Assembly (NCBI GenBank): GCA_964526915.1
Contig: CAZGMS010000148.1
Location: 19,063 to 83,062, forward strand
Reading direction: 5' to 3'
Length of the DNA: 64,000 nt
Source of the DNA: an uncultured Nitrospirales bacterium
GTDB taxonomy: Bacteria; UBA10199; JADGCS01
Shown: positions 1 to 64,000 of the stretch, in pieces
Layout of the letters: each line of letters begins with the position of its first letter
Position numbering within the stretch: position 1 is the first letter of the stretch
Position numbers and translations under genes: made by a program
Notes under the pieces: generated by a model
The model's database searches: none
Seen by the model: the letters and a program-made list of their open reading frames with translations, nothing else
Told to the model about the DNA's origin: nothing

Positions 1-220
1 AATTGAACTTGGGTCATGGGTGTCCATTTGTATTGTGTGCGCTTGTACTGATAATATGGATGCTGTGAAAAAGGCAACACACATTGCACGAATAAAAGCC
101 TGTCCGTATAGCCAACTTGCCATAATAATAGTCGTAGTTGGCCATAATATGCATATCGATTCTAGCCAACTAACACTATTTTATTGCCTTGTTGGCTTGA
201 ATACATTATTCTCAGGTTGT

Positions 221-1678
221 ATGAAACCCATCACCATTAAGACCCACAATAATTTTGTCGGCAGGGAGCGCGAGTGCCAGGTCCTTCAAAAAATCGCTCA
301 ACAGAACGAAGCGTCCATCGTCGTCGTCTATGGTCGGCGTAGAGTCGGGAAGACCGCGCTTATAGAGCAAACACTGCGCCATCGTAACCTCCTCAAGTTT
401 GAGGGTATTGAAGGTCAACCGGTGGTCAGACAAAAAGAAAACGCTCTTTATCAACTGTCGAAATACGCAAAAGATCCCTTGTTTGCAAAGGTTCAGATTA
501 AGAGCTGGTTGGAGTTTTTTGACATTCTGGCTCCTTTTGTGGCCCAAGGGCAATGGACGCTGTACTTTGAAGAGGTTCAATGGTTGGCTAACTATGAGAA
601 CGATTTTATCACGGAGCTTAAACACGCCTGGGACAACTGCTTCAGGCACAATTCCCAATTGGCCATTGTGTTATGTGGCTCTTCTCCGTCATTCATGATT
701 CGACATGTTCTTGAATCCCGTGCCCTCTACAACCGATCGCAACACGAAATCCAGCTGAAGGAATTTGATCTGCTAGAGGCCAGAAATTTTCTGCACAAAA
801 GATCGTTACGCGAAGTCATGGACGCTTATCTGAGCGTGGGGGGCATTCCCGAATATCTCAAATGGGTGAACAGGGAATCTTCTGTTATGCTGGGGTTATG
901 CCATAATGCTTTTGTTTCAGACGGCTTCTTTGTAAATGAACACAAACGAATATTCACCAGCAGTCTTGCCCAGAATAAAAATTACAAAAAAATCATTCAA
1001 TATTTAAGCAAAAAACGTTTTGCGACACGCAACGAAATCCTTAAACATCTCAAAACCGAATCAGGGGGGACTCTGAGCGCCCTCCTGCTGGACCTGGAAA
1101 TGGCTGGTTTCATTACCCGCTATGTCCCTTTTTATCTGGTTGAAAAAAGCGCACTCGCCAGATACCACATCAGTGACTTTTATCTTCAGTTTTATTTCAA
1201 ATTCATACAGCCCATCGAAAAAAACATAGCCGCCGGGGATTATAACAAAAATCCCATTAGCGCCTTACCCCAGACATCTTATCAAACGTGGGCTGGCTTT
1301 GCTTTTGAGAGAGTGTGTAAAAAATTCCATCGGGTCATTGCTCGCATTCTTGGGTTTGATTCTGTCAAGTATCGCGTCGGTGCTTTTTTCAGCCGCGAAA
1401 CTCAAAAACAAGATGCGGGTTGCCAAATTGATCTGGTTTTTGATCGAGATGATCGCGTGTACACGATCTGCGAAATCAAATACACACAGGGGTTGGTTGG
1501 CCTATCGGTGCTCAAAGAGTTCGAGAACAAGCTCGCCATTTTCCCCAACCGCAAAAAACACACCATCCAAAAAGTCCTGATCACAACTGATGGCGCGGAC
1601 ACAGCGCTCACCAATCGGGTTTATTTTGACAGGATCATCACATTAAAAGATATATTCAATCCTCATTATTGGGGGTAA
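221..1678 (+). CDS. AAA+ ATP-binding protein (Arch_ATPase / DUF234 type)
   Basis: Walker A reads VVVYGRRRVGKTALI after FVGREREC, the typical PF01637 N-terminus; the C-terminal half resembles DUF234. Start re-picked at ATG 221 (MKPITIK); the listed ORF begins further upstream at 20 in the same frame. Confidence 0.55.
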   Translation: MKPITIKTHNNFVGRERECQVLQKIAQQNEASIVVVYGRRRVGKTALIEQTLRHRNLLKFEGIEGQPVVRQKENALYQLSKYAKDPLFAKVQIKSWLEFFDILAPFVAQGQWTLYFEEVQWLANYENDFITELKHAWDNCFRHNSQLAIVLCGSSPSFMIRHVLESRALYNRSQHEIQLKEFDLLEARNFLHKRSLREVMDAYLSVGGIPEYLKWVNRESSVMLGLCHNAFVSDGFFVNEHKRIFTSSLAQNKNYKKIIQYLSKKRFATRNEILKHLKTESGGTLSALLLDLEMAGFITRYVPFYLVEKSALARYHISDFYLQFYFKFIQPIEKNIAAGDYNKNPISALPQTSYQTWAGFAFERVCKKFHRVIARILGFDSVKYRVGAFFSRETQKQDAGCQIDLVFDRDDRVYTICEIKYTQGLVGLSVLKEFENKLAIFPNRKKHTIQKVLITTDGADTALTNRVYFDRIITLKDIFNPHYWG

Positions 1679-1703
1679 TGAGTCATGGGTGCAACATCAA
1701 AGA

Positions 1704-3320
1704 TCAAAAGCCCAACTGTACTTGAACTTGTCCCACATGATAAACGCGGTCATCGGGACCAACAATGCCATCTAAATTAAAGGTATATTCAGCTTGAATT
1801 TTTGCGTTTTTTCCAGCAAAATAATACCCCATGCAGAGTGTGCCCGCATATTCATTTGCGGAATCACCATCGATATCACCACCCGATAACGTAGCTACAT
1901 TCGGCGCAAAAAAACCATCGTCGTTCGCACCATCCATCATCAAGTTTACACCTGCATCTGTGATATCATCCAACAAAGCATCGCCCCTAAGTGCAATTTC
2001 AAGTTTTTTAGGAATCACGAAATAGCTAGCCATAACAGTTGCCCCAACATCCGTTTGAGCTCTTGTAAATTGGTCAGGATCTACCTGCCGATAATTCCCG
2101 CCGACAATCAATGAAAAACCTTTGTATTTAAAACGGGTGTCTCCTGCGCCACCGAGCACCCTTGCCTGTGTCCCATCATCCATGTGACCAAAAGCAACTC
2201 CAAACCCGAATGTAAATATGGGGCTTTCTGAATAGGCAATATCTCCTTGGGCCGAATCCATTTTTCCCAGCACATTAAAATCGAACCTGCTAGTATAAAA
2301 CATCTCGGTGTTGGTATTTTCTTTGTAGGCCAAAGCCTGGCCGTTGGCCACGGACAATTTATAACTAAACCAACCAATTTCTCCAGTGGTTTCCAAACCA
2401 ACAGCATCGCCGTAGTCGAATCTGAACGCTGTTAAAGGCACCGAAATAAACATGAGCCCACCAGAACTCAAGACAATATTAGAAATCCCGCCCGGTTGTT
2501 TTGTAGCATTCACAATAAACGCGGGGTGAAATGCATAGCCAATAGCAAAAGTGTAAAGCGAGGTAGAACTAGCCGGAGAAAGTGTAATGTTGTAGGTAAA
2601 TTTTTCACTAAACGCATTTCCATCGATATTGAAATAAAGTCTTCTCAAGTTAAATGTGTGCCCATCCTCCAGGTCCTCCGCAAGAATAAAAGAATATTTA
2701 AACTGCAATCTGCCCGAAAAAATAATTTTAAATTTACCATCTTCGCTTTGTATAAAAAAACCTCCGTCGTATCCCGATGACTTGCCTTCTCCCTTGCCAG
2801 TTCTCATTTCAGCAAGTTCTTGTCTTAGATTGCCTATTTCTGTTAAAATGTATGATGTGTTATACTGGTTGGACTGGAAAGAGTGTTCTCTTCGTTGTTT
2901 CGGTTTTTTTTCTTCTGTCACAGGTTCTGGGATTGAAGATGACGCTGGTTCCGCCACCGGTGCAACAGCTTCAGGCTGAACCCGTTGCACCACAGGTGTA
3001 TCCTGCGTTTTCACCACATTGATAGTGGGTTGTGGTGGGGATGTGGCTTCTTCGACCACCTCGGTCTCGGGGTCCGCTGAAGGCGCTGTTGTATCGGAAG
3101 GCAGGGGTTTTAAGGAATTGTAATACGATTCGGGCAGAGTATTGGGGACATCCGTTGTGACTACAATGTTTTGTTGCTGGGTGGCGGCTGGGGAAACCTC
3201 TGCCACAACAGGCTCAATCCCGTTATAGGCCCGCCGTTTGATCTGGGCACTGGCCAGAACAGTGGCCGACAACAACACGCTCACACAAAAAATACAAATG
3301 ATCACGATATAACGTTTCAT
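1704..3320 (-). CDS. outer-membrane beta-barrel porin-like protein with Pro/Glu/Thr-rich linker and coiled coil
   Basis: Signal peptide MKRYIVIICIFCVSVLLSATVLASA; low-complexity P/E/T linker; alternating beta-strand pattern; C-terminal VQVQLGF with terminal Phe as in OMP barrels. Upstream ORF extension (IPAFAGMT) is translation of a hairpin repeat and was trimmed to ATG 3320. Confidence 0.5.
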   Translation of the reverse strand: MKRYIVIICIFCVSVLLSATVLASAQIKRRAYNGIEPVVAEVSPAATQQQNIVVTTDVPNTLPESYYNSLKPLPSDTTAPSADPETEVVEEATSPPQPTINVVKTQDTPVVQRVQPEAVAPVAEPASSSIPEPVTEEKKPKQRREHSFQSNQYNTSYILTEIGNLRQELAEMRTGKGEGKSSGYDGGFFIQSEDGKFKIIFSGRLQFKYSFILAEDLEDGHTFNLRRLYFNIDGNAFSEKFTYNITLSPASSTSLYTFAIGYAFHPAFIVNATKQPGGISNIVLSSGGLMFISVPLTAFRFDYGDAVGLETTGEIGWFSYKLSVANGQALAYKENTNTEMFYTSRFDFNVLGKMDSAQGDIAYSESPIFTFGFGVAFGHMDDGTQARVLGGAGDTRFKYKGFSLIVGGNYRQVDPDQFTRAQTDVGATVMASYFVIPKKLEIALRGDALLDDITDAGVNLMMDGANDDGFFAPNVATLSGGDIDGDSANEYAGTLCMGYYFAGKNAKIQAEYTFNLDGIVGPDDRVYHVGQVQVQLGF

Positions 3321-3364
3321 AAGACTCTTCCCTTTTGCTACCAAACCCAACTTCATATTAATCA

Positions 3365-3452
3365 TCCAGCTTTGACTTGTCATTCCAGCGAAAGCTGGGA
3401 TCCATGAATAGAAAAATATGGATTCCAGCTTTCGCTGGAATGACAAACATGT
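3365..3452. repeat. MITE-like nested inverted-repeat element (two inverted ~28-bp hairpin units TGTCATTCCAGCGAAAGCTGG[G/A]ATCCATG)
   Basis: Unit 1 at 3377-3406 and unit 2 at 3418-3446 are reverse complements; each unit is itself a hairpin (ATTCCAGC/GCTGGAAT around a GAAA/TTTC loop); extra CCAGCTTT/AAAGCTGG arms flank them. Confidence 0.55.
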
Positions 3453-4249
3453 CACTCACAAACAGCTGTGGTCGCGGAATTTTCGATATAACTTTCGACA
3501 TCCCCCATATCATAAGAGTTACCAGAGTAGCTCACAATCCCATCCAACCCATCGCTGGATAAACTCGTGCTCAGATAATATGTAAAACTGTAGCTTTGAT
3601 CCGCCGCCGTGCTTCCCACAGAAACATCGAGCGCAACACTCGTGCCTGAAGAAACTTCTGTTGTATCGGAAATACCTTGGCCACTTACATCATTACCTCC
3701 CAACACATATTCTAAATTAATATCCGTTTGGAGTTCACCTGTTACCGTTGGTGTAATAGCACATGTTCCGCTTTCTGTTTCGAGTACAATAATGTCCTGA
3801 CAACTACTATACTGAATAACAAACGAACCGACTAGCGTACCAGAATTCTGTGATGCCCCCAACGTGAACGTTGCGGACCCAATTATGTTCTTCGTACCTG
3901 CTGTAGTACAATCAATATCTTCACTCAGATCTATTGTAACACTTTGCTCATCTCCTCCGGGGTTGATGCTAAATTTTACCTGGTTATAGGCACCCGGCTC
4001 ATCATAACTTCCTGTAACCTCGGCAATATAATCTTCAAGCTTCCCCCTAATAGTATTAACCTTAGCCAGCACATCGGTACTCACCAACAAGTCCACCGGT
4101 CCCACGTTGGTGGCCACATCGTCTGTGACCGCAGACACATTGGGGTTGACATCGTCATTATTAACGGAATTGCTGTCGCAGTTAACAAAAAGAAACGAAA
4201 ACAACACCACAAGACACAAAATAAAAACTTTTTTTGAACAAATGGACAT
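3452..4249 (-). CDS. secreted/lipoprotein-like hypothetical protein (Thr/Ser/Gly/Val-rich)
   Basis: Start ATG 4249 gives MSICSKKVFILCLVVLFSFLFVNC, a signal peptide with a Cys; no recognisable catalytic motif. Confidence 0.4.
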   Translation of the reverse strand: MSICSKKVFILCLVVLFSFLFVNCDSNSVNNDDVNPNVSAVTDDVATNVGPVDLLVSTDVLAKVNTIRGKLEDYIAEVTGSYDEPGAYNQVKFSINPGGDEQSVTIDLSEDIDCTTAGTKNIIGSATFTLGASQNSGTLVGSFVIQYSSCQDIIVLETESGTCAITPTVTGELQTDINLEYVLGGNDVSGQGISDTTEVSSGTSVALDVSVGSTAADQSYSFTYYLSTSLSSDGLDGIVSYSGNSYDMGDVESYIENSATTAVCE

Positions 4250-4347
4250 GGTGACTCCCACAAATATCGCCAACGACCTGAACCTGAGCATTAGCGATAA
4301 TCCCAACGAGAATCAAGAGATAATACAAGAGGATGGCTTAGAAAAAA

Positions 4348-5304
4348 TCACACCAGATCGCAGGCAATTTGGTGATTTTCCCCAATGCGCCTGAGCTGGG
4401 GAACTTTTTGGGCACATTCCGGCAACGCCCGTGGGCAACGGGGGTGAAACACACAACCCGTGGGAGGGTTGATGGGAGAAGGCACATCACCTTCCAGTAT
4501 TTGGCGCTGTTTTTTGACCGTGGGGTCCGGCACGGGGATGGCCGAGATCAGACTCTTGGTATAGGGGTGCTGAACTGTATTCATGTTTACGGCCCTGAAC
4601 AGTTCCATCACCCTGCCTAGGTACATCACGCAAATCGTGTCGGAAACATGCTCCACCACCTTGAGGTCATGCGCAATAAAAATGAGCGTGAGTCCGAATT
4701 GTTCTTTGATGTCCTGCACTAAATTGATGATCTGCGCCTGGATCGAAATGTCCAGCGCCGACACGGCCTCATCGGCAATAATGAGTTTGGGGTTGACTGA
4801 CAACGCGCGCGCGATGCCAATGCGTTGACGTTGACCACCAGAAAACTCGTGTGGGTATTTGAGCATGACGTCTTCGTCCAGCCCCACCAATCGAAGTATC
4901 TCTACGGCTTTATCAAAAAGGTCCGCACGCGCGCAAATTTTATGGATGCGCAAGGGCTCCATGATGGCCTTGCCAATACACATTCGCGGGTTGAGAGACG
5001 AAAAAGGGTCCTGAAAAATCACCTGCATGTCTTTGCGCAAGGGCCTCATCTGCGCATTAGAAAACGATGTGATGTTCACCCCGTTGAACAGGATATCACC
5101 CCGATCGGGCTTGATGAGTCTCAAGATGAGCCGTCCCAGTGTGGTCTTGCCACAACCCGATTCCCCCACAAGCCCCAGGACTTCGCCCTGTTTTAGCTCC
5201 AGACTGACATCAGTTACCGCCTTGACACTCTGCCGCCGTCCCCCAAACAGGCCCTGGCGCACCGGAAACGTTTTATGAAGATTTTTTATTTCTAAAATAT
5301 TCAT
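4348..5304 (-). CDS. oppF: oligopeptide/dipeptide ABC transporter ATP-binding protein (OppF/DppF-like)
   Basis: Walker A GESGCGKTT, ABC signature LSGGQRQR, Walker B LIIADEAVSALD, C-terminal oligopeptide-transporter extension; start ATG 5304 (MNILEIKNL). Confidence 0.8.
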   Translation of the reverse strand: MNILEIKNLHKTFPVRQGLFGGRRQSVKAVTDVSLELKQGEVLGLVGESGCGKTTLGRLILRLIKPDRGDILFNGVNITSFSNAQMRPLRKDMQVIFQDPFSSLNPRMCIGKAIMEPLRIHKICARADLFDKAVEILRLVGLDEDVMLKYPHEFSGGQRQRIGIARALSVNPKLIIADEAVSALDISIQAQIINLVQDIKEQFGLTLIFIAHDLKVVEHVSDTICVMYLGRVMELFRAVNMNTVQHPYTKSLISAIPVPDPTVKKQRQILEGDVPSPINPPTGCVFHPRCPRALPECAQKVPQLRRIGENHQIACDLV

Positions 5305-5351
5305 GTCAAAAACAGCTGAAAGCTCAAAGCTCAAAGCTCAAAGGAAGAAAA

Positions 5352-5500
5352 CGAATGTCGAATAATGAGCAAGGATTTTCGAAGTGATTGTCATTCCTGC
5401 GCAAGCAGGAATCCATGTTTACATTAATTCTGGATCCCTGCCTTCGCAGGGATGACAAATTTCGATATTCGACATTCCTTGTTCGATATTCGATATTCAG
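5352..5500. repeat. large imperfect palindromic element (MITE-like) containing a second family of TGTCATTCCTGCG-AAGCAGG-ATCCA hairpin units plus TTCGATAT tandem triplet
   Basis: Outer arms GAATGTCGAATA (5353-5364) and TATTCGACATTC (5466-5477) are reverse complements; inner units 5388-5417 and 5430-5460 are inverted copies related to the 3377-3446 units. Confidence 0.5.
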
Positions 5501-5544
5501 TACCATATGCCTTTCGCCTTAAGCCTTTGGCCTTGAGCCAAAAA

Positions 5545-6519
5545 TTAATACGTATTCACACACCGCCATTGCCTCTCCCCCTCTTGTGTTAAGCCAATGG
5601 GACCGAGCCCACATTCCGGTGCTTTGCGTTCACACCGAGCCTGAAACCGACACCCTATCGGCAAATCCAACAAACTGGGCACCATACCGGGAATCGCGTG
5701 CAACCTCTTTTCAGCCTTGCCCTGAAGACTGGGGATCGATGCCAGCAAACCTTTGGTATATGGGTGTTTGGGGCTTTTGAACAACGACATCGTGTCGGCT
5801 TCCTCTACGATTTGTCCTGCGTACATCACGGCCACCTTGGTGGCATACGCGGCCACAATCCCCAAATCATGCGTGATGAGCAAAACCGACATGCCCGTTT
5901 CGTCGACCAATTTCTTGATGAGTTCCAATATCTGCGCCTGAATGGTCACGTCGAGCGCCGTAGTGGGCTCATCGGCGATCAACAATTCGGGCTCGCATGA
6001 AAGCCCCATGGCGATCATCACCCGCTGTCGCATGCCGCCACTCATTTCGTGCGGGTAATTATCGATCCGCGATTCGGGGTTGGGAATGCCCACACGCTCC
6101 AGCAGATCGACAGCCAGTGCCCGAGCCTGAATCCCGCTCACCTTCTGGTGCAGGGCAATGGCCTCCATGATCTGGTCTCCCACCGTGTACACGGGATTGA
6201 GACTGGTCATGGGCTCCTGAAAAATCATGGCAATGCGGGTGCCTCGCACTGTTTGCCTCACCTGTTCTTCCGCCAGAGCCAACACATCCCGCTCACCATC
6301 CTGTGTGTGCAACAAAACCCTGCCCCCCTCAACCCTGCCGGGCGCCTGAATCAAACGCAACACACTCATGGCCGTCACGGACTTACCGCTTCCGGATTCG
6401 CCGACCAGTGCAGTGATTTTGCCCTTTGGCAAATCCAGGCTCACATCATCGACCGCATAAATCTTGCCCTGACGGGTGGTAAAGGATGTTCGGAGGTTTT
6501 TGATTTCTAAAATATTCAT
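5545..6519 (-). CDS. oppD: oligopeptide ABC transporter ATP-binding protein (OppD/DppD-like)
   Basis: Walker [10 protein letters not shown], signature MSGGMRQR, Walker [14 protein letters not shown]-loop ITHDL. Confidence 0.85.
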
Positions 6520-6600
6520 GTTAAAAACAGCTCAAAGGAAAAGCGTATCGCGTAGAAGGTTTCGCTTGTGCCCTTGAGGGTACTTATCGTCATCAACTGT

Positions 6601-6675
6601 AGCAATTACTGCAATTGTTGCAATCATTGCAATTGCCGCAATTGCTACGATTGCCCATTGCAAATTGCTCAATTG
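6601..6675. repeat. tandem array of about 8 units of a 9-bp repeat built on the 8-bp palindrome GCAATTGC
   Basis: agcaattac tgcaattgt tgcaatcat tgcaattgc cgcaattgc tacgattgc ccattgcaa attgctcaa; period 9, each unit contains the self-complementary CAATTG. Confidence 0.6.
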
Positions 6676-6681
6676 TTTCGT

Positions 6682-6719
6682 CCCTCGCCTGCCCTGAGCG
6701 CAGTCGAAGGGTCCCTCGT
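6682..6719. repeat. 38-bp dispersed intergenic repeat, copy 1 (CCCTCGCCTGCCCTGAGCGCAGTCGAAGGGTCCCTCGT)
   Basis: Identical 38-mer recurs at 7817-7854; both copies lie 25-55 nt beyond the 3' ends of consecutive minus-strand genes (oppC, oppB). Confidence 0.7.
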
Positions 6720-6743
6720 AAGCTCGTGCGCTCGTAAGCTCGT

Positions 6744-7760
6744 TTATCCCCCCCGTGGATCCACCGCGTCCCTCAGGCCCTCTCCCATCAAATTAAACGC
6801 TGTGATCGTTAAAAAAATGGCCGCGCCCGGAAAGGCCATGAGCCACCAGGCGATGTCCATATATTCGCGCGACTGACTTAAAATCTGTCCCCAACTCGCC
6901 GTGGGCGGCTGTACCCCAAAACCCAAAAAGGAAAGAGAGGATTCCACCAAAATCGATGACGCCACACCAAACGTGATCGACACCAAAACCGGCGACAACG
7001 CGTTGGGCAAAATGTGTCTGAAAATGATTCCTGTCGTCGACACCCCCAGGGCCCGGGCACTCGTCACAAAATCCTGCCCACGAAGTTTCATGAACTCGCC
7101 CCTCACCAGACGGGCAATGCCCGTCCAGCCCGTAAAGCCAATAACGATCATGATTTTGTACAGACTGGGCTCAATGAACGCGATGATCGCCAGGATCAAA
7201 AAGAAGGTGGGAAAGCACATCACGATTTCAATAAACCGCGAAATGATGATGTCGGGCCAGCCGCCAAAATAACCGGCCAGAGAACCGATGATGATCCCGA
7301 TGAGCACATAGATTCCCACTGCCACAAAACCAACCGACAGACTGATTTGGGCCCCGTAGAGCATGCGGGCCGCCACATCGCGGCCTTGATCATCCGTGCC
7401 CATCAAGTGATCCTTCGAAGGAGGCAGAAGAATGCTGTCCAAATCGAACTCGTACGGCGAATACGGAATAGGGGGCATCACAAACGAGTGAGCTGATTTG
7501 TTTTGTAATTTGCGAAAATCAGTTTCTAAAAACTGGGGGTAGGTCACAAAGCGGCCGACGAGAAACACATCCTCCAAAACAGGAAACGTTGTTTTCCCTT
7601 CGTGTTGATAGTAATAGGGCTTGTTGTTGGCCAAAAACGGTGCCGCCAGGGCCAACAAGACAGCAAGCAGAACAAACACAAACCCCACACGATTGAGGTA
7701 GGCGCCCCAAAATTTATCCCAGATCAAACGTGAGAATGTTTTGCGTTTCTGTTTTTTCAT
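6744..7760 (-). CDS. oppC: oligopeptide ABC transporter permease (OppC/DppC-like)
   Basis: N-terminal OppC-type extension, 6 TM segments, ABC permease EAA-like loop SARALGVSTTGIIFRHILPNALSPV. Confidence 0.85.
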   Translation of the reverse strand: MKKQKRKTFSRLIWDKFWGAYLNRVGFVFVLLAVLLALAAPFLANNKPYYYQHEGKTTFPVLEDVFLVGRFVTYPQFLETDFRKLQNKSAHSFVMPPIPYSPYEFDLDSILLPPSKDHLMGTDDQGRDVAARMLYGAQISLSVGFVAVGIYVLIGIIIGSLAGYFGGWPDIIISRFIEIVMCFPTFFLILAIIAFIEPSLYKIMIVIGFTGWTGIARLVRGEFMKLRGQDFVTSARALGVSTTGIIFRHILPNALSPVLVSITFGVASSILVESSLSFLGFGVQPPTASWGQILSQSREYMDIAWWLMAFPGAAIFLTITAFNLMGEGLRDAVDPRGG

Positions 7761-7816
7761 TAGTTCATTGTTTCATTTCTTGATTGATTCATTCATTCAT
7801 TCATTTGTTTATTCGC

Positions 7817-7854
7817 CCCTCGCCTGCCCTGAGCGCAGTCGAAGGGTCCCTCGT
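7817..7854. repeat. 38-bp dispersed intergenic repeat, copy 2
   Basis: Exact match to 6682-6719. Confidence 0.7.
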
Positions 7855-7870
7855 CCTTTCGTTCTTCCCC

Positions 7871-8971
7871 TCACTCCAGCCTGATCCTCGGATCCACAAC
7901 CACATACATCAGATCCGCCAACAGCAGGCTGAGCAGGGTCAAAAAAGCACCAATCGTGGCCGTGCCCATGATCAGGTTATGATCGCGACCTAACACGGCC
8001 TCGAACGACAACATCCCCATGCCAGGGATTGAAAATATTTGTTCAATGATTACAGACCCGCCCAGCAGAGCGGGCAACAAGGTCCCCATCAAGGTCACAA
8101 AGGGAATGAGGGCATTGCGCAGGCCGTGTTTGAACAACACCTTGGATTCAGGCAACCCCTTGGCCCTGGCGGTTCTGATGTAGTCTTGACTGATCACGTC
8201 CAAAAAATTACTGCGCGAAAAACGGGTCAAAAAAGCAAAGCCACCAATGGTTGAGGCGGCGATAGGCAACACCAAATGCCAGGCCACATCGAACATTTTT
8301 CCCAATAAACCAAGCTGATTAAAATAATCGGATTTGTATCCAACGATGGGAAACCAGTTCAGGTATTCACCCCCCGCCAGAAACATGAGCAACATGGTCG
8401 CCACCCAGAACGTGGGCAGAGAATACAACACAAACAATTTGACCATCACCATTTTGTCGATCACGCTCCCCTGTTTAATCGCCGACCAAATCCCCAAAGG
8501 AACGGAGACTGAGTACACAATGAGGATCGCGAGGATATTGATGAGCAAGGTGATCGGCAAGGCGCTCTTGATTTTTTCGATGACTGGTTGTCGATCCTTG
8601 AACGACCGGCCAAAATCGAGCACAGCGATGTTTCTGAGCCACTTGAGATAAAACACGGTGTTCTCACCAACATATTTGGCTGTCTTGTAAGACCTGTCTT
8701 GCTCATAGTCCGCCAAGGCCTTCTTTTTACCCGAAACAGCATCGCTAATTTTGCGGGCAAATTCCAGATACTCTTCGGACAACTGGATGGCGGGGGTTTC
8801 GCTCTTGAGGACAGCGGCCAGCGCGTCGGCATCCACACCCTCTTCCACGAACATGAGCTTGAGTTTGACCGGATCACCGGGAGCGAGCTTCATGATGAGG
8901 AACGTCATGAACGTGATCCCGATGAGTGTGGGAATCATGAGGAGGAGGCGTTTGAATATATAGAAAAACAT
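7871..8971 (-). CDS. oppB: oligopeptide ABC transporter permease (OppB/DppB-like)
   Basis: Start ATG 8971 (MFFYIFKRLLLMIPTLIGITF, the canonical OppB N-terminus); EAA motif IRTARAKGLPESKVLFKHGLRNALIP. Confidence 0.85.
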   Translation of the reverse strand: MFFYIFKRLLLMIPTLIGITFMTFLIMKLAPGDPVKLKLMFVEEGVDADALAAVLKSETPAIQLSEEYLEFARKISDAVSGKKKALADYEQDRSYKTAKYVGENTVFYLKWLRNIAVLDFGRSFKDRQPVIEKIKSALPITLLINILAILIVYSVSVPLGIWSAIKQGSVIDKMVMVKLFVLYSLPTFWVATMLLMFLAGGEYLNWFPIVGYKSDYFNQLGLLGKMFDVAWHLVLPIAASTIGGFAFLTRFSRSNFLDVISQDYIRTARAKGLPESKVLFKHGLRNALIPFVTLMGTLLPALLGGSVIIEQIFSIPGMGMLSFEAVLGRDHNLIMGTATIGAFLTLLSLLLADLMYVVVDPRIRLE

Positions 8972-8975
8972 AATA

Positions 8976-9046
8976 GTGGATCGTGGATCGTGGTTCGTGG
9001 ATCGCAAAACAGCTCTTTCACGATTCACTATACACGATCCACGATC
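8976..9046 (-). promoter_or_regulatory. intercistronic stem-loop between oppA and oppB (GTGGATC x4 tandem heptads paired with CACGATCCACGATC)
   Basis: 14-bp perfect inverted repeat with alternative slipped pairings; overlaps the oppA stop codon; position is analogous to REP/stem-loops that stabilise the upstream binding-protein mRNA in opp/mal/his operons. Confidence 0.45.
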
Positions 9047-10607
9047 AACGGTTTCTCACCGTCCACTCCCTCAGCTCCAACCCCGCGGGGTGGGTCTTCA
9101 CGTTGCCAAACCGCTTTGACACGGCAATGATGTTGGGCTGGTTATACAAAAACGTATACGGCTGTTCCTCGTGAATAATTTTGTGAAACAGCCGATATTT
9201 GACATTCCGCTTTTCTTCATCAAATTCTTCGCGCGCCTCGCGCATGAGCTTGGAGGCCTCCACGTTCACGTAGGAAATGTAGTTTGAACTGCTTTTGATG
9301 TTGGCCTGCGACATATCCCACACCTGATACGGATCGGCCTCAAACGGCATTGTGCACGCCAGTGTCACCACGTCAAAATCGCGGTTATAGAGCTTATCGA
9401 GGAAGGCCGCCCATTCCAGGCGACTCATGTTCATCTCGATGCCCACCCGCTGGAGGGCCTCCTTATAAATTGTCCCCACACGTTCAGCGAACTTGCTGCC
9501 CGATGGAAACAAATAAGTAAAGCTAAACCTCTTGCCCTCCTTGTCTAAAATGCCATCTCCATCAGAATCACGCCAACCCGCCGCTTTCAATAACGCCTTA
9601 GCTTGGGCAATGTTGTATTCGTGGGGCTCGATGGTGCTGTCGTACTGTTTGCTCCCTACAAAAAATGGCCCTGTCACAATCTCCCCCAGCCCAAAATTTA
9701 TTTTTTCGTTGATTTTTTTCCTGTTGAGCAATTGTGTCATGGCCTGACGCACCCGCGGATCCTGAAATATCGGGTGTTTGTTGTTCCAACCAATGTAGGA
9801 ATACCCCGTAGAGGGATATTTCAGGACATGAAACATGTCGGCAAATTTTTGGGAGCTTGTCTGGCGGGCCCATTGAATCGTGGTGAGGCCCATCACATCA
9901 AGTTCACCCTTCTTGAGAATCTGTAATCCGATTGCTGTATCGGACACAACCTTGAATTCAATAACCCTGATGGCTGGTTTGGGCCCCCAATAGGCCTCGT
10001 TTCGCTCCAAAACAATGTGACCATTGGTTACCCATTCCTTGAATTGATAGGGCCCCGTCCCCACGGGATGGCGCGAGAAGGGACTGGCATCAAAATCCTT
10101 ATAAGGGGACACAATGTGTTTGGGGACTATGGGAAAGGCGCCGCACATGATGAGTCCGCGAAAATAAACCTTATCGTACTCAAAGCGTACCGTGTACTCA
10201 TCGACCTTGTACACACGCTTGACGTCCTGATAATAACTCTTGAGTGCCGGAGCATTGAACTCGGGATTCATGAACACATCATTGTAGGAATACACCACGT
10301 CCTCAGCCGTAAAGGGCTGGCCATCGTGCCAGGTCACATCTTTGCGCAAATAAAACGTATAAATTTTTTTGTCGTCTGAGATTTCCCACCGCTCTGCCAG
10401 GGCAGGAATGTATGCCAGCGTATCTTTGTCTTGATCAATAAGGGTATCAAAAACGTAATTATTGACCATGTGGGCATACCCGTCCGAAGCAGTCATGGGA
10501 TTGAGCGTCGATGGATCGGAAGCGATCGCAATGCGGATGTGGTCTGGCGCCACAGAGCGGTTAACGTCACACGCACCCAGAACAAACACGACCAGCACCA
10601 CTGTCAT
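9045..10607 (-). CDS. oppA: oligopeptide-binding periplasmic lipoprotein (SBP family 5, OppA-like)
   Basis: Family-5 SBP motifs throughout; ATG 10607 gives lipoprotein signal MTVVLVVFVLGAC (lipobox LGAC); an in-frame ATG at 10664 abuts the upstream gene stop, so the start is ambiguous. Confidence 0.8.
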   Translation of the reverse strand: MTVVLVVFVLGACDVNRSVAPDHIRIAIASDPSTLNPMTASDGYAHMVNNYVFDTLIDQDKDTLAYIPALAERWEISDDKKIYTFYLRKDVTWHDGQPFTAEDVVYSYNDVFMNPEFNAPALKSYYQDVKRVYKVDEYTVRFEYDKVYFRGLIMCGAFPIVPKHIVSPYKDFDASPFSRHPVGTGPYQFKEWVTNGHIVLERNEAYWGPKPAIRVIEFKVVSDTAIGLQILKKGELDVMGLTTIQWARQTSSQKFADMFHVLKYPSTGYSYIGWNNKHPIFQDPRVRQAMTQLLNRKKINEKINFGLGEIVTGPFFVGSKQYDSTIEPHEYNIAQAKALLKAAGWRDSDGDGILDKEGKRFSFTYLFPSGSKFAERVGTIYKEALQRVGIEMNMSRLEWAAFLDKLYNRDFDVVTLACTMPFEADPYQVWDMSQANIKSSSNYISYVNVEASKLMREAREEFDEEKRNVKYRLFHKIIHEEQPYTFLYNQPNIIAVSKRFGNVKTHPAGLELREWTVRNR

Positions 10608-10664
10608 TAAGTGCCAATAAGAAAACCTGCCGAGAGTCACTTTTTTGGGTCCAGCCTGATACAT

Positions 10665-11210
10665 CTACATGAGCCTTTTAAATTTAATCCACTTCAAATC
10701 AAAAGAATTTTTTTTATGTTTGATCGAGATGTGTCTTGGATACCATCTGCCCGCCTTGACTTTGATGAAATCGTCAAACCCAATAAACAGGTCTTTCGTT
10801 TTGGGTTTGTGCCAACAAATCTGACTTTGTTGCTTCACGACCGTAAAACTTTTCCCCGGATCAAAAGAAATGATCTCTAAAAATTCCTTTTGCGACAATG
10901 GCAACGACACAAGTTTGGCAAACTTGTCTTTCTTGGCAAAACGCACCTCACCCGCCGCGCCAACCAGCATACCTCGAGCGTCAAAACTGATCCGGAACAC
11001 CTCTCCCCCGAAATCATCGAGACCCACAAAAGAAGCACCGTTTGGCCCCACGGACACAACTTGGTCCATTTCCAAATAAAGTTTTTTGCCTTCCAGCCTG
11101 ACCAAGGCCAACCCCTCAATTGCTGTCTCCGCGGCCTTGGCCGCTTGGGCCCAACAAAAGACGCACAAGAATACGGGGACGCTGAACAACACAAGCGCCG
11201 CATTTGTCAT
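10665..11210 (-). CDS. periplasmic hypothetical protein (possibly LolA-like fold), translationally coupled to oppA
   Basis: Signal peptide MTNAALVLFSVPVFLCVFCWAQA; about 180 aa and beta-rich; stop TAG at 10665-10667 lies immediately next to the 10664 oppA ATG. Confidence 0.35.
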   Translation of the reverse strand: MTNAALVLFSVPVFLCVFCWAQAAKAAETAIEGLALVRLEGKKLYLEMDQVVSVGPNGASFVGLDDFGGEVFRISFDARGMLVGAAGEVRFAKKDKFAKLVSLPLSQKEFLEIISFDPGKSFTVVKQQSQICWHKPKTKDLFIGFDDFIKVKAGRWYPRHISIKHKKNSFDLKWIKFKRLM

Positions 11211-11287
11211 TGTGAGAAGCCCAGCACCAAAAGTATTTTGGTGCTGGACGACGTGGCAATCTCCTTGTGACATACTTCAAGGCACCT

Positions 11288-12904
11288 CTAAAACTGTCCC
11301 AATTTACTTTTGATTGATTCCAGAATTTTTTTGTCATCGGCGGATTTCTTTTCGATCTTTTCGATCAGCAGCAACACTCGTTCGTAATACCCTCTGGCCT
11401 CTCTTTTGTTTTTGAGCTGAAAACACACATCGGCGAGGTGTTCCAAAATGGCCGGTTCGTTCGGACTCTGCCGATTCGCCCGCAACAGATGGCCCAGGGC
11501 TTTTTGATAATCCCCTTTCTGGTAATAATACCAACCAACGCTGTCGGTGATGTGTCCGTCATTTGGCTTAAGCTTGGCCGCCTTAAAGATGTATTGGGAG
11601 GCCTCTGTCAGATCATCCTTTTTTTCCAACATGGTGTATCCCAAATAATTCAGCACATCGTCAGCGTCTGGATTTTTGGTTACGATCTCCAACAAGGACC
11701 TTTTGGCTTCTTTCCAATCTCCCAGCCGATCTAAAATGATGGCGCGTTGAAACGACAACCGTTCCTCTTCGCCAAACATCATGAGCGCTTCATTCACCTG
11801 CGTCAGCGCTTGTCGGTACTCGGCCGCATACACCAGCAAAGATATTTTGAGCGCGTAAGATTCCGTTGTCTGGTTTTTTTTGCTGATCTTCTGATCAATC
11901 ATGGCAACAGCCGCCTTCACATCGTCCTTTTCCCTTAAAATATATAACAACCGGCTCAGCGCCTCCTTGAACAAGGGAGAATCCTCTCCCACACGGTCGA
12001 GGTACTTGAAGGCCTCTGGTAAATTCTTTTTTTCCAAATACAAAAGACCAAGAAAATAGTTGATGCGATCTGACTCGGGAAATCTTTTCACCACATCCAA
12101 AAACTCTGTGATGGCTTCATCAATTTGTTTGAGTTCGTAATAGGTTAATCCCGTACGTATGTAATACGTGACATCTTGCGGGTAAAGTTTTTTGAGCTGT
12201 GAAAAAATCTCGAGGGCCTTGACGTATTCTTTTTTCTGGAGATAGATTTCGCCCACCGTCTGCAAGACCTTGGGGTTCTCGGGATCTGCCTCTTGAATCA
12301 TGTCAAAATACTTCAGGGCCTGATCATGTTGTTTTTGCTCAAGGTAGATGGTTGCCAGATAATACAAACAGCCCATGGGTTCGCTGATTTCGTCCAGACA
12401 TGCGTTGAGTGACGTGATAGCATTGTTTTGAAGCCCCAGCGTCAGGTATTCCCGTGCCATGATATTGTAAAGCTCCTCGTTTCTTCTGTCCTGCTCGAGG
12501 GCCTTTTTATAATAAGCAATTGCCATATCGGGATCTTTTTTGGCCGCATACAATTTGCCGAGCAAAATGAGGATCTCCACATTGTTGGGATCCTTCTCCA
12601 TGGATTTTTGTGCAAATTTAAGGGCCTCATCCCAATTGGATTTGCGGGCAACCGAGATGGCCTTCTGGGCCCACAAGTAGGCTGAGTCCTTGTCCTTCTT
12701 GACGGCCATATCCAACATGAGGTCAGACTCATCGATGGTTTCCTGCCGATTGAGCAGTTGTGCCATCATGAAATAGTAATAACTATTTTGCTTGCCGTTC
12801 ATTTTTTTGAGATATGCCGATGTGGCTGTTTTGGAGGCCCCGCCGCAGGACGAGGCCAGGATAGCCATGACGAGAATGATCATCGTTGAGTGTACTGTTT
12901 TCAT
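11288..12904 (-). CDS. TPR-repeat lipoprotein
   Basis: Lipoprotein signal MKTVHSTMIILVMAILASSCGG; more than 10 TPR-like 34-residue repeats (e.g. AxxYYKKALEQDPxN). Confidence 0.6.
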   Translation of the reverse strand: MKTVHSTMIILVMAILASSCGGASKTATSAYLKKMNGKQNSYYYFMMAQLLNRQETIDESDLMLDMAVKKDKDSAYLWAQKAISVARKSNWDEALKFAQKSMEKDPNNVEILILLGKLYAAKKDPDMAIAYYKKALEQDRRNEELYNIMAREYLTLGLQNNAITSLNACLDEISEPMGCLYYLATIYLEQKQHDQALKYFDMIQEADPENPKVLQTVGEIYLQKKEYVKALEIFSQLKKLYPQDVTYYIRTGLTYYELKQIDEAITEFLDVVKRFPESDRINYFLGLLYLEKKNLPEAFKYLDRVGEDSPLFKEALSRLLYILREKDDVKAAVAMIDQKISKKNQTTESYALKISLLVYAAEYRQALTQVNEALMMFGEEERLSFQRAIILDRLGDWKEAKRSLLEIVTKNPDADDVLNYLGYTMLEKKDDLTEASQYIFKAAKLKPNDGHITDSVGWYYYQKGDYQKALGHLLRANRQSPNEPAILEHLADVCFQLKNKREARGYYERVLLLIEKIEKKSADDKKILESIKSKLGQF

Positions 12905-12927
12905 ATTTCGATTTCCAACATGCTGGA

Positions 12928-13734
12928 TCAAAAACCCAAAACATCACGCATATCGTACAGGCCTGGTTTTTGCTCAGCAATCCATTTGGCCGCTCGCAAG
13001 GCTCCTTGGGCAAACGTCTGTCTGTTCGTGACCACGTGTTTTAACTCAAGCCGCTCCCCTTGGCCACAAAAATAAACACAGTGTTCTCCCACGATATCGC
13101 CACCGCGCATGACCTGCATCCCAATCTCGCTTTTCCTGCGAGGTTCTTGCCGGGCCTGTCGCTCATAAGACAAGTCTTGTGGGTACTGTCGGCCTGTCTT
13201 TTCGCACAAAATCTGGGCAATGCGTTTGGCCGTTCCCGAGGGAGCATCAACTTTATTTTTGTGATGAGCTTCGGAGATTTCAATGTCAAAATCTTCGTTC
13301 AGCACCTCGGCCACCTGCGCCAAGATCGAAAACAAAACATTCACGCCTGTGCTCATATTGGGCGCCCGAACAATGGGGATAAATTTGCCTGTTTCTAAAA
13401 TGATCTGCTCTTGCCCGGCATTCAAGCCCGTTGTCCCAACGATCAGGGGCGCTTTATGCTTTTGGCAAATGCCGACATGATGTATCGTGCTGACGGGGGA
13501 AGAAAAGTCAATCACCACACCAAAGTTCTCCTTGAAAACACTGTCAAGATCTGACCCGATGATCACCCCCAGATGTGCTCCACCAGCATTCGCGCCGGCA
13601 TCTTTGCCCAACGCAGAACAATGCACAGAATCAGTCGCCCCCACCAGCCTGAGCTGGGGATCTGCCTGAACGGCCTGGATCACATTCTTACCCATGCGTC
13701 CATTGGCCCCCACAATGATGATGTTCGTTGTCAT
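12928..13734 (-). CDS. dapB: 4-hydroxy-tetrahydrodipicolinate reductase
   Basis: N-terminal NAD(P) fold IIIVGANGRMGKNV, DapB motifs HHxxKxDAPSGTA (EAHHKNKVDAPSGTA). Confidence 0.85.
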   Translation of the reverse strand: MTTNIIIVGANGRMGKNVIQAVQADPQLRLVGATDSVHCSALGKDAGANAGGAHLGVIIGSDLDSVFKENFGVVIDFSSPVSTIHHVGICQKHKAPLIVGTTGLNAGQEQIILETGKFIPIVRAPNMSTGVNVLFSILAQVAEVLNEDFDIEISEAHHKNKVDAPSGTAKRIAQILCEKTGRQYPQDLSYERQARQEPRRKSEIGMQVMRGGDIVGEHCVYFCGQGERLELKHVVTNRQTFAQGALRAAKWIAEQKPGLYDMRDVLGF

Positions 13735-13735
13735 T

Positions 13736-14647
13736 TCACACCCTTTCCTTTCGGTGTTGCCTGCTGGTTATCGAAAAACCTTTATCGGCCAAAACGGTCT
13801 TTAGTTTATCGCGATTCTCTGGGCTCAAACACACCAGCGGCAGGCGATATTCTTCTTGTATGAACCCCATCATGGCCAAGACTGCTTTGACTGGAATCGG
13901 ATTCGTTTCGACAAATAGGATTTTGTGCAAAGCCAACAAGTCTTCGTGAATTTTTTGGGCCGTGTCAAAATCACCTTCCTGAACAGCTCGGTACTGCCTC
14001 GCACATTCCCTTGGTGTGATGTTACAGGTCACCGAAATCGCCCCTCGTGCCCCCAAACGATAGAGATCACAAGTCAAAGCATCTTCGCCGGACAGCAAGG
14101 CAAAAAAATCATCCGTTTCCTGTATAATCGTTTTGGCTTGGTCCAGATTCCCACTGGCCTCTTTGATCCCAACGATCGTATCGATCTTCGACAACCTGAC
14201 AGTCGTCTGCGGCAACATATTCACCGCGGTTCTGCCCGGCACATTGTACAACACGATGGGCAGGTCCGCAGATTTTGCGATGGCCTGAAAGTGCTGATAC
14301 AGCCCCTCTTGCGGGGGTTTGTTGTAATAAGGTGTGATTTGCAATGATCCCTGCGCACCAGCGGCTTTACAAAATTTGTGCCTCTTGATCGCCCTTTGTG
14401 TGTCGTTGGAACCAGCCCCCGCCAAAACCTTTGCCCTGCCCGCAACATGTTCGACGGTAATCGCGACAACCCTTTCGAACTCCTGTTCGGACAAGGTTGC
14501 CGATTCCCCCGTGGTGCCACAAGGAACGACACACGAGGTTCCCGCCCCAAGCTGAAAATCGATCAGGCCCCGCAGAGCCAGTTCATCAATGAACCCACCC
14601 TTGAAGGGTGTTACGATTGCCACCATGGAACCTTGAAAATCTTTCAT
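13736..14647 (-). CDS. dapA: 4-hydroxy-tetrahydrodipicolinate synthase
   Basis: DapA motifs VAIVTPF, CGTTGES, active-site Lys region GIKEASGN. Confidence 0.85.
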   Translation of the reverse strand: MKDFQGSMVAIVTPFKGGFIDELALRGLIDFQLGAGTSCVVPCGTTGESATLSEQEFERVVAITVEHVAGRAKVLAGAGSNDTQRAIKRHKFCKAAGAQGSLQITPYYNKPPQEGLYQHFQAIAKSADLPIVLYNVPGRTAVNMLPQTTVRLSKIDTIVGIKEASGNLDQAKTIIQETDDFFALLSGEDALTCDLYRLGARGAISVTCNITPRECARQYRAVQEGDFDTAQKIHEDLLALHKILFVETNPIPVKAVLAMMGFIQEEYRLPLVCLSPENRDKLKTVLADKGFSITSRQHRKERV

Positions 14648-14670
14648 GAATTCCTTTCAGCTTTCACCTT

Positions 14671-15567
14671 TCAGCTTTGAGCTTGTATCTCCCCCTCAAA
14701 CACAGTGGTCGCCGGACCTGTTTTGATGACGTGTCCGGTCCTCTGCGACCATTTGATTTCCAGATCACCTCCTTTGAGTGAAACGGTCACGTTTTTATCT
14801 GTCATGTTGTTGAGCACACTGGCCACCACAGAGGCACAAGCACCTGTCCCACAAGCCAGAGTCTCTCCCACGCCGCGTTCCCACGTACGTTGTTTGATGC
14901 GGTTGCGGTCGATGATTTGAACAAACTCAACATTCGTGCGATTGGGAAACCTGGGGTGGTTTTCAAAATAAGGGCCAACGCGCTCAACGGGATAATGTTC
15001 CACATCGTGAACAAAGATCACGCAATGCGGATTTCCCATGGATATTTCATTAATAAAAAACCTGCGCTGATCGTCTGACCGCCAGGATGCCGGGACTTGA
15101 TCAACGGTAATCGGAACCTCAATGTTCCAGGGCGGCAACTGGACAACAGCAGGAGACGTTTTGGCGTGAATGGATTGGGGTTCACCCATGTCGACCTTCA
15201 CCCAAAGGGTGCTCGGTATTGTTCTTGGATGATCGAGAACAATCTCTGGTTTGATCAGTCCTGCCGCTGTTTCGACCACTAACTCAGTTTGTTGCGTGAG
15301 TCCCTGGTCTCGAACGTACTTGGCAAAACAGCGAATCCCGTTGCCGCACATTTCGACCTCACCACCATCGGCGTTGAAAATGAGCATCTTAAAATCGGCC
15401 GCTGTGCTTGGTTGTACGACCAAAACCTGATCGGCACCAATGCCAAACCGTCGGTCACAGATTTTTTTGGACAACTGACCTAAGTAAGGGGGAAGCGTTT
15501 GACTAATCCCATTGAGAATGATGAAATCATTGCCCGTCCCGTGCATTTTTGTGAATGAAATTTGCAT
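14671..15567 (-). CDS. dapF: diaminopimelate epimerase
   Basis: MHGTGNDFIIL, catalytic Cys motifs CGNGIRC and ACGTGACA. Confidence 0.85.
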   Translation of the reverse strand: MQISFTKMHGTGNDFIILNGISQTLPPYLGQLSKKICDRRFGIGADQVLVVQPSTAADFKMLIFNADGGEVEMCGNGIRCFAKYVRDQGLTQQTELVVETAAGLIKPEIVLDHPRTIPSTLWVKVDMGEPQSIHAKTSPAVVQLPPWNIEVPITVDQVPASWRSDDQRRFFINEISMGNPHCVIFVHDVEHYPVERVGPYFENHPRFPNRTNVEFVQIIDRNRIKQRTWERGVGETLACGTGACASVVASVLNNMTDKNVTVSLKGGDLEIKWSQRTGHVIKTGPATTVFEGEIQAQS

Positions 15568-15615
15568 CGTACCCAGCTAACAGAAGGTTGCCCATTGGTC
15601 AAATAACCCCCGTTT

Positions 15616-16623
15616 TCACCCCGCGTGAAACTCCCGCGCCATATTGGCAAATTGTTTGAGTGAAGAAAATCCATCGATCACGGCACTGGGCTCGTAACCG
15701 CAACTCACCATGCAGTCCGCACATTTGGGATTTGTTGTATGCCCGTATTTTTCCCAGTCCGTGCTATTGACAAGCTCCTGATACGTTTGGGCAAAGCCTT
15801 CTTCCAGAAGATAACAGGGTCTTTGCCAGCCAAATACGTTACGGGTGGGGCATCCCCAAGGGGTACAGCTATAATCTTTCTCACCAGTCAAAAATTTGAG
15901 ATAAAACGGAGACTGATTGAATTGCCAGTGTGCTTTTTTATCTGACAAAACCTTACGAAAATATTCCCGTGATTTTGTACGATGGAGGAATCCGTCCTGG
16001 TCCTTTGCCTTCACATAGGGATAGGCTGGTGACAACACCATGCCCTCAACACCAAGCCCCATGGCAAAATCAAAAAAAGAACGAACCCGTTCCGGGTCAA
16101 CCCAATCAAACAGGGTTGTGTTCGTGGTCACACGAAACCCTTTTGCCAGGGCCTCCTTAATGCCGGCAACAGCCTGATCAAAAACCCCATCACGACACAC
16201 AGCCCGATCATGCTCTTCCTTGAGTCCATCAAGATGCACACTGAAGGTGAGGTACTTAGAGGGCTGGAACAGCGATAACTTGCGTTTGAGCAAGATGGCA
16301 TTGGTACAAAGATAAATGTAGCGTTTCTGTTTGATGAGCCCCGCCACAATTTCGCCAATCTCTGGGTGAAGCAGGGGCTCTCCTCCGGGAAGGGACACCA
16401 CGGGAGCACCACATTCGTCGGCGGCTGATAAACAGTCCTTAACCGAAAGTTGTTTGTTCAGAATTTCTTCTGAATATTGTATTTTGCCACAACCTGCGCA
16501 CGACAAATTGCACCTGAAGAGAGGCTCCAGCATCAAAACCAGTGGGTATTTATTATTGCCCCTGAGTTTTTGCCCAACAATGTACGAAAAAACCCTGAGG
16601 CCTTGTGAAAGAGGTATGGACAT
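15616..16623 (-). CDS. hpnH: radical SAM protein, HpnH-family (adenosylhopane synthase-like)
   Basis: CX3CX2C cluster RCNLSCAGCGK preceded by YPLVLMLEPLF, then GAPVVSLPGGEPLLH and TPWGCPTRNVFGWQRPCYLL; these match the conserved HpnH sequence signature as I recall it. Confidence 0.6.
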   Translation of the reverse strand: MSIPLSQGLRVFSYIVGQKLRGNNKYPLVLMLEPLFRCNLSCAGCGKIQYSEEILNKQLSVKDCLSAADECGAPVVSLPGGEPLLHPEIGEIVAGLIKQKRYIYLCTNAILLKRKLSLFQPSKYLTFSVHLDGLKEEHDRAVCRDGVFDQAVAGIKEALAKGFRVTTNTTLFDWVDPERVRSFFDFAMGLGVEGMVLSPAYPYVKAKDQDGFLHRTKSREYFRKVLSDKKAHWQFNQSPFYLKFLTGEKDYSCTPWGCPTRNVFGWQRPCYLLEEGFAQTYQELVNSTDWEKYGHTTNPKCADCMVSCGYEPSAVIDGFSSLKQFANMAREFHAG

Positions 16624-16648
16624 AATAGCCAGTTAACAGAGGTGTTCG

Positions 16649-17296
16649 TTATTTGAATGAGGAGGCGATCGTGGCAATGAAGGCGCTAAACGTGAAGGCA
16701 AACACCCCCAACAGACAACAACAGCCACACGCCAATAACAAAACAGAGCACGCCGCACGCGTGGTAGAAATTTCGTGCGCCTTGGCCTGCCCGCCAATGT
16801 TGACCAGCAGGTGATACACAATGCCGACGATCGTTCCCAACACAGGCACGATGCCAAAGATACCGATCAACGTCCCCAAACCATACACCGTAGCCGTCGT
16901 TCTGTAATCTTTTTTTGACCCTCCCACCAGAGTGAACAGCAGGTGATAGATGCCAGCCAAGACATAGGTGATTCCCAAAAAAACAAACGGCAAAACAATG
17001 ATGCCGCACAAATAGCCCGGAAGGCCCGCCACGACCTGTGCTGGTTTGTGGGTAACAAACTGCACCATAGACTGCGAAATGAAAGAGGAAACTGTGACCA
17101 AAATACAATTGATATAGATGAATACTGACAGACTAAAATAGTTTTGAAACGGTTTGATCGTGGCAAAATAACTTACTGGGTGTAATATGACCTGCCACAC
17201 CGTATTAACATATGACCGCAAGGGATCCGTCTTGTAATTGGCTTCCCATTCGCACATGACTTGGACGTTATTTGTTGGGGGGGTTGTGTTTTCCAT
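16649..17296 (-). CDS. Yip1-family multi-pass membrane protein
   Basis: About 215 aa, 5 predicted TM helices, N-terminal cytosolic region with PVSYFATIKP-type Yip1 pattern; contains a G7 tract at 17277-17283 in codons 5-7. Confidence 0.4.
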   Translation of the reverse strand: MENTTPPTNNVQVMCEWEANYKTDPLRSYVNTVWQVILHPVSYFATIKPFQNYFSLSVFIYINCILVTVSSFISQSMVQFVTHKPAQVVAGLPGYLCGIIVLPFVFLGITYVLAGIYHLLFTLVGGSKKDYRTTATVYGLGTLIGIFGIVPVLGTIVGIVYHLLVNIGGQAKAHEISTTRAACSVLLLACGCCCLLGVFAFTFSAFIATIASSFK

Positions 17297-17337
17297 GTTG
17301 CTTCACTATTAGGCACCAGACAAGATGACAAGCATTT

Positions 17338-18276
17338 TTGCGTGCGTACGTGTTGACGTACGTGCGTGCGTGCGTTAGAAAAGTGTTCGTGAGCACACAA
17401 AAACAGCAAAACTGGCTGGAAGCCAAATGGCTGATTGATCCCTCAAACACCGAACTCTTTCAGGAGAGGCTGGAACAATACGGCTCCCTGGGCAGTTATG
17501 AAAATCTCCCCATGGAGCCCACAGGACAAGAAACAGACATCGAGCTGATCTCCTATTTTCCAGACACTGCTGATGTCAATGCTCTGGCCGCTCAATTACA
17601 ATCCCTCGAAAACAACACAACCAGGTTGTTGACCGTCAAAAAAATCCCGCAGGGCAACTGGGCCACCGAATGGAAAAAATATTTCAAACCTTTTCTTTTT
17701 GCCGATAACATTGTCATCCGCCCCAGCTGGGAACCCTACACACCCAAACAAAATGAAATCGTTCTCACGATCGATCCGGGCATGGCGTTCGGGACAGGGC
17801 AACACGACACCACACAGTTTTGTGCGAGTCTGATTTGCAAAATCAAAAAACAAAGACCTGAACTATCCACCTTGATTGACGTCGGTTGCGGGAGCGGCAT
17901 TTTGTCCCTATTGGCCAGCCTGATTGGGTTTCAAAAAGTCGTGGGGTTCGATGTGGATGAAACAGCCATTGAGACCGCATTTGAAAATCTGGAAAAAAAT
18001 CCCTCAGTCCGTAATGTTGATTTCAGACTCAGCAAAGGCACCATCAGTGAACTTTTCCTTCATCCGGCGGATGTGGTGGCGGCAAACATCATTGCCGAAA
18101 CATTGGTAGAGTTGCGCGATGATCTTGTGTCGTTGGTCGCAAAAAATGGTTGCCTGATCTTATCCGGAATTTTGCCCGACAAAGACGAGCTCATCAAAAA
18201 AAGTTTTTCTGATCTTGTCCTTTGCGAAATGGCGCAGTCACAAAATTGGTATGCCTATCTTTATTGTAAAAAATAA
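17338..18276 (+). CDS. prmA: ribosomal protein L11 methyltransferase
   Basis: DPGMAFGTGQHDTT and SAM motif IDVGCGSGILSL. The listed ORF starts at TTG 17338 inside a GT/CG alternating tract; the true start is more likely GTG 17386/17392 (VFVSTQKQQNWLEAKW aligning with the E. coli MPWIQLK N-terminus). Confidence 0.75.
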   Translation: MRAYVLTYVRACVRKVFVSTQKQQNWLEAKWLIDPSNTELFQERLEQYGSLGSYENLPMEPTGQETDIELISYFPDTADVNALAAQLQSLENNTTRLLTVKKIPQGNWATEWKKYFKPFLFADNIVIRPSWEPYTPKQNEIVLTIDPGMAFGTGQHDTTQFCASLICKIKKQRPELSTLIDVGCGSGILSLLASLIGFQKVVGFDVDETAIETAFENLEKNPSVRNVDFRLSKGTISELFLHPADVVAANIIAETLVELRDDLVSLVAKNGCLILSGILPDKDELIKKSFSDLVLCEMAQSQNWYAYLYCKK

Positions 18277-18955
18277 CCCCTCCCTCGCAAATCCCATCAA
18301 ACTCGACAAAGATGATGAACACCACCTGTTGCGCGTGATGCGCATGAAACCAGGTTCCCGTGTTACCCTGACAGACAATCAGGGAACTCTTGCCTTGGCT
18401 TGCCTCGATCACATTTCCCCTGTGGTCCTGACACGACTGTCAACATCACAGCAACCTCCCCCTCCACCTCTCGTGGTTTGTCTACCCCTCATTGAGCAAC
18501 GACACATGGAATGGGCCGTGGAAAAAATTACTGAACTCAATGCCGGAACCATTCAACTCATCACAACAGCACGGTGCCAACAACAAACACTATCAGCACG
18601 TAAGATGAATCGCCTAGAAAAAGTGGCGCTGGCCGCTCAAAAGCAATCAGAGCGCGCCTGGCCGCTACAAATTCTTGATCCTGTGCCTCTCAAAAAATTG
18701 CTTGTGGCAAAAAAGATCATCGTGGTGGGCACGCTCTCCAAAAACGGACAGCCCTTCTCCCAAGAAGCCCTTATCGACCGACAGCCCATTTTCTGCCTGG
18801 TCGGTCCAGAAGGAGGTTTTACCTCGGAAGAAACCAATCTCCTCGAAAAAGCAAAGGCTTTCACGATCAATCTTGGCCCAACCGTCTTGCGCTCCGAGAC
18901 CGCCGCAATGGCAATAACCTCAATCACACAATTCTTGATTTTTTTGCAACATTAA
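18251..18955 (+). CDS. rsmE: 16S rRNA (uracil1498-N3)-methyltransferase
   Basis: ATG 18251 MPIFIVKN...HLLRVMRM aligns with the RsmE N-terminus; C-terminal LVGPEGGFTSEE...LGPTVLRSETA SPOUT motifs; overlaps the prmA 3' end by 26 nt. Confidence 0.75.
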   Translation: MPIFIVKNNPSLANPIKLDKDDEHHLLRVMRMKPGSRVTLTDNQGTLALACLDHISPVVLTRLSTSQQPPPPPLVVCLPLIEQRHMEWAVEKITELNAGTIQLITTARCQQQTLSARKMNRLEKVALAAQKQSERAWPLQILDPVPLKKLLVAKKIIVVGTLSKNGQPFSQEALIDRQPIFCLVGPEGGFTSEETNLLEKAKAFTINLGPTVLRSETAAMAITSITQFLIFLQH

Positions 18956-19031
18956 TGATTTCAAAGAGATGAGCAGTGTTTTGCCCTTGCTCTCTCAAAC
19001 CCATTTTACATGTTTCTTCGTTATCAATCTC

Positions 19032-19934
19032 ATGACATCACTGAAAAACAAGTTGCTATTTTTTGGTTTGGCAATCTCTCTTTTCTGTTCCGCCTGCGGT
19101 GCCAATTTATATAGTGAATCCCTGAGCATAGCACTCGTCAACGAACAATATACCTATCAACTCTACGCTGAAGACGAATCCTGGAGTGTTTTTGACGATG
19201 CCCTCCTCCTCTTTGCGCAAACGGGTGGTGTGTTGCCAGATGGGGTATCTGTCGGTTCCAATGGCCTCATTTCGGGCGTCCCAACAGAGGTCGGCAATTT
19301 CGAATTTCGCATCACCGCCTACGCCATTGATGATGAATGGGACGTTTGGGACGATTGCTGCGAAGATGATGAAGACGTCACATCTGATCGTGAGTGGTTT
19401 ACACTCTTTGTCACCGAAGCCAGCACAAACGAATATTGTCCCTGGCCTAATGATGAGCAAACCAGCGGGCTTTATTTTTGTGCGGGCAATTTGGTTCAAA
19501 CATCACTCAATGCCGACGAATCCGTGGATTTAGACATCACCTATTTCATCGATTTCAATAATGCCAAAGGTTATGCGATCGACACCCTTGAATTCACTGT
19601 TTTCTTTGACCCAGAATTTTTTTACGTCGAATCATCCACCTTAAGTTCACAAATCCTGCGTGAAGCGGCCACCCGCGCAGGCGCCTCTCTGGAAATCACC
19701 ATAGGCGATGATTATGTGACCTTTTTTGTTCAAGGACAGGACATGGATTTTAATAGATCCGGAAGGCTTGTTGATTTGCCCATTTTTGCCTCTCAAAACC
19801 TTGCTGAGGGAGACTACTATTTTCCGATCATCATCGATCAAATAGGATCATCCACAAATGAAGGTTCATTTCCCACTGCCTACGAAGTCGACGGTTTCCT
19901 GACCATTCAGCCCGAAGATAGCGATGATGCCTGA
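19032..19934 (+). CDS. secreted acidic lipoprotein with putative Ig-like (He_PIG-type) domain
   Basis: Signal MTSLKNKLLFFGLAISLFCSAC; motif LPDGVSVGSNGLISGVPTEVGNFEF typical of the putative-Ig domain; D/E/W-rich acidic stretch. Confidence 0.45.
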   Translation: MTSLKNKLLFFGLAISLFCSACGANLYSESLSIALVNEQYTYQLYAEDESWSVFDDALLLFAQTGGVLPDGVSVGSNGLISGVPTEVGNFEFRITAYAIDDEWDVWDDCCEDDEDVTSDREWFTLFVTEASTNEYCPWPNDEQTSGLYFCAGNLVQTSLNADESVDLDITYFIDFNNAKGYAIDTLEFTVFFDPEFFYVESSTLSSQILREAATRAGASLEITIGDDYVTFFVQGQDMDFNRSGRLVDLPIFASQNLAEGDYYFPIIIDQIGSSTNEGSFPTAYEVDGFLTIQPEDSDDA

Positions 19935-20026
19935 TTCTAAGACTCCTCTAAAAACATCTTTTTTTACTAAATATTGAAAAAACTGTTTATGAGCCGACAA
20001 AAATGTGTCATGAGGATTGGTGTGAC

Positions 20027-22399
20027 ATGAAAGTACATTCGCTTAAAAAGCATGACCTTTCTACCATCATGGACCTGGCGGTCCTCATTCAAAAACCCGA
20101 AGACTTGGGCAACGTGTTGCACGTTCTGGTAGAAAAAGTTTCTGGCCTCATGGAAACGGATGCCTGTTCTTTGTTTCTTTACGACAATGTTTTAGAGGAA
20201 ATCACCCTCAAAGCAACTTTTGGGCTCAATCAGGATATGGTGGGACAGGTTACCATCAAACCCGGGGAGGGTCTGACTGGCACTTGTCTCAAACTGCTCA
20301 AACCTGTGTCTGTCGTCGATGCCAAAAGCACAAAACCCTTCCTGCCCATCGCCGACCTCGGCGAAGAAAACTATGCCTCTTTTCTCGCCATCCCCTTGGT
20401 GTATAACGCTCGTCCCGTGGGCGTGTTGTCGGTACAAAATCGAAACGTCACAAAGTTTGGGAAAAAAGATATCGACATCCTCTTGTCCTTGTCCATCCCC
20501 GCTGTGAGCATTATTGAAAAGGCCAGATTTTTGGAAACCGTTGGTTCCGTCACTAAAGCGGCTGTTGCCAAGGCCTCTCCCGACAAGGCAGACCAAGAAG
20601 TGACTTACGAATATTTGAAAGATCATTTCATCAGAGGGATCCCTGCCGTTCCCGGAATTGCGATGGGCCAACTGAAAATCGTTGCACATGAATTCGCCAA
20701 ACGGTTCGACGCGAGTTCCAAACAAAATATTCAAATCGAAATCGACAGACTCAAGGAAGCCTTTTTGCAGGTAAGTTTCGAAATCCGCGAAACAAAAAAA
20801 CAGGCTGAGGCCAAGTTCGGACCAGACGAGGCCAGCATTTTTGAGGCCTATCTCCTTTTTTTGGAAAGCAATAATTTCCAGCAACAAATCATCAATCAGA
20901 TCAAAAAAGGGGAGTCTGCGGTCAAGGCCCTCGAAATCATCGTCCAGCAATACATGGATCGCATGTCGCTGGCTCACGATGAATACATCAAAGAACGCGC
21001 GTATGATATTCAAGACATCTCCCGCAAGATCGGCGATTTCCTTCTCTACGGAGAATCCTCAAAAATGAATTCTTTCAACATTGGAGAGGACACCATCTTT
21101 TTCAATGACTTTTGGTCCATATCCGATTTCATCAACCTCGATCTCAAAAAAACCAAGGGCATCATTTCGACAACAGGCGGGGCCAACTCTCATATCTCCG
21201 TTTTGGCAGACACATTGAATTTACCCACAGTCCTCGGTTTGCACTCTCTTCCCACGCAATTGAAGGACGGAGATTACATCATCGTGGACGGGTATGCGGG
21301 TAGCGTCATCGTGAACCCAACCAAAACCACTGTCGATTTATACAAACACGAACTCGATGAGCTCAACAAACGAACAAAAATATTCTCCGCTTATAAAAAC
21401 AAGCACATCCGCCTCGGGGCAGATCACAAGCGCCCCCTCATGATCGGTGCCAACTTGGGAATGGTGGTGCACGCCAAAACAGCCCTGGAACACGGTGCCG
21501 ACATGGTTGGGCTTTACCGCACAGAATTTCCTTTCCTGATCCGAAAACAGTTGCCCACGGAAGAGGAACAATTTCTCATTTACAAGCGAACCCTCGACAT
21601 CATGAAGGACCGCCACGTGGTGTTCCGCACATTGGATATCGGCGGCGACAAGTATGTGGCTTATCTCAATCTGCCTAAAGAGAACAACCCCTCTCTGGGC
21701 TGGCGCGCCATTCGCTTTTCACTCGAACGCAAAGACTTGTTCAGGATTCAACTGCGCGCCATTTTGCGGGCCTCCCGCTACGGCAAAATAAAACTCCTCT
21801 TTCCCATGATCACGTCAATCGAACAGGTCCAGGAAATCAAGGTCATTCTTGAATCAGTGAAAAAGGAACTTTCCGAGGAGGGAATCGCCTACGCCCGCAA
21901 CATCCCCTTGGGAATCATGATCGAAGTCCCCGCCGCCGTCACCATCGCCGACAAATTGGCCGAAGAGGTTGATTTCTTTTCCCTGGGAACAAACGATCTG
22001 GTGCAGTATTGTTTGGCTGTGGACCGCAGCAATCCTCTCGTAGCCAAACTTTACGATCCTTACCACCCCGCCGTGGTCAGAATGATTGCGCAAACCATAC
22101 GCGCCGCCCATCACAAAGGCATCAAAGTCACCGTGTGCGGAGACACGGCCTCTCAACCTTTGCTGGCAGCTCTCTTGATCGGTCTTGGTGTCGACAACCT
22201 TTCCATGACGCCACGATCGATCCCCAAAATCAAATCCCTGGCAAGCGTGTTAGATGAATCTGCCGCGGTCAAATTGGCCTACGTGTGTGAAAAACTGCGA
22301 ACCGGCATCGAAATTCGTCAAGAACTCGAACAGTTTTTCATCAGAAATAAATTTGATCATTTCCTGCACGAAACCAGGGCCGCGCTGACGGATTATTAG
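20027..22399 (+). CDS. ptsP: phosphoenolpyruvate-protein phosphotransferase with N-terminal GAF domain (EI-Ntr, PtsP)
   Basis: N-terminal GAF region; phospho-His motif [13 protein letters not shown]; PEP-utilizing C-terminal TIM barrel [26 protein letters not shown]; ATG 20027 with AGGA SD (alternative ATG 20003). Confidence 0.75.
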
Positions 22400-22407
22400 A
22401 AGTGCCC

Positions 22408-22893
22408 TTAAGCCAAATAGGTTAACCCAACCTCGACCCAATGCAGAATTTGGGGAAAGAACAACAACAAAAGCCCTGCCTGCACCCCCGCCACCAGATC
22501 ATCACCAACAACGGCCAACCCGCCATCCAAATGGTCTTGCGCTTGTCTCGCGGGAAAAATTTTGGCAATGTCGAACAAGCGAAACAAAATGAATCCCATC
22601 ACCAGATTGAAAAGTGAATACGGGACAAACAGGTAACATACCAGCACGCCAGCCACCTCATCGATCACGATCTTTTGGCAATCCTTTTCTCCAAACTCTT
22701 TTTCTGCCAGATGAGCGATGACTAACGAAAACAAGACAACCACCAAGGTCAGATTGATAAGCCACGCGTGCGATTGCATACGGACCAGATAAAAAATCAC
22801 ACTCCCCAGAACGGTCCCGAAGGTGCCGGGCGCCAGTGGAAGGTAACCGAGACCGAGGCCCGAAGCCAAAATCCGAATGATTTTTTCGTACAT
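22408..22893 (-). CDS. pgpA: phosphatidylglycerophosphatase A
   Basis: SGLGLGYLPLAPGTFGT and the C-terminal FDIAKIFPAR-type PgpA motif; start ATG 22893. Confidence 0.7.
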   Translation of the reverse strand: MYEKIIRILASGLGLGYLPLAPGTFGTVLGSVIFYLVRMQSHAWLINLTLVVVLFSLVIAHLAEKEFGEKDCQKIVIDEVAGVLVCYLFVPYSLFNLVMGFILFRLFDIAKIFPARQAQDHLDGGLAVVGDDLVAGVQAGLLLLFFPQILHWVEVGLTYLA

Positions 22894-22968
22894 GCTGTGG
22901 CCACTAAAATGGGGGGTGGAAAAAGGAAAGAAAAAAGTATCGCAATCGATGAGCCGCACGCCATCCGC

Positions 22969-24915
22969 TCACGTATACACGCTGTGGCTTATGTAGAGAT
23001 CAGGTTGAGAACCTGATCCCTCGACAGAAAGATCATCACGAGTTTGTTTTTTGGTTTGGGTCGCTCTCTTTTTGACCACCGTTTTTGTGCGCTCATCGTG
23101 TCCCTGATGCATGCCCTGTCCCGTTGTTGCTGTGTTACTAGACACAGTGTAATATTGTCTGGCTTGGGCGATTTCTAACAACGTGCTGTCCACACTGGCC
23201 CGAGTTTGTTCGTTGTGCGGTGTAAAACACATGAGCAGTCCCGCGTGGATGAATATTTGCCCCTGCGCCATGTCCGCGTTGTTTTCGGTAGCACGTCGTC
23301 GGCTTGTGTTTTGTTCGGCCATTTGACCAGCCCCAAGAAGCCCTGCCGTACCAGAGGAGAGGTCGTATCCCACCACTGATAGACCACGGGGTTGTGTCCC
23401 TTCACGCGTACCGACGACAAACCAAGGGCTGTCCTGCTTTTTATCACCACCCACAAAGCGAAGGGCAGATTGTTCGCTTGCCCAGGTCATGCCATCACGC
23501 TCGGCACTTTCGTGTCCACACAGTGTCGTCTGACGATCCAGATCACCCTGTTGTTTGGGCCTCTCCAGCATTAAACGAGAATCATTTTCTTCGCCATAAT
23601 CGCCCTGCGACACAGTGCCAGTTTTCCAAGGGTCTGCCATTACCAAAACCGACCCGACCTCTTCATCAACACCTTCACAGGTCTCTTCTGTGCTCAACAC
23701 ATCCCCATTGGCAGAGGGGGAATCCTGCAACTGTGGGCTATCTGTTTCTGATGTCGGGACAACCTCAGTGGTGAGTTCATCACTCATTTCCTGTTGTTCT
23801 GCAGGAGCACTCTCAGAGCAAACCACAACAGGTGGTTCGCTTGCCGGGTCTGTTGTGGCTGCTTTGGGAACAACAACAGGCTGTGTTGCTACTGTCACAA
23901 CGGGCTGGTCTTGGGGTGATGGAGGCTGGCGTGTGGCTGTCGAAGTGGTTCCGGCACCCTCCTGTCCAGTGGGCTGCCTCAGTGTGCTGTAGATGATAAG
24001 TGGTTGGGGTTCATTCGGAACCGCGGCCACCAATTCCGTGATTGGCATTAAGAATTCTTGTTGATTCTCATTTGTCTCAAGCTCCTCTTGCTCATCACTC
24101 GTCTCCTCTGCATTGTCAGTTTTTAATTCTTGCTCACACTCTTCGTACCAACAACTGGCAGAATAATCCTCGCTGGAAAAACAAACATCGTCTTCACTGT
24201 AATCACTTTCGTCCTCAGACCATTCTTGCTCTTCGTACACGTCTTCTTCGTTTGCTACGAGCTCTGCTTTTTCTTCATCTTCTCTTAGCATTTCATGATA
24301 AACACTCTCAATACTGTCCCTCACTTCTCGCTCTGCCTTTTCGAACGAAAAATCATCCAGTCCTGTTTTTTGAGTCACTTCTCTGGCCAGCGCCTTGGCA
24401 CCATCAAGCACCTCATACACAAAACCTTTCGGCTCTTGTGACCCCCACATTGTTTCGTTGTTTGTTGTGTCTCTATCGGCCGACACATAGTTCCTGTATC
24501 CCCGCAGAAGGACATTGGCGACCTCTTGCGCTGGGCCGTTGCCCAATATTTTCATCAGCGGCGGTTTGGTGATTGCCAGAAATTGATCCTGCGCGAAGGA
24601 TGCGTTTGACACGTGTTCTGCGCTCATCAGTGTTCGCCTCGCGACGTTATCTTCTTTAAAGTACACATCATCGTCAACTCCGAAGGCTCTCGTAGCGAGC
24701 AAACACGATTTTTCGGCATAGGCCTCTGAAGCACAAGCTTCGAAATCAGATTCCTCCGCCTCGCATGTGTTTTGCTCACCCAGATCATCATAGTCATCAT
24801 AACAATAGTCAGACTCTATGTAGTGTATCTCGTTGCTCATCGGGTCTTTCTTTATTATCGGTTTAGATACCTTGAAAATCCTTTCATTGTAGTCTTTACA
24901 ATTCAATTTTGCCAC
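22969..24915 (-). CDS. large, highly acidic, low-complexity (predicted disordered) protein of unknown function
   Basis: About 648 aa, D/E/S/T/P/Q-rich with DYSEDD and EEQEWSEDESDYSEDD runs, no signal peptide or TM, basic C-terminal tail; start uncertain (GTG 24915 or ATG 24840). Confidence 0.4.
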   Translation of the reverse strand: MAKLNCKDYNERIFKVSKPIIKKDPMSNEIHYIESDYCYDDYDDLGEQNTCEAEESDFEACASEAYAEKSCLLATRAFGVDDDVYFKEDNVARRTLMSAEHVSNASFAQDQFLAITKPPLMKILGNGPAQEVANVLLRGYRNYVSADRDTTNNETMWGSQEPKGFVYEVLDGAKALAREVTQKTGLDDFSFEKAEREVRDSIESVYHEMLREDEEKAELVANEEDVYEEQEWSEDESDYSEDDVCFSSEDYSASCWYEECEQELKTDNAEETSDEQEELETNENQQEFLMPITELVAAVPNEPQPLIIYSTLRQPTGQEGAGTTSTATRQPPSPQDQPVVTVATQPVVVPKAATTDPASEPPVVVCSESAPAEQQEMSDELTTEVVPTSETDSPQLQDSPSANGDVLSTEETCEGVDEEVGSVLVMADPWKTGTVSQGDYGEENDSRLMLERPKQQGDLDRQTTLCGHESAERDGMTWASEQSALRFVGGDKKQDSPWFVVGTREGTQPRGLSVVGYDLSSGTAGLLGAGQMAEQNTSRRRATENNADMAQGQIFIHAGLLMCFTPHNEQTRASVDSTLLEIAQARQYYTVSSNTATTGQGMHQGHDERTKTVVKKRATQTKKQTRDDLSVEGSGSQPDLYISHSVYT

Positions 24916-25070
24916 GCCAACAATGACAACAAAAGAATTAAAAATGGGGTAATATATACCTGTTTTACAAGCATGGCTTTGTAGCCTGAATCATGAACTG
25001 TTTTATGGTCTGTTCAAGAATTTTTTCTATTGTTGGTGGGGTGTTCTCGTTTTGACAATAATAACAGTGG

Positions 25071-26003
25071 TCAAGAGACACTGGTTGCGTCGTTTTTTTT
25101 ATGGTTTATCAGGCGTTTTGCCCTGATGACGTCCCGTTCAAGGGTCGCCAGACCAAGAAACTTTTTATCATGAAAGACCTTACACACATTGTTCGTCAGC
25201 CCCTGAGTGGCAGACATTGCTGAAGGAGGCAGCTCTGAAATGACACATTCCCTGCCGATCAGCTTACCTTGAAAAAGCCTCTTTTCACCTTCTTGATTCA
25301 AATAAAGACTTCGATATTGTGACAACATGTCTGCTATCGCAATCTGCTGGGACAACAAAACTTCTTCCTGGTCAAGAGACATCGCCTGTTCCAGGCCTGC
25401 ACCACACAAACCCGTGCGTGACAATTCGGACAAATACCCCATCGTGCCAAGGACCTTGGCCAGATCACTGGCCAACACACGTATGTAAGTCCCCCTGGAA
25501 ACTGTAGTGACTATTTTGAGCACCGGGGATTCCCAAAACAACACATCAAGCTCAAAAACAAAAATCCTCCTGGCTTGTCGAGGAATAGCAACGCCCTGTC
25601 TGGCAAGCTCATATAATTTTTTCCCATTAACCTTGATGGCCGAAAACATGGGGGGCGTTTGCTGGGACTCCCCCAAAAAAGTCGCCATAGCCAATACAAT
25701 CTGTTCACGCGACAAGTATGGAACCTCTCCTGATGCCACCTCGCGCCCTGTCACATCCAGAGAATCGGTCTGTTTGCCAAACACAATCGTGGCCTGATAG
25801 GTTTTCTTTTCGTCATCGATATAGCAAAAATACTTTGTTGCCTCGTTCACGCCAACAAGCAACAGACCTTCTGCGAAGGGATCAAGGGTCCCGTGATGGC
25901 CAATTTTTTTGATTTTGTGTTTTTTTTTGAAGATGGTCAAACACGCCTGGGAGGTCATCCCCTTGGGTTTGTGTAGAAAAAGAAAATAGGATGGTTCACT
26001 CAT
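25071..26003 (-). CDS. truB: tRNA pseudouridine(55) synthase
   Basis: HKPKGMTSQ...GHHGTLDPFAEG, the TruB catalytic Asp motif; start ATG 26003 overlaps the nrnA stop (ATGA). Confidence 0.8.
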   Translation of the reverse strand: MSEPSYFLFLHKPKGMTSQACLTIFKKKHKIKKIGHHGTLDPFAEGLLLVGVNEATKYFCYIDDEKKTYQATIVFGKQTDSLDVTGREVASGEVPYLSREQIVLAMATFLGESQQTPPMFSAIKVNGKKLYELARQGVAIPRQARRIFVFELDVLFWESPVLKIVTTVSRGTYIRVLASDLAKVLGTMGYLSELSRTGLCGAGLEQAMSLDQEEVLLSQQIAIADMLSQYRSLYLNQEGEKRLFQGKLIGRECVISELPPSAMSATQGLTNNVCKVFHDKKFLGLATLERDVIRAKRLINHKKNDATSVS

Positions 26004-26983
26004 TTTCGTAGAGAAAAAAGAATCTCCGTCAGAATCTGTTTTTTGATCTCTGTCAGGCTTCCCTCTATGGTACAACCACTGGCCCGCACATGACCTCCCC
26101 CGCCAAATTTTGCGGCGATCGCGGCCACGTCCACAAACTCTTTTGACCGCATGCTGACCTTATAGACCCGAGAGCTCTTCTGCTTGAACAACACCGCCAC
26201 TTCAACCCCTTCAATAAAACGGGGATAATTGATAAATCCCTCAGCGTCCTCAGACTTGGCACAAGTCACCTTGAAATCATGTTGCGTCAATACGACCCAG
26301 GCAATCTTGCCGCAGGGGTGCACTTCTATCTTGGGCATGAGCCGCTTGAGCAGGGCCATACGTGGGAGCGAGTACATTTCAAAACAATTTTGCGACACCT
26401 GCCAAACATCCACACCCAGCGCCAGCAAACGGGCCGCCGTTGTGAGTGTTTGTGGTTTTGTGTTTGAGTATTTGAAAGACCCTGTGTCCGTGGCAATGGC
26501 CGTGTACAAATTCGTGGCCATCTCTTTGGTGATCTGGACAGGCAATTTCGCAAGAAGGGAATAAATCAACTCGCCACACGAAGCCTGTTGCGGGCGTGAA
26601 AAAATATAATCAGTATCGGGGCTGCCTGTAACATGGTGATCAATGCTGATGACGGTTCCCAGAAATCGATGCGCAAGAAAAACATCACTCACGCGTTTTC
26701 TCTCGGCCACATCCAACACCAAAGTGAGATCAAACTTTTTGTGGAGATCCAATTTCTGACAGACTGACTTTTGCCCAGGCAAAAATTGATAGATCCGCGG
26801 CACCCCATCTTTGGAATAGAGACATGTTTTCTTGCCCAATTGAACCAGCCCCTGACCCAAAGCAATCATCGCCCCCAGCCCGTCTCCGTCGATATTCTCG
26901 TGGGTGGTGACAAGAATCTGTGAGGCACCCAGAAGGGACGAAATGATTTTTTTCTGACTAATCTTTTTGGTTTTGGACGTCAT
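26000..26983 (-). CDS. nrnA: DHH/DHHA1 phosphoesterase (NrnA-type oligoribonuclease / pAp phosphatase)
   Basis: DHH motifs TTHENIDGDGLGA and SIDHHV; DHHA1 GGGHVRASG. Confidence 0.7.
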   Translation of the reverse strand: MTSKTKKISQKKIISSLLGASQILVTTHENIDGDGLGAMIALGQGLVQLGKKTCLYSKDGVPRIYQFLPGQKSVCQKLDLHKKFDLTLVLDVAERKRVSDVFLAHRFLGTVISIDHHVTGSPDTDYIFSRPQQASCGELIYSLLAKLPVQITKEMATNLYTAIATDTGSFKYSNTKPQTLTTAARLLALGVDVWQVSQNCFEMYSLPRMALLKRLMPKIEVHPCGKIAWVVLTQHDFKVTCAKSEDAEGFINYPRFIEGVEVAVLFKQKSSRVYKVSMRSKEFVDVAAIAAKFGGGGHVRASGCTIEGSLTEIKKQILTEILFSLRK

Positions 26984-27336
26984 TGTTGATCAGGGGACCT
27001 CTTGACTTCCGCAAACAGTTGATCGACGCGTTCTTGCAACGCAGCCGTTTCGTCAAAATAAAACACAAGATCGGGCATGTATTTGATGTTGACCCGACGA
27101 GCCAGTTCCTTTTTGATATACCCTTTGGCTTTTTGAAACCCTTTTTCTACAGCGACAACACGTTCACGCCCACCCGGAATGTCGTAATATACCTTGGCCA
27201 ACCGCAAATCGGGCGTAATCACCACATCGGTCACACACAGACCATCGAGCCGAGGATCACGAACTTCGTAGAGCAAAATGCTCGTAAGCTCCTTCTGGTA
27301 GGCCTGTGAAATCCTGTTTTGTCTTTTGTCTTTCAT
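26980..27336 (-). CDS. rbfA: ribosome-binding factor A
   Basis: RIS.....E....LL...DPRL....VTDV..TPDLRLAKVY pattern typical of RbfA; start ATG 27336. Confidence 0.75.
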   Translation of the reverse strand: MKDKRQNRISQAYQKELTSILLYEVRDPRLDGLCVTDVVITPDLRLAKVYYDIPGGRERVVAVEKGFQKAKGYIKKELARRVNIKYMPDLVFYFDETAALQERVDQLFAEVKRSPDQQ

Positions 27337-27349
27337 GTAAAAAAAGGCC

Positions 27350-29962
27350 CTATAGCGTTTTTTGAACTTTAGTGAGTTCAAAAGCCTCAAGCACATCACC
27401 CGGTTTGATGTCGCCATAACCTTCAATCCCTATGCCACACTCAAACCCCTGTTTGACATCCTTCGCGTCGTTCTTGAAACGCTTCAACGACATGATCGCT
27501 CCCTCAAATAAAACCACGTTGTCTCTCAACAACCGCAAACGCCCGGCCCTGGTGATCATGCCATCGGTCACCATGCAACCAGCGATGGTGCCCACTTTGG
27601 ATATCTCAAAGGCTTGTCTGACTTCGGCTCGCCCCAAATAGGTCTCTTTGATGTCGGGAGCCAGCAATCCCTGCATCGCCAGCTTCACTTCATTGACCAG
27701 ATCGTAAATCACCTTGTACATCTTGATATCCACATGATGTTCTTTGGCCAAGTGTAAGGCCTTGATTTCTGGTCGGACATTGAAACCAATGATGATCGCT
27801 CGAGAGGCCATGGCCAATTGCACATCTGATTCATTCACACCACCAACGCCAGCATGAATGATCCTCGCCCTGACTTCTTCGTTGCCAATTTTGAGAACGG
27901 CATCACGAATGGCTTCGAGCGAACCCTGAACATCTGTTTTCAAGATCAAGCTCAACTCGCTGATCTCCCCTGCCTTCATCTTGGTGAACATGTCCTCCAG
28001 AGTCACTTGCGTCTGTGCCTCCTGAACCTTGCGACGTTTTTCGATAATTCTGTTGTCAACAATATCCTTGGCATCTCTCTCCGACTCAACAGCATAAAAT
28101 GCATCACCGGCATCAGGAACACCTTCCAACCCAATGATTTCAACGGCCACAGAGGGCGTCCCTTTTGCAACAGGGGTCCCCATCCAATCAGTCATGTTGC
28201 GCACTTTACCGGAAAAACAGCCCGCCACGATGTGGTCCCCTGCCATCAGGGTTCCCTCCTGCACCAGGAACGTACACACAGGCCCTCGCGCGCGATCCAG
28301 TCTGGCTTCAAGCACGACCCCTCTGGCACGTGCCTCTGTGCTCGCGTTCAACTCCAGGACTTCCGCCTGCACCAGAATGCTCTCCAACAAAGCCTCAATG
28401 CCAATTCCCTGTTTGGCAGACACATGATTGAAAATCACATCGCCGCCCCACTCTTCCGACACCAAACCCTTTTCGGACAGCTGTCGCTTGATTTTTTCGG
28501 GATCTGCTTCGGGTTTGTCGATTTTGTTGACGGCCACAATGATGGGAACTCCAGCCGCCTGTGCGTGTCGGATAGATTCCTCGGTTTGTGGCATCACACC
28601 ATCATCTGCAGCCACAACCAGAACAACAATATCGGTCGCTTTGGCTCCCCTCAAACGCATGGTGGTAAAGGCTTCGTGCCCTGGCGTGTCCAGGAAAGTG
28701 ATCTTGCCTTGAGGAAGAACCACCGTGTAGGCACCAATGTGCTGAGTGATGCCACCCGCTTCGCCACTGGCAACATTGGTTGAACGGATTTTATCCAACA
28801 AGGATGTTTTGCCGTGGTCAACATGGCCCATGATCGTCACCACAGGAGGCCTCGAGGGATTACCATTTTCATTTTCTGCAACTGACTGCTTCGCCATGAG
28901 AAGCTTGTCTTCCTTAAAAGAGATATCCCTTACCTCATATTGATATTCTGCCGCGATGAGTGTGGCGGTCTCTTTATCGATTTCTTGATTGATCGTGGCC
29001 ATGACACCTAAATCCATCAACCTCTTGATAATCTCCCCGGCCTTGACACCCAGCCCTTGCGCAAAATTGCCCACAGTAATTTTCTGATCGATCTCAACGT
29101 AGCGCTTCGATGTTTTCTTTTCGGTCAGGACTGTTTGTTTGAGATTCTTGCGGGACACGACCTTCTTTTTCTTTCGCCCCATATCCGAAGGACGAAAAAT
29201 CCGTTCGGCCGGCACCAATCTTGATAACTGAGCCAGGGTTTGGGTGCGCCCGTAACCTTCAATGTCAAGATCCCCGCCGATGGCCTTGACACCCTTGCGT
29301 GACCTGATGAGCTTCTTTTGTTTTTCTGCCTTCTCCTCAGCTGTTTCGTTGCCCGCATCAACATGTCCTGCGAGGCCCGGTTCACCGGCAACACGCAGTT
29401 TCTGCTCTTTCGCGACATCTTCTGGTTTTGTCTTTTTGAGATCAATGTGTCCCCTGATTCTGTCTTTGAAAGAAAGAATTCTGGGTCTTTCCTCCTCTTT
29501 GGGTTTGGGTTTCTTCGATGCCTTAAGTTCTGCCTCATCGATGATCCTGGCCGTAGTATCGAACTCTTCCTTCTTCTCCGGAACAGCAACCGACACCTCT
29601 GGGACAGGCGGCTTGATGTGTCTTTGAACATTTTCCTCTGCACGTTTGCGGGCCTCATCGCTCAAAACAAATCTCTTTGTTTTGGACTCCGTCGTTTCTT
29701 TGGTCCCCTGCGCCACAACGGGCACCGGTTCTTTTGGGGGTAGCACGGTCTCTGCTTGCTTTGTAACCAGCTTAAGGTCTTCTTTCCCAACAGGCCTGGT
29801 GGCCTCTCTTTTTTTGATCCTGAGTTCCGGTTTTTCTTTTTGGCTGTCAACTGGTGCTGGTTCGGCGTGGGAATCAGGCATTTCTGATGCACGCGTGCGA
29901 CGACGAATAACACCCCGACTCAATCTCTGTTGGACAATAACCGTTTTTTCTTGTTCTTCCAT
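27350..29962 (-). CDS. infB: translation initiation factor IF-2
   Basis: G-domain [21 protein letters not shown]; long basic/charged N-terminal region; C-terminal beta-barrels. Confidence 0.9.
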
Positions 29963-30030
29963 AATAGTATCTGAATTCGATGATTAAATAATCAAGCTGA
30001 CAAAAAAGAATAGCCGGCATTTTCTTGCCG

Positions 30031-31368
30031 TTAGACTTCATCGTCTTGCATCACTTCTTCTTGTGCAGGCTTGCCTTCCAAAACCACCGTGATTTCTTCA
30101 CCACCACCCAGCTCTGGCTGATTCGGTTGTTCACCATATTTCACAACAGCAACCGCTTTGCGGTGAATCATGCAAAGTGTTTCTTTATCCATGCCTGGAA
30201 TCCCCGTGAATTCATCGATGTCGGTCTCTGCAATCTCTTCGACTGACCGGAAGGCATGCCCATAAAGCACTGTCGCCAGTGAATCACTGAGTCCCAGCAC
30301 CTCCACAAGTTTTCCTTTGGCAAATTTTGCCATTTCATCGACCTTCGTTTCGCTAAAGACATCGATGTTCCACCCTGTCAAGCTGGCCGCCAAACGCACA
30401 TTCTGCCCCTTGCGCCCAATGGCCAAAGATAATTGATCATCTGGAACAATGAGTTCCATGGATTTTCTTTTCTCAATGATGATGACCTTGGCAACCTGGG
30501 CTGGCGCGATGGCATTACAGACGAATCTCGCCGGATCATTATCCCACAAAACGATATCGATCTTTTCCCCGCGCAGTTCTTGCACAACAGATTGAACACG
30601 GGACCCCTTCATGCCCACACAGGCCCCCACCGGATCCACATCACTGTCTGAAGAATACACTGCGATTTTGGAACGTACGCCAGGGTCTCTCGCCACATTT
30701 TTGATCTCGACAATGCCCTCGGATATTTCGGGAACTTCCATTTCAAAAAGCGATTTTACAAATTGAGGATCTCTTCTAGACAAGATCAGCATTTGAGCCC
30801 GAGCCCGCGTGTCGATCTCGATAAGCAGGGCTTGTATGCGATCACCTGTTTTGAACGTTTCCCCCTCAACCAGTTCCCGACGATAAATCACAGCTTCTGT
30901 TTTGTTGAGATCAATCACCAGGTTCCCTTTTTCAAAACGTCTCACCACGCCGGAAAGGATTTGTCCCAGCTTGCTCTCATACTCATTCACGATAACGTCT
31001 TTTTCTGCCTCGCGTAATTTTTGAATGATGACCTGTTTGGCCGTCTGTGCGGCAATGCGCCCCAGATCTTTTTGGTCAATTTTAACGCCAAAACTGTCTC
31101 CCACCATGGCTTCACCATCCAGCTTTCTGGCGGTAATCAAGTCCATTTCGAGTTGATCATCTTCCACTTCTTCGGCGACAGTTTTATACTGAAACAGTTC
31201 CACCTCGCCCATTTCGGGATTGTATTGTGCCTCAAGGTCACCGTAGAATCCTAATTTTTTTCTGGCCGCTGACATCATAGCCGCTTCAATGGCTTCGATC
31301 AGCGTCTCTTTTGCAATGCCCTTCTCTTTCTGAATTTGCTCAAGCACGTGATTGAGATCGACTATCAT
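30031..31368 (-). CDS. nusA: transcription termination/antitermination factor NusA
   Basis: S1 and two KH domains (GxxG loops GMKGSRVQSV, GRKGQNVRLA), acidic C-terminal repeats; start ATG 31368 with GGAGAGG SD. Confidence 0.9.
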   Translation of the reverse strand: MIVDLNHVLEQIQKEKGIAKETLIEAIEAAMMSAARKKLGFYGDLEAQYNPEMGEVELFQYKTVAEEVEDDQLEMDLITARKLDGEAMVGDSFGVKIDQKDLGRIAAQTAKQVIIQKLREAEKDVIVNEYESKLGQILSGVVRRFEKGNLVIDLNKTEAVIYRRELVEGETFKTGDRIQALLIEIDTRARAQMLILSRRDPQFVKSLFEMEVPEISEGIVEIKNVARDPGVRSKIAVYSSDSDVDPVGACVGMKGSRVQSVVQELRGEKIDIVLWDNDPARFVCNAIAPAQVAKVIIIEKRKSMELIVPDDQLSLAIGRKGQNVRLAASLTGWNIDVFSETKVDEMAKFAKGKLVEVLGLSDSLATVLYGHAFRSVEEIAETDIDEFTGIPGMDKETLCMIHRKAVAVVKYGEQPNQPELGGGEEITVVLEGKPAQEEVMQDDEV

Positions 31369-31437
31369 CTTCCTCTCCTTTTGTATCAAGACACCTCTCA
31401 TTATACTCGCGCCTAACCCCCTCCCGCTTCGCAGTGA

Positions 31438-31920
31438 TTAAGAAGAGGGCGTTAGAGCTGTCTTAAAATGATAATCCAAGTTTGCCTTGGATAGTTTGTT
31501 CAAAGGGACCTTAAAGTCCTGATTATCAATTGTGATGACCAGCGTGTCACCCTCAACTTGTTTTAACACGCCGCGGTAACGTCGCCGCCCATCAATTTTT
31601 TCTTCGGTAGAGACAGTGACTGTTTGACCAATCACCGCCTCAAAATGTTCCTTTGTCCGCAAAGGGCGATTCAGTCCGGGAGAAGACACCTCCAGATGGT
31701 AAGCCCCGCTGATCACGGCTTCTACTTCCAGCACATCTTCAACAGCATGTGAAATCGTGGCACACTCGCCCAGGCTGATCCCGCCTGGTTTGTCTACAAA
31801 AAGTCTTACAATCTTACGCCCGCCTTCCTGCGCCAATTCCACATCCACCAGCTCATAGCCTGCTTGGGTCACAAGCGGCATAACAAGGCTGCGCAGGACT
31901 TCTCGTGTGTCGTTTTGCAT
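31438..31920 (-). CDS. rimP: ribosome maturation factor RimP
   Basis: LVDVEL...LRLFVDKPGGISLGEC...LEVSSPGLNRPL; start ATG 31920. Confidence 0.8.
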   Translation of the reverse strand: MQNDTREVLRSLVMPLVTQAGYELVDVELAQEGGRKIVRLFVDKPGGISLGECATISHAVEDVLEVEAVISGAYHLEVSSPGLNRPLRTKEHFEAVIGQTVTVSTEEKIDGRRRYRGVLKQVEGDTLVITIDNQDFKVPLNKLSKANLDYHFKTALTPSS

Positions 31921-32265
31921 AAGCACCCCCGACAGTGTGCGGGTAAAAAAAAGGGGGCCTTCCGTGTAAGCCCCCAAAAGATATCGCCAGATTGAGCACG
32001 GACCTTATAGGAAAACCCTTTGGGAAATGCAATAAAAAAGCCACTCTCCTGTAATTCATTGCAAACAGTTGCTCTTGTTGCCAGGCAAGGCTACAAAACC
32101 CTCTTTTCCTATAGAAAGACATGCTCAGGCAATTTTTTCCTAGCCAAAACAGTCATTCGCTCACAAAACACAATAATCTCTTGCTGATATCAACGTGTTA
32201 GCCGACAGGCTCTCTGGCATTATTCTTGCTTATAGTGTCTGTAGGACACAGGGGGAGTGTAAACA

Positions 32266-33264
32266 ATGAGACTCACACAACAAGAGTTTGCTACACTGAG
32301 ACAGAGCATCATTGATGGAAACGGGGCAACTGAACTATCCAAAATGCTGTGTTTGTCGGAGACTCATCAACAACAGTTGATTGAGGCGCTCTTCACCAGC
32401 GCTCAAGCACAAACCACGTCAAGTGAGCCCACCATCTTGTTCATTGTTTCGGCCTTGCCCTTTGTCCCTCAGTCGCGGCAGTTTGCCTACCTCATGCGAC
32501 TTATTCCCTTGTTTGGCAAAATCAAGGATGCGCACAAGGCCAATTTGCGGAACCTCATTGATGAAGAGGTTGCGAACAATTTAAGGCCGCTCGAACAGAT
32601 TTCTCTAGCACACGAACTGTCAAATCTGCTCAAAGACTCAAACCCCATTCAGGTTGAAATCGCCTTAGGGGGGCTCGTCAAGATCATTCCCCAGCTGCAC
32701 CTTGTGAATCAAAAAGAATTTTTGCACGACATTCTCGATCTCAGCCAACAGAGTGCTCTGCATGAGCTTACGAGGGAGGCCTTAACAGCCCTCCTGCTCT
32801 CGCTTGAGTCCAGCCATTGTGCTGACCTGGCACTCTTTTTTGCCGATCTTCTCAAAAAAGAAAATTGGCTCTCGCGCAGGTATTTCATCATCGATTTGCT
32901 CAAACAGATAGTATCGCTCCTGCCCGAAAATGATCGCCTCATGCTGGCAGACCAGGTCGCGCCCATGATCTATTTTTCCGACATGACGTTGGTCAAAAAA
33001 ACCATATCTTTTTTTGCCACGACCATCAGTCTATTGCCCATCACGCAGAGGTTTTATTACGCCCAGATGATCGCCAGCCTGATCAATGACTACAACATGC
33101 GTGCTGACGTCATTGATGCCGTAGAAAAAGCGATTCCCCATTTGGCCAACGAACACGAAAAATTATTATTTCTTGAACTATTATCCCAATTCCAACCCGG
33201 ACAAAGCGCCCTGCTGGAAACAGATCACGCGTACATTCCCGTGTATTACCGCTCCGGGGACTAA
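32266..33264 (+). CDS. alpha-helical (HEAT/ARM-like) hypothetical protein
   Basis: ATG 32266 with GGGGGAG SD; repeated approximately 35-40-residue helical units (LLxxLxxxI); no enzymatic motif. Confidence 0.35.
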   Translation: MRLTQQEFATLRQSIIDGNGATELSKMLCLSETHQQQLIEALFTSAQAQTTSSEPTILFIVSALPFVPQSRQFAYLMRLIPLFGKIKDAHKANLRNLIDEEVANNLRPLEQISLAHELSNLLKDSNPIQVEIALGGLVKIIPQLHLVNQKEFLHDILDLSQQSALHELTREALTALLLSLESSHCADLALFFADLLKKENWLSRRYFIIDLLKQIVSLLPENDRLMLADQVAPMIYFSDMTLVKKTISFFATTISLLPITQRFYYAQMIASLINDYNMRADVIDAVEKAIPHLANEHEKLLFLELLSQFQPGQSALLETDHAYIPVYYRSGD

Positions 33265-33326
33265 CCTCTTCCCCAGTATCCTTTTGACTTTACCGTTTAT
33301 CGGACATAAACCGAAGGAAACAGGAG

Positions 33327-35060
33327 GTGCTTTTGGCAGAATTGACCGTCTACCAAAAAAACAAAAAATTTTTTTGTGTCCCCTTGGATTCAAGCCAGCT
33401 CACGATTGGAAGGTCCTCAAAAAACGATCTCATCCTCACAGGTGACCAGGTTTCGCGTCATCACGCTGTGATTGAAAAAATGAATACTGTCTTCTGGCTT
33501 CGCGACATGTCTACAGCAGGAACTTTCCTCAACGATCATAAGCTTGTCGTCCCCACACAGTTGCAACCTGGCAACACAATTGCCATCGCAGATTGGCAAC
33601 TTGTTTTTGCATCAGACTCATCAGTACAGGCCGCCGAAACGGAACGCAAAGAAACACAAATCACCAAGCTCACAGAAGAGCTCCCCGGCGACACAACACA
33701 AATTCTTAAATTTGAGCCCGACGCCTTGTTTTACAAGCAACTCAAGCCCTGTCTGATCATTGAAGATGCCAAAAACGGCAATCGCACCTGTCTGGTCAAA
33801 AAAAACCGTTTGGTGGTTGGCTCCGCAAAAAACTGTGACATTCTTTTGGATGACGAGTTCGTGTCGAAATACCATGCGGAATTTCGTCTTTCCGATCTGG
33901 GGTTTCACGTGGTCGACCTTGATTCAACCAACGGAACGTTCGTCAACAACTTCAAAATCAAAGAGTGCTATCTCAAGGGCGGCGAGAAAATTGAGTTGGG
34001 CAATTCCCGCATCGTCGCTGTGTTCGAAGAGGGTTCCTCGGTGACCTTGGATCCTTTTCACGATAATCATTTTTGTGGCATTTATGCACAGTCACATTCC
34101 ATGCGGTTGCTGTTTTCCAAAATTCAAAAAATTGCCGCTACCGACATGACCACCCTGATCGTTGGAGAAACAGGGTCTGGCAAGGAAATGGTCGCCCGTG
34201 CCCTACACGATCTTTCTGACCGTCGTCACAAACCCTACTTGGTCATCAACTGCGGAGCCATCACAACCACCCTCATCGAAAGCGAGTTGTTTGGTCACGA
34301 AAAAGGGGCCTTTACCGGTGCCGATCAAAGACATCTGGGTGCCTTTGAACAAGCCAATGCCGGCACTGTGTTTTTGGATGAAATTGGAGAGTTGCCGTTG
34401 GAACTCCAATCAAAATTATTGCGCGTCCTGGAATATCAAACACTCAGACGCGTCGGTGGCAGTCAGGACATTAAAATCAACGTCCGCATCATTGCGGCCA
34501 CGCATCGTGATTTGCCTTCCCTGGTCGAACACAAAGCCTTTCGTGAAGACCTTTTTTACAGGCTCTACGTCATTTGTCTCAAGCTTCCTCCCCTGCGAGA
34601 AAGAAAAGAGGACATCCCGTTGCTCACAAAGGTCTTTATCGACAAATGCTCTCCCGACAAACTTTTGTACCTGGATCAGTCCTCCATCGAAAAACTAAAA
34701 AATCATTCCTGGCCTGGCAATGTTCGTGAACTCAAAAACACCATCATGCGCGCCATTGCTTTTTGCCAAAGCAACATCATCACAGCCAGTGACATTGAGT
34801 TCTTGCTGCCTCACAAGGGGCCTGCTATCGAGATGGCAGAGAACGCCGATCCGGCGACTGCGCTGCCGCAAACTCGGGAAGAGGTCATGGCCCCTGAGGC
34901 ACTTCGGGCGCAGGAAAAAAGTCGGATCGAAGGGGTTCTAAAAACCACAAACCACGATAAAACACGTGCCGCAAAACTATTGGGAATGGGAAGGTCCACC
35001 CTGTTTCGAAAAATGAAAAGTCTGGGCATTGCGCTTGACGACACCGACAAACAGGAATGA
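33327..35060 (+). CDS. sigma-54-dependent transcriptional activator with two N-terminal FHA domains
   Basis: Two FHA cores (TIGRSSKNDLIL...SRHHAVIE and VVGSAKNCDILL...SKYHAEF); AAA+ sigma54-interaction domain with GETGSGKE, GAFTGA, ESELFGHEKGAF; C-terminal Fis-type HTH. Confidence 0.75.
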   Translation: MLLAELTVYQKNKKFFCVPLDSSQLTIGRSSKNDLILTGDQVSRHHAVIEKMNTVFWLRDMSTAGTFLNDHKLVVPTQLQPGNTIAIADWQLVFASDSSVQAAETERKETQITKLTEELPGDTTQILKFEPDALFYKQLKPCLIIEDAKNGNRTCLVKKNRLVVGSAKNCDILLDDEFVSKYHAEFRLSDLGFHVVDLDSTNGTFVNNFKIKECYLKGGEKIELGNSRIVAVFEEGSSVTLDPFHDNHFCGIYAQSHSMRLLFSKIQKIAATDMTTLIVGETGSGKEMVARALHDLSDRRHKPYLVINCGAITTTLIESELFGHEKGAFTGADQRHLGAFEQANAGTVFLDEIGELPLELQSKLLRVLEYQTLRRVGGSQDIKINVRIIAATHRDLPSLVEHKAFREDLFYRLYVICLKLPPLRERKEDIPLLTKVFIDKCSPDKLLYLDQSSIEKLKNHSWPGNVRELKNTIMRAIAFCQSNIITASDIEFLLPHKGPAIEMAENADPATALPQTREEVMAPEALRAQEKSRIEGVLKTTNHDKTRAAKLLGMGRSTLFRKMKSLGIALDDTDKQE

Positions 35061-35103
35061 GTCCGGACACCACCCTTTCAACGGTTTTGCCCAAGAGGAA
35101 GAT

Positions 35104-36135
35104 ATGAAAGCCAAGGAACGCCTGATTAACGCCTGCCTCAACAAAACCGTAGACCGCCCGCCCGTTTGGGTCATGCGCCAAGCCGGACGCTATTTGCCGG
35201 AATACCGTTCTCTCAAGGCAAAACACAGCACCAAGCACATGATGACGACACCCAGCATTGCTGCCGAAATCACGACACAACCCGTTTCTATTCTGGGCGT
35301 GGATGCCGCCATTCTTTACAGTGATATCCTCATGATCTGTGACGCCATGGGTCTGGGGTTGCACTTCATCACGGGAGAAGGGCCTCAATTTGATTTTTGT
35401 GTGCGAGACTGTGACGCCGTCAATAGACTGCACACCGACAACATCAACGAGAAGCTGTCTTTTGTGTTCGAAACGATCAAACTCTGCCACAAGAAACTCC
35501 CCAAAGACTTCCCCATCATCGGCTTTGCGGGGGGGCCTTTCACTGTGGCAGCCTACATGTTTTCGGGAAATCATCAGCTCAATTTTTCGGCCATCAAAAA
35601 CTTTGCCTGGACGCAGCCGAAGGTTTACGAACAATTGCTCGACATCATCACGCAACTGACCATCGATTATCTGCTGGCGCAGTCTCGTGCAGGGGTGGCT
35701 GTGGTTCAGGTCTTCGACACGTGGGCAGGGCAATTGTCTTGTGATGATTATGCGCTCTTGGCGAAACCCTTTTCACAAAGAGTCTTTCGTGCCCTGCAAG
35801 AGGCCTACGTCCCGTCAATTCATTATGTGCTTAATGGATTTCATTTGCTGCCAGAAATGATTCACGTGCCGTCAGACGCGCTGGGCATTGATTGGCGAAC
35901 CGGCATCGACGTGTGGAAAAAACACTCACACGAAAAATTTGCCATTCAGGGCAATTTTGATCCTGATGTGCTGTTAACCACACCCGCTCTGATAGAAGAA
36001 CGTCTGCAAAAAATGGCCGACTCAGTCAAAAATCCACGCAAGGGTTTCATTGTGAACTTGGGACATGGTGTGAAGCCAGAAACCCCGGTCAGGAACATGC
36101 GGTTCTTTGTGGAGAAGGCAAAGACGTTTTTTTGA
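35104..36135 (+). CDS. hemE: uroporphyrinogen decarboxylase
   Basis: PVWVMRQAGRYLPEYR hallmark; ATG 35104 with AGGAAG SD. Confidence 0.85.
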   Translation: MKAKERLINACLNKTVDRPPVWVMRQAGRYLPEYRSLKAKHSTKHMMTTPSIAAEITTQPVSILGVDAAILYSDILMICDAMGLGLHFITGEGPQFDFCVRDCDAVNRLHTDNINEKLSFVFETIKLCHKKLPKDFPIIGFAGGPFTVAAYMFSGNHQLNFSAIKNFAWTQPKVYEQLLDIITQLTIDYLLAQSRAGVAVVQVFDTWAGQLSCDDYALLAKPFSQRVFRALQEAYVPSIHYVLNGFHLLPEMIHVPSDALGIDWRTGIDVWKKHSHEKFAIQGNFDPDVLLTTPALIEERLQKMADSVKNPRKGFIVNLGHGVKPETPVRNMRFFVEKAKTFF

Positions 36136-36154
36136 CAACCTGCCAGAAAACACA

Positions 36155-36328
36155 TCACTTCATCTTGGTTTCTTTAAACGCAACGTGTTTGCGCACAACG
36201 GGGTCGTATTTATTCATTTTGAGTTTCTCGGTCGTGTTTTTTTTGTTTTTGATGGTCGTGTAGAAATAGCCCGTATCGGCTGTGCTTTCGAGTTTGATAA
36301 TTTCTCGCGCTTGAGTCTTTTTTGCCAT
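36155..36328 (-). CDS. rpmG: 50S ribosomal protein L33
   Basis: [29 protein letters not shown]; ATG 36328 with GGAG SD; the listed longer ORF is an upstream extension. Confidence 0.8.
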
Positions 36329-36558
36329 AACATCTCCTTTTAACACGCCATAGCATCCCACAACACCGGCACATGCCTGGCGCGTAGCGAAGGCGGTTTT
36401 TAACGTCGACAATGCAACGGGGCGGCTGTATAGCGTCAACAGATCAGGAAAGTCAATTCAAGGGAATATCGTGTATCATTTCATGCGAGTATCCCTATGC
36501 CACAATAACAGACTGTACCAAAACCTGTTTTAACAAATCTTTTGGATAGGTTTTTTAT

Positions 36559-37569
36559 ATGGTGAAGCTCATATCGCACTTACTCGTTGCCCTCGTTTTT
36601 TTCGTAGCGCTTGTCGGTGCCGTTGTCTATTACGCCTGGTTACCAACTGGCACCATGACAATTCATAACGAAATCGTTTCGCAAGATCCCCTCTCTTTAA
36701 AAAAACCCGATCAACGCATCAAGCAGCTGACAGTTGTCACATACAACATCGGCTACGCCTATGGTCTGGAGAACAATAAAGGGGGACGGCTGACCAAAAG
36801 CGATGTCACGCGTAACCTGTTACAAATGATCGACGCTTTGCGACAGTCAAATCCTGATATTTTATTTTTGCAAGAAGTGGATTTTCACTCTCGACGCACG
36901 TATGACATCAATCAAGCCGTACTCATCGCCAACGCCCTCAACATGCCTTACTCAGCACACAGCCTCACTTGGGACCACACATACCTCCCGTGGCCTTTTT
37001 GGCCAATCTCCTCACACTATGGCCGGGTGGTTTCGGGTCAAGTGGTCATGAGCCGATTTCCCATCGTGAGCCAGGACGTTCTTGTCTTCGATAAACCTCA
37101 AAGCAATCCTTTTTGGTACAATTGGTTTTATCTTGATCGCGTTGTGCAAAAAATCACCCTGCTCATCAACAATCAACGATATTCTGTCTTTCATGTTCAT
37201 CTGGAGGCGTTCGACGAGAAGGCGCGCCAACAACAAACCGCACGGCTATCCCGTTGGGTATCAGAAAATCGGGAAACCGCGTTGCTGGCGGCCGGTGATT
37301 TTAACAGCACGACTAACATTGGTCCCTCGTTGTCAATTAGGGAGGCAAACGAGTTGCTGGCCTCAAAAGTTTTTTTAAAAACCCTCGAAAAGGAAACCCT
37401 TTTAACAAACGCCGAAACGGCCAACCTGCTCACCTACCCCAGCGACCTACCTCAAATGAAACTGGATCACATTTTTTATTCCTCCAAACTCAAGCCTGTA
37501 AAAACGACTGTCCTGAATTCAAACGCAAGTGACCACGCCGCCGTCTTGTCCACATTCAAACTAAAATAG
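36559..37569 (+). CDS. endonuclease/exonuclease/phosphatase (EEP) family membrane-anchored protein
   Basis: N-terminal TM helix; EEP motifs TYNIGYA, LQEVDF, and C-terminal SDHAAV catalytic His. Confidence 0.6.
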   Translation: MVKLISHLLVALVFFVALVGAVVYYAWLPTGTMTIHNEIVSQDPLSLKKPDQRIKQLTVVTYNIGYAYGLENNKGGRLTKSDVTRNLLQMIDALRQSNPDILFLQEVDFHSRRTYDINQAVLIANALNMPYSAHSLTWDHTYLPWPFWPISSHYGRVVSGQVVMSRFPIVSQDVLVFDKPQSNPFWYNWFYLDRVVQKITLLINNQRYSVFHVHLEAFDEKARQQQTARLSRWVSENRETALLAAGDFNSTTNIGPSLSIREANELLASKVFLKTLEKETLLTNAETANLLTYPSDLPQMKLDHIFYSSKLKPVKTTVLNSNASDHAAVLSTFKLK

Positions 37570-37620
37570 CATGATAATTTTTTCTGAGAATATTTTGACA
37601 CCACATTCAAAACAACAGCC

Positions 37621-37778
37621 TGTGGATAAGGCACAAACTACTTTATTATGAATTACGCGCTGTTACAAAACATTGTCCACAACCACAGACAAGCTTGCTT
37701 TGACCACACAATAACCAAGTCGACTCAAGGAGTTAGGCTTGGAGGCTTTGCCATACACAACAACGCTTCTGTGGATAA
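37621..37778. promoter_or_regulatory. cluster of DnaA-box-like 9-mers (TGTGGATAA x2, TTGTCCACA x1) next to an AT-rich tract
   Basis: Perfect TTATCCACA complements at 37621-37629 and 37770-37778; a 1-mismatch box at 37673-37681; A/T runs at 37780-37870. Confidence 0.4.
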
Positions 37779-37968
37779 GTTTTTTGTAATGTTTTTTCCT
37801 CAATGATTCCGAGAATGAAAAAAATGTCATTTTTTTTTGTTGTCTCTGAGAAGAAAAAAACATTTAATGGGCCATGGCATAGCGCCAGATAAAGATTGAC
37901 AGAGCACAAAGACCCGGCGTCGGTAGGGGCACTTATGAAGCGCCCTTACAGGCCCGGGCCTTTGTGTT

Positions 37969-39528
37969 TTAAAACGCATTGTTTCCCGCCATGCGGTCAA
38001 AACTGCGGTATTGAATCGCCTCCAACAGATGATCCATTTTTATTGCCTCACTTTCTTCCAGATCGGCAATCGTCCGCGAAACCTTGAGAATCCGGCTAAT
38101 CGCCCTTGCGGACAAATGAAATTTTTCCATGGATGACTTTAGGATTTTTTCGCCAGCGACATCCAACTCACAGTGTTTTTCGATGAGCTTGGTTGTCATC
38201 TGTGAATTCAAATAAAGGTCGCTTCCCAGAAAACGTTTTCTTTGAATCCCCCGCACTTTTGTAATGCGCTTGGCCACAACACATGAGGTTTCAACATTGT
38301 TGTTGCGTCGCCTCATATCCTCATAAGCCACGGGTGGTACATCTACATGAAGATCAATCCGGTCCAGTAACGGTCCGGAAAGTTTGGCTCGGTAGCGTTG
38401 TACCTGCTGTGGCGTGCAGGAACATCCAATTTTGGGGTGTCCCAAATACCCACAGGGACAAGGGTTGCAGGAGGCCACCAATATGAAACGTGCCGGATAT
38501 GTTAAACTCGCAGCGGAACGCGAGATGCAAACCTCGTGGCTTTCTAATGGTTGCCTCAGCAACTCAAGAACATTTTTTTGAAACTCAGGCAGTTCGTCCA
38601 AAAATAGTACCCCATTATGGGCTAGGCTCACCTCTCCGGGACGAGGGAATGTGCCCCCTCCAATCAACCCCGCATTGGATACGGAATGATGGGGATCCCT
38701 AAAAGGTCTTTGTGACAGCAACTGGTGTTTTCTTTTGAGAAGCCCCATCACACTGTATATTTTCGATGTCTCCAGAGATTCCTCAAATGTGAGTGGAGGC
38801 AGAATGGTGGGAATCCGAGAGGCCAACATCGTTTTGCCTGATCCTGGGGGACCACTCAACATGATATTATGGCCACCACCAGCGGCCACCTCGATAGCCC
38901 TCTTGGCCTGGTATTGACCGTATATGTCGGAAAAATCCCTGCTCCAGGCTCGCGGGAGTGTTTCTTCGAATTCATTATTGGGTTCCGTCTTTTCTATCTT
39001 GAATTGGCCCGTGAGAAAACCCACAACCTCACTCAAATGAGCAAACCCAAGTACATTCAGGCCTTTGACCATGCCCGCTTCTCCCTGATTTTCCTTTGGT
39101 AAGATGATGTTGCTTATCTTAAGATCTCTCGCCAGTATGGCCATCGGCAACACTCCTTTTATTGGTCTGAGGTCTCCTGTCAGACTCATCTCTCCAATAA
39201 AAAGAGAATCATTAATAAGCTTGGTGTGCAAATTACCCGAAGCCGCCATCAACCCTATGGCAATGGGCAAATCGAAAGCAGTACCATCCTTTTTTGTGTC
39301 GGCTGGTGCCAGATTGATTGTGACACGACGAAAAATAAAATCGTAACCCGCATTGCGTATAGCGGCTATCACCCTATCCTTGCTTTCTTTGACCGCTGAA
39401 TCAGCAAGTCCCACTGTGCTCCATTGAGGCAATTGCGACATACGAATATCGACCTCAACATTAATAAGATAGGCCTCAACCCCAAACAACCCCGCACTGA
39501 AAATTCTTGCAAACATAATCGCTCCCAT
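37969..39528 (-). CDS. Mg-chelatase-like AAA+ ATPase YifB/ComM family
   Basis: N-terminal Lon-protease-like (ChlI-N) domain; Walker A GPPGSGKT; sensor and C-terminal Mg_chelatase_C motifs; alternative start ATG 39516 (MFARIF). Confidence 0.8.
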   Translation of the reverse strand: MGAIMFARIFSAGLFGVEAYLINVEVDIRMSQLPQWSTVGLADSAVKESKDRVIAAIRNAGYDFIFRRVTINLAPADTKKDGTAFDLPIAIGLMAASGNLHTKLINDSLFIGEMSLTGDLRPIKGVLPMAILARDLKISNIILPKENQGEAGMVKGLNVLGFAHLSEVVGFLTGQFKIEKTEPNNEFEETLPRAWSRDFSDIYGQYQAKRAIEVAAGGGHNIMLSGPPGSGKTMLASRIPTILPPLTFEESLETSKIYSVMGLLKRKHQLLSQRPFRDPHHSVSNAGLIGGGTFPRPGEVSLAHNGVLFLDELPEFQKNVLELLRQPLESHEVCISRSAASLTYPARFILVASCNPCPCGYLGHPKIGCSCTPQQVQRYRAKLSGPLLDRIDLHVDVPPVAYEDMRRRNNNVETSCVVAKRITKVRGIQRKRFLGSDLYLNSQMTTKLIEKHCELDVAGEKILKSSMEKFHLSARAISRILKVSRTIADLEESEAIKMDHLLEAIQYRSFDRMAGNNAF

Positions 39529-39853
39529 TCCGTGTTACCGTTTTCCATTCAATTTTCATGCCAAAGGCTTCATGTTTTAGTGTTCGATTATCACTTGCTA
39601 TTTTTTTTATCTCTCACAATAAAGATCGTGCGTCCCGTCCGTGGGACGCATTGTGGGACGAATAGAGAGTTTGAGTGGGATTTGCAGCGGGACTTTTTGG
39701 CCAAATTTGACCTTTTGTAAACTGTGTGCTAACCGGCCTCTCCAATTTTTGGTTGTTCTTTTTTTACATCCGCTAGGTAGCAGGTGGGTGAGGGGGCGAC
39801 ACAAGAAAATGGAAATTAGAAAATAGAGGGAAAATTTGCTACCGCAAATTTTC

Positions 39854-39926
39854 GGGGATGTAGCTCAATTGGTAGAGCGCTTGAATGGCATTCAAGAGGT
39901 AGTCGGTTCGATCCCGATCATCTCCA
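39854..39926 (+). tRNA. tRNA-Ala (anticodon GGC)
   Basis: Cloverleaf folded by hand: acceptor GGGGATG/CATCTCC with G3:U70; D-arm GCTCAATTGGTAGAGC; anticodon stem CTTGA/TCAAG with loop ATGGCAT; T-arm GGTTCGATCC; CCA not encoded. Confidence 0.85.
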
Positions 39927-40135
39927 CGAAAAATGGCTCGCGTTAGCGAGACATTTTGAGTGAGCCCCGCGATGAGCGAAGCGAATTTTGCGGGGCCAGA
40001 CTCGCTCGCCATCTCGTGGCAAGCCGCAACTGTTGCACACCAACTATCACTGGCAATTTGGCAGGACATGAATTATACGCCCCATGGGGTAACGATGTGA
40101 AAAAGTACGACAAAAACGTAAAGGCCATTCAGGAT

Positions 40136-40261
40136 ATGTTAAAAAAAAATGGCGTCAAGATGTCTGCCATCGAAATTCGGGAGCTCATGAAGACCAATGG
40201 ACTTTCTGCCGATGAAGACAAAATAAAATCCTATGTCCGCCAACTTCGCCGCGGCTATTGA
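40136..40261 (+). CDS. small hypothetical protein (41 aa)
   Basis: ATG 40136 with AGGA upstream; the listed longer ORF starts inside the post-tRNA hairpins and is unlikely to be coding. Confidence 0.2.
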   Translation: MLKKNGVKMSAIEIRELMKTNGLSADEDKIKSYVRQLRRGY

Positions 40262-41060
40262 TTTCCCTATCCACAACACAGACCCTTCTCCCTCCGGGTC
40301 TATCGTGCTGGACGGCCAAACAGTGAATTTTTGCATTCGGCAAAACAAACGCCTTCGGAGAACACGACTCCTTATCTCACCAGAACTTGGCGTGATCATC
40401 GAATCAAAGAAACATATTTCCGTCAGCGCGGCACAACAACTCGTCTTGTGCAAACAAGCCTGGCTAGTCAAAAACCTCGAAATCACCAACAATCGACGCG
40501 AACGTTTTGTCGCCCTCAAAAAGCTCCCAAACAGCACCCTCGTCTTCGGACAAGAAAAGATCATCGTCATCAAAACGGGCCTGCCACAGCAATGCGTCAT
40601 GGAAACAGCGACACAGATCCTGCTTGGGTTTGCCGATCACCAGATCACAACCACACGCCTCAACAAGATCCTCTCAAATTGGTTGAAAGAAAAGGCCCGG
40701 AACTATCTCCCCACCAGGCTCCGTCACCTGAACCGACAGTTCTTCCCTGTCCACAAAAGCTGTGTGCGTGACCAAAAATCTCTGTGGGGATCCTGTAACT
40801 CAAAACACCATCTCAATTTGTCCTGGCGACTGGTCATGGCCCCCGTTCATGCCAGTGACTACATTCTGGTCCACGAGTTGTGTCACACGCAACACCTCAA
40901 CCACTCAAAGTCCTTCTGGGCTCTGGTGCAAACACTCTTTCCGCAATACCAAAAAGCGGAGCAATGGTTCAAGGATTACGGTTTTGTGTTGCATTCCCTG
41001 CCTGAGAGCGCATTTCTCACTGTACTCGGTAAGCAATGCGGGCTAAAGGGCGTCTCATGA
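40233..41060 (+). CDS. YgjP-like (DUF45 / WLM-type) zinc metallohydrolase
   Basis: HELCHTQHLNHSKSFW zincin-like motif characteristic of YgjP/UTP-pyrophosphatase-like proteins; stop overlaps the speA start (ATGA). Confidence 0.6.
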   Translation: MSANFAAAIDFPIHNTDPSPSGSIVLDGQTVNFCIRQNKRLRRTRLLISPELGVIIESKKHISVSAAQQLVLCKQAWLVKNLEITNNRRERFVALKKLPNSTLVFGQEKIIVIKTGLPQQCVMETATQILLGFADHQITTTRLNKILSNWLKEKARNYLPTRLRHLNRQFFPVHKSCVRDQKSLWGSCNSKHHLNLSWRLVMAPVHASDYILVHELCHTQHLNHSKSFWALVQTLFPQYQKAEQWFKDYGFVLHSLPESAFLTVLGKQCGLKGVS

Positions 41061-42991
41061 AAAAACCTTCTTGGAACAAAATAAAATCGGACGAGGTTTT
41101 CAACATTTCGGGCTGGGGCTCACCCTATTTCTCGATCAACCGTCACGGTGACGTGGCTGTTCACCCACGGGGAAAAAAGAATCGCTCATTCAGCCTAAAA
41201 ATATTGGTCGATCAGATTATCGAAAGAAGCATCCAAACACCTTTCCTGCTCAGATTCAATGATATCCTGCTTCACAGATTGGCCTGCATCAAGCAGGCCT
41301 TCGAAACTTCAATCTCCGAATATGATTACAAAGGAGGACACTCCATCATTTATCCCATCAAGGTCAACCAACAAAGACATGTAGTAGAACGCATTGCGGA
41401 CTTTAATCAAAAAAACAACAACGGCCTGGAGGCGGGTTCAAAGCCCGAACTCCTGGCCATCATGGCGCTTTCCAGGGATCCCAAAACCCCCATTGTGTGC
41501 AACGGCTACAAAGACGAAGAATATTTTGAAATCGCCCTCATGGGCATGAAGATCGGCAAGCAGATATACCCTGTCATCGAAAAATATTCGGAATTCGAAA
41601 CCTTGATCAAGGTATCAAAAAAACTCAATATCAATCCCGAATTTGGTGTCCGCATCAAGCTCTCTACGAAAGGATCGGGCCGCTGGCAAAAGTCTGGCGG
41701 GTTTCGTTCGAAGTTTGGACTCACCATCAATGAAGTCGTAAAAGGCGTCGGCGTGCTGAAAAAAGCAGGCCTGCTCGATGGCTTCAAACTATTGCATTTT
41801 CACCAAGGCTCGCAAATCACCAACATCAGCACTATCAAGAGTTCGCTCAAGGAAGCGGGGCGCGTGTACGTCGAGCTGATTAAGCTGGGTGTGCCTCTGT
41901 CCATTTTAGATGTCGGCGGCGGTTTGGGCGTTGATTACAACGGAACCGGCACGAATGATGACAGCTCCGCCAACTACACTTTGCAGGAATACGCCAATGA
42001 CATCATCTTTCAGGTCAAAGAAATCTGCGATGAAGCTGGTATTGATCACCCCACCATCTTTACCGAAAGCGGACGCGCGGTCGCGGCACATCACTCGGTG
42101 CTCGTTTTTGAGGTGTTGGGGTTTTCCGGTTATGATCGCTCGGACCTTCCCACAAAAACAAAAAAAGCCTGGACCAAACCACTCAAGGAATTATTTGAAA
42201 TTCGCCAAGCCCTCAAGTGGGAAAAAGACAGCACCCGCACGATGGAACATTATCACGATTCCGTCTCTAATTTTCAAGAATGTCAAAATCTGTTTGGACT
42301 CGGCTACATGAACATCGAGGAGCGGGGCCTGGCGGAGGAGTTTTATTTCAGTTCCCTCAAGCGCTGTCTGACCATTCTGGAAAAAGACGAAGAATACAAA
42401 AACGAAGTGGCCGACCTGGAAGAGACACTGTCTGACACCTACTTTGGCAACTTTAGTGTGTTCCAATCATTACCCGACCATTGGGCCATTGGCCAACAAT
42501 TTCCAATCATGCCCATTCACCGTCTTAACGAAGAACCCACCTCCTCCGCCATCATCGCCGACATCACCTGCGACAGCGACGGCAAGGTGGACCGCTTTGT
42601 GGGCGAAGGTGAAGGCAAACGAACCATCAAACTCCACCCACTGGATGATAAGGAATATTATCTCGGCGCGTTTCTGGTGGGTGCGTATCAGGAAACCCTG
42701 GGCGATTTGCACAATCTTTTCGGAGACACCAATGCCGTGCATGTGAGCATCGACAATAAAGGCCGACCGCTCATTGACACAATTGTCAAAGGTGATACCG
42801 TGAGAGAAATTCTGGGTTATGTACAGTACGACGTGGAATCTCTGTTGGACAAAATGCTCAAGCAGGTGGAAAAGGCCGTACACAAAGGGCTTATCTCGTT
42901 CAAGGAGTCAGGCACGCTTTTTAAATTCTACGAAACCGCCATTGAAGGTTACACCTATCTGGAAGACTGGGTGACACGGGGTGAGTATTGA
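41057..42991 (+). CDS. speA: biosynthetic arginine decarboxylase
   Basis: PLP Lys motif YPIKVNQQ, GSKPEL, CDSDG; about 640 aa SpeA architecture. Confidence 0.85.
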   Translation: MKKPSWNKIKSDEVFNISGWGSPYFSINRHGDVAVHPRGKKNRSFSLKILVDQIIERSIQTPFLLRFNDILLHRLACIKQAFETSISEYDYKGGHSIIYPIKVNQQRHVVERIADFNQKNNNGLEAGSKPELLAIMALSRDPKTPIVCNGYKDEEYFEIALMGMKIGKQIYPVIEKYSEFETLIKVSKKLNINPEFGVRIKLSTKGSGRWQKSGGFRSKFGLTINEVVKGVGVLKKAGLLDGFKLLHFHQGSQITNISTIKSSLKEAGRVYVELIKLGVPLSILDVGGGLGVDYNGTGTNDDSSANYTLQEYANDIIFQVKEICDEAGIDHPTIFTESGRAVAAHHSVLVFEVLGFSGYDRSDLPTKTKKAWTKPLKELFEIRQALKWEKDSTRTMEHYHDSVSNFQECQNLFGLGYMNIEERGLAEEFYFSSLKRCLTILEKDEEYKNEVADLEETLSDTYFGNFSVFQSLPDHWAIGQQFPIMPIHRLNEEPTSSAIIADITCDSDGKVDRFVGEGEGKRTIKLHPLDDKEYYLGAFLVGAYQETLGDLHNLFGDTNAVHVSIDNKGRPLIDTIVKGDTVREILGYVQYDVESLLDKMLKQVEKAVHKGLISFKESGTLFKFYETAIEGYTYLEDWVTRGEY

Positions 42992-43016
42992 AAAACCGGT
43001 TCCCTGTTCACTAAAC

Positions 43017-43046
43017 TAGACTTTATATAGTCTGATTTATAAAGTT
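43017..43046 (+). terminator. weak intrinsic terminator after speA
   Basis: AGACT-TTATAT-AGTCT hairpin followed by a T-rich run. Confidence 0.35.
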
Positions 43047-43093
43047 TGGTTTATGATTGGGACTACAAATCGTTTTGCGGCGGTAAATGTTGG

Positions 43094-43178
43094 GGATCAC
43101 CAGTTTTTTGCCAAAATCGTTTATGGGCAAACTATTCATGTTCATAAAATGATTGGCCTATGTGCACATTGAGGGCGA
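43094..43178. repeat. ~85-bp direct repeat, copy 1 (about 85% identical to 44884-44968) containing palindromic operator ATGTGCACAT
   Basis: GGGGATCACCAGTTTTTTGCCAAAATCGTTTATGGGCAAACTATTCATGTTCATAAAATGATTGG...TGTGCACATTGA versus the second copy; 10-bp perfect palindrome at 43160-43169. Confidence 0.7.
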
Positions 43179-43226
43179 AAATAACGCTTTTTAAATTTGA
43201 TTGTGTAGGTTTTTTTTACATCACTA

Positions 43227-43255
43227 TTGACAAATATATTTACATTGCTGATAAT
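43227..43255 (+). promoter_or_regulatory. sigma70-type promoter for the HTH-Panacea gene
   Basis: TTGACA (43227-43232), 17-bp spacer, GATAAT (43250-43255); 27 nt upstream of ATG 43283. Confidence 0.55.
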
Positions 43256-43282
43256 GGATGAATCAAGAACGGGGCTCCTGAT

Positions 43283-44056
43283 ATGCTGGCAAAATTCATT
43301 CAACAACAACGCCACCTGCACAAGCTGACGCAAGGCCATCTCGCCTCGCTGCTGGGCATTTCACGCCCCACCTACATTCAAATCGAACGCGGCGAACGGG
43401 AATTGACGATCACTGAAGCGAAAAAACTGGCAAACGTTTTCGATCTTTCTTTCGAAGATTTTCTAGCTGGCAAAACTCATCAACACAAAGTGATTCTGGA
43501 ACAGAGTAAAAAAGTGGATGCTCCGATGACAAAACTTCAAATCCGCATCACAGAAAAAAATCTTGGTAAGTTCAAGCAGGTTTTGTTGTACATTCTGGGA
43601 AAAGTCGGGGGCAAACCGAACGTGGGCGAAACCGTTCTCCACAAGCTGCTCTACTTCATCGATTTCGATTACTACGAAAAATATGAAGAAAATCTGATGG
43701 GAGCCACCTACATCAAAAATTATCACGGCCCCACTTCCGTTGAGCTTGGCGCGGTTCTCAAGGATATGCAGAAAAACGGAGACCTCGAGGCCGTAACCAG
43801 CAACTATTTTAAGTACGAACAAAAAAAATATCTGCCGCACAAAAAGGCAAATCTGGCCCAGCTTTCGGCGCGCGAGATTGAACACATCGACAACGTCTTG
43901 GCCAGGCTTTCGGATAAAAATGCCAAAGAGATAGAAAATTATTCCCACGACGACATCCCGTGGAAAACAGCCAAAAAAGGCGAACCACTATCATACGAGA
44001 GCGTCTTTTATCGTGATGAAAAGTATTCCGTAAGAAATTATGACGATACGCTTTAA
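43283..44056 (+). CDS. XRE-family HTH fused to Panacea (DUF4065) domain, putative type II antitoxin
   Basis: N-terminal HTH_3 (LTQGHLASLLGISRPTYIQIERGER); C-terminal GGKPNVGETVLHKLLYFIDFDYYEKYEENLMGATYIKNYHGP matching DUF4065/SocA-like Panacea. Confidence 0.6.
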   Translation: MLAKFIQQQRHLHKLTQGHLASLLGISRPTYIQIERGERELTITEAKKLANVFDLSFEDFLAGKTHQHKVILEQSKKVDAPMTKLQIRITEKNLGKFKQVLLYILGKVGGKPNVGETVLHKLLYFIDFDYYEKYEENLMGATYIKNYHGPTSVELGAVLKDMQKNGDLEAVTSNYFKYEQKKYLPHKKANLAQLSAREIEHIDNVLARLSDKNAKEIENYSHDDIPWKTAKKGEPLSYESVFYRDEKYSVRNYDDTL

Positions 44057-44378
44057 CGAGTTGCCGTCTTTTGCAAAAGAATTTCGGCGACTCGCAAAAA
44101 AATACAAATCATTGCCAGCGGATCTAGAAGAATTTAAACACATTCTCTCTTCCCTGCCTTTGGGCACCAACAAACATTTCAATGTCATCACAAAAAATGA
44201 GCAATGCGTCGTTCTGAAAGCGCGCTTTTTTTGTCGCTACCTGAAAGGTTCATCGTTGCGAATCATTTACGGGTACAAAGAAAAAACAGCCTCCATCGAT
44301 TTCATCGAAATATATTTCAAGGGCGAAAAAGAAAGTGAAGACCGAAATAAGATTTGTGAATATTTAGAATCCATTTGA
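44040..44378 (+). CDS. small RelE/ParE-superfamily-like putative toxin
   Basis: 112 aa, overlaps the upstream gene by 17 nt; C-terminal SLRIIYGYKEK...IDFIEIYFKGEKE resembles the RelE/YafQ beta-sheet core. Confidence 0.35.
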   Translation: MTIRFNELPSFAKEFRRLAKKYKSLPADLEEFKHILSSLPLGTNKHFNVITKNEQCVVLKARFFCRYLKGSSLRIIYGYKEKTASIDFIEIYFKGEKESEDRNKICEYLESI

Positions 44379-44379
44379 T

Positions 44380-44979
44380 TTACACCGACGCCACCATCAA
44401 GCGGGCGCGCTCTGCCAAACTGAGGCTGCTCAAGCCAAAAAACCGGTAAAGACGCTTGAAATATTCCACATCACCCAGAGCATCACGATACCCATTGAGC
44501 CTCACCAAACTTCCCAGCGGCAAAGAAATAACGGGACGGAATTTGAACTCCAAATCCATTCCCTGTTCCGCATAAATCGTCTCCAATTGATTTTGAATGA
44601 AAAACAATCTTTCGACAGGTTCATTGATTGCGGGCATATCGCGCATCCCCATAATCTGGCGTACAACAACCACAAAATCTTGAGGCACAGAATCCAGTTC
44701 AAATATCTCTCGCGCGTTCTCTGTTACATAAGAAACCATTTTCTCCTGTGAATCGGGTGTTACCGCAAACAACAACCGGAAAAGATTCTTGAAAAGCCCA
44801 ATCCCCTGATTGGGCCCTGTCTCTATAGCAGAATCAAAACTACGATCAAAACGAGCATAATCTGTTCTGACCAGATGTTTGGGGGTCACCAATTTTATGC
44901 CAAAATCGTTTATGGGCAAACTATTCATGTGCATAAAATGATTTGTTGACTTATATGCACATTGATATAAAATGTGCAT
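44380..44979 (-). CDS. hypothetical protein (5' end and promoter duplicated in the 43094-43178 repeat)
   Basis: 199 aa with no recognised motif; N-terminal codons MHMNSLPINDFGIKLVTP are also present at 43094-43150 (reverse strand). Confidence 0.3.
   Translation of the reverse strand: MHILYQCAYKSTNHFMHMNSLPINDFGIKLVTPKHLVRTDYARFDRSFDSAIETGPNQGIGLFKNLFRLLFAVTPDSQEKMVSYVTENAREIFELDSVPQDFVVVVRQIMGMRDMPAINEPVERLFFIQNQLETIYAEQGMDLEFKFRPVISLPLGSLVRLNGYRDALGDVEYFKRLYRFFGLSSLSLAERARLMVASV
44884..44968. repeat. ~85-bp direct repeat, copy 2, with operator ATATGCACAT-N9-ATGTGCATAT overlapping a TATAAT box
   Basis: Inverted repeat 44953-44982; TATAAT at 44979-44984; lies between divergent genes 44380-44979 (-) and fic (+). 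Confidence 0.7.
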
Positions 44980-44989
44980 ATAATGTTTC

Positions 44990-46069
44990 GTGACTTTTTA
45001 TGCACATTTTATGAATTTTGAAACCAGAAAAAACAAAATCATTGAATTTCTTAAGACCTATGGACGCATCACCAGCAGAGATGTCCAGGGTTTGACAGGA
45101 GGGCATCGTAACACAGCGCTTCAGGATTTGAAAAAACTTGAGGAAGCGAAGATGATCCAGGCGTTTGGTGTCGGCAAAGGCACCTATTATCAACTCGTCC
45201 AACAAATCATTTTTGAGCCTGCTGTCATCCTGAAAATCTTTGAGAAAAAACAAAAAGAAAAGCTGGAAAAATATTTCAAACAGGCCGGCCGTCGTCCGGT
45301 TTTCTTTGATAGGGTTAAAGACTTGGCCTTACAGGCGGATTTTTCTGTGCCAGACCTTTTCAATCAAAAAATCAATGTGTTTAATTCGCGTGTTAATGAC
45401 ACAAAAAAACTTTTATCTGCTCACGAACAAAAAAGAAAAAAACAGAAACTGGTGATCGATTTGTCCTGGGCCTCTTCGCACATAGAAGGCAACACCTATT
45501 CTCTTTTGGAAACGGAGAGCTTGATCGAACATCAAGAAACGGCTCATGGCAAAAAGTATACCGAAGCCAAAATGATTCTCAATCATAAACAGGCCATCGA
45601 GCACATCAGGAAATACAAGGGTTATAAAACATTGCACAGAAGAGGGATTTTTGAATTGCACCAGATTCTTATTGATGGTCTGGATGTTGAAACGGGTTTG
45701 AGAAAACAGTTGGTCCGCATTTCAAACAGCAGTTTCGTGTCTTGTGACAATGAATTCCAGATCACCCAGACGCTGGATGAAATCATAACGGTGATCAATG
45801 AAAGAGAATCGGTTCTGGAAAAAGCCGTGATGGCTAATCTCCTCGTGGCCTTTCTACAACCCTTTGCTGACGGGAACAAAAGAACATCGCGCATGCTGGG
45901 CAACGCCATTCTGGTGTCACACGGGTTGTTGCCCATTTCATTTTCACACACACCGAAAGACGATTACATCAAAGCCATGCTCTTTTTTTACGAAAAGCAG
46001 AATCCCCGCTACTTTATGTCCCTTTTTTTCAACGAGCTGAATCAATCGTTTGTGGAGTACATTGGTTAA
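44990..46069 (+). CDS. Fic/Doc-family protein with N-terminal winged-helix and degenerate Fic motif
   Basis: Fic core ...SHIEGNTYSLLETE... and motif QPFADGNKRTSR (canonical HPFx[DE]GNGRxxR: His replaced by Gln, GNGR by GNKR). Confidence 0.65.
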   Translation: MTFYAHFMNFETRKNKIIEFLKTYGRITSRDVQGLTGGHRNTALQDLKKLEEAKMIQAFGVGKGTYYQLVQQIIFEPAVILKIFEKKQKEKLEKYFKQAGRRPVFFDRVKDLALQADFSVPDLFNQKINVFNSRVNDTKKLLSAHEQKRKKQKLVIDLSWASSHIEGNTYSLLETESLIEHQETAHGKKYTEAKMILNHKQAIEHIRKYKGYKTLHRRGIFELHQILIDGLDVETGLRKQLVRISNSSFVSCDNEFQITQTLDEIITVINERESVLEKAVMANLLVAFLQPFADGNKRTSRMLGNAILVSHGLLPISFSHTPKDDYIKAMLFFYEKQNPRYFMSLFFNELNQSFVEYIG

Positions 46070-46205
46070 TAAATTTTTCTTTCAGATAGTCTTGAGATAC
46101 TTTTGATAAACCCAAGAGGAATATTGGCGTGAATGTTTCTTCAGTTTTTTTGTTCAACCGGTCACAATAAAGCATTTCAGTAAAGAGAGGCAAGACACTC
46201 CTACA

Positions 46206-46236
46206 CTCCTAATTATTATTTTTTAGGAGCTTTTTG
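46206..46236 (+). terminator. intrinsic terminator downstream of fic
   Basis: CTCCTAA-N10-TTAGGAG hairpin followed by CTTTTT. Confidence 0.4.
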
Positions 46237-46754
46237 AGGAATTCCAGATCCTGCTTATCACGTGAGTCTCCTCGCGACGTGACGGCCAGTTGCTTGAGTT
46301 GAAAAAGGTGTGTTGGGGAAGCAATCCAAAATGTCTTTGAATCTATTTTTAGTTTTATGGCTTCTTTGAGGAGCTTTGACGCTGAAATGGGAAAATCGAA
46401 TAGAAGGTCAATTTTTAGGCCTGTTTTGCTATTATAAAAGAAAGCACTTGTTGGCTTATTAATTTTTAAATGATGAATTGCCTCCTGTTTAGTTTTAAAA
46501 GTCTTTATAATTTGGCCACGATCGTTGATCTGAGACGCAAGAACAAATCCTTTTTTATAAAAGGTCTTCACGAATTCATCAATCCGGTGGCGTGGATTTT
46601 TTATCACGAAATCAACATCCCTGGTCACTCGCTCAGAACCAAGAATCACAAGTGCCAAGCCACCGATCATGACAGGCCGCCAACCCTGCACAACAAGATC
46701 GTTGAGAATATCGCCAATCATTGAAGGATCAATGAGACTGATTTTGTTTTTCAT
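46209..46754 (-). CDS. nucleotidyltransferase-fold protein (putative)
   Basis: GGLALVILGSERVTRDVDFVI fits the minimal NTase hG[GS]...DxD pattern; about 180 aa. Confidence 0.35.
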   Translation of the reverse strand: MKNKISLIDPSMIGDILNDLVVQGWRPVMIGGLALVILGSERVTRDVDFVIKNPRHRIDEFVKTFYKKGFVLASQINDRGQIIKTFKTKQEAIHHLKINKPTSAFFYNSKTGLKIDLLFDFPISASKLLKEAIKLKIDSKTFWIASPTHLFQLKQLAVTSRGDSRDKQDLEFLKKLLKNNN

Positions 46755-46974
46755 AAGCAGATCTTAAAGCGTCGATGGTGTTGACATAGGCAAAGTTCAA
46801 TTTAATCCGCTTGGCTGCCAGTAGCGAAAAAGCACGGGCCTGGCCACCCATCGAGGCAATTTCTTTCTTTCTTTCAGGTAACAATTTTTTTGCCCGAGCC
46901 TGACCTCCCAAACTCCCCAGTTTTTTGGCCATGCTGTTGATTTTCATGATAATATTATACTTCGCGCTAAGCAT
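46729..46974 (-). CDS. KGG-repeat general stress protein-like (YciG-like)
   Basis: Two KKLGSLGGQARA / KKEIASMGGQARA repeats resembling the KGG stress-protein repeat; true start probably ATG 46947 or 46932. Confidence 0.35.
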   Translation of the reverse strand: MLSAKYNIIMKINSMAKKLGSLGGQARAKKLLPERKKEIASMGGQARAFSLLAAKRIKLNFAYVNTIDALRSAYEKQNQSH

Positions 46975-47072
46975 AATTTCAAGAGACTTTTTCGATAATA
47001 GGTGGGGGGCTTTTTTGTCGACAGAACCAGAATGGCCTGCCGTTACCGTAACATTGACCGATCAGGAAAAAA

Positions 47073-48521
47073 TTATTTTCTCTGATAATCAAAAATATTC
47101 CCGCGTCCAAAGATCCAATCGGGATCCCACTTGTTTTTGATGGCCAACATCTGGCGGATGACCTTGCTGTTGTGTTGCACCACCAGTAAATTGCGCTTGA
47201 TCTTGCCGAGTCCATGTTCGCCAGCTACGCCGCCATCATAATAAACAACTTGTTCGCATTGTTGCCGCACAAAATCCAGGGCCTTTTGCCTCTGTTCGGC
47301 GTCTTTGGTCAAAAAGTTCCAATGAGGGTGGCCATCACCAATGTGTCCAAAAACAATGAAAGGGATTTTGAGTTCATTGGCTTTTTTATACACGCGTGTC
47401 ATCATATCGTACAGATGTTGCGGTGGCACCCACCAATCGGTCCCCACCTTCCCGCCACCTTGCTCCGTGTATTTCATGTATTCCTCATTGACCATGAGCG
47501 GAATGTAATGACGGCTTTCGTGAATGTCCTTCATCTGCTGATCGGTCTTGGCCAAAAACACACGATCAATGGCCTCTTGGTCGCCAACTTGTCGGTAGAT
47601 TTGTGTCAGCAACATGTACCAAACATCCAGCTGTTCTTTAAAATCGCTTTCGTGGGCATATTCTTCTTTGACGTACAAAAAACAAGCCTCATTGTGGAGT
47701 TCCGTGGGGCACGCCGGACAGGCCTTGAAATAGTCCACCGCACCCGGCCCAATCAGCTCAAGGGCCACAGGAAGCCGTTCCTTTTTTAACAACAAGGTGG
47801 CCGCCTTGATGCATTTTTCAAAGCCCGTGAAGGGCAACAAGAGCAAAAACTCATTAGAGCGCTCTCTCTTGATGATCTTCAATTTGATTTTTTTGATCAG
47901 ACCCAAGGTGCCCTCAGAGCCAATCAATTCGTCGATCTCTTCGCCCTCTAAACAATAACCAGCGGTATTTTTGAGGATCATCATGGGCACGCGCTTTGCC
48001 CGAGATAATATTTTGATCTGTCCGTCTGGACGTAGAACCTCGATCTCGATCACATACTTGCGCGTGGCACCGTATTTGAGACTTCCCTCACCAGTAGCGT
48101 TGGTCGCTACCGTAGAGCCCACAAGGGCCTCCTGGTAACTGGTGGGATCCGGTGGATAATAATAACCCGCCTCCTGAACCGCCTTTTTCAAATCTCCCAA
48201 GATGACCCCCGGTTCAGTTACCACAAAGGCCTCGCCCGTTGCAGAGTCCGTACCAATATCGAGAATCTTGTTTTTGAGTGACAGGGCAATGGCCACACCG
48301 TTGTCGGCAACGGACGCACCTGTCATGGATGTCTGTGAGCCACAAAAGGTCACGGGGATTTTATGAGCGTGACAGTGCGCAACAACTTCCGCGACCGTCT
48401 CCCAATCACCCGCGCGGTACACATAATCGGGTTTGCCACGGTACACAGAATCCTTGGAATATCTTTCGAGCATTTCCGGATCGGAATAAAAATAGTCCTC
48501 AATGTTGATCTTGATTTTCAT
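47073..48521 (-). CDS. FAD-linked oxidase (GlcD / D-lactate dehydrogenase family)
   Basis: PCMH-type FAD-binding N-terminal domain (VTFCGSQTSMTGASV) and FAD-oxidase C-terminal domain. Confidence 0.7.
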   Translation of the reverse strand: MKIKINIEDYFYSDPEMLERYSKDSVYRGKPDYVYRAGDWETVAEVVAHCHAHKIPVTFCGSQTSMTGASVADNGVAIALSLKNKILDIGTDSATGEAFVVTEPGVILGDLKKAVQEAGYYYPPDPTSYQEALVGSTVATNATGEGSLKYGATRKYVIEIEVLRPDGQIKILSRAKRVPMMILKNTAGYCLEGEEIDELIGSEGTLGLIKKIKLKIIKRERSNEFLLLLPFTGFEKCIKAATLLLKKERLPVALELIGPGAVDYFKACPACPTELHNEACFLYVKEEYAHESDFKEQLDVWYMLLTQIYRQVGDQEAIDRVFLAKTDQQMKDIHESRHYIPLMVNEEYMKYTEQGGGKVGTDWWVPPQHLYDMMTRVYKKANELKIPFIVFGHIGDGHPHWNFLTKDAEQRQKALDFVRQQCEQVVYYDGGVAGEHGLGKIKRNLLVVQHNSKVIRQMLAIKNKWDPDWIFGRGNIFDYQRK

Positions 48522-48536
48522 AGGCGTCTTTCCCTA

Positions 48537-49295
48537 TCAAAACACAAACAACCCCGACCCTCCATCAACTTCAAAAATCTGCCCCGTCGTGTAATTGGCT
48601 TGTTCACTGCATAGAAACGTGATGGTGTTGGCGATGTCTTCGGGTTTGCCAAAGCGTCGCATGGGAATTGATTTTTTCATACGCTCCAACATGTCGCCGC
48701 GAATGAAGGTCATGGCAGCTTCGGTTTCCATGATCCCCGGCGCCACAACGTTCACTGTGATGTTCTTGCGCGCTCCCTCCAAGGCCAATGATTTGGCCAA
48801 TCCGATGACGCCCGCCTTGGTCGCCGAATAACTCGTTTGGCCAGAACCACCGCGCGTTCCCGCCACACTGCTCATAAAAACCACTCGTCCCCATTCGTTC
48901 TTTAACAAATGGGGCCAAACCGCACGTGTGACATTGGCAGAACCAATCAGATTGACCTGTATATCACGATCCCATTTTTCGACCGGGATGTCGGCGAAAA
49001 AGCCAACCGTGTTGAGAATGCTGGCGTTGTTGATCACAATGTGAAGACCTCCCAAGTCTGTCACAATTTTTTCTACCGTCTTGGTCACATCGTTCACAGC
49101 GGCGATATCGCACTGGTAGCCCTTGATTGCTATTCCGAGGGCAGACAATTCGCTGACTGTTGCCGAAAGATCGGCGACGTCCATCACGGCAATCTTGGCC
49201 CCGGCCTTACCCAACGCCAGAGCATCGGCCCTTCCCAACCCTTTTCCCGCCGCACCCGTAATGAGCGCCACTTTTCCTGATAAATTGATATTCAT
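48537..49295 (-). CDS. short-chain dehydrogenase/reductase (FabG-like)
   Basis: TGAAGKGLG Rossmann motif, NNAS, catalytic S...YSATK; ATG 49295 with AAGGAG SD. Confidence 0.8.
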   Translation of the reverse strand: MNINLSGKVALITGAAGKGLGRADALALGKAGAKIAVMDVADLSATVSELSALGIAIKGYQCDIAAVNDVTKTVEKIVTDLGGLHIVINNASILNTVGFFADIPVEKWDRDIQVNLIGSANVTRAVWPHLLKNEWGRVVFMSSVAGTRGGSGQTSYSATKAGVIGLAKSLALEGARKNITVNVVAPGIMETEAAMTFIRGDMLERMKKSIPMRRFGKPEDIANTITFLCSEQANYTTGQIFEVDGGSGLFVF

Positions 49296-49349
49296 ACGAG
49301 GTCTCCTTTGTGACCATTGATACCTGCGACGGACGTGTGAAGCAAGATT

Positions 49350-49655
49350 TTATTCAAACACGAAATAGCGAAACAGCTCTTGTGGTTTTATAAAGGAAAT
49401 ATCAGAAGGGTGTAATGCCCCATGAGCCACACGTTGCGGTGCCGGTGAGGATGGGGGTGCAGGCCTTTGGATACGGTCAACTTGGACCGCATGGGTCTTG
49501 TCCTGGGTGCTTTGTGCCTGATGCTGTTGCACATAGGGCGTGAGATCATACCAGGCAACCTGTTGCTGTTGCTCTTGGGCATTGGGTTGTGCTCCAATCA
49601 CAAGCAGAACCAATCCACCAACCAGACCAAACATATATAATACCGCGCGTTTCAT
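49350..49655 (-). CDS. small secreted Gln/Pro-rich hypothetical protein
   Basis: ATG 49655 with GGAGG SD; signal peptide MKRAVLYMFGLVGGLVLLVIGAQP. Confidence 0.35.
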   Translation of the reverse strand: MKRAVLYMFGLVGGLVLLVIGAQPNAQEQQQQVAWYDLTPYVQQHQAQSTQDKTHAVQVDRIQRPAPPSSPAPQRVAHGALHPSDISFIKPQELFRYFVFE

Positions 49656-49985
49656 ATGCCAAACCTCCTTCTCTTGGAAGCACTCCGTGTATTTTGTGTG
49701 CAAGCACAATGCCAAAACAACACAAACATATCTCGTCGGAATCAAAGCGATTTTAGGCAACCCCCCGGTGGCGACCCGGTCGATTTTTTGACGTTTTTCT
49801 CGTTTTGATGGGCATTTTTTGTCCTCCTTGATAATATCCTGTTAGCATGATAGTTTGGGCGCTCCAGTAGTTCTTTGACTCGTGGATTTCTGACTATTCG
49901 GTATTTGCTGTTTTTTATTTGTGCGTATAGAATATGAATCTTGAAGCGCAATGCCCGAATTACGAACTATGAACCTAGAACTACG

Positions 49986-50007
49986 AAATTTGGCAGCTGC
50001 CAAATTT
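49986..50007. promoter_or_regulatory. perfect 22-bp palindrome AAATTTGGCAG|CTGCCAAATTT immediately 5' of tmRNA
   Basis: Loop-less inverted repeat ending 2 nt before the tmRNA 5' G; followed by TTTT. Confidence 0.4.
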
Positions 50008-50009
50008 TC

Positions 50010-50385
50010 GGGGCCGATAACGGTTTCGACGGGGATGACGCGTGTATGATCGGCAGGCCGAGTTGAAGGCACTCGTTAAACGACTTCACAAATCCAATTG
50101 CAAACGATAACTTTGCACAGGCACCTGAGCTTGCTCTGGCTGCTTGACCTGATCTCATAGTAGATCACGTTCATGTTGTGGATCGCCTCAGTCGATGGCA
50201 TGGGCGTAACCAATTGGGGCTCGCTTGGTAGTTTTGTCTACTGGCTACCGGGCTAAATAAAAATGGGCTGGCCAAAAAAATCCGGTCACGGGGAAACTTT
50301 TTTGGTAAGATTCAAACTGTGGCTAAGCTTGTAGAAGGCATACACAAACATTTTCGGACGTGGGTTCGACTCCCACCGGCTCCAC
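50010..50385 (+). ncRNA. ssrA: tmRNA (ssrA), one-piece
   Basis: 5' GGGGCCGATAACGGTTTCGACGGGG; 3' GGACGTGGGTTCGACTCCCACCGGCTCCA(C) tRNA-like end; internal tag reading frame GCA AAC GAT AAC TTT GCA CAG GCA CCT GAG CTT GCT CTG GCT GCT TGA gives ANDNFAQAPELALAA. Confidence 0.85.
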
Positions 50386-50430
50386 TTTTTGGGTTGTTTC
50401 ATACGATCCAATAACATTCAAAGAAATACT

Positions 50431-50458
50431 AAAAACCCACGTAACAGTGGGTTTTTTA
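50431..50458 (+). terminator. intrinsic terminator downstream of tmRNA
   Basis: AAAAACCCAC-GTAACA-GTGGGTTTTTT. Confidence 0.6.
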
Positions 50459-50564
50459 TTGCTTTTCATATCCTAGGACGTCTTTTTTTATGCGTTGACA
50501 TCTTAGGGCTAGTTGAGGCAACTTTGGGGGCAACTGCAAAACGCGGAAAGGAGTTGCCCCCAAA

Positions 50565-51809
50565 ATGAACTTAAGCAACACGCAAATCAATAACGCCAAA
50601 TCTTTGGATTCACCCTACCGACTTTTTGATGGAGACGGTCTATATTTGGAAGTGCGCCCCAATGGTTGCAAGTGGTGGCGGTTCAAATTCAGATTTAACG
50701 GAAAAGAAAATCGCATCTCGTTTGGTGTGTATCCCGAAATCAGTCTTAAACGCGCACGCGAAAGACGCGAAGAGGCTCGTAGGCAAATTGCCGAGGGCAT
50801 CAACCCAAGCGAACATCGCAAGGCCACCAAATTCGCCAAGGCAGAAAGTGACGCCATGACGTTTGAGGTGATTGCGCGAGAATGGATTGAGCATAAATCC
50901 AAAAACAAAAAACAGTCGGGTGGATTTGTAGAACGCTACGCCAAAGATTTGCTGAGACGAATTGAATACGATCTGTTTGGCCCTTTGGGCAAAAAACCGA
51001 TCACCGAAATTACAGCACCAGAAATCTTGCGTGTTTTACGAAAGGTTGAAGAGCGCGGTGCGTACGAAACCGCTCACAGGCTTTTGCAAAACTGCGGACA
51101 GATTTTTCGTTACGCCATTTCTACCAGCCGTGCCAAATACGATCCGTCACGTGATCTTAAAGACGCCCTTGTGCCTGTTTTACGCAAACACCACGCCGCC
51201 ATTATTGATCCCAACGGTGTAGCGCATCTTTTAAGGGCCATTGATGGTTACAAAGGCAGCCCCATTGTTCGCGCCGCTCTTAAGCTTGCCCCACTCTTTT
51301 TTGTGAGACCTGGGGAACTCAGAAAAGCAGAATGGACAGAGATCAACCTTGATACCGCCGAGTGGAACATCCCTGCCGAGCGGATGAAGATGAAACAACC
51401 GCATCTTGTGCCGTTGTGCAGACAAGCCATTGAGGTTTTAAAAGACCTGCACACCGTTACAGGTTCGGGACAATATCTGTTCCCCAATCCACGCTGCAGA
51501 CTCAAACCCATGAGCGACAACGCCATCCTCGCCGCACTGCGCGGCATGGGGTACACAACTGATGAAATGACAGGTCATGGTTTTAGAGCAATGGCCAGAA
51601 CGATTATGGATGAAGTGCTTGGCATCCGTCCTGATTTTATTGAACACCAACTCGCTCACGCTGTCCATGATCCCCTTGGCCGAGCGTATAACCGCACGTC
51701 ACACCTTCTTGAACGCAAAAAAATGATGCAACAATGGGGGGATTATTTGGACAATCTTAGAATGAATGTGGGTGCGGAGGTGATACCGCTGAAAAGGGAG
51801 GCGCTGTGA
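50565..51809 (+). CDS. tyrosine-type integrase (phage P4-like, DUF4102 N-terminal)
   Basis: N-terminal LSDxxxxxAK...GLYLxVxPxGxKxWRFKxRxNGKE; catalytic-domain R...HxxR...Y region (HGFRAMARTIM, HQLAHAV). Confidence 0.85.
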   Translation: MNLSNTQINNAKSLDSPYRLFDGDGLYLEVRPNGCKWWRFKFRFNGKENRISFGVYPEISLKRARERREEARRQIAEGINPSEHRKATKFAKAESDAMTFEVIAREWIEHKSKNKKQSGGFVERYAKDLLRRIEYDLFGPLGKKPITEITAPEILRVLRKVEERGAYETAHRLLQNCGQIFRYAISTSRAKYDPSRDLKDALVPVLRKHHAAIIDPNGVAHLLRAIDGYKGSPIVRAALKLAPLFFVRPGELRKAEWTEINLDTAEWNIPAERMKMKQPHLVPLCRQAIEVLKDLHTVTGSGQYLFPNPRCRLKPMSDNAILAALRGMGYTTDEMTGHGFRAMARTIMDEVLGIRPDFIEHQLAHAVHDPLGRAYNRTSHLLERKKMMQQWGDYLDNLRMNVGAEVIPLKREAL

Positions 51810-52615
51810 AAACAAACGGCAAACTACTTCCACAGCAGACCCTGCTCATTGAACTTGAGCACGTTTTAGAAACATTCACATTGGAAGAACGCAAGAGCCT
51901 ATTCGAGTACTGGGAGCATCGTGACAAATCACATGTGTTAAGAAGAGACTGGTGGCACCAAAAATTCTACCGCAGAAAAGATGAAAATGAAAAAAATGAT
52001 GGTTTTGTTGAACAATCTTTTGCCCTGAAGAGCATTGTTGTTACAGAAAAACCATACACCAGAGAGATGTTTTATAATTCCGACGGAAGATTTGGTTTGC
52101 CTAATAAACCGGTTGCCTACTTTTCAGACTGGCTGACCGGCACATGTGAGATGCTACCCGCCTTTCGAGACAATCCTCTTCTGACATCAGAGGAGTTGGA
52201 ATTATACATGTCACGCAAACTTGACCCTGATCCCACGGGGGGAAAGCTATGTGGTTATCCACGTGTATTCTTCTTACATCCTGATGTTGTGATACTAAAT
52301 TTATCCAGGCCGACAGCTTCTTTTTTTAGTATTTTGCAAAACAAATCCAGAGATCTGTTTGGCTTTGTTGTCAGCAGTATAATGAGTAGAGACAAATCGT
52401 GTTATCTATTAACCCAGGTTATTTCTTCTTTTGCCCACAAGTTCGGATTTCATGGGGCATTATATCGCTCGGTTCGCATTCCTCGTGATTGGCACTTTAC
52501 CGGTGGTGAAAATTTGGTTTTGTTTTGTGACCAAATCAATGGTGTGCCCATTGTAGAAAGAAGGATGGATAGGATTGAACGTAACAAAACTCACAACTTG
52601 AAAAACAATCAATGA
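51806..52615 (+). CDS. RES-domain-like protein (putative NAD-targeting toxin family), co-transcribed with the integrase
   Basis: GTG start overlaps the integrase stop (GTGA) with GGGAGG SD; GRFGLPNKPVAYFSDWLTGTCE and RSVRIP...ENLVLFCD resemble the R...E...S core of RES domains. Confidence 0.4.
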   Translation: MKTNGKLLPQQTLLIELEHVLETFTLEERKSLFEYWEHRDKSHVLRRDWWHQKFYRRKDENEKNDGFVEQSFALKSIVVTEKPYTREMFYNSDGRFGLPNKPVAYFSDWLTGTCEMLPAFRDNPLLTSEELELYMSRKLDPDPTGGKLCGYPRVFFLHPDVVILNLSRPTASFFSILQNKSRDLFGFVVSSIMSRDKSCYLLTQVISSFAHKFGFHGALYRSVRIPRDWHFTGGENLVLFCDQINGVPIVERRMDRIERNKTHNLKNNQ

Positions 52616-52630
52616 ATCAAAAGGAGTCTC

Positions 52631-52951
52631 ATGGCTAAGGGTGGTCACAGGGAAGGTGCGGGGAGAAAAAAGGGAAGCGCAAACCTTCTTACTCAAAAAC
52701 TTCGCGAACAGATCAACGCGCCCAGGCTGATTCGGTTGTTACAAGAAATTGCCGATGGCACGGTTGAAGGTGGTGCGTCTGTGGCCGAGAGAAAAGACGC
52801 GGCCATCGCCCTGCTACGCAAGGTATTGCCAGATTGCCGAACGGAAGATGTTGGGGCATCAACTGCCCCCACGACGGTTGTTATTCACAGCAATGTGCCG
52901 ATGGGGTTTAGTAGGAATAAAGAGAATTTTGATCTAATAAAGCATCAGTAA
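52631..52951 (+). CDS. hypothetical protein with basic N-terminus (MAKGGHREGAGRKKGS)
   Basis: ORF with AAGGAG SD; the N-terminus resembles phage small DNA-binding / terminase-small-subunit leaders; otherwise unassignable. Confidence 0.3.
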   Translation: MAKGGHREGAGRKKGSANLLTQKLREQINAPRLIRLLQEIADGTVEGGASVAERKDAAIALLRKVLPDCRTEDVGASTAPTTVVIHSNVPMGFSRNKENFDLIKHQ

Positions 52952-53008
52952 CCAGTTAAAATTATTCATTTTTTGATTAATATTCATCTAAAACCCATCT
53001 AAATTCAT

Positions 53009-54634
53009 CTAATTTGAACGGGTGATCCGCCACCGTCCTTTAAGTGATGATCCGTCATAAAATATCTTTCCGTTCTTTTTTAGTTCCTGAAGTATGTTGG
53101 AAATATCTTGAGGCAGATATTCAGAGAAGCCACTGATCAGGTCTTCGCGCCTAGACGGTTTCCCGGCTCGTATATGATTCAGTACCAATTCTTTGATCTG
53201 GTCGCGAGTCAGGCCTTTTAATCTTGTATGTTTTCCACTTTGACCAATTGTTTCGTAATAGCGGTGGGAAAGAATGTATTTGGTACCACTCGTTTTACCA
53301 ACAGCTTCAATAATACCCGCTTTAAGAAATTTTTTCTTTAAGTCGGCATTAACCATGGATTCCCCGCGTCTAACACGCTCCAATTCCAAAATTTCGTGAA
53401 CATCCAAAAGAATTTGATTTTCGCGTGCGACCTTTTCCAAAAACAAAACAAACGACTTGTCCTGCACCTGTGCTGGAATTTTAATGACAACCGAATAATG
53501 GTCACTACTCGACAAATCAGGAAGCCCTTTGCCATCACGAATACAGTGCGCAAAAATATCGTCCATTCCCTGGCCGGATCGTTCGACGAGCCCCACCTTT
53601 TCAAGCGTTTCGGCAAGTCGTCGGTTACGCCAACTCTTTTGATCAATCACATTTTCGGGTGTAATGCCCGGCAAAAACCCACCGGGGCTTTCAATCGTAA
53701 TGGACTTAGAATTGGCAAGAATGAATATCGAGCGACCACGGATTGAATAATCGCGGTGCGTGATGGCGTTTAACCAAGCCTCGCGAACTGATTTTTCATC
53801 AAACGCCATGATCTCTTTTTGAAAAAGCCCGTCTTGATACGGAATACGAAAGTTACGGGCATTAATAATCTGCCAAACGACATCATGAATTTTAAAATAG
53901 GGCTCGCGCCAACATTCGCGAAAGTCGTGGTGCGTCTGTTCCGCTGTGCTACGCCACTCAAAGATGATCTCTGAGTCAGCCAACAGTCTGTCCAAAAATG
54001 ATTTTTTACCCAAGAGAATCAGGCAGGCGTAATTCAGCCGGTTGTTTTCTATGAGATTGAGGGCATCCAAAATTTTGTGGGTGCTGTAGTTGAGAATTTC
54101 TGGACGTTTCTTTTTGTCGGCCCAAATACTTTTTAAGTTCTTAAGCGCATCGGGATCAAGATCATCAGTGGTCATGCCCTCAACAATAGTGGCCGAAAAA
54201 TCGGGCTGTACCTCATTAAGAATTTGACGTGTTTTATGGTCATCCATTTCAACAAGCGATTCACCGACTCTCATGGGATAGGTGTAATCGCCTGTTGATC
54301 GAACGCGCTGTCCTTTGTGTCTGGCGGGGATATGAAAGACGAGCACGCGCCCGTCTGAATGATTTAGTTCTTCAACATCGATTCTGATTTTAAGCTTTTG
54401 CAACAGTTCGTGTGGGAGTTTGTTATAAGTTCCAGAAAAGGCATTTGTGCCAACGACAACCCGACCATCGGTCACTCCCAATATCAGTTTGCCACCACCT
54501 TCGTTGGCTAGGGCTGCGCAATAATCGGGCAAATCCTTGTCTTTGCTAAAGCTGTTTTTTGCCGTCTTGAATTCAAGATTCAAGCCTTCTGGTTGTTTCA
54601 GCCAATGGGTGAATTGTTCGAGAGTGGTTTTCAT
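53009..54634 (-). CDS. AlbA_2 (Schlafen-like) + HATPase_c_4 + C-terminal wHTH protein
   Basis: N-terminal EGLNLEFKTAKNSF...ALANEGGGKLILGV (AlbA_2 core); central HRDYS...GRSIFI...ITIESPGG (HATPase_c_4); ATG 54634 with GGAGGG SD. Confidence 0.55.
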   Translation of the reverse strand: MKTTLEQFTHWLKQPEGLNLEFKTAKNSFSKDKDLPDYCAALANEGGGKLILGVTDGRVVVGTNAFSGTYNKLPHELLQKLKIRIDVEELNHSDGRVLVFHIPARHKGQRVRSTGDYTYPMRVGESLVEMDDHKTRQILNEVQPDFSATIVEGMTTDDLDPDALKNLKSIWADKKKRPEILNYSTHKILDALNLIENNRLNYACLILLGKKSFLDRLLADSEIIFEWRSTAEQTHHDFRECWREPYFKIHDVVWQIINARNFRIPYQDGLFQKEIMAFDEKSVREAWLNAITHRDYSIRGRSIFILANSKSITIESPGGFLPGITPENVIDQKSWRNRRLAETLEKVGLVERSGQGMDDIFAHCIRDGKGLPDLSSSDHYSVVIKIPAQVQDKSFVLFLEKVARENQILLDVHEILELERVRRGESMVNADLKKKFLKAGIIEAVGKTSGTKYILSHRYYETIGQSGKHTRLKGLTRDQIKELVLNHIRAGKPSRREDLISGFSEYLPQDISNILQELKKNGKIFYDGSSLKGRWRITRSN

Positions 54635-54737
54635 TGGGTTGAACCCTCCAGCATTTTGATGGCATCCTCAGCATGGCCATAAGAACCCATGAATACCTTG
54701 TGTCTGTCTTTTGTGGTGTTGAAGAGGGTGGATTTGA

Positions 54738-54755
54738 GGGGGGGGGCGTTTTTTT
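54738..54755. repeat. homopolymeric G9 tract followed by T7 in the intergenic region upstream of the Schlafen-like gene
   Basis: GAGGGGGGGGGCGTTTTTTTGAG read directly from the sequence. Confidence 0.6.
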
Positions 54756-54816
54756 GAGTCCTCGGCTTCTTGTTTTGTTTTGGTTTCATAATCTATCATT
54801 TCGAAAGATTGCAGAG

Positions 54817-56694
54817 TCACCACAATTCATCTGCAACGATTCCTGTAATGTCGGAAATAATTCTCTTTAATTCTTGAACTTTTGTATTTGTACTATCTTC
54901 AAGATACGTACTGAGGTCGTTTTGGCAAAAATTGATAACATGGAAGAGTCCCTTTTGAATGCCAAGATAAATTTCTAAATCACCTTCTTTTAAGACATAA
55001 GTTCCATTCGGATATTCCTCTTCAATTTTGGCAACAACATCAGTATGGTTTGCTAAAAATTGGGAAGCAAGTTGCACAGTATTTATTTTGGTAGCAGTTT
55101 CGGTTGGATAATACTTCCAAGCAGAGTCAAGGTCGGTTATAAAAAATGTTTTCAAACCAAACGGCTCAAATAAACTTCTCCATTTTGAATCGTTATTTTT
55201 GTCATTGATATCCAGAATTGTAATATCTTGAACTAACCCTTTTTTGATATTCATTTCTATCTCACCAAGTAAAGCGCGAAAAAAATATCGGTCAGAATCA
55301 CCTTCAACGAGCAATATTTTGCTCCCAAAAAATGCGTGGGTAGATCGCTTGTTGTCCAGAATTTTTACGAGCCATTTTTGATCAGTGGTAATGTTAGGCC
55401 TATTGATTTTTGTGTAACCATTGTTATCAAGAGAAAGGCGTACCACATTACTAATAGTTGCAGAATTTATAAGAGATTCCGAATGGGTTACAAGAATATA
55501 CTGGCAACCTTGTTCGATATTTAGTTTTTCTATGACACGGAGATATTCGCTCTGAAATTGATAGTGTAAATGGATTTCTGGCTCATCAATGATAACAAGG
55601 CCACCTTTCAAATCGCCTCGTCCATACGCCTCGAAAACTAAATGTGTTATGGCTTTTTGTCCTGCGCTTAGAGAGTTTATATTTGAAACGATTCTATTTC
55701 TTTTCGTATCAACAAATGAAAAAGTGAAGTTCCACTGGGAATAATCAAGGAGTTTAATTTCAACTTTGAGATTAACAATATTGAGCTTGTCATTAATGTT
55801 TTTTATAAAATCTAGATCGTTGGCTGCGGTTTCGCATTCTTTTTGATCTCTTTTGGTTCTTATCAAGTCAAAGCACGTTCCTGCCATTCTCAATCTAACC
55901 AAACTAAAAATTGATGGCTCGCTATTTTCGGCCGAGTTCATGCTCCTAGAGTATTCCGCCAATCTGATTTCTGAAATTTGTTTTGGGGCTGTATTCCCAC
56001 CACCAAGAGAAACATGAGCAGCGTAGGAGTTGTAATTTCTATATCCGCCAATCAATGCAAATGATTCGGCTAAATTGTTTATTGGCGTGCCTGGATTTTC
56101 TTCGTTATATATTTCTATTATCTCTTTATACAAGTTGTATGCGCTTAAATATGTATAGCCAATGTCTTGGTTGGTTTGGATAGCATAAGTTTTATTCACG
56201 CTGTCTAAAGTGATATCAAGTTGATATTCTCCCTGAGGTGTGCCGTCAGCAAACATTTGTTCTGCAGAATAAAGGCCGATTATTGGTGCGAGCTTATCCT
56301 TATTGTTCTTGAGGTGTTGGATATTCGCTCGGTCAATATCATCCAATTCCACTACAACTCGAATTTTTTGTTCCCTGTCCTCAAAATCGTAATTTCTATC
56401 AAGACGAAAGTCCCGGTAATATTGAACATTCGTTATTTTCGATAAAATGTTCCTTTTGTCATTAACATTAATCGTTGTCCTTTTTGTGTATAAATCCGCA
56501 TTTCTGTTGTACGGAACAAAAACAACTCTCCTAAAAATAAAATTGATCACTTCTAACACTGTTGATTTGCCAGAGCCATTTTGACCAATCAGAATGCTTA
56601 AATTTTCATCAAAGGTGATTTTTTGCGCATGCGCAATGTTAGCAACATAGGCGAAGCTAAGCACATTTGAAATTTGGAGAGCTTTGATTTTCAT
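54817..56694 (-). CDS. OLD-family nuclease-like protein (N-terminal ABC-type ATPase + C-terminal Toprim/DUF4435-like domain)
   Basis: Walker A GQNGSGKST, signature LSAGQK, Walker B VIIDEPEIHLH, H-loop VTHS; C-terminal ILLVEGDSDRYFF Toprim motif. Confidence 0.6.
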   Translation of the reverse strand: MKIKALQISNVLSFAYVANIAHAQKITFDENLSILIGQNGSGKSTVLEVINFIFRRVVFVPYNRNADLYTKRTTINVNDKRNILSKITNVQYYRDFRLDRNYDFEDREQKIRVVVELDDIDRANIQHLKNNKDKLAPIIGLYSAEQMFADGTPQGEYQLDITLDSVNKTYAIQTNQDIGYTYLSAYNLYKEIIEIYNEENPGTPINNLAESFALIGGYRNYNSYAAHVSLGGGNTAPKQISEIRLAEYSRSMNSAENSEPSIFSLVRLRMAGTCFDLIRTKRDQKECETAANDLDFIKNINDKLNIVNLKVEIKLLDYSQWNFTFSFVDTKRNRIVSNINSLSAGQKAITHLVFEAYGRGDLKGGLVIIDEPEIHLHYQFQSEYLRVIEKLNIEQGCQYILVTHSESLINSATISNVVRLSLDNNGYTKINRPNITTDQKWLVKILDNKRSTHAFFGSKILLVEGDSDRYFFRALLGEIEMNIKKGLVQDITILDINDKNNDSKWRSLFEPFGLKTFFITDLDSAWKYYPTETATKINTVQLASQFLANHTDVVAKIEEEYPNGTYVLKEGDLEIYLGIQKGLFHVINFCQNDLSTYLEDSTNTKVQELKRIISDITGIVADELW

Positions 56695-57659
56695 AAGCTT
56701 CTCTCCACAATTTTGATTTTATGTTCGGTGGGACCGTAGAGCTTGTCACCCGAATCATGTCGTTTCTTATGCTCCCCGTAATATTCGGTAAGTTTTGTGC
56801 ATATACGGTTTTTCAGATCAGGAAATTCATTAAAGGGATAATATGTCACTGTGTTTTTTACTGACTCAAGAAAGGATTTTAATTCGCTGGTCTGCTGTGA
56901 TTGGGCATCTGTAAACAAAAACCGGTGTTTGCTATGCGCAGCATTGAACTCTTTTTTAACCGCGGGTCTTATTTCATTACGAAACATTCCAATGTAAACG
57001 TCACAGTTCTTCACAGCTTCCAAATAAAGTTCTTCCGGGGGCTCTGGGGCTGGGCTGGCATCTGATTCGAATACAAACACATGATAGAGTCGTCCAATCA
57101 CTGGATCAGTTTCTATGAGAAATTTTAGAAGTTTTCGTTCATGCAAAAACTCATCCTGTGCAGAACTCAAAAAAACCTTGAGTTTATCATTGAGCTTAAG
57201 GCCCATCTCTTCCCATAATATGTGACAGTTTAATTTTGTTTTGCTTATTTCTATCTCAATTTGATGTGCTTGTTGATCCTTTATTCTGCCGGCTGTCATT
57301 GTGTCACCACGCATCAAATCATCAATGACCTGAAATAGATGATCCTTGTTATGAAAAGAAAACAACTCCTGCTCAACCATCGTCCTAAAATCACCACTTG
57401 GCAGTACATTGTACTCCACACAAAGGCGCCTTACCTCGCCAATGCAATCATCGACAATTCTTCTTCTTGTGGCCATAAATAATTCAATCTGATTATGATG
57501 CCTCATGCCGGAATTTAATGTACCCCTTGCGTTATGCCCATTATCTATTTTTATTTTGTCCTTTCGTGACTCATCAAGGTGAGCTTCAGAAATTCTTGTT
57601 TTATGATTTTGCCACAAATCAAAAATGCGTTTTTCAAATGGATTAAGTTGATTGTTCAT
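56691..57659 (-). CDS. hypothetical protein, operon partner of unknown function (possible C-terminal DUF4062-like Rossmann region)
   Basis: ATGA overlaps on both sides; no confident motif; the C-terminal segment LYHVFVFESDA...CDVYIGMFRNE weakly resembles the DUF4062 nucleoside-deoxyribosyltransferase-like pattern. Confidence 0.3.
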   Translation of the reverse strand: MNNQLNPFEKRIFDLWQNHKTRISEAHLDESRKDKIKIDNGHNARGTLNSGMRHHNQIELFMATRRRIVDDCIGEVRRLCVEYNVLPSGDFRTMVEQELFSFHNKDHLFQVIDDLMRGDTMTAGRIKDQQAHQIEIEISKTKLNCHILWEEMGLKLNDKLKVFLSSAQDEFLHERKLLKFLIETDPVIGRLYHVFVFESDASPAPEPPEELYLEAVKNCDVYIGMFRNEIRPAVKKEFNAAHSKHRFLFTDAQSQQTSELKSFLESVKNTVTYYPFNEFPDLKNRICTKLTEYYGEHKKRHDSGDKLYGPTEHKIKIVERSL

Positions 57660-60600
57660 TTCCCCACCCCCTCCACAATTTTGATTTCGTCATCAGTGAG
57701 GCCGTAGAGGGAATAGACAAGCTGGTCGATTTTCTTTTCGTATTCTTTGACTTGAACCTGTTTTTGCGGATTTTTTAAGTAGTCATCGGATTTGGTGATC
57801 TCTAATATTTTATCAACAATTTCGATGAGGGGTTTTTGATTTGATTCTGAAACCGTTACAAGCGGCAAATTTATTAATGGCTCTTTATCAATCTGAAAAT
57901 TATTTCCCTGCATTTTGCCTTTGTGGCGCAACCAAAATACAACTAACTTTGAATTTAACAAGGCAACCAAATATTTAAGACTCATTCTTTCCGTTTTGAT
58001 TACATAAAATGTTGCGGAAACGTAACTGTCAAAATCAACATAACTAAAAGTTGGCTCTTCACACTTTCTTGCAACAATAATTTTTTCTCCGATAAAGTAT
58101 CTCTCATCTCTGGATCTGTGCAACCCGTATGGTTTATTGTCAGAAGTGATTACTTTTGAAAATTGATCGAGATGTTTTTTGATATTGGGATAGCCTTCAA
58201 TCTTTTTTACGTTTTTAAAACTTGAGTCGGTATAAATCACCCATTCTTTATTATTTGGATTCCCATACCAGCGAAATAATTCTTTGGTCGTATAAGATGG
58301 TTTAATTAGGCCACGCTCATTTTCTGTAAAAGGTATTCTCTCTCTTTCAGAATTGCTAAGTACAAATATGCCATCTCCAATACTGTAATTACCACCCAAC
58401 TTTGTCTGGCTTGCTTTGTTAACATAATCTTGAGGATATACGATGCCTTGCTTAACCTCTGTATCACAATCCAACTGAATATTTTGTTTGGAACATATTT
58501 TTTCTAAAACTGGGCTGACAGCTGAATTGCTAAAAGTGAGGGGTTTATTCACCATCTCTGTTCTGATTATATTTGGTTCTAAGTATTCTGTTTTATTATT
58601 TTGGCATTTGCCCAAAACAGCTAGAACATCCTCGAACTGCAATTCCTGCTCAATGAGCCTGCGGAAATCAAAATTATAGTTTTCATTGCTAGCGTCTTTT
58701 TGAAAAATCATCACCATAGTTTGAATGCCTGCACATTCAAATATTTTGTAGTCTCCAAAATCAACTAAATGCAAAATCTGGGTGTCACTCATTATCTTGT
58801 TCCTGAGCACAGAGGCACCATAGCTCGTCACCCAGTTGTTTTGAGCAATAAAAGACAAAATGCCAGTGTTGTTTCTGAGAAGATCAATGCTCTTACATGC
58901 AAAGAAATACCACAGGTCCATTTTCCCCTGATAATAGGGGGACTTTCTAAGCCCATCGAAAGCCGATTTTTGGGTATATTCTTTAATATACGGCGGATTC
59001 GCGATTACGATATCGAACCCGCCATTCTCAAACACCTCAGCAAAGTGAAATTTCCAAAGAAAAAATGGTTTTGTTTTTGATTTCTTGAATTGCTCTAGTT
59101 TCTTGAGTTCTGAAGTTTTGTTTTGTTCCTGAAGCGTGGCTTCAATAAGGCACCATTCCATCTTATCGATTTGATTTCTCAGTTTCTTTTTATTCTCTTT
59201 TTCATTCGTTTCAAAATACTCTTTATGCAACCGTTTTAATTCGTCACTCAAAGATTGAGCCCCTAACTGTTCGTATAAGTTAAGCTCTCTTTGCTGCTTT
59301 GTCTTTTCAAAGCCTTTTAACTCGGTAGCTAAAGCCATTTTTCTCGCATCCAATGCTTTTCTACAATTTTCCAATACTAGTAAATCGGCAGGTTTTTCTA
59401 AGTTATTCTTCCTCATCCAATTCGGATTTCTCTGATAATACTTTAGCCGCTCACTATCATTTTCCTGCAATTGCAGATCAATTTTACTAATTTGAGCAAC
59501 AATGTCTTGTTTTGATGTTTGAGAAAGATATTTTTCATCAAATAGTTTTACACCTTCATACTCCTCCAACAGACTATTGCCCTGCATGATTTTGAAATCC
59601 AAATTCGGTAAAGGCTGAATATCGTCTTTGTCCTCGTCAACCAATAGAGAAATAAAGAAACGTAACTTTGCTATTTCTACGGCAATTTGTTGAACGTCCA
59701 CGCCGTAAATGCACCTTTGAATTAAATACAGCTTCCTCCAATAATCAGGTTTCTTTGTCTGAAAATATTCTTTTATCTCTTTTATTGTCTTGGCTTTAAG
59801 GTTTTGGTCGGGGATCGCATCTGCAGATTTTAGCTGGGCTTGTTCCCAGAGTTTATTGTCGCGATCTACTTTATTAAGAATGAAAACCAGTTTGTTGAGC
59901 ACCCCCATGGGGAAGGCACCAGACCCAACCGCAGGATCAACAATTTTGACACTTTCAACCAGCTCTACCAACTTCTTTTTTTCCTGATCATTAAAAAGAT
60001 TTTCTTGGCTCTCGACAGAGAATAATACGCCCAATTTTTCATCCAGATTTTCTATGCCCTCAAGGTGTGTTTTGAAATAGACTTTGAGCGATTCGCTCAC
60101 CATGTAATCAACAATCTCCCTTCGCGTGTAATAACTACCTGTGGCCTTGCGAGCCGTGGTGGAGGTTTCGGGATTAAAGCTAGCCAGAAGGTTTTCAAAA
60201 ACTCTACCCAAAAGTTCAGGGTCCAGGGCAACCTCGGCATCGTCTGGTGAGTTTTCGTCAATTGTGAAGTTAAACGAAGACAGAATATTTAGCAGTCCGC
60301 TGACCAGATATTTTTTGTTTTTAGTGTCAAAATCTTTATTGAGATCAACCTTTTTCTCTTGGCTGAAAAACAGTTCATTGGGAACAACTGGCTGATTTTT
60401 TTTTGTTCTAGAAAATCCGTCTATGATAATTCCATTGGGCCTATCATCCAAACACTCAAAGAGACCGCCGTTCAAAAATGGAATGCTCTCAAAATATTTT
60501 TTCAAATCTTCCGGACTTTTAAAAAGCTCCTGATAACGAAAGACGTATTGATTACCAAAATCGGAATTGTATCCTTTGTGTCCTCTCGCCTCGCTACCAA

Positions 60601-61423
60601 AGTCCCGTTCTTCTTTTTTGGTGCTCAGCGTCGCAAAAAACAAATTCTGAAGAATGCCCGTGTAATAAGTGGTAGCTTCATCATCTAAACTCTTGAGAAT
60701 TGAATCGATGCTCTTTTTTTCAAACAATTCTCTTGGGACCAGACCTCGCTCTCGCATAAACCAGATAAAAATCATTCTGGTAATCAGTCTGATAACGGCA
60801 ATGTTTTTGCCGTTATCCTCTGCTATCGCATCTTTGGGAAATTGGGTTGTTTTTACAGCCCAAAAATACCAATAAGAAATGCGCTCGTAGAATTCTTTGG
60901 TAACCTTATCTACCGAGAAAGCATCTTTAATTTTTTCTAAACTGGAAAAATCACCGTCGCCGATTCGTTGTTTAAATGTTTTATTCGTAACTTGCAGTTC
61001 AGAACTGACAAAATAAGTAAATCGGCGGAAATTATTCCACTGCCGACGGGTGCCGATTGATTCTGGATAGACGAGAGAAAAACGAAAGTTTCCACTTGGA
61101 TCGTGGAAAACAAAAATACCTGCCGAAAACATCTGGTTTTCTGCCGACCTCAAGATGCTTTTAGCTTTTTCATACTGAGCCTTTTTGCCCAAACGCTCAG
61201 AAAGCTCTTTTTTAACCTTAAAGGAGCATACGATTAGACTGTCACCATCAGAAAAATTGATTTCACCAAGTTTCGTTCCATTTCCAAAGTCAGGGTCATC
61301 AAAGTGAGTATAATTCTCTCCGCCAGGCTTATATTGGCGGGTTTTTACTCGAAAATATTTGTTCAGCGTTTCAACAGAAAAATGTTCAATGAGGGCTTCT
61401 AAAATTTGTCTGGTTTCACTCAT
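57656..61423 (-). CDS. large N6-adenine DNA methyltransferase, PglX / DrmMI / Type IIG-like (about 1255 aa)
   Basis: SAM motif I VDPAVGSGAF, motif IV NPPY (IANPPYIKEY), C-terminal TaqI_C-like target-recognition region (LVALLNSKLVVFWL). Confidence 0.7.
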   Translation of the reverse strand: MSETRQILEALIEHFSVETLNKYFRVKTRQYKPGGENYTHFDDPDFGNGTKLGEINFSDGDSLIVCSFKVKKELSERLGKKAQYEKAKSILRSAENQMFSAGIFVFHDPSGNFRFSLVYPESIGTRRQWNNFRRFTYFVSSELQVTNKTFKQRIGDGDFSSLEKIKDAFSVDKVTKEFYERISYWYFWAVKTTQFPKDAIAEDNGKNIAVIRLITRMIFIWFMRERGLVPRELFEKKSIDSILKSLDDEATTYYTGILQNLFFATLSTKKEERDFGSEARGHKGYNSDFGNQYVFRYQELFKSPEDLKKYFESIPFLNGGLFECLDDRPNGIIIDGFSRTKKNQPVVPNELFFSQEKKVDLNKDFDTKNKKYLVSGLLNILSSFNFTIDENSPDDAEVALDPELLGRVFENLLASFNPETSTTARKATGSYYTRREIVDYMVSESLKVYFKTHLEGIENLDEKLGVLFSVESQENLFNDQEKKKLVELVESVKIVDPAVGSGAFPMGVLNKLVFILNKVDRDNKLWEQAQLKSADAIPDQNLKAKTIKEIKEYFQTKKPDYWRKLYLIQRCIYGVDVQQIAVEIAKLRFFISLLVDEDKDDIQPLPNLDFKIMQGNSLLEEYEGVKLFDEKYLSQTSKQDIVAQISKIDLQLQENDSERLKYYQRNPNWMRKNNLEKPADLLVLENCRKALDARKMALATELKGFEKTKQQRELNLYEQLGAQSLSDELKRLHKEYFETNEKENKKKLRNQIDKMEWCLIEATLQEQNKTSELKKLEQFKKSKTKPFFLWKFHFAEVFENGGFDIVIANPPYIKEYTQKSAFDGLRKSPYYQGKMDLWYFFACKSIDLLRNNTGILSFIAQNNWVTSYGASVLRNKIMSDTQILHLVDFGDYKIFECAGIQTMVMIFQKDASNENYNFDFRRLIEQELQFEDVLAVLGKCQNNKTEYLEPNIIRTEMVNKPLTFSNSAVSPVLEKICSKQNIQLDCDTEVKQGIVYPQDYVNKASQTKLGGNYSIGDGIFVLSNSERERIPFTENERGLIKPSYTTKELFRWYGNPNNKEWVIYTDSSFKNVKKIEGYPNIKKHLDQFSKVITSDNKPYGLHRSRDERYFIGEKIIVARKCEEPTFSYVDFDSYVSATFYVIKTERMSLKYLVALLNSKLVVFWLRHKGKMQGNNFQIDKEPLINLPLVTVSESNQKPLIEIVDKILEITKSDDYLKNPQKQVQVKEYEKKIDQLVYSLYGLTDDEIKIVEGVGK

Positions 61424-64000
61424 AGTTTCTTGTTTTCAATAGCAATGATGATTTCCCTTTTTTGATCTTTTAGCCGACTATTTTCTTTGACTAAATATTC
61501 TTCACCAAGTTCGTCTTTTAATTCCAAAAGATCTTTGACGAAAGCTTCTCTAATATTGGCAATTCGACGCAAGGTATAATCTGCCAAAGTGCCGTAGCTG
61601 AGAATGTCTTCTTTCAGCGTGCGCAGAAACTTTTTACAGGGCATCAGATTCTCGCTGGCGCTTTTGATCAGAAAGTTGAGATTGTTCAGCGCCTTCATCT
61701 CCAAGCTTTGCTCACTTGTTGGGCCTAAACGATAATTTCTGAAGTCCTGAATTGCCTGATAGGCCTGCCAAAATTGGTCGGTGTTCCATTGCAACGGTTT
61801 TTCATCCGGCAAACAAGCGATTTTTTCAAACACGTCTTCAAAAACAGTTTGATAGGATTCAACCTTTTCTGCGTCAGTGCGGGCTCCACTTACATACAGC
61901 CGCCCCTTTTTAAAAAACACCAAGAGTTCGTTTTCGTTGTACCCCTTCGAGGATTTAATGCGTGGCGGGTAATTATTAAGATTTTCTATCAATTCGGGAT
62001 GTTCTTTTTTAATTCTCAAAAACTCCTTCAAAACCTTAGTATAAAAACCTTCCTCCTCTTGATCGTCCGGATTTTGCTGAATACGCTTAAATAGACCTGC
62101 AGGGGTAGGTTCCTCTTCTATGTCAAAAATTTTGCAGTCTTCACCAAGTGCGTTGTGAATCAGGAACATCTTGTTGGCCGCGATCTCACGCGACTTAACA
62201 AGTTCCGCACCCTGCTCCGTGGGGAAAAAGTTAACAATGTATAACTCCTCAAAAACCTTCTTGCTGATACGATTGATTCGCCCCAGTCGCTGGATCACGC
62301 GCACGGGATTCCAAGGAATATCGTAGTTGATGACCATTCCAGCCCGATTAAGGTTGAATCCTTCGGAAATCTTGTCTGAAGAAAGAAGAAGCTCAAAGTC
62401 ATTCTCCTGCTCCGGATAAGAAGCATCGAAGTTTTTATTTATTTTAACAATTTTTGAAGCAGGCAAATCCCCTGCGACAACTAGCATTTTACCGCCATAA
62501 TGTTTTGAGAGTTTTTTTTCTAAATAGAGCACTGTATCAACGTATTCTGTAAAAATAATAATTTTCCGTTTGGGGGCCCCCTTTTTCGACGGCTTGGAAA
62601 ATTCATCCTCAAGGTGGTCTATTAGACAGGCTGCTTTTGGATCATGCTTTATCAAAGCTAATTTTGAAAGCTTGCATAATACTTCATCAAATAATTTTAA
62701 ATCCAACTCTATTGCTTCAATAAACCCTGCTCTATTTTTGAATTCCTTGAGTTTATAGCGCTTGTGGCTTTTAGGGTATTCACCTCGACTAATTTTTTTC
62801 TCATACTCAAGCAGATATTTTTCAATCTCATCATCGCCCAATTCGTAAATTTTGTCCAAAAGAGCCCGATCCAGTATATATTCATCGGTTTTCTTGATAA
62901 ATTGATAACTGTTTTCGGTAATTATTTTAAAATTCTTGATGCTTTGCTCAAAAGAGCCAAACGAACTTTCAAAACGCTTAACGAGCAAGCGGCGCATAAA
63001 ATCAAACAAATTTCGTTGTTGAATAAACTGACGATTGTCTTCCTCATTCCTTTTTTCATGGGGATCTCTTTCATATTCAAACGGCCGGTAGATAGCTCCT
63101 TTGAAACGTCCACCATTTTCGGGGTCTCCAAAATAGTTTTCAATAATTTCTGAGTAAAATTCTGACTGTTCTTTGTTTAATTCAAAGAACCATTCTTTTG
63201 GGCCTGCAACTTTTGATAATTCTTTGACCTCGTTTTTATAAAATGGATTGTTTTGCAAATCCAAACGATTGCGCCTGATCGTCACCGGTTCAATGACATT
63301 CCTGATTTGCCTGGCTAGGTAATGCGCTCTTCCTGTGATTTTTTTGAGATCAACAGTTCCATCCCCAAATAAGGTCTTATAGTAATTTTGTGCTTTAGTT
63401 CTTTTGTTCACATCTGAAGAATTCCAATATTTTTTAATATAACCAAGTCGGTCAAAAACACCCTTAAAGCCTTTGAATTGGTCAACGAGATTGCTTTCCA
63501 ATGTGATCGATGATTTTTTGGGGGTAATGAACAACTTAAGAAGCGAAAGAATGTCACCTGGTCGATTGTTAAATGGTGTTGCAGTCAATAGAATGACCTG
63601 TTTATTGCGGCAAATATTTTTGAGGATTTCATAATCTTGAGTGTCTTGATTTCTAAAACGATGGGCTTCATCAACAATCACAACCTCGATTTCTTTTGTT
63701 TTGTTAACATACTCTAGAGTGCTTTCCAGATCACCAAGGGACCGAACCTCCCAATTTTGAAGCCCGAATTCTTCGGTATATTTATTCCAACCTGAGTTCT
63801 TATTTCTGTCTCCAACAAGTCCGGGTGGACAGATAATGACGCCTCGCGTTTTGAGCTGTTTTGCAATGGCACAAGCAATGATGGTCTTACCGAGTCCCAC
63901 AACATCAGCCACAATGACGCCATGATTGTTTTCTATAATAGACAGTGCCTGCCTGACCGCATCGAGTTGATATTGGTAGGGTATATAGCCATTTTCTTCC
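61420..64000 (-). CDS. SNF2-family (SF2) helicase, 5'-truncated by the window end
   Basis: Q-motif/motif I PYQYQLDAVRQAL...VADVVGLGKT, motif II VIVDEAHRFRN, motif III LLTATPFNN, helicase C motifs FTEYVDT and QRLGRINR. Confidence 0.7.
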   Translation of the reverse strand, partial: EENGYIPYQYQLDAVRQALSIIENNHGVIVADVVGLGKTIIACAIAKQLKTRGVIICPPGLVGDRNKNSGWNKYTEEFGLQNWEVRSLGDLESTLEYVNKTKEIEVVIVDEAHRFRNQDTQDYEILKNICRNKQVILLTATPFNNRPGDILSLLKLFITPKKSSITLESNLVDQFKGFKGVFDRLGYIKKYWNSSDVNKRTKAQNYYKTLFGDGTVDLKKITGRAHYLARQIRNVIEPVTIRRNRLDLQNNPFYKNEVKELSKVAGPKEWFFELNKEQSEFYSEIIENYFGDPENGGRFKGAIYRPFEYERDPHEKRNEEDNRQFIQQRNLFDFMRRLLVKRFESSFGSFEQSIKNFKIITENSYQFIKKTDEYILDRALLDKIYELGDDEIEKYLLEYEKKISRGEYPKSHKRYKLKEFKNRAGFIEAIELDLKLFDEVLCKLSKLALIKHDPKAACLIDHLEDEFSKPSKKGAPKRKIIIFTEYVDTVLYLEKKLSKHYGGKMLVVAGDLPASKIVKINKNFDASYPEQENDFELLLSSDKISEGFNLNRAGMVINYDIPWNPVRVIQRLGRINRISKKVFEELYIVNFFPTEQGAELVKSREIAANKMFLIHNALGEDCKIFDIEEEPTPAGLFKRIQQNPDDQEEEGFYTKVLKEFLRIKKEHPELIENLNNYPPRIKSSKGYNENELLVFFKKGRLYVSGARTDAEKVESYQTVFEDVFEKIACLPDEKPLQWNTDQFWQAYQAIQDFRNYRLGPTSEQSLEMKALNNLNFLIKSASENLMPCKKFLRTLKEDILSYGTLADYTLRRIANIREAFVKDLLELKDELGEEYLVKENSRLKDQKREIIIAIENKKL

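What the first reader, a model, noticed from the sequence alone, without database searches (positions are those of the whole stretch)
51806..52615. RES-domain-like protein translationally coupled to the island integrase, with no separate Xre/DUF2384 antitoxin
The C-terminal 180 aa carry an R...Y...E...S...NLVLF pattern like RES-domain NAD-glycohydrolase toxins. Its GTG start overlaps the integrase stop. RES toxins normally follow a small Xre/ParS antitoxin gene. Here the only candidate neutraliser is the protein's own 90-aa N-terminal extension, or the small basic protein downstream (52631-52951). This could be a fused or reordered toxin-antitoxin acting as an island-maintenance module.
Basis: inference. 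Interest (0 to 1): 0.5.

Follow-up and report, generated by a model that had tools for sequence, protein, structure and literature searches.

The report
Stand-alone RES-fold enzyme on ssrA island
The gene does encode a divergent RES-fold (NAD+-consuming toxin-type) protein fused at its start to the island integrase gene, but it belongs to a rare family that has no conserved partner gene, so it looks like a self-contained, probably anti-phage, NAD+-depleting enzyme and not a two-gene toxin-antitoxin pair.

Summary

The RES core is aa ~86-248 and carries a ~25-aa insertion. R95 and E115 are invariant, and R86, Y105 and S222 are 93-98% conserved, in 59 relatives.

The protein belongs to a small family: 70 clusters among 1.84 billion representatives, median 237 aa. 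The family shares its own N-terminal module (WWHxKxY, ExPYxR). It matches neither the Xre/DUF2384 antitoxin domain nor the HEPN/RES-NTD1 domain that defines the recently described aRES defence proteins.

No neighbouring gene is conserved across 11 genomic contexts. The downstream 106-aa ORF is an orphan. Five contexts are mobile or defence islands, and the window's own island carries OLD-nuclease, type IIG R-M and SNF2 genes.

Best reading: a stand-alone, self-regulated RES NAD+ phosphorylase or ADP-ribosyltransferase that acts as defence cargo, analogous to aRES. This is inferred, not shown. The island-maintenance and downstream-antitoxin ideas are not supported. It is a new variant of a known kind, of moderate interest.

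The parts
50010..50385 (+). tmRNA (ssrA) gene. Its 3' end is the presumed integration site (attL side) of the island.
   Evidence: ARAGORN, tag peptide ANDNFAQAPELALAA. Rfam RF00023, 183 bits. No second copy of the 3' end occurs in the window, so attR lies beyond 64000.
50565..51809 (+). P4-type tyrosine integrase, 414 aa
   Evidence: Pfam Arm-DNA-bind_3, Phage_int_M and Phage_integrase. NCBIfam PRK09692, E 3e-73. It is 66% identical to the integrase of a second ssrA island, L005.
51794..51801 (+). Shine-Dalgarno-like AAGGGAGG inside the 3' end of the integrase gene, 4 nt before the GTG start
   Evidence: Read from the sequence. No other candidate start in the first 100 codons has one.
51806..52615 (+). 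Stand-alone RES-fold protein, 269 aa. Its GTG overlaps the integrase TGA (GTGA).
51806..52060 (+). Family-specific N-terminal module, aa 1-85. It has a helical hairpin (aa 4-22 and 26-45) followed by short strands, with the motifs DWWHQKFY and E81-x-P83-Y.
   Evidence: Secondary structure from the AF2 model, pLDDT 87-93 over aa 11-50. W49, K53, Y55, E81 and P83 are 92-98% conserved in 59 relatives. No Pfam hit at E<=10.
52061..52549 (+). RES catalytic core, aa 86-248, with R86, R95, Y105, E115, S222 and NLVLF
   Evidence: Pfam profile positions 16-147 of 157 once the insertion is removed. R95 and E115 are in 59 of 59 sequences, S222 in 58, R86 in 56 and Y105 in 55. hhalign puts R95, Y105 and E115 opposite MbcT R47, Y58 and E69.
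52166..52255 (+). Insertion in the RES core, aa ~121-150, with a helix at aa 128-135 and a loop
   Evidence: The Pfam alignment breaks here. Deleting aa 123-144 joins the two halves of the domain match. The region is present but poorly conserved across the family.
52631..52951 (+). Orphan 106-aa basic ORF, 15 nt downstream. It is probably not part of the RES function.
   Evidence: No Pfam, NCBIfam or PADLOC hit. Weak PHROG hits: phrog_15261, E 7e-6, and small-terminase-like, E 4e-3. Only an identical copy exists in 5.8 billion proteins. Absent beside all relatives.
53009..54634 (-). AlbA_2/HATPase_c_4 protein, 541 aa, convergent with the RES operon. It is island cargo.
   Evidence: Pfam. A 25%-identical protein also lies near the closest homologue in L001. 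This is a weak, possibly coincidental, association.

Best explanation
ORF 51806-52615 encodes a catalytically competent RES-fold enzyme. RES is the fold of the NAD+ phosphorylase and ADP-ribosyltransferase toxins MbcT, NatT, Res and ParT.

The protein belongs to a rare, previously undescribed family of about 237-aa proteins. In this family the RES core is preceded by a conserved ~85-aa module and no partner gene is conserved. The gene is the first cargo gene of a genomic island integrated at ssrA. It is read from the integrase transcript through a GTGA stop-start overlap with its own ribosome-binding site.

Most likely mechanism (inferred): the protein is kept inactive in cis, or by low expression. 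[quoted passage not shown] That is the behaviour of the stand-alone aRES defence proteins, and of fused toxin-antitoxins such as CapRel.

Shown: the ORF, the overlap, the RES fold, conservation of the catalytic residues, conservation of the N-terminal module, the absence of a conserved neighbour, and the defence-island setting. Inferred: enzymatic activity, substrate and product, auto-inhibition by the N-terminal module, a phage trigger, and a defence role.
For: RES fold and catalytic residues:
- Pfam RES scores above the gathering threshold, and all 10 close relatives hit it.
- The domain match becomes near full length when the insertion is removed.
- The AF2 model has pLDDT 82 and pTM 0.80.
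- R95 and E115 are invariant; S222, R86 and Y105 are 93-98% conserved in 59 sequences.
- The register matches MbcT R47, Y58 and E69. R27, R47 and Y58 are essential in MbcT (PMC6436930).

Coherent family:
- 70 clusters, almost all 214-275 aa, align from aa ~40 to ~243.

Stand-alone status:
- Eleven contexts share no neighbouring gene.
- No member or neighbour matches PF09722.

Defence or mobile setting:
- The window island carries OLD-family, type IIG R-M/DrmMI-like and SNF2/DrmD-like genes.
- L005 is a related ssrA island with HigB.
- L006 has Prim-Pol, a C5 methyltransferase and a serine recombinase.
- L007 has an integrase and GmrSD.

Precedent:
- Stand-alone RES proteins in defence islands deplete NAD+ on infection and produce ADPR-1''-P (bioRxiv 10.64898/2026.01.28.702374).
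Against: - No activity, toxicity or phage assay is possible here.
- The family fails the published aRES definition: no PF18870 domain, and 269 aa against 300-600.
- Only about 5 of 11 contexts are clearly mobile or defence-related. One relative sits among purine-biosynthesis genes in a 3.25-Mb genome (L018). The closest homologue is not next to an integrase.
- One relative has a 96-aa HTH_3 gene 25 nt upstream (L016), so a two-gene arrangement exists in at least one branch.
- I could not inspect model coordinates, so whether the N-terminal hairpin covers the active site is unknown.
- Sequence and profile searches never reached a solved RES toxin. hhalign to MbcT was weak.
Confidence: 0.55

Rival explanations
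1. Fused toxin-antitoxin acting as an addiction (island-maintenance) module. The N-terminal ~85 aa is a covalently attached antitoxin, and loss of the island kills the cell.
For: A conserved N-terminal module is present and no separate antitoxin gene is. The gene is tied to the integrase by the GTGA overlap. A related ssrA island also carries a copy, now decayed.
Against: Post-segregational killing needs an antitoxin that decays faster than the toxin, which one polypeptide does not provide without specific proteolysis. The module matches no antitoxin family. Relatives occur outside mobile elements. In L005 the copy is disrupted while the island persists.
Confidence: 0.1
2. Reordered two-gene toxin-antitoxin pair in which the downstream 106-aa basic protein (52631-52951) is the antitoxin.
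For: It lies on the same strand across a 15-nt gap with its own GGAG ribosome-binding site. It is small and basic.
Against: It is an orphan: only an identical copy exists among 5.8 billion proteins. It has no Pfam, NCBIfam or PADLOC hit. The ORFs downstream of relatives are unrelated or absent. Its weak PHROG similarity is to phage small-terminase-like proteins.
Confidence: 0.07
3. A non-suicidal cellular enzyme: a ParT-like ADP-ribosyltransferase or an NAD+-linked regulator acting on a specific protein or nucleic-acid target. It would not be primarily an immune effector, and it is carried on the island by chance.
Against: All characterised RES proteins are toxins or defence effectors. Mobile or defence contexts recur. 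The very patchy distribution, 1 of 185,579 species genomes, is typical of conflict genes and not of housekeeping genes.
Confidence: 0.2
4. Inactive or decaying RES remnant with no function.
For: The Pfam score is low. A pseudogenised copy exists in L005.
Against: The reading frame is intact and has a strong ribosome-binding site. R95 and E115 are invariant and S222, R86 and Y105 nearly so across 59 diverged relatives of 22-46% identity. The fold is predicted with confidence.
Confidence: 0.03

Closest known systems
aRES (antiphage stand-alone RES-domain proteins; Osterman et al., bioRxiv 10.64898/2026.01.28.702374)
   Same: A single RES-domain protein that is not in an operon with an antitoxin. 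It sits in a defence island and has an extra N-terminal region ahead of the RES core. The R/E/S residues are conserved.
   Different: aRES is defined as 300-600 aa with the HEPN/RES-NTD1 domain (PF18870). This protein is 269 aa (family median 237). Its ~85-aa N-terminal module matches neither PF18870 nor any other Pfam family. No activity or defence data exist for this family.
Xre-RES type II toxin-antitoxin toxins: MbcT (6FKG), Res of P. putida (9R35), ParT (6D0H), VPA0770 (8GUG)
   Different: Those toxins are 144-186 aa and follow a small Xre-HTH/DUF2384 antitoxin gene whose C-terminus plugs the active site. Here there is no such gene. The protein has an ~60-85-aa N-terminal extension and a ~25-aa insertion. 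Sequence similarity is too low for phmmer or profile searches to connect them.
NatT of the NatR-NatT system (8QNL; PMC11535050)
   Different: The NatT Flap works by clamping the separate antitoxin NatR, and no NatR-like gene is present here. Whether this helical hairpin occupies the same position as the Flap could not be checked without coordinates.
CapRel-type fused toxin-antitoxin defence proteins (PMC9712102)
   Same: The concept only: one polypeptide with a toxin domain and a cis-regulatory domain, with no partner gene, encoded on mobile or defence loci.
   Different: The fold (RelA/SpoT-like) and the chemistry are unrelated, and the domain order is reversed. Auto-inhibition is shown for CapRel and is only hypothesised here.

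Membership tests
RES domain (Pfam PF08808 / COG5654) | Match to the family HMM at or above the curated threshold | tested here: met
   26.5 bits against a gathering threshold of 23.2. 32.3 bits over profile positions 16-147 of 157 after removing the insertion. All 10 relatives match, best E 1.4e-10.
RES domain (Pfam PF08808 / COG5654) | Conserved Arg, Glu and Ser polar residues | tested here: met
   R95 in 59 of 59, E115 in 59 of 59 and S222 in 58 of 59 sequences. R95 and E115 align with MbcT R47 and E69.
RES domain (Pfam PF08808 / COG5654) | RES / ADP-ribosyltransferase-like fold | tested here: met
Xre-RES (MbcTA / ParST / Res-Xre / NatRT) type II toxin-antitoxin system | Adjacent upstream gene for an Xre-HTH antitoxin with the MbcA/ParS C-terminal toxin-binding domain (PF09722) | tested here: not met
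   The upstream gene is the integrase. No PF09722 hit was found in the protein, its N-terminus or any neighbour. Only 1 of 11 contexts has an HTH_3 gene upstream, and it lacks PF09722.
Xre-RES (MbcTA / ParST / Res-Xre / NatRT) type II toxin-antitoxin system | Toxin arrests growth and is neutralised by the cognate antitoxin | not testable with these tools
   Needs expression experiments.
aRES defence proteins | RES domain plus HEPN/RES-NTD1 (PF18870), 300-600 aa (definition in the Methods of 10.64898/2026.01.28.702374) | tested here: not met
   The protein is 269 aa. The family ranges from 214 to 275 aa. No PF18870 hit at E<=10 on the N-terminal 92 aa or at E<=1 in 10 members. hmmscan is less sensitive than the hhsearch used in the paper.
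aRES defence proteins | Stand-alone gene located in defence islands | tested here: met
   No neighbour is conserved across 11 contexts. The window island carries OLD, type IIG R-M and SNF2 genes. L006 and L007 carry R-M-type and GmrSD-type genes. About half of the contexts are not evidently defence-related.
aRES defence proteins | Infection-triggered NAD+ phosphorolysis to ADPR-1''-P, and phage protection | not testable with these tools
   Needs phage assays and LC-MS.
Fused (single-chain) toxin-antitoxin | A cis domain that inhibits the toxin domain and is released by a trigger | tested here: inconclusive
   The N-terminal module is conserved and confidently folded. It matches no antitoxin family.
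P4-type integrase island at ssrA | Tyrosine integrase with an Arm-DNA-bind_3 domain immediately 3' of the tmRNA gene | tested here: met
   attR was not found in the window, so the extent of the island is open.

The most novel reading that the evidence does not exclude
The family is a new, minimal class of single-protein NAD+-depleting immune effectors, in effect a 'mini-aRES'. A novel ~85-aa N-terminal module (a helical hairpin plus the WWHxKxY and ExPYxR motifs), and not HEPN/RES-NTD1 or a separate Xre antitoxin, both gates the RES active site and senses infection. It is carried as the integrase-coupled first cargo gene of ssrA islands.
Probability: 0.3. Interest if true: 0.55.

Novelty: new variant of a known kind. 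Interest (0 to 1): 0.4.

Why it matters
RES domains were long known only as the toxin half of Xre-RES pairs. In 2026 stand-alone RES proteins (aRES) were shown to be phage-defence NAD+ phosphorylases. This locus points to a second, shorter stand-alone architecture with a different N-terminal module. If it is active, it would widen the range of NAD+-depleting immunity. It would also offer a compact (~240 aa) system for studying how a RES active site is held off without an antitoxin. In addition, it shows that the integrase-proximal slot of ssrA islands can carry such a gene under stop-start coupling. The family is rare, mostly seen in metagenomes and wholly uncharacterised, so the practical impact is modest until its activity is shown.

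Tried and rejected
Searches that found nothing:
- phmmer and profile searches of PDB sequences with the protein, a 2-sequence profile and a 59-sequence profile reached no RES structure. The hits were chance matches to glutamate dehydrogenase, cyclin E and IgG.
- NCBIfam, PADLOC and PHROGs gave nothing for the RES protein.
- tblastn against PLSDB plasmids and INPHARED phages gave no match.
- Pattern scans of IMG/VR and JGI metagenome contigs gave no relative. The GTDB genome scan gave one MAG.
- Foldseek against BFVD gave only weak ART-PolyVal matches.

Ideas considered and rejected:
- A type III RNA antitoxin or repeat array near the gene. Only a 10-nt x3 repeat at 52982-53012 and chance short repeats were found.
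- An internal promoter for the RES gene. None was found on the + strand.
- An alternative later start codon. Those at L26, V44, M88 and L98 lack a ribosome-binding site, and M88 and L98 would remove conserved residues.
- A functional link with the AlbA_2/HATPase_c_4 gene. It is seen near the gene in 2 loci but is only 25% identical and belongs to a very common family, so I treat it as unproven.
- The upstream ~200-aa genes in L011, L013 and L014 as a conserved partner. They are unrelated to each other.

Full report
**1. The observation**

The window has an open reading frame at 51806-52615 on the + strand, 269 aa, starting with GTG. The sequence ...AAAAGGGAGGCGCTGTGAAAACA... shows that the GTG (51806-51808) shares two bases with the TGA stop of the upstream gene (51807-51809). 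An AAGGGAGG ribosome-binding site lies 4 nt before the GTG. None of the other in-frame start candidates in the first 100 codons (L26, V44, M88, L98) has such a site.

The upstream gene (50565-51809) is a P4-type tyrosine integrase with Arm-DNA-bind_3, Phage_int_M and Phage_integrase domains. It lies 180 nt after a tmRNA gene at 50010-50385. The finding therefore sits at the start of an island integrated at ssrA. The other end of the island is beyond the window.

**2. Is it a RES domain?**

Yes, on four lines of evidence.

- Pfam RES (PF08808) scores 26.5 bits against a threshold of 23.2 (E 7e-6), but only over aa 157-248, which is profile positions 65-146. When I removed aa 123-144, the match grew to profile positions 16-147 of 157 and 32.3 bits. 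The whole domain is therefore present (aa ~86-248), interrupted by an insertion of about 25 residues.
- All ten close relatives match RES, best E 1.4e-10.
- A profile alignment to MbcT is weak statistically but falls in the expected register: R95 with R47, Y105 with Y58 and E115 with E69 (the MbcT sequence was verified). In MbcT, R27, R47 and Y58 are essential (PMC6436930). By position, R86 in the first strand (P-Y-T-R) would correspond to MbcT R27; this last mapping is my inference.

**3. The family**

The word-indexed search found only an identical copy and one 51%-identical protein. A profile search raised this to ten.

The exhaustive phmmer scan of 1.84 billion cluster representatives found 70 clusters at E<=1e-3. 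Almost all are 214-275 aa and align from query residue ~40 to ~243.

Conservation in a 59-sequence alignment:
- R95 and E115 are invariant.
- S222 is in 58 of 59 sequences, R86 in 56, Y105 in 55 and R224 in 54.
- The region before the RES core is conserved too: W49 95%, K53 92%, Y55 95%, E81 95% and P83 98%.

The first ~40 residues vary in sequence. In this protein they are predicted with confidence as a helical hairpin, helices 4-22 and 26-45. The 'N-terminal extension' is therefore a family-defining module and not an artefact of start-codon choice.

The module matches no Pfam family at E<=10. No member matches the antitoxin domain PF09722 or HEPN/RES-NTD1 PF18870.

The family is rare. One relative was found among 185,579 species-representative genomes, a Deltaproteobacteria MAG. 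None was found in PLSDB plasmids, INPHARED phages, IMG/VR or the JGI contig scan.

**4. Partner genes**

I looked at eleven genomic contexts. I then compared all neighbouring ORFs within 2.5 kb of the gene in ten of these loci, all against all.

Only two things recur:
- the integrase, 66% identical between the window and L005;
- an AlbA_2/HATPase_c_4 protein, 25% identical between the window and L001.

The immediate upstream genes differ from locus to locus:
- the integrase (window);
- a divergent tRNA synthetase (L001);
- a zinc-ribbon ORF after a HigB/HTH-M78 pair (L005);
- a 345-aa ORF after a C5 methyltransferase (L006);
- GmrSD (L007);
- a 71-aa ORF (L009);
- a secreted protein (L011);
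- a 202-aa membrane protein (L013);
- a 201-aa protein with an Rx5H motif (L014);
- a 96-aa HTH_3/HTH_37 protein (L016);
- an Smr-domain protein (L018).

Only L016 resembles a toxin-antitoxin layout, and its HTH protein lacks PF09722.

The downstream 106-aa ORF of the window (52631-52951) has only an identical copy among 5.8 billion proteins. Its only family hits are weak phage small-terminase-like PHROG matches. Nothing related follows any homologue.

There are no tandem repeats or other signs of an RNA antitoxin. The family is best described as stand-alone.

**5. Setting**

Downstream of the RES gene and the orphan ORF, the island carries:
- an AlbA_2/HATPase_c_4 protein;
- an OLD-family ATPase-TOPRIM nuclease;
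- a 322-aa unknown protein;
- a 1255-aa type IIG R-M/DrmMI-like enzyme;
- an SNF2/DrmD-like helicase.

This is a defence island. L005 is a second ssrA island in another organism (tmRNA tag ANSNQKVALAA). It has a related integrase and a disrupted copy of the RES-family gene. L006 and L007 are also mobile or defence loci. In contrast, L001/L010 and L018 are not obviously mobile.

**6. Mechanism**

The shown facts support an intact RES enzyme that has no conserved partner and carries its own conserved N-terminal module.

[quoted passage not shown] This is the reaction of MbcT (PMC6436930), NatT (PMC11535050) and aRES (bioRxiv 10.64898/2026.01.28.702374). ParT-like protein ADP-ribosylation is the alternative.

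A free RES toxin is usually lethal, and no antitoxin is present. The protein must therefore be held off by something else. I consider two options: cis inhibition by the N-terminal module or the insertion, or weak expression through the integrase transcript.

The nearest functional precedents are aRES and the fused toxin-antitoxin CapRel. aRES proteins are stand-alone RES proteins in defence islands that deplete NAD+ only on infection. CapRel is auto-inhibited in cis and released by a phage protein (PMC9712102). NatT shows that helix-loop-helix additions near the N-terminus of RES domains control access to the active site, and that such additions arose repeatedly.

All of this is inference. I could not see model coordinates, so I cannot say whether the hairpin covers the pocket.

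**7. Comparison and novelty**

The protein is a member of the RES superfamily: the HMM, the catalytic residues and the fold all pass. It is not a member of the Xre-RES toxin-antitoxin systems, because it has no antitoxin gene. It also does not meet the published aRES definition, which requires PF18870 and 300-600 aa.

It works most like aRES. I rate it a new variant of a known kind: a shorter stand-alone RES architecture with a different N-terminal module.

**8.

- The RES assignment is right.
- The 'no separate antitoxin' remark is right, and it generalises to the family.
- The downstream-ORF and island-maintenance ideas are not supported.
- The 'own N-terminus as neutraliser' idea remains possible but untested.

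Interest is moderate (0.4). The family is undescribed and the idea is easy to test, but the concept of stand-alone RES defence proteins has already been published.

Noticed in passing
window 54631-63912 (- strand): A run of overlapping or abutting minus-strand genes: a 52-aa ORF, an OLD-family AAA_15+TOPRIM nuclease (54817-56694), a 322-aa protein with no hit in any library (56691-57659), a 1255-aa type IIG R-M/DrmMI-like enzyme (57656-61423) and an SNF2/DrmD-like helicase (61420-63912). It looks like a composite defence operon, DISARM-like or a type IIG enzyme with a helicase. The helicase ORF begins right at its Walker-A motif (GLGKT), so its true N-terminus may lie in another frame or upstream.
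   Followed up: partly
L005 4095-8619: A second ssrA island in a different organism (tmRNA tag ANSNQKVALAA). Its integrase is 66% identical. It carries a HigB-like toxin, an HTH_3/Peptidase_M78 gene and a disrupted copy of the same RES-family gene (pieces at 7664-7840 and 8001-8432). This is followed by a 23-aa remnant matching the integrase C-terminus (8401-8619). The pattern suggests recurrent carriage and decay of this gene in ssrA islands.
   Followed up: partly
window 52631-52951: The 106-aa basic ORF is an orphan. The only database copy is identical and is named 'ACD_62C00169G0009, uncultured bacterium', which suggests the window comes from a groundwater (ACD) metagenome bin. Its N-terminal GGHREGAGRKKGS stretch gives weak phage small-terminase-like PHROG hits.
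   Followed up: partly
window 53009-54634 (-) and L001 11921-13387 (-): An AlbA_2 (Schlafen-like) + HATPase_c_4 protein lies convergent to the RES gene, both here and near the closest homologue. The two are only 25% identical. This could be coincidence or a loose functional association.
   Followed up: partly
L016 50-340: In one relative (P0011) a 96-aa HTH_3/HTH_37 gene ends 25 nt before the RES-family gene. This is the only toxin-antitoxin-like layout among 11 contexts. The contig is too short to tell whether the HTH protein belongs to an upstream HigB-type toxin instead.
   Followed up: partly
L018 9376-12288: Relative P0017 sits in a 3.25-Mb genome between an Smr-domain gene and guaA, with guaB and purF/L/Q/S nearby. 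This is a non-mobile, nucleotide-metabolism neighbourhood.
   Followed up: no
L014 45-650: The 201-aa gene upstream of relative P0009 has an R-x5-H motif (IRNICAGHP) reminiscent of HEPN nucleases, but it has no Pfam hit.
   Followed up: no
window 52982-53012: Three copies of a 10-nt unit (ATTCATCTAA) lie in the gap between the 106-aa ORF and the 3' end of the AlbA_2 gene.
   Followed up: no
window 50431-50456: A perfect 10-bp stem-loop with flanking A and T runs lies just after the tmRNA gene, between it and the integrase gene. It is a terminator-like hairpin that could work in both directions.
   Followed up: no

What the first reader, a model, noticed from the sequence alone, without database searches (positions are those of the whole stretch)
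56691..57659. Orphan 322-aa protein embedded between the methyltransferase and the OLD-like nuclease
This gene is obligatorily co-translated (ATGA overlaps on both sides) yet carries no Walker, nuclease or HTH motif I can recognise. Only the C-terminal stretch LYHVFVFESDASPAPEPPEELYLEAVKNCDVYIGMFRNE faintly resembles the Rossmann-like DUF4062 / nucleoside-deoxyribosyltransferase-type pattern seen at the N-termini of some anti-phage NTPases. It may be the specificity or sensor subunit of the module.
Basis: inference. Interest (0 to 1): 0.6.

Follow-up and report, generated by a model that had tools for sequence, protein, structure and literature searches.

The report
TIR-like DUF4062 cassette inside restriction operon
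The "orphan" gene encodes a rare two-part protein whose C-terminal half belongs to the recently described DUF4062 family of TIR-like NAD-destroying anti-phage enzymes, and it looks like a self-contained suicide-defence cassette spliced into the end of a methyltransferase gene in a helicase/methylase/OLD-nuclease operon.

Summary
The ORF (56691-57659, minus strand, 322 aa) and both ATGA overlaps are real.

**What the protein is**
- The suspected DUF4062 resemblance is a genuine Pfam hit above threshold. An AlphaFold model (pLDDT 90) gives a TIR/nucleoside-deoxyribosyltransferase fold for residues 159-302.
- Residues 1-157 form a new five-helix domain.
- DUF4062 was shown in two 2026 preprints (Swarozyc, Evangelion) to be a TIR-like NADase that causes abortive infection.

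**How it differs from the characterised members**
- The domain order is reversed.
- The protein belongs to a short-loop subclade. The Glu proven catalytic in KpSwz is Lys235 here, while the Glu essential in Eva01 is kept as E237.

**Evidence that it is a separate cassette**
- Only about five full-length relatives exist. None of the three with readable context sits next to a methylase or an OLD nuclease.
- The same N-domain is fused to a different TIR-like effector (CAP12-type) in another protein.
- A 39-nt direct repeat flanks the gene. It duplicates the methyltransferase's native C-terminal "LYGLT..EI.IVE" tail, the ribosome-binding site and the ATGA junction. This insertion scar explains the double overlap.
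- Related helicase-methylase operons carry other suicide-type cargo in the same slot: a TIR protein, NTase+SLATT, or ATPase+HNH.

**Verdict:** a new variant of a known kind, probably an autonomous back-up effector and not a specificity subunit.

The parts
56691..57659 (-). 322-aa gene: N-terminal helical domain + C-terminal DUF4062 (TIR-like) domain + duplicated tail
   Evidence: ORF list; Pfam; full-length homologs; AlphaFold model pLDDT 90.1
57189..57659 (-). Residues 1-157: new all-helical domain (helices 7-45, 51-82, 89-103, 105-116, 120-156). Its most conserved motif is R45-G46-x-L-x-S50-G51 in the loop between helices 1 and 2, and E151 is invariant. No Pfam, PADLOC, NCBIfam or PHROG match.
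56754..57185 (-). Residues 159-302: DUF4062 / TIR-like Rossmann-type domain (five beta-alpha units)
57171..57173 (-). F163 codon: beta1 aromatic residue, equivalent to Eva01 F11 (F11A abolishes defence)
   Evidence: 76 of 77 relatives have F; Eva01 sequence; mutant data
56955..56957 (-). K235 codon: the position of the catalytic Glu of KpSwz (E97) and of Eva01 E85. It is Lys here.
   Evidence: Alignments; column statistics (E in 50 of 77 relatives; absent throughout the short-loop subclade)
56949..56951 (-). E237 codon (followed by F238): equivalent to Eva01 E87-Y88, whose E87A mutant loses defence and NAD+ depletion. It is Ala in KpSwz.
   Evidence: E in 76 of 77 relatives
56691..56753 (-). 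Residues 303-322 plus stop: a low-confidence tail (pLDDT 59 for residues 301-310, below 50 from 306). Its last 13 codons copy the methyltransferase C-terminus (KLYGPTEHKIKIVERSL* versus SLYGLTDDEIKIVEGVGK*). The tail is absent from homologs.
56703..56741 (.). Direct repeat copy 1 (39 nt, at the 3' end of the 322-aa gene)
   Evidence: the repeat finder family D1, 32/39 identical including an exact 17-mer; spacing 968 nt, essentially the gene length of 969 nt. One 17-mer repeat pair observed against 0.023 expected.
57671..57709 (.). Direct repeat copy 2 (39 nt, at the 3' end of the methyltransferase gene). It encodes the family-typical LYGLT..EI.IVE motif.
   Evidence: methyltransferases of L030, L032, L033 and L034 end with the same motif
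57656..61423 (-). 1255-aa Eco57I-type N6-adenine methyltransferase with TaqI_C specificity domain (core gene of the host operon)
   Evidence: Pfam; PADLOC REase_MTase_IIG 3e-80 and DrmMI 3e-30
61420..64000 (-). PLD(HKD)-SNF2 helicase-nuclease (1107 aa). The gene runs off the window end; the N-terminal PLD domain and an upstream HTH_3 regulator gene lie beyond 64000.
54817..56694 (-). 625-aa OLD-family ABC-ATPase/TOPRIM nuclease, with no OLD partner gene (helicase, separate TOPRIM or HNH) identified next to it
   Evidence: Pfam AAA_15, AAA_21 and OLD-like_TOPRIM; PADLOC AriA, Old and GajA about 1e-24
53009..54634 (-). 541-aa AlbA_2 (Schlafen-like) + HATPase_c_4 + wHTH protein, same strand, 182 nt downstream of the OLD gene. 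It is a recurrent companion of this helicase-methylase core. Its body (residues 146-385) is the chassis that the closest DUF4062 domains are fused to elsewhere.

Best explanation
The 322-aa protein is a self-contained, two-domain abortive-infection effector of the DUF4062 (TIR-like NADase) superfamily. It has been spliced as a cassette into the 3' end of the methyltransferase gene of a PLD-SNF2 helicase / Eco57I-type methylase restriction-like operon.

Shown:
- It is translated from the polycistronic mRNA through an ATGA-coupled junction copied from the original methylase-to-OLD junction.
- Its C-terminal half is a DUF4062 domain with a TIR/NDT fold that keeps the beta1 Phe (F163) and the Glu-aromatic pair (E237-F238).
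- Its N-terminal half is a five-helix domain that elsewhere is attached to a different TIR-like effector.

Inferred:
- The N-domain holds the TIR-like domain in an inactive oligomer and senses a phage cue. It would play the role that the C-terminal AUX region plays in Swarozyc and Evangelion.
- Activation leads to NAD(P)+ hydrolysis and growth arrest of the infected cell.
- It acts in parallel with the OLD nuclease, not as a subunit of it, as a second-line layer behind the methylation-based restriction core.

Whether E237 alone can support NADase chemistry, with the KpSwz-type Glu replaced by Lys235, is the weakest step.
For: [quoted passage not shown] Eva01 F11A and E87A lose defence and NAD+ depletion.
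- **Conserved residues.** F163 and E237 are present in 76 of 77 relatives. E237 is invariant even in the roughly 20-member short-loop subclade that lacks the other Glu.
- **Modularity.** The N-domain of P0007 is 31% identical to the window's, but P0007 carries a CAP12/Pycsar TIR domain (Pfam E 7.8e-25) and matches the PADLOC single-gene candidate PDC-S35.
- **Autonomy.** P0002, P0004 and P0007 sit in unrelated contexts without a methylase, SNF2 helicase or OLD nuclease.
- **Insertion scar.** A 39-nt direct repeat with 968-nt spacing duplicates the methylase's native C-terminal motif plus the SD. The duplicated tail scores low in the model and is missing from homologs.
- **Variable cargo in the same slot of homologous operons.** A TIR_2 protein in Parabacteroides, NTase+SLATT in Microcystis, ABC-ATPase+HNH in Prevotella, and nothing in Lactococcus or P. 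nigrescens.
- **Precedent.** Published surveys describe back-up effectors and inserted systems inside BREX-related and Hma operons.
Against: - The residue aligned with the experimentally proven catalytic Glu of KpSwz (E97) is Lys235, and the Trp of the Q/W/E motif is Glu209. No member of this short-loop subclade has been tested, so NADase activity is unproven.
- Context is available for only three relatives, two on short contigs.
- The four-gene operon is tightly coupled, and the gene's GC content does not stand out from its neighbours. Functional integration after insertion therefore cannot be excluded.
- The repeat's exact 17-mer contains the ribosome-binding site, so part of its conservation could reflect selection for translational coupling.
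- No direct evidence of expression, oligomerisation or trigger.
Confidence: 0.55

Rival explanations
1. Integrated subunit: the protein is a dedicated partner of the OLD nuclease and/or the helicase-methylase complex. It would act as a sensor, adaptor or guard that couples the state of the restriction complex to nuclease or NADase firing.
For: ATGA translational coupling on both sides and throughout the operon. No internal promoter or terminator signal above chance. GC content is like that of its neighbours. TIR-type genes recur next to this methylase family (the TIR_2 gene in L033), and DUF4062 fusion genes are embedded in other methylase/helicase loci (L004 and L005). The protein carries a copy of the methylase C-terminal motif, which could in principle dock on the same partner.
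Against: The relatives with readable context lack OLD, methylase and helicase neighbours. The insertion scar explains the coupling. The cargo in the same slot is non-homologous across operons. The tail differs from the methylase copy by two synonymous and five non-synonymous changes, roughly neutral, apart from the SD-containing 17-mer. No PADLOC model of an OLD partner (GajB, AriB, PtuB) or a specificity subunit matches.
Confidence: 0.17
2. Non-NADase TIR-like domain: because the KpSwz-type catalytic Glu is lost, the domain may be catalytically inert (an oligomerisation scaffold or nucleotide-binding sensor). Alternatively it may carry out different chemistry, such as signal-nucleotide synthesis as in Thoeris ThsB, or N-glycosidic cleavage of (modified) nucleotides as in MilB, BcmB and DNPH1.
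For: Lys235 replaces KpSwz E97 / Eva01 E85. The beta3-alphaC loop is shortened, and the S-x-T-E motif is P-A-V-K. The best Foldseek PDB matches are the CMP/hmCMP N-glycosidases BcmB and MilB and RCL/DNPH1. Osinski et al. themselves note that DUF4062 operon variants may use more complex mechanisms.
Against: E237 is invariant in the subclade and corresponds to Eva01 E87, whose mutation abolishes NAD+ depletion. F163 is kept. The Glu nucleophile that I recall NDT-family enzymes carrying after beta4 has no conserved counterpart in the family consensus (consensus; the location is from memory, not tested). No signal-receptor domain (SLOG, SAVED, STING, Macro) was found by Pfam in the operon's proteins.
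Confidence: 0.2
3. Decaying passenger: a cassette remnant that is transcribed and translated but no longer functional.
For: Extreme rarity of the family; loss of one acidic active-site residue.
Against: The reading frame is intact and a strong SD is present. The model is high-confidence over both domains. Hallmark residues are conserved with relatives at 25-35% identity.
Confidence: 0.05

Closest known systems
Swarozyc (KpSwz, Klebsiella pneumoniae; Osinski et al. 2026, bioRxiv 10.64898/2026.05.01.722283; PDB 10wc/11cq/11cv)
   Same: DUF4062 TIR-like domain (the profile of relatives hits KpSwz at E 2.4e-13). Location in a defence island. A helical accessory region is attached to the TIR-like core. 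Expected logic: autoinhibited oligomer, then NAD+ depletion and abortive infection.
   Different: The domain order is reversed (accessory domain N-terminal, DUF4062 C-terminal; about 135 of the 150 best hits have DUF4062 at the extreme N-terminus). Catalytic E97 corresponds to Lys235 here, the beta3-alphaC loop is shorter, and the Q/W/E Trp is missing. The accessory domain is unrelated in sequence. The gene is embedded in a four-gene operon and is not a stand-alone gene.
Evangelion Eva01 (S. aureus pMW2; Ibarra-Chavez et al. 2026, bioRxiv 10.64898/2026.06.25.731849)
   Same: DUF4062 core. F11 corresponds to F163, and E87-Y88 to E237-F238. Both Eva01 residues are needed for defence. A core plus a co-adapted auxiliary region.
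   Different: Eva01 also has the first Glu (E85), the Q50-W51-E52 motif and a C-terminal AUX with W162. The window protein has none of these and carries an N-terminal helical domain instead.
PADLOC candidate PDC-S35 / CAP12-Pycsar-type TIR proteins (represented here by P0007)
   Same: P0007 shares the window protein's N-terminal helical domain (31% identity over 160 aa) and joins it to a TIR-like effector.
   Different: The effector domain there is PF10137 (CAP12-PCTIR_TIR) followed by a wHTH, not DUF4062. The window protein itself does not match the PDC-S35 models.
Accessory or back-up effectors embedded in methylation-based defence operons (OLD/PARIS, HNH and others in BREX and BREX-related systems; Septu, PARIS and Ppl inside hmaABC)
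   Same: Suicide-type effectors sit inside or next to a helicase + methylase core and are co-oriented with it. The same pattern appears here across eight related loci.
   Different: TIR is not mentioned at all in the BREX survey text that was searched (0 occurrences of 'TIR'). The operon here lacks the DUF499/DUF3780 markers of BREX-related systems, and its MTase is an N6-adenine Eco57I-type rather than the m5C-type HmaB; its helicase carries an N-terminal PLD rather than HmaA's C-terminal PD-(D/E)xK nuclease.
DUF4062-HATPase_c_4-wHTH fusion proteins (P0005, P0006, and the L004 and L005 genes)
   Same: These are the closest DUF4062 domains outside the small full-length family (36-41% identity). 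They also occur inside methylase/helicase loci.
   Different: DUF4062 is N-terminal and fused to the chassis. In the window that chassis is a separate gene with an AlbA_2 head (53009-54634). These fusions have the long loop with S-x-T-E.

Membership tests
DUF4062 (Pfam PF13271) TIR-like domain family | Match to the family HMM above the curated gathering score | tested here: met
   33.9 bits against a cut-off of 24.7, E 3.8e-8, residues 161-228
DUF4062 (Pfam PF13271) TIR-like domain family | TIR/NDT-like fold: parallel five-stranded sheet with beta-alpha repeats | tested here: met
DUF4062 (Pfam PF13271) TIR-like domain family | Beta1 aromatic motif (Eva01 F11) | tested here: met
   F163 in V-F-L-S-S; F in 76 of 77 relatives
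DUF4062 (Pfam PF13271) TIR-like domain family | Catalytic Glu as defined in KpSwz (E97, motif S-x-T-E) | tested here: not met
   The aligned residue is Lys235 (P-A-V-K). The whole short-loop subclade lacks this Glu.
DUF4062 (Pfam PF13271) TIR-like domain family | Glu-aromatic pair as defined in Eva01 (E87-Y88) | tested here: met
   E237-F238; E in 76 of 77 relatives
DUF4062 (Pfam PF13271) TIR-like domain family | Q/W/E motif (Eva01 Q50-W51-E52) | tested here: not met
   The aligned residues are P208-E209-E210; only the Glu is kept
DUF4062 (Pfam PF13271) TIR-like domain family | NAD(P)+ hydrolase activity | not testable with these tools
   Needs biochemistry. The two acidic positions give conflicting predictions.
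Swarozyc / Evangelion single-gene systems | N-terminal DUF4062 core followed by a C-terminal AUX region | tested here: not met
   DUF4062 starts at residue 159, after a 157-aa helical domain. The AUX regions share no detectable similarity with it.
Swarozyc / Evangelion single-gene systems | Acts as a stand-alone gene | tested here: inconclusive
   Relatives occur without this operon and there is an insertion scar. Here, however, the gene is translationally coupled inside an operon.
PADLOC PDC-S35 (helical N-region + CAP12-type TIR) | Match to the PDC-S35 HMMs | tested here: not met
   No PADLOC hit for the window protein at E <= 0.1. The N-domain relative P0007 matches at 7e-21.
Partner or subunit of OLD-family systems (GajB, AriB, PtuB) or a restriction specificity subunit | Homology to a known partner or specificity family, and conserved co-occurrence with OLD or a methylase | tested here: not met
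   No Pfam, PADLOC or NCBIfam match of that kind. Relatives have no OLD or methylase neighbours. tblastn of the OLD protein against 57 DUF4062-anchored loci gave no hit.
Nucleoside 2-deoxyribosyltransferase / MilB-BcmB-DNPH1 N-glycosidases | Conserved Glu nucleophile after beta4 | tested here: inconclusive
   The fold matches. The family consensus after beta4 (R-L-x-F-x-K...) shows no conserved Glu. No residue-level structural superposition was available.

The most novel reading that the evidence does not exclude
The protein is a guard wired to the restriction module, not a free-riding cassette. Its new N-terminal helical domain, or the methylase-derived C-terminal tail, would monitor the helicase-methylase/OLD machinery and, when a phage disables it, fire a TIR-like activity that uses a non-canonical active site (E237 without the KpSwz-type Glu). 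That activity could be NAD(P)+ depletion or production of a signal that licenses the OLD nuclease. This would define a restriction-guarding TIR-like class and a second catalytic solution within DUF4062.
Probability: 0.12. Interest if true: 0.8.

Novelty: new variant of a known kind. Interest (0 to 1): 0.5.

Why it matters
DUF4062 has only just been recognised (2026) as a TIR-like NADase family acting in phage defence and in the human vault protein TEP1.

- **Untested branch of the family.** This locus has the accessory domain at the N-terminus, a shortened active-site loop, and only one of the two acidic residues that the two founding studies each called catalytic. Those studies mutated different Glu residues: KpSwz E97 corresponds to Eva01 E85, and Eva01 E87 corresponds to KpSwz A99. 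The window protein is therefore a natural experiment on which Glu is sufficient.
- **Acquisition mechanism.** The 39-nt duplication of the methyltransferase tail is a concrete molecular footprint of how a defence operon acquires an extra effector while keeping translational coupling.
- **Variable cargo slot.** The comparison with related loci shows a conserved helicase-methylase core with a slot filled by different suicide effectors: TIR, DUF4062, OLD, NTase+SLATT and ATPase+HNH.

Tried and rejected
1. The single-sequence AlphaFold run was useless (pLDDT 42.6). It was superseded by the 77-sequence alignment run.
2. A profile search of the N-domain alignment A2 in the word-indexed protein database returned nothing, not even the query itself. 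This was probably a technical failure caused by identical row names. The full-length alignment A1 returned only P0001 and P0027, so no further N-domain relatives could be collected.
3. The genome-contig scan and two metagenome-contig scans found only DUF4062-domain relatives, never the N-domain. ORFs on the short contigs L038 and L046 were uninformative.
4. Sequence search of the PDB with the single protein gave only chance matches.
5. hhalign of the DUF4062 profile against the Parabacteroides TIR_2 protein did not align the active-site helix (probability 0.5%). Which Glu is structurally equivalent to the canonical TIR Glu therefore stays unresolved.
6. BLAST of the protein and its halves against the cargo genes of related operons and against neighbours of its homologs found nothing. 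No shared partner was found.
7. No flanking repeats like the window's were seen around the homologs in L026-L028.
8. The Hma system was considered for the operon and rejected. HmaB is an m5C-type methylase and HmaA carries a C-terminal PD-(D/E)xK nuclease, whereas here there is an N6-adenine Eco57I-type methylase and an N-terminal PLD.
9. BREX-related type 2 was considered and not adopted, because no DUF499 or DUF3780 was detected.
10. The promoter/terminator scan gave nothing above shuffled expectation.
11. PHROGs and BFVD showed no phage-borne relatives beyond generic NDT/TIR folds. The afdb50 fold library was unavailable.
Full report
**Observation.** The window has an ATG-initiated ORF at 56691..57659 on the minus strand, encoding 322 aa.
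- The plus-strand sequence reads TCAT at 57656-57659 and at 56691-56694. The gene's start therefore overlaps the methyltransferase stop, and its stop overlaps the OLD start, both as ATGA.
- The helicase-methyltransferase junction (61420/61423) has the same 4-nt overlap.
- GGAG-type ribosome-binding sites precede both starts.
- The region belongs to a low-GC island (35-41% against about 50% in the flank) that begins at a tmRNA gene (50010-50385) and a tyrosine integrase (50565-51809).

**Operon.**
- A public contig carrying the identical protein extends beyond the window end. It shows the full arrangement: an HTH_3 regulator (326 aa), a PLD+SNF2 helicase-nuclease (1107 aa), an Eco57I-type N6-methyltransferase with a TaqI_C domain (1255 aa), the 322-aa protein, and an OLD-family ABC-ATPase/TOPRIM nuclease (625 aa) (domains).
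- An AlbA_2 + HATPase_c_4 protein (541 aa, 53009-54634) follows on the same strand, 182 nt after the OLD gene.

**What the protein is: sequence.**
- Pfam gives one hit, DUF4062 (PF13271), residues 161-228, E 3.8e-8, above the gathering score. PADLOC, NCBIfam and PHROGs give nothing.
- The word-indexed search of 5.8 billion proteins finds only the protein itself (ACD_62C00169G0005, uncultured bacterium).
- The exhaustive HMMER scan of 1.84 billion representatives finds 494 hits, nearly all to residues about 159-300.
- The exceptions are P0002 (35%), P0004 (34%), P0027 (25%) and P0087, which are full length, and P0007, which matches residues 1-167 only.

**What the protein is: structure.**
- With a 77-sequence alignment, AlphaFold gives a confident model (pLDDT 90.1, pTM 0.68).
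- It has five long helices (7-45, 51-82, 89-103, 105-116, 120-156), then five beta-alpha units (160-302), then a tail whose confidence falls away (pLDDT 59 for residues 301-310, below 50 from residue 306).
- Foldseek gives BcmB, RCL, MilB and TIR-STING. Viral models give only NDT-type and CAP12-type folds.
- The N-domain has only generic helical-bundle matches.

**What is known about DUF4062.** Two 2026 preprints establish it as a TIR-like NADase in phage defence.
- Swarozyc (KpSwz): activated by the phage portal, abortive infection, E97A dead, structure solved.
- Evangelion (Eva01 on S. aureus pMW2): F11A, E87A, W162A and an AUX truncation all lose defence, and NAD+ drops only with the wild type.
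- In both, DUF4062 is N-terminal and a C-terminal auxiliary region is required.

**Active-site comparison.**
- I retrieved Eva01 from pMW2 and aligned it with the KpSwz chain in the PDB.
- KpSwz E97 sits in S-F-T-E-K-A-F. Eva01 has S-Y-T-E85-M-E87-Y88. The two studies therefore mutated different glutamates: KpSwz has Ala where Eva01 has E87.
- The window protein reads P-A-V-K235-K236-E237-F238. It lacks the KpSwz-type Glu and keeps the Eva01-type Glu (codons checked).
- Among the 77 relatives the first position is Glu in 50, while the second is Glu in 76.
- About 20 sequences form a short-loop subclade (V-x-x-E-[FY]) that includes all full-length relatives. This subclade never has the first Glu and always has the second.
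- F163 (Eva01 F11) is conserved. The Trp of the Q/W/E motif is not (P208-E209-E210).
- Family membership is therefore secure. NADase competence is plausible but unproven.

**Modularity and context.**
- The N-domain of P0007 is 31% identical to the window's. P0007 continues into a CAP12/Pycsar-type TIR domain (PF10137, E 7.8e-25) and a wHTH, and it matches the PADLOC single-gene candidate PDC-S35. One N-domain thus serves two different TIR-like effectors, as expected of a sensor or regulatory module.
- P0002 follows a Hypoth_Ymh protein and an unannotated 456-aa protein.
- P0004 stands between unannotated genes.
- P0007 lies near GIY-YIG and HigBA genes.
- None of the three has a methylase, SNF2 helicase or OLD neighbour.
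- About 135 of the best 150 hits carry DUF4062 at the extreme N-terminus, so the C-terminal placement is unusual.

**Insertion scar.**
- The top direct-repeat family in the operon is a 39-nt pair (32/39 identical, with an exact 17-mer) at 56703-56741 and 57671-57709. The spacing is 968 nt, essentially the gene length of 969 nt.
- Only one 17-mer repeat pair exists in the 6.8-kb region, against 0.023 expected from simulations.
- On the coding strand the repeat encodes the last 13 codons before the final three or four of both proteins: methylase ...SLYGLTDDEIKIVEGVGK* and 322-aa protein ...KLYGPTEHKIKIVERSL*. It runs into the SD and the ATGA.
- LYGLT..EI.IVE is the native C-terminal motif of this methylase family: the methylases of L030, L032, L033 and L034 end with it.
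- Homologs of the 322-aa protein end about 20 residues earlier and lack the motif, and AlphaFold scores the tail low.
- The simplest reading is that the DUF4062 cassette was inserted near the methylase 3' end, and that this end was duplicated along with the original methylase-to-OLD junction. That accounts for the ATGA on both sides.
- The substitutions in the tail (two synonymous, five non-synonymous) look roughly neutral outside the SD-containing 17-mer.

**The host operon as a platform.** tblastn of the methylase against plasmids, followed by annotation look-ups, gives eight related loci in which helicase and methylase are homologous to the window's (25-40% identity).

| Locus | Genes besides the helicase-methylase core |
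|---|---|
| Lactococcus, P. nigrescens | none (core only) |
| Microcystis | nucleotidyltransferase + SLATT, between methylase and helicase |
| Two cyanobacterial plasmids | a shared ~435-aa unknown (52% identical between them) |
| Prevotella | AlbA_2-HATPase_c_4, an ABC-ATPase + HNH pair, a GNAT protein |
| Parabacteroides | AlbA_2-HATPase_c_4 and, after the methylase, an unknown, a canonical TIR_2 protein, another unknown and an SF1 helicase |

This matches published descriptions of back-up effectors embedded in BREX-related and Hma operons.

**Link to the AlbA_2-HATPase_c_4 gene.**
- In 33 of 57 loci anchored on the closest DUF4062 domains, the sequence immediately after the domain matches residues about 146-385 of the window's AlbA_2-HATPase_c_4 protein.
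- Pfam confirms DUF4062-HATPase_c_4-wHTH/Fic-like_C fusions (P0005 and P0006). DUF4062 and AlbA_2 are therefore alternative heads on one chassis.
- One such fusion gene (L004) sits with 4-nt overlaps between a DUF6079 ATPase and an N6/N4 methylase, in a locus with a kinase and an SNF2 helicase. Another (L005) lies 3 kb from a homolog of the window's methylase and helicase.

**Mechanism proposed.**
- Shown: the architecture, the fold, family membership, the conserved F163 and E237, translational coupling, the duplication, the independent contexts of relatives, and the variable cargo in homologous operons.
- Inferred: the N-domain keeps the TIR-like domain autoinhibited and senses infection; activation depletes NAD(P)+ and aborts infection; and the protein works alongside the OLD nuclease, not through it, as a second layer behind the methylation-based restriction core.

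**Rivals.** These are an integrated guard or sensor subunit, a non-NADase TIR-like domain, and a decaying passenger.

**Verdict.** The DUF4062 hunch is right, and the 'specificity/sensor subunit' reading is not supported. This is a new architectural and active-site variant of a very recently described family, with an informative acquisition footprint. It is moderately interesting, and more so if E237-only chemistry or coupling to the restriction module is demonstrated.

Noticed in passing
window 56703-56741 and 57671-57709: A 39-nt imperfect direct repeat (32/39) brackets the 322-aa gene. It duplicates the methyltransferase's C-terminal LYGLT..EI.IVE codons, the SD and the ATGA junction, which looks like an insertion scar.
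   Followed up: yes
PDB 10wc_A (KpSwz) versus L029:3863-4837 (Eva01): The two 2026 DUF4062 studies call different glutamates catalytic. KpSwz E97 aligns with Eva01 E85, while the mutated Eva01 E87 aligns with KpSwz Ala. The window protein keeps only the Eva01 E87 position.
   Followed up: yes
window 53009-54634 (-): An AlbA_2 (Schlafen-like) + HATPase_c_4 + wHTH gene lies just downstream of the OLD gene. The same gene type accompanies the helicase-methylase core in Prevotella (L031) and Parabacteroides (L033). Its body is the chassis fused to the closest DUF4062 domains in 33 of 57 anchored loci.
   Followed up: partly
L004:6279-20017: In an Actinomycetota MAG, a DUF4062-HATPase_c_4-Fic-like_C gene is embedded with a 4-nt overlap to the downstream methylase gene (and 5 nt after the upstream DUF6079 gene), between a DUF6079 ATPase and an N6/N4 methylase. 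A Ser/Thr kinase and an SNF2 helicase follow, giving a BREX/Pgl-like locus with a DUF4062 component.
   Followed up: partly
L030:11879-13517 (Microcystis aeruginosa NIES-2481 plasmid p1): A nucleotidyltransferase + SLATT pair sits between the homologous methylase and helicase genes. This is another suicide-type cargo in the same operon family.
   Followed up: partly
window 50010-51809: A tmRNA gene (tag ANDNFAQAPELALAA) is followed directly by a tyrosine integrase. The whole defence island appears to be integrated at ssrA, and GC content drops from about 50% to 35-45%.
   Followed up: partly
window 51806-52951 (+): A RES-domain protein (269 aa, Pfam E 7e-6) overlaps the integrase stop and is followed by a 106-aa ORF. 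This may be a RES toxin module. From my own recollection (not checked here), RES-Xre toxins degrade NAD+, which would make this another NAD+-targeting toxin in the same island.
   Followed up: no
window 61420-64000 and L001:333-4783: The SNF2 helicase ORF runs off the window end. The GTG at 63912 listed as its start is an artefact. The full protein is 1107 aa with an N-terminal PLD domain, and a 326-aa HTH_3 protein is encoded upstream.
   Followed up: yes
P0016, P0080 (hits): Short-loop DUF4062 domains are preceded by an N-terminal hydrophobic segment that resembles TatA by eye, and in P0016 are followed by repeats that look like TPR (neither checked with any tool). These could be membrane-anchored DUF4062 variants.
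   Followed up: no
L036:11311-15648 (Prevotella nigrescens): Next to a cargo-free helicase-methylase core lie an Mpi-family invertase and two Eco57I-domain gene fragments. This suggests phase-variable specificity shuffling.
   Followed up: no
L026:183-953: The Hypoth_Ymh protein upstream of homolog P0002 matches the N-terminal part of the PADLOC PDC-S35 model (E 2.7e-9). The same model covers P0007, hinting at a shared helical module among these Abi-like proteins.
   Followed up: no
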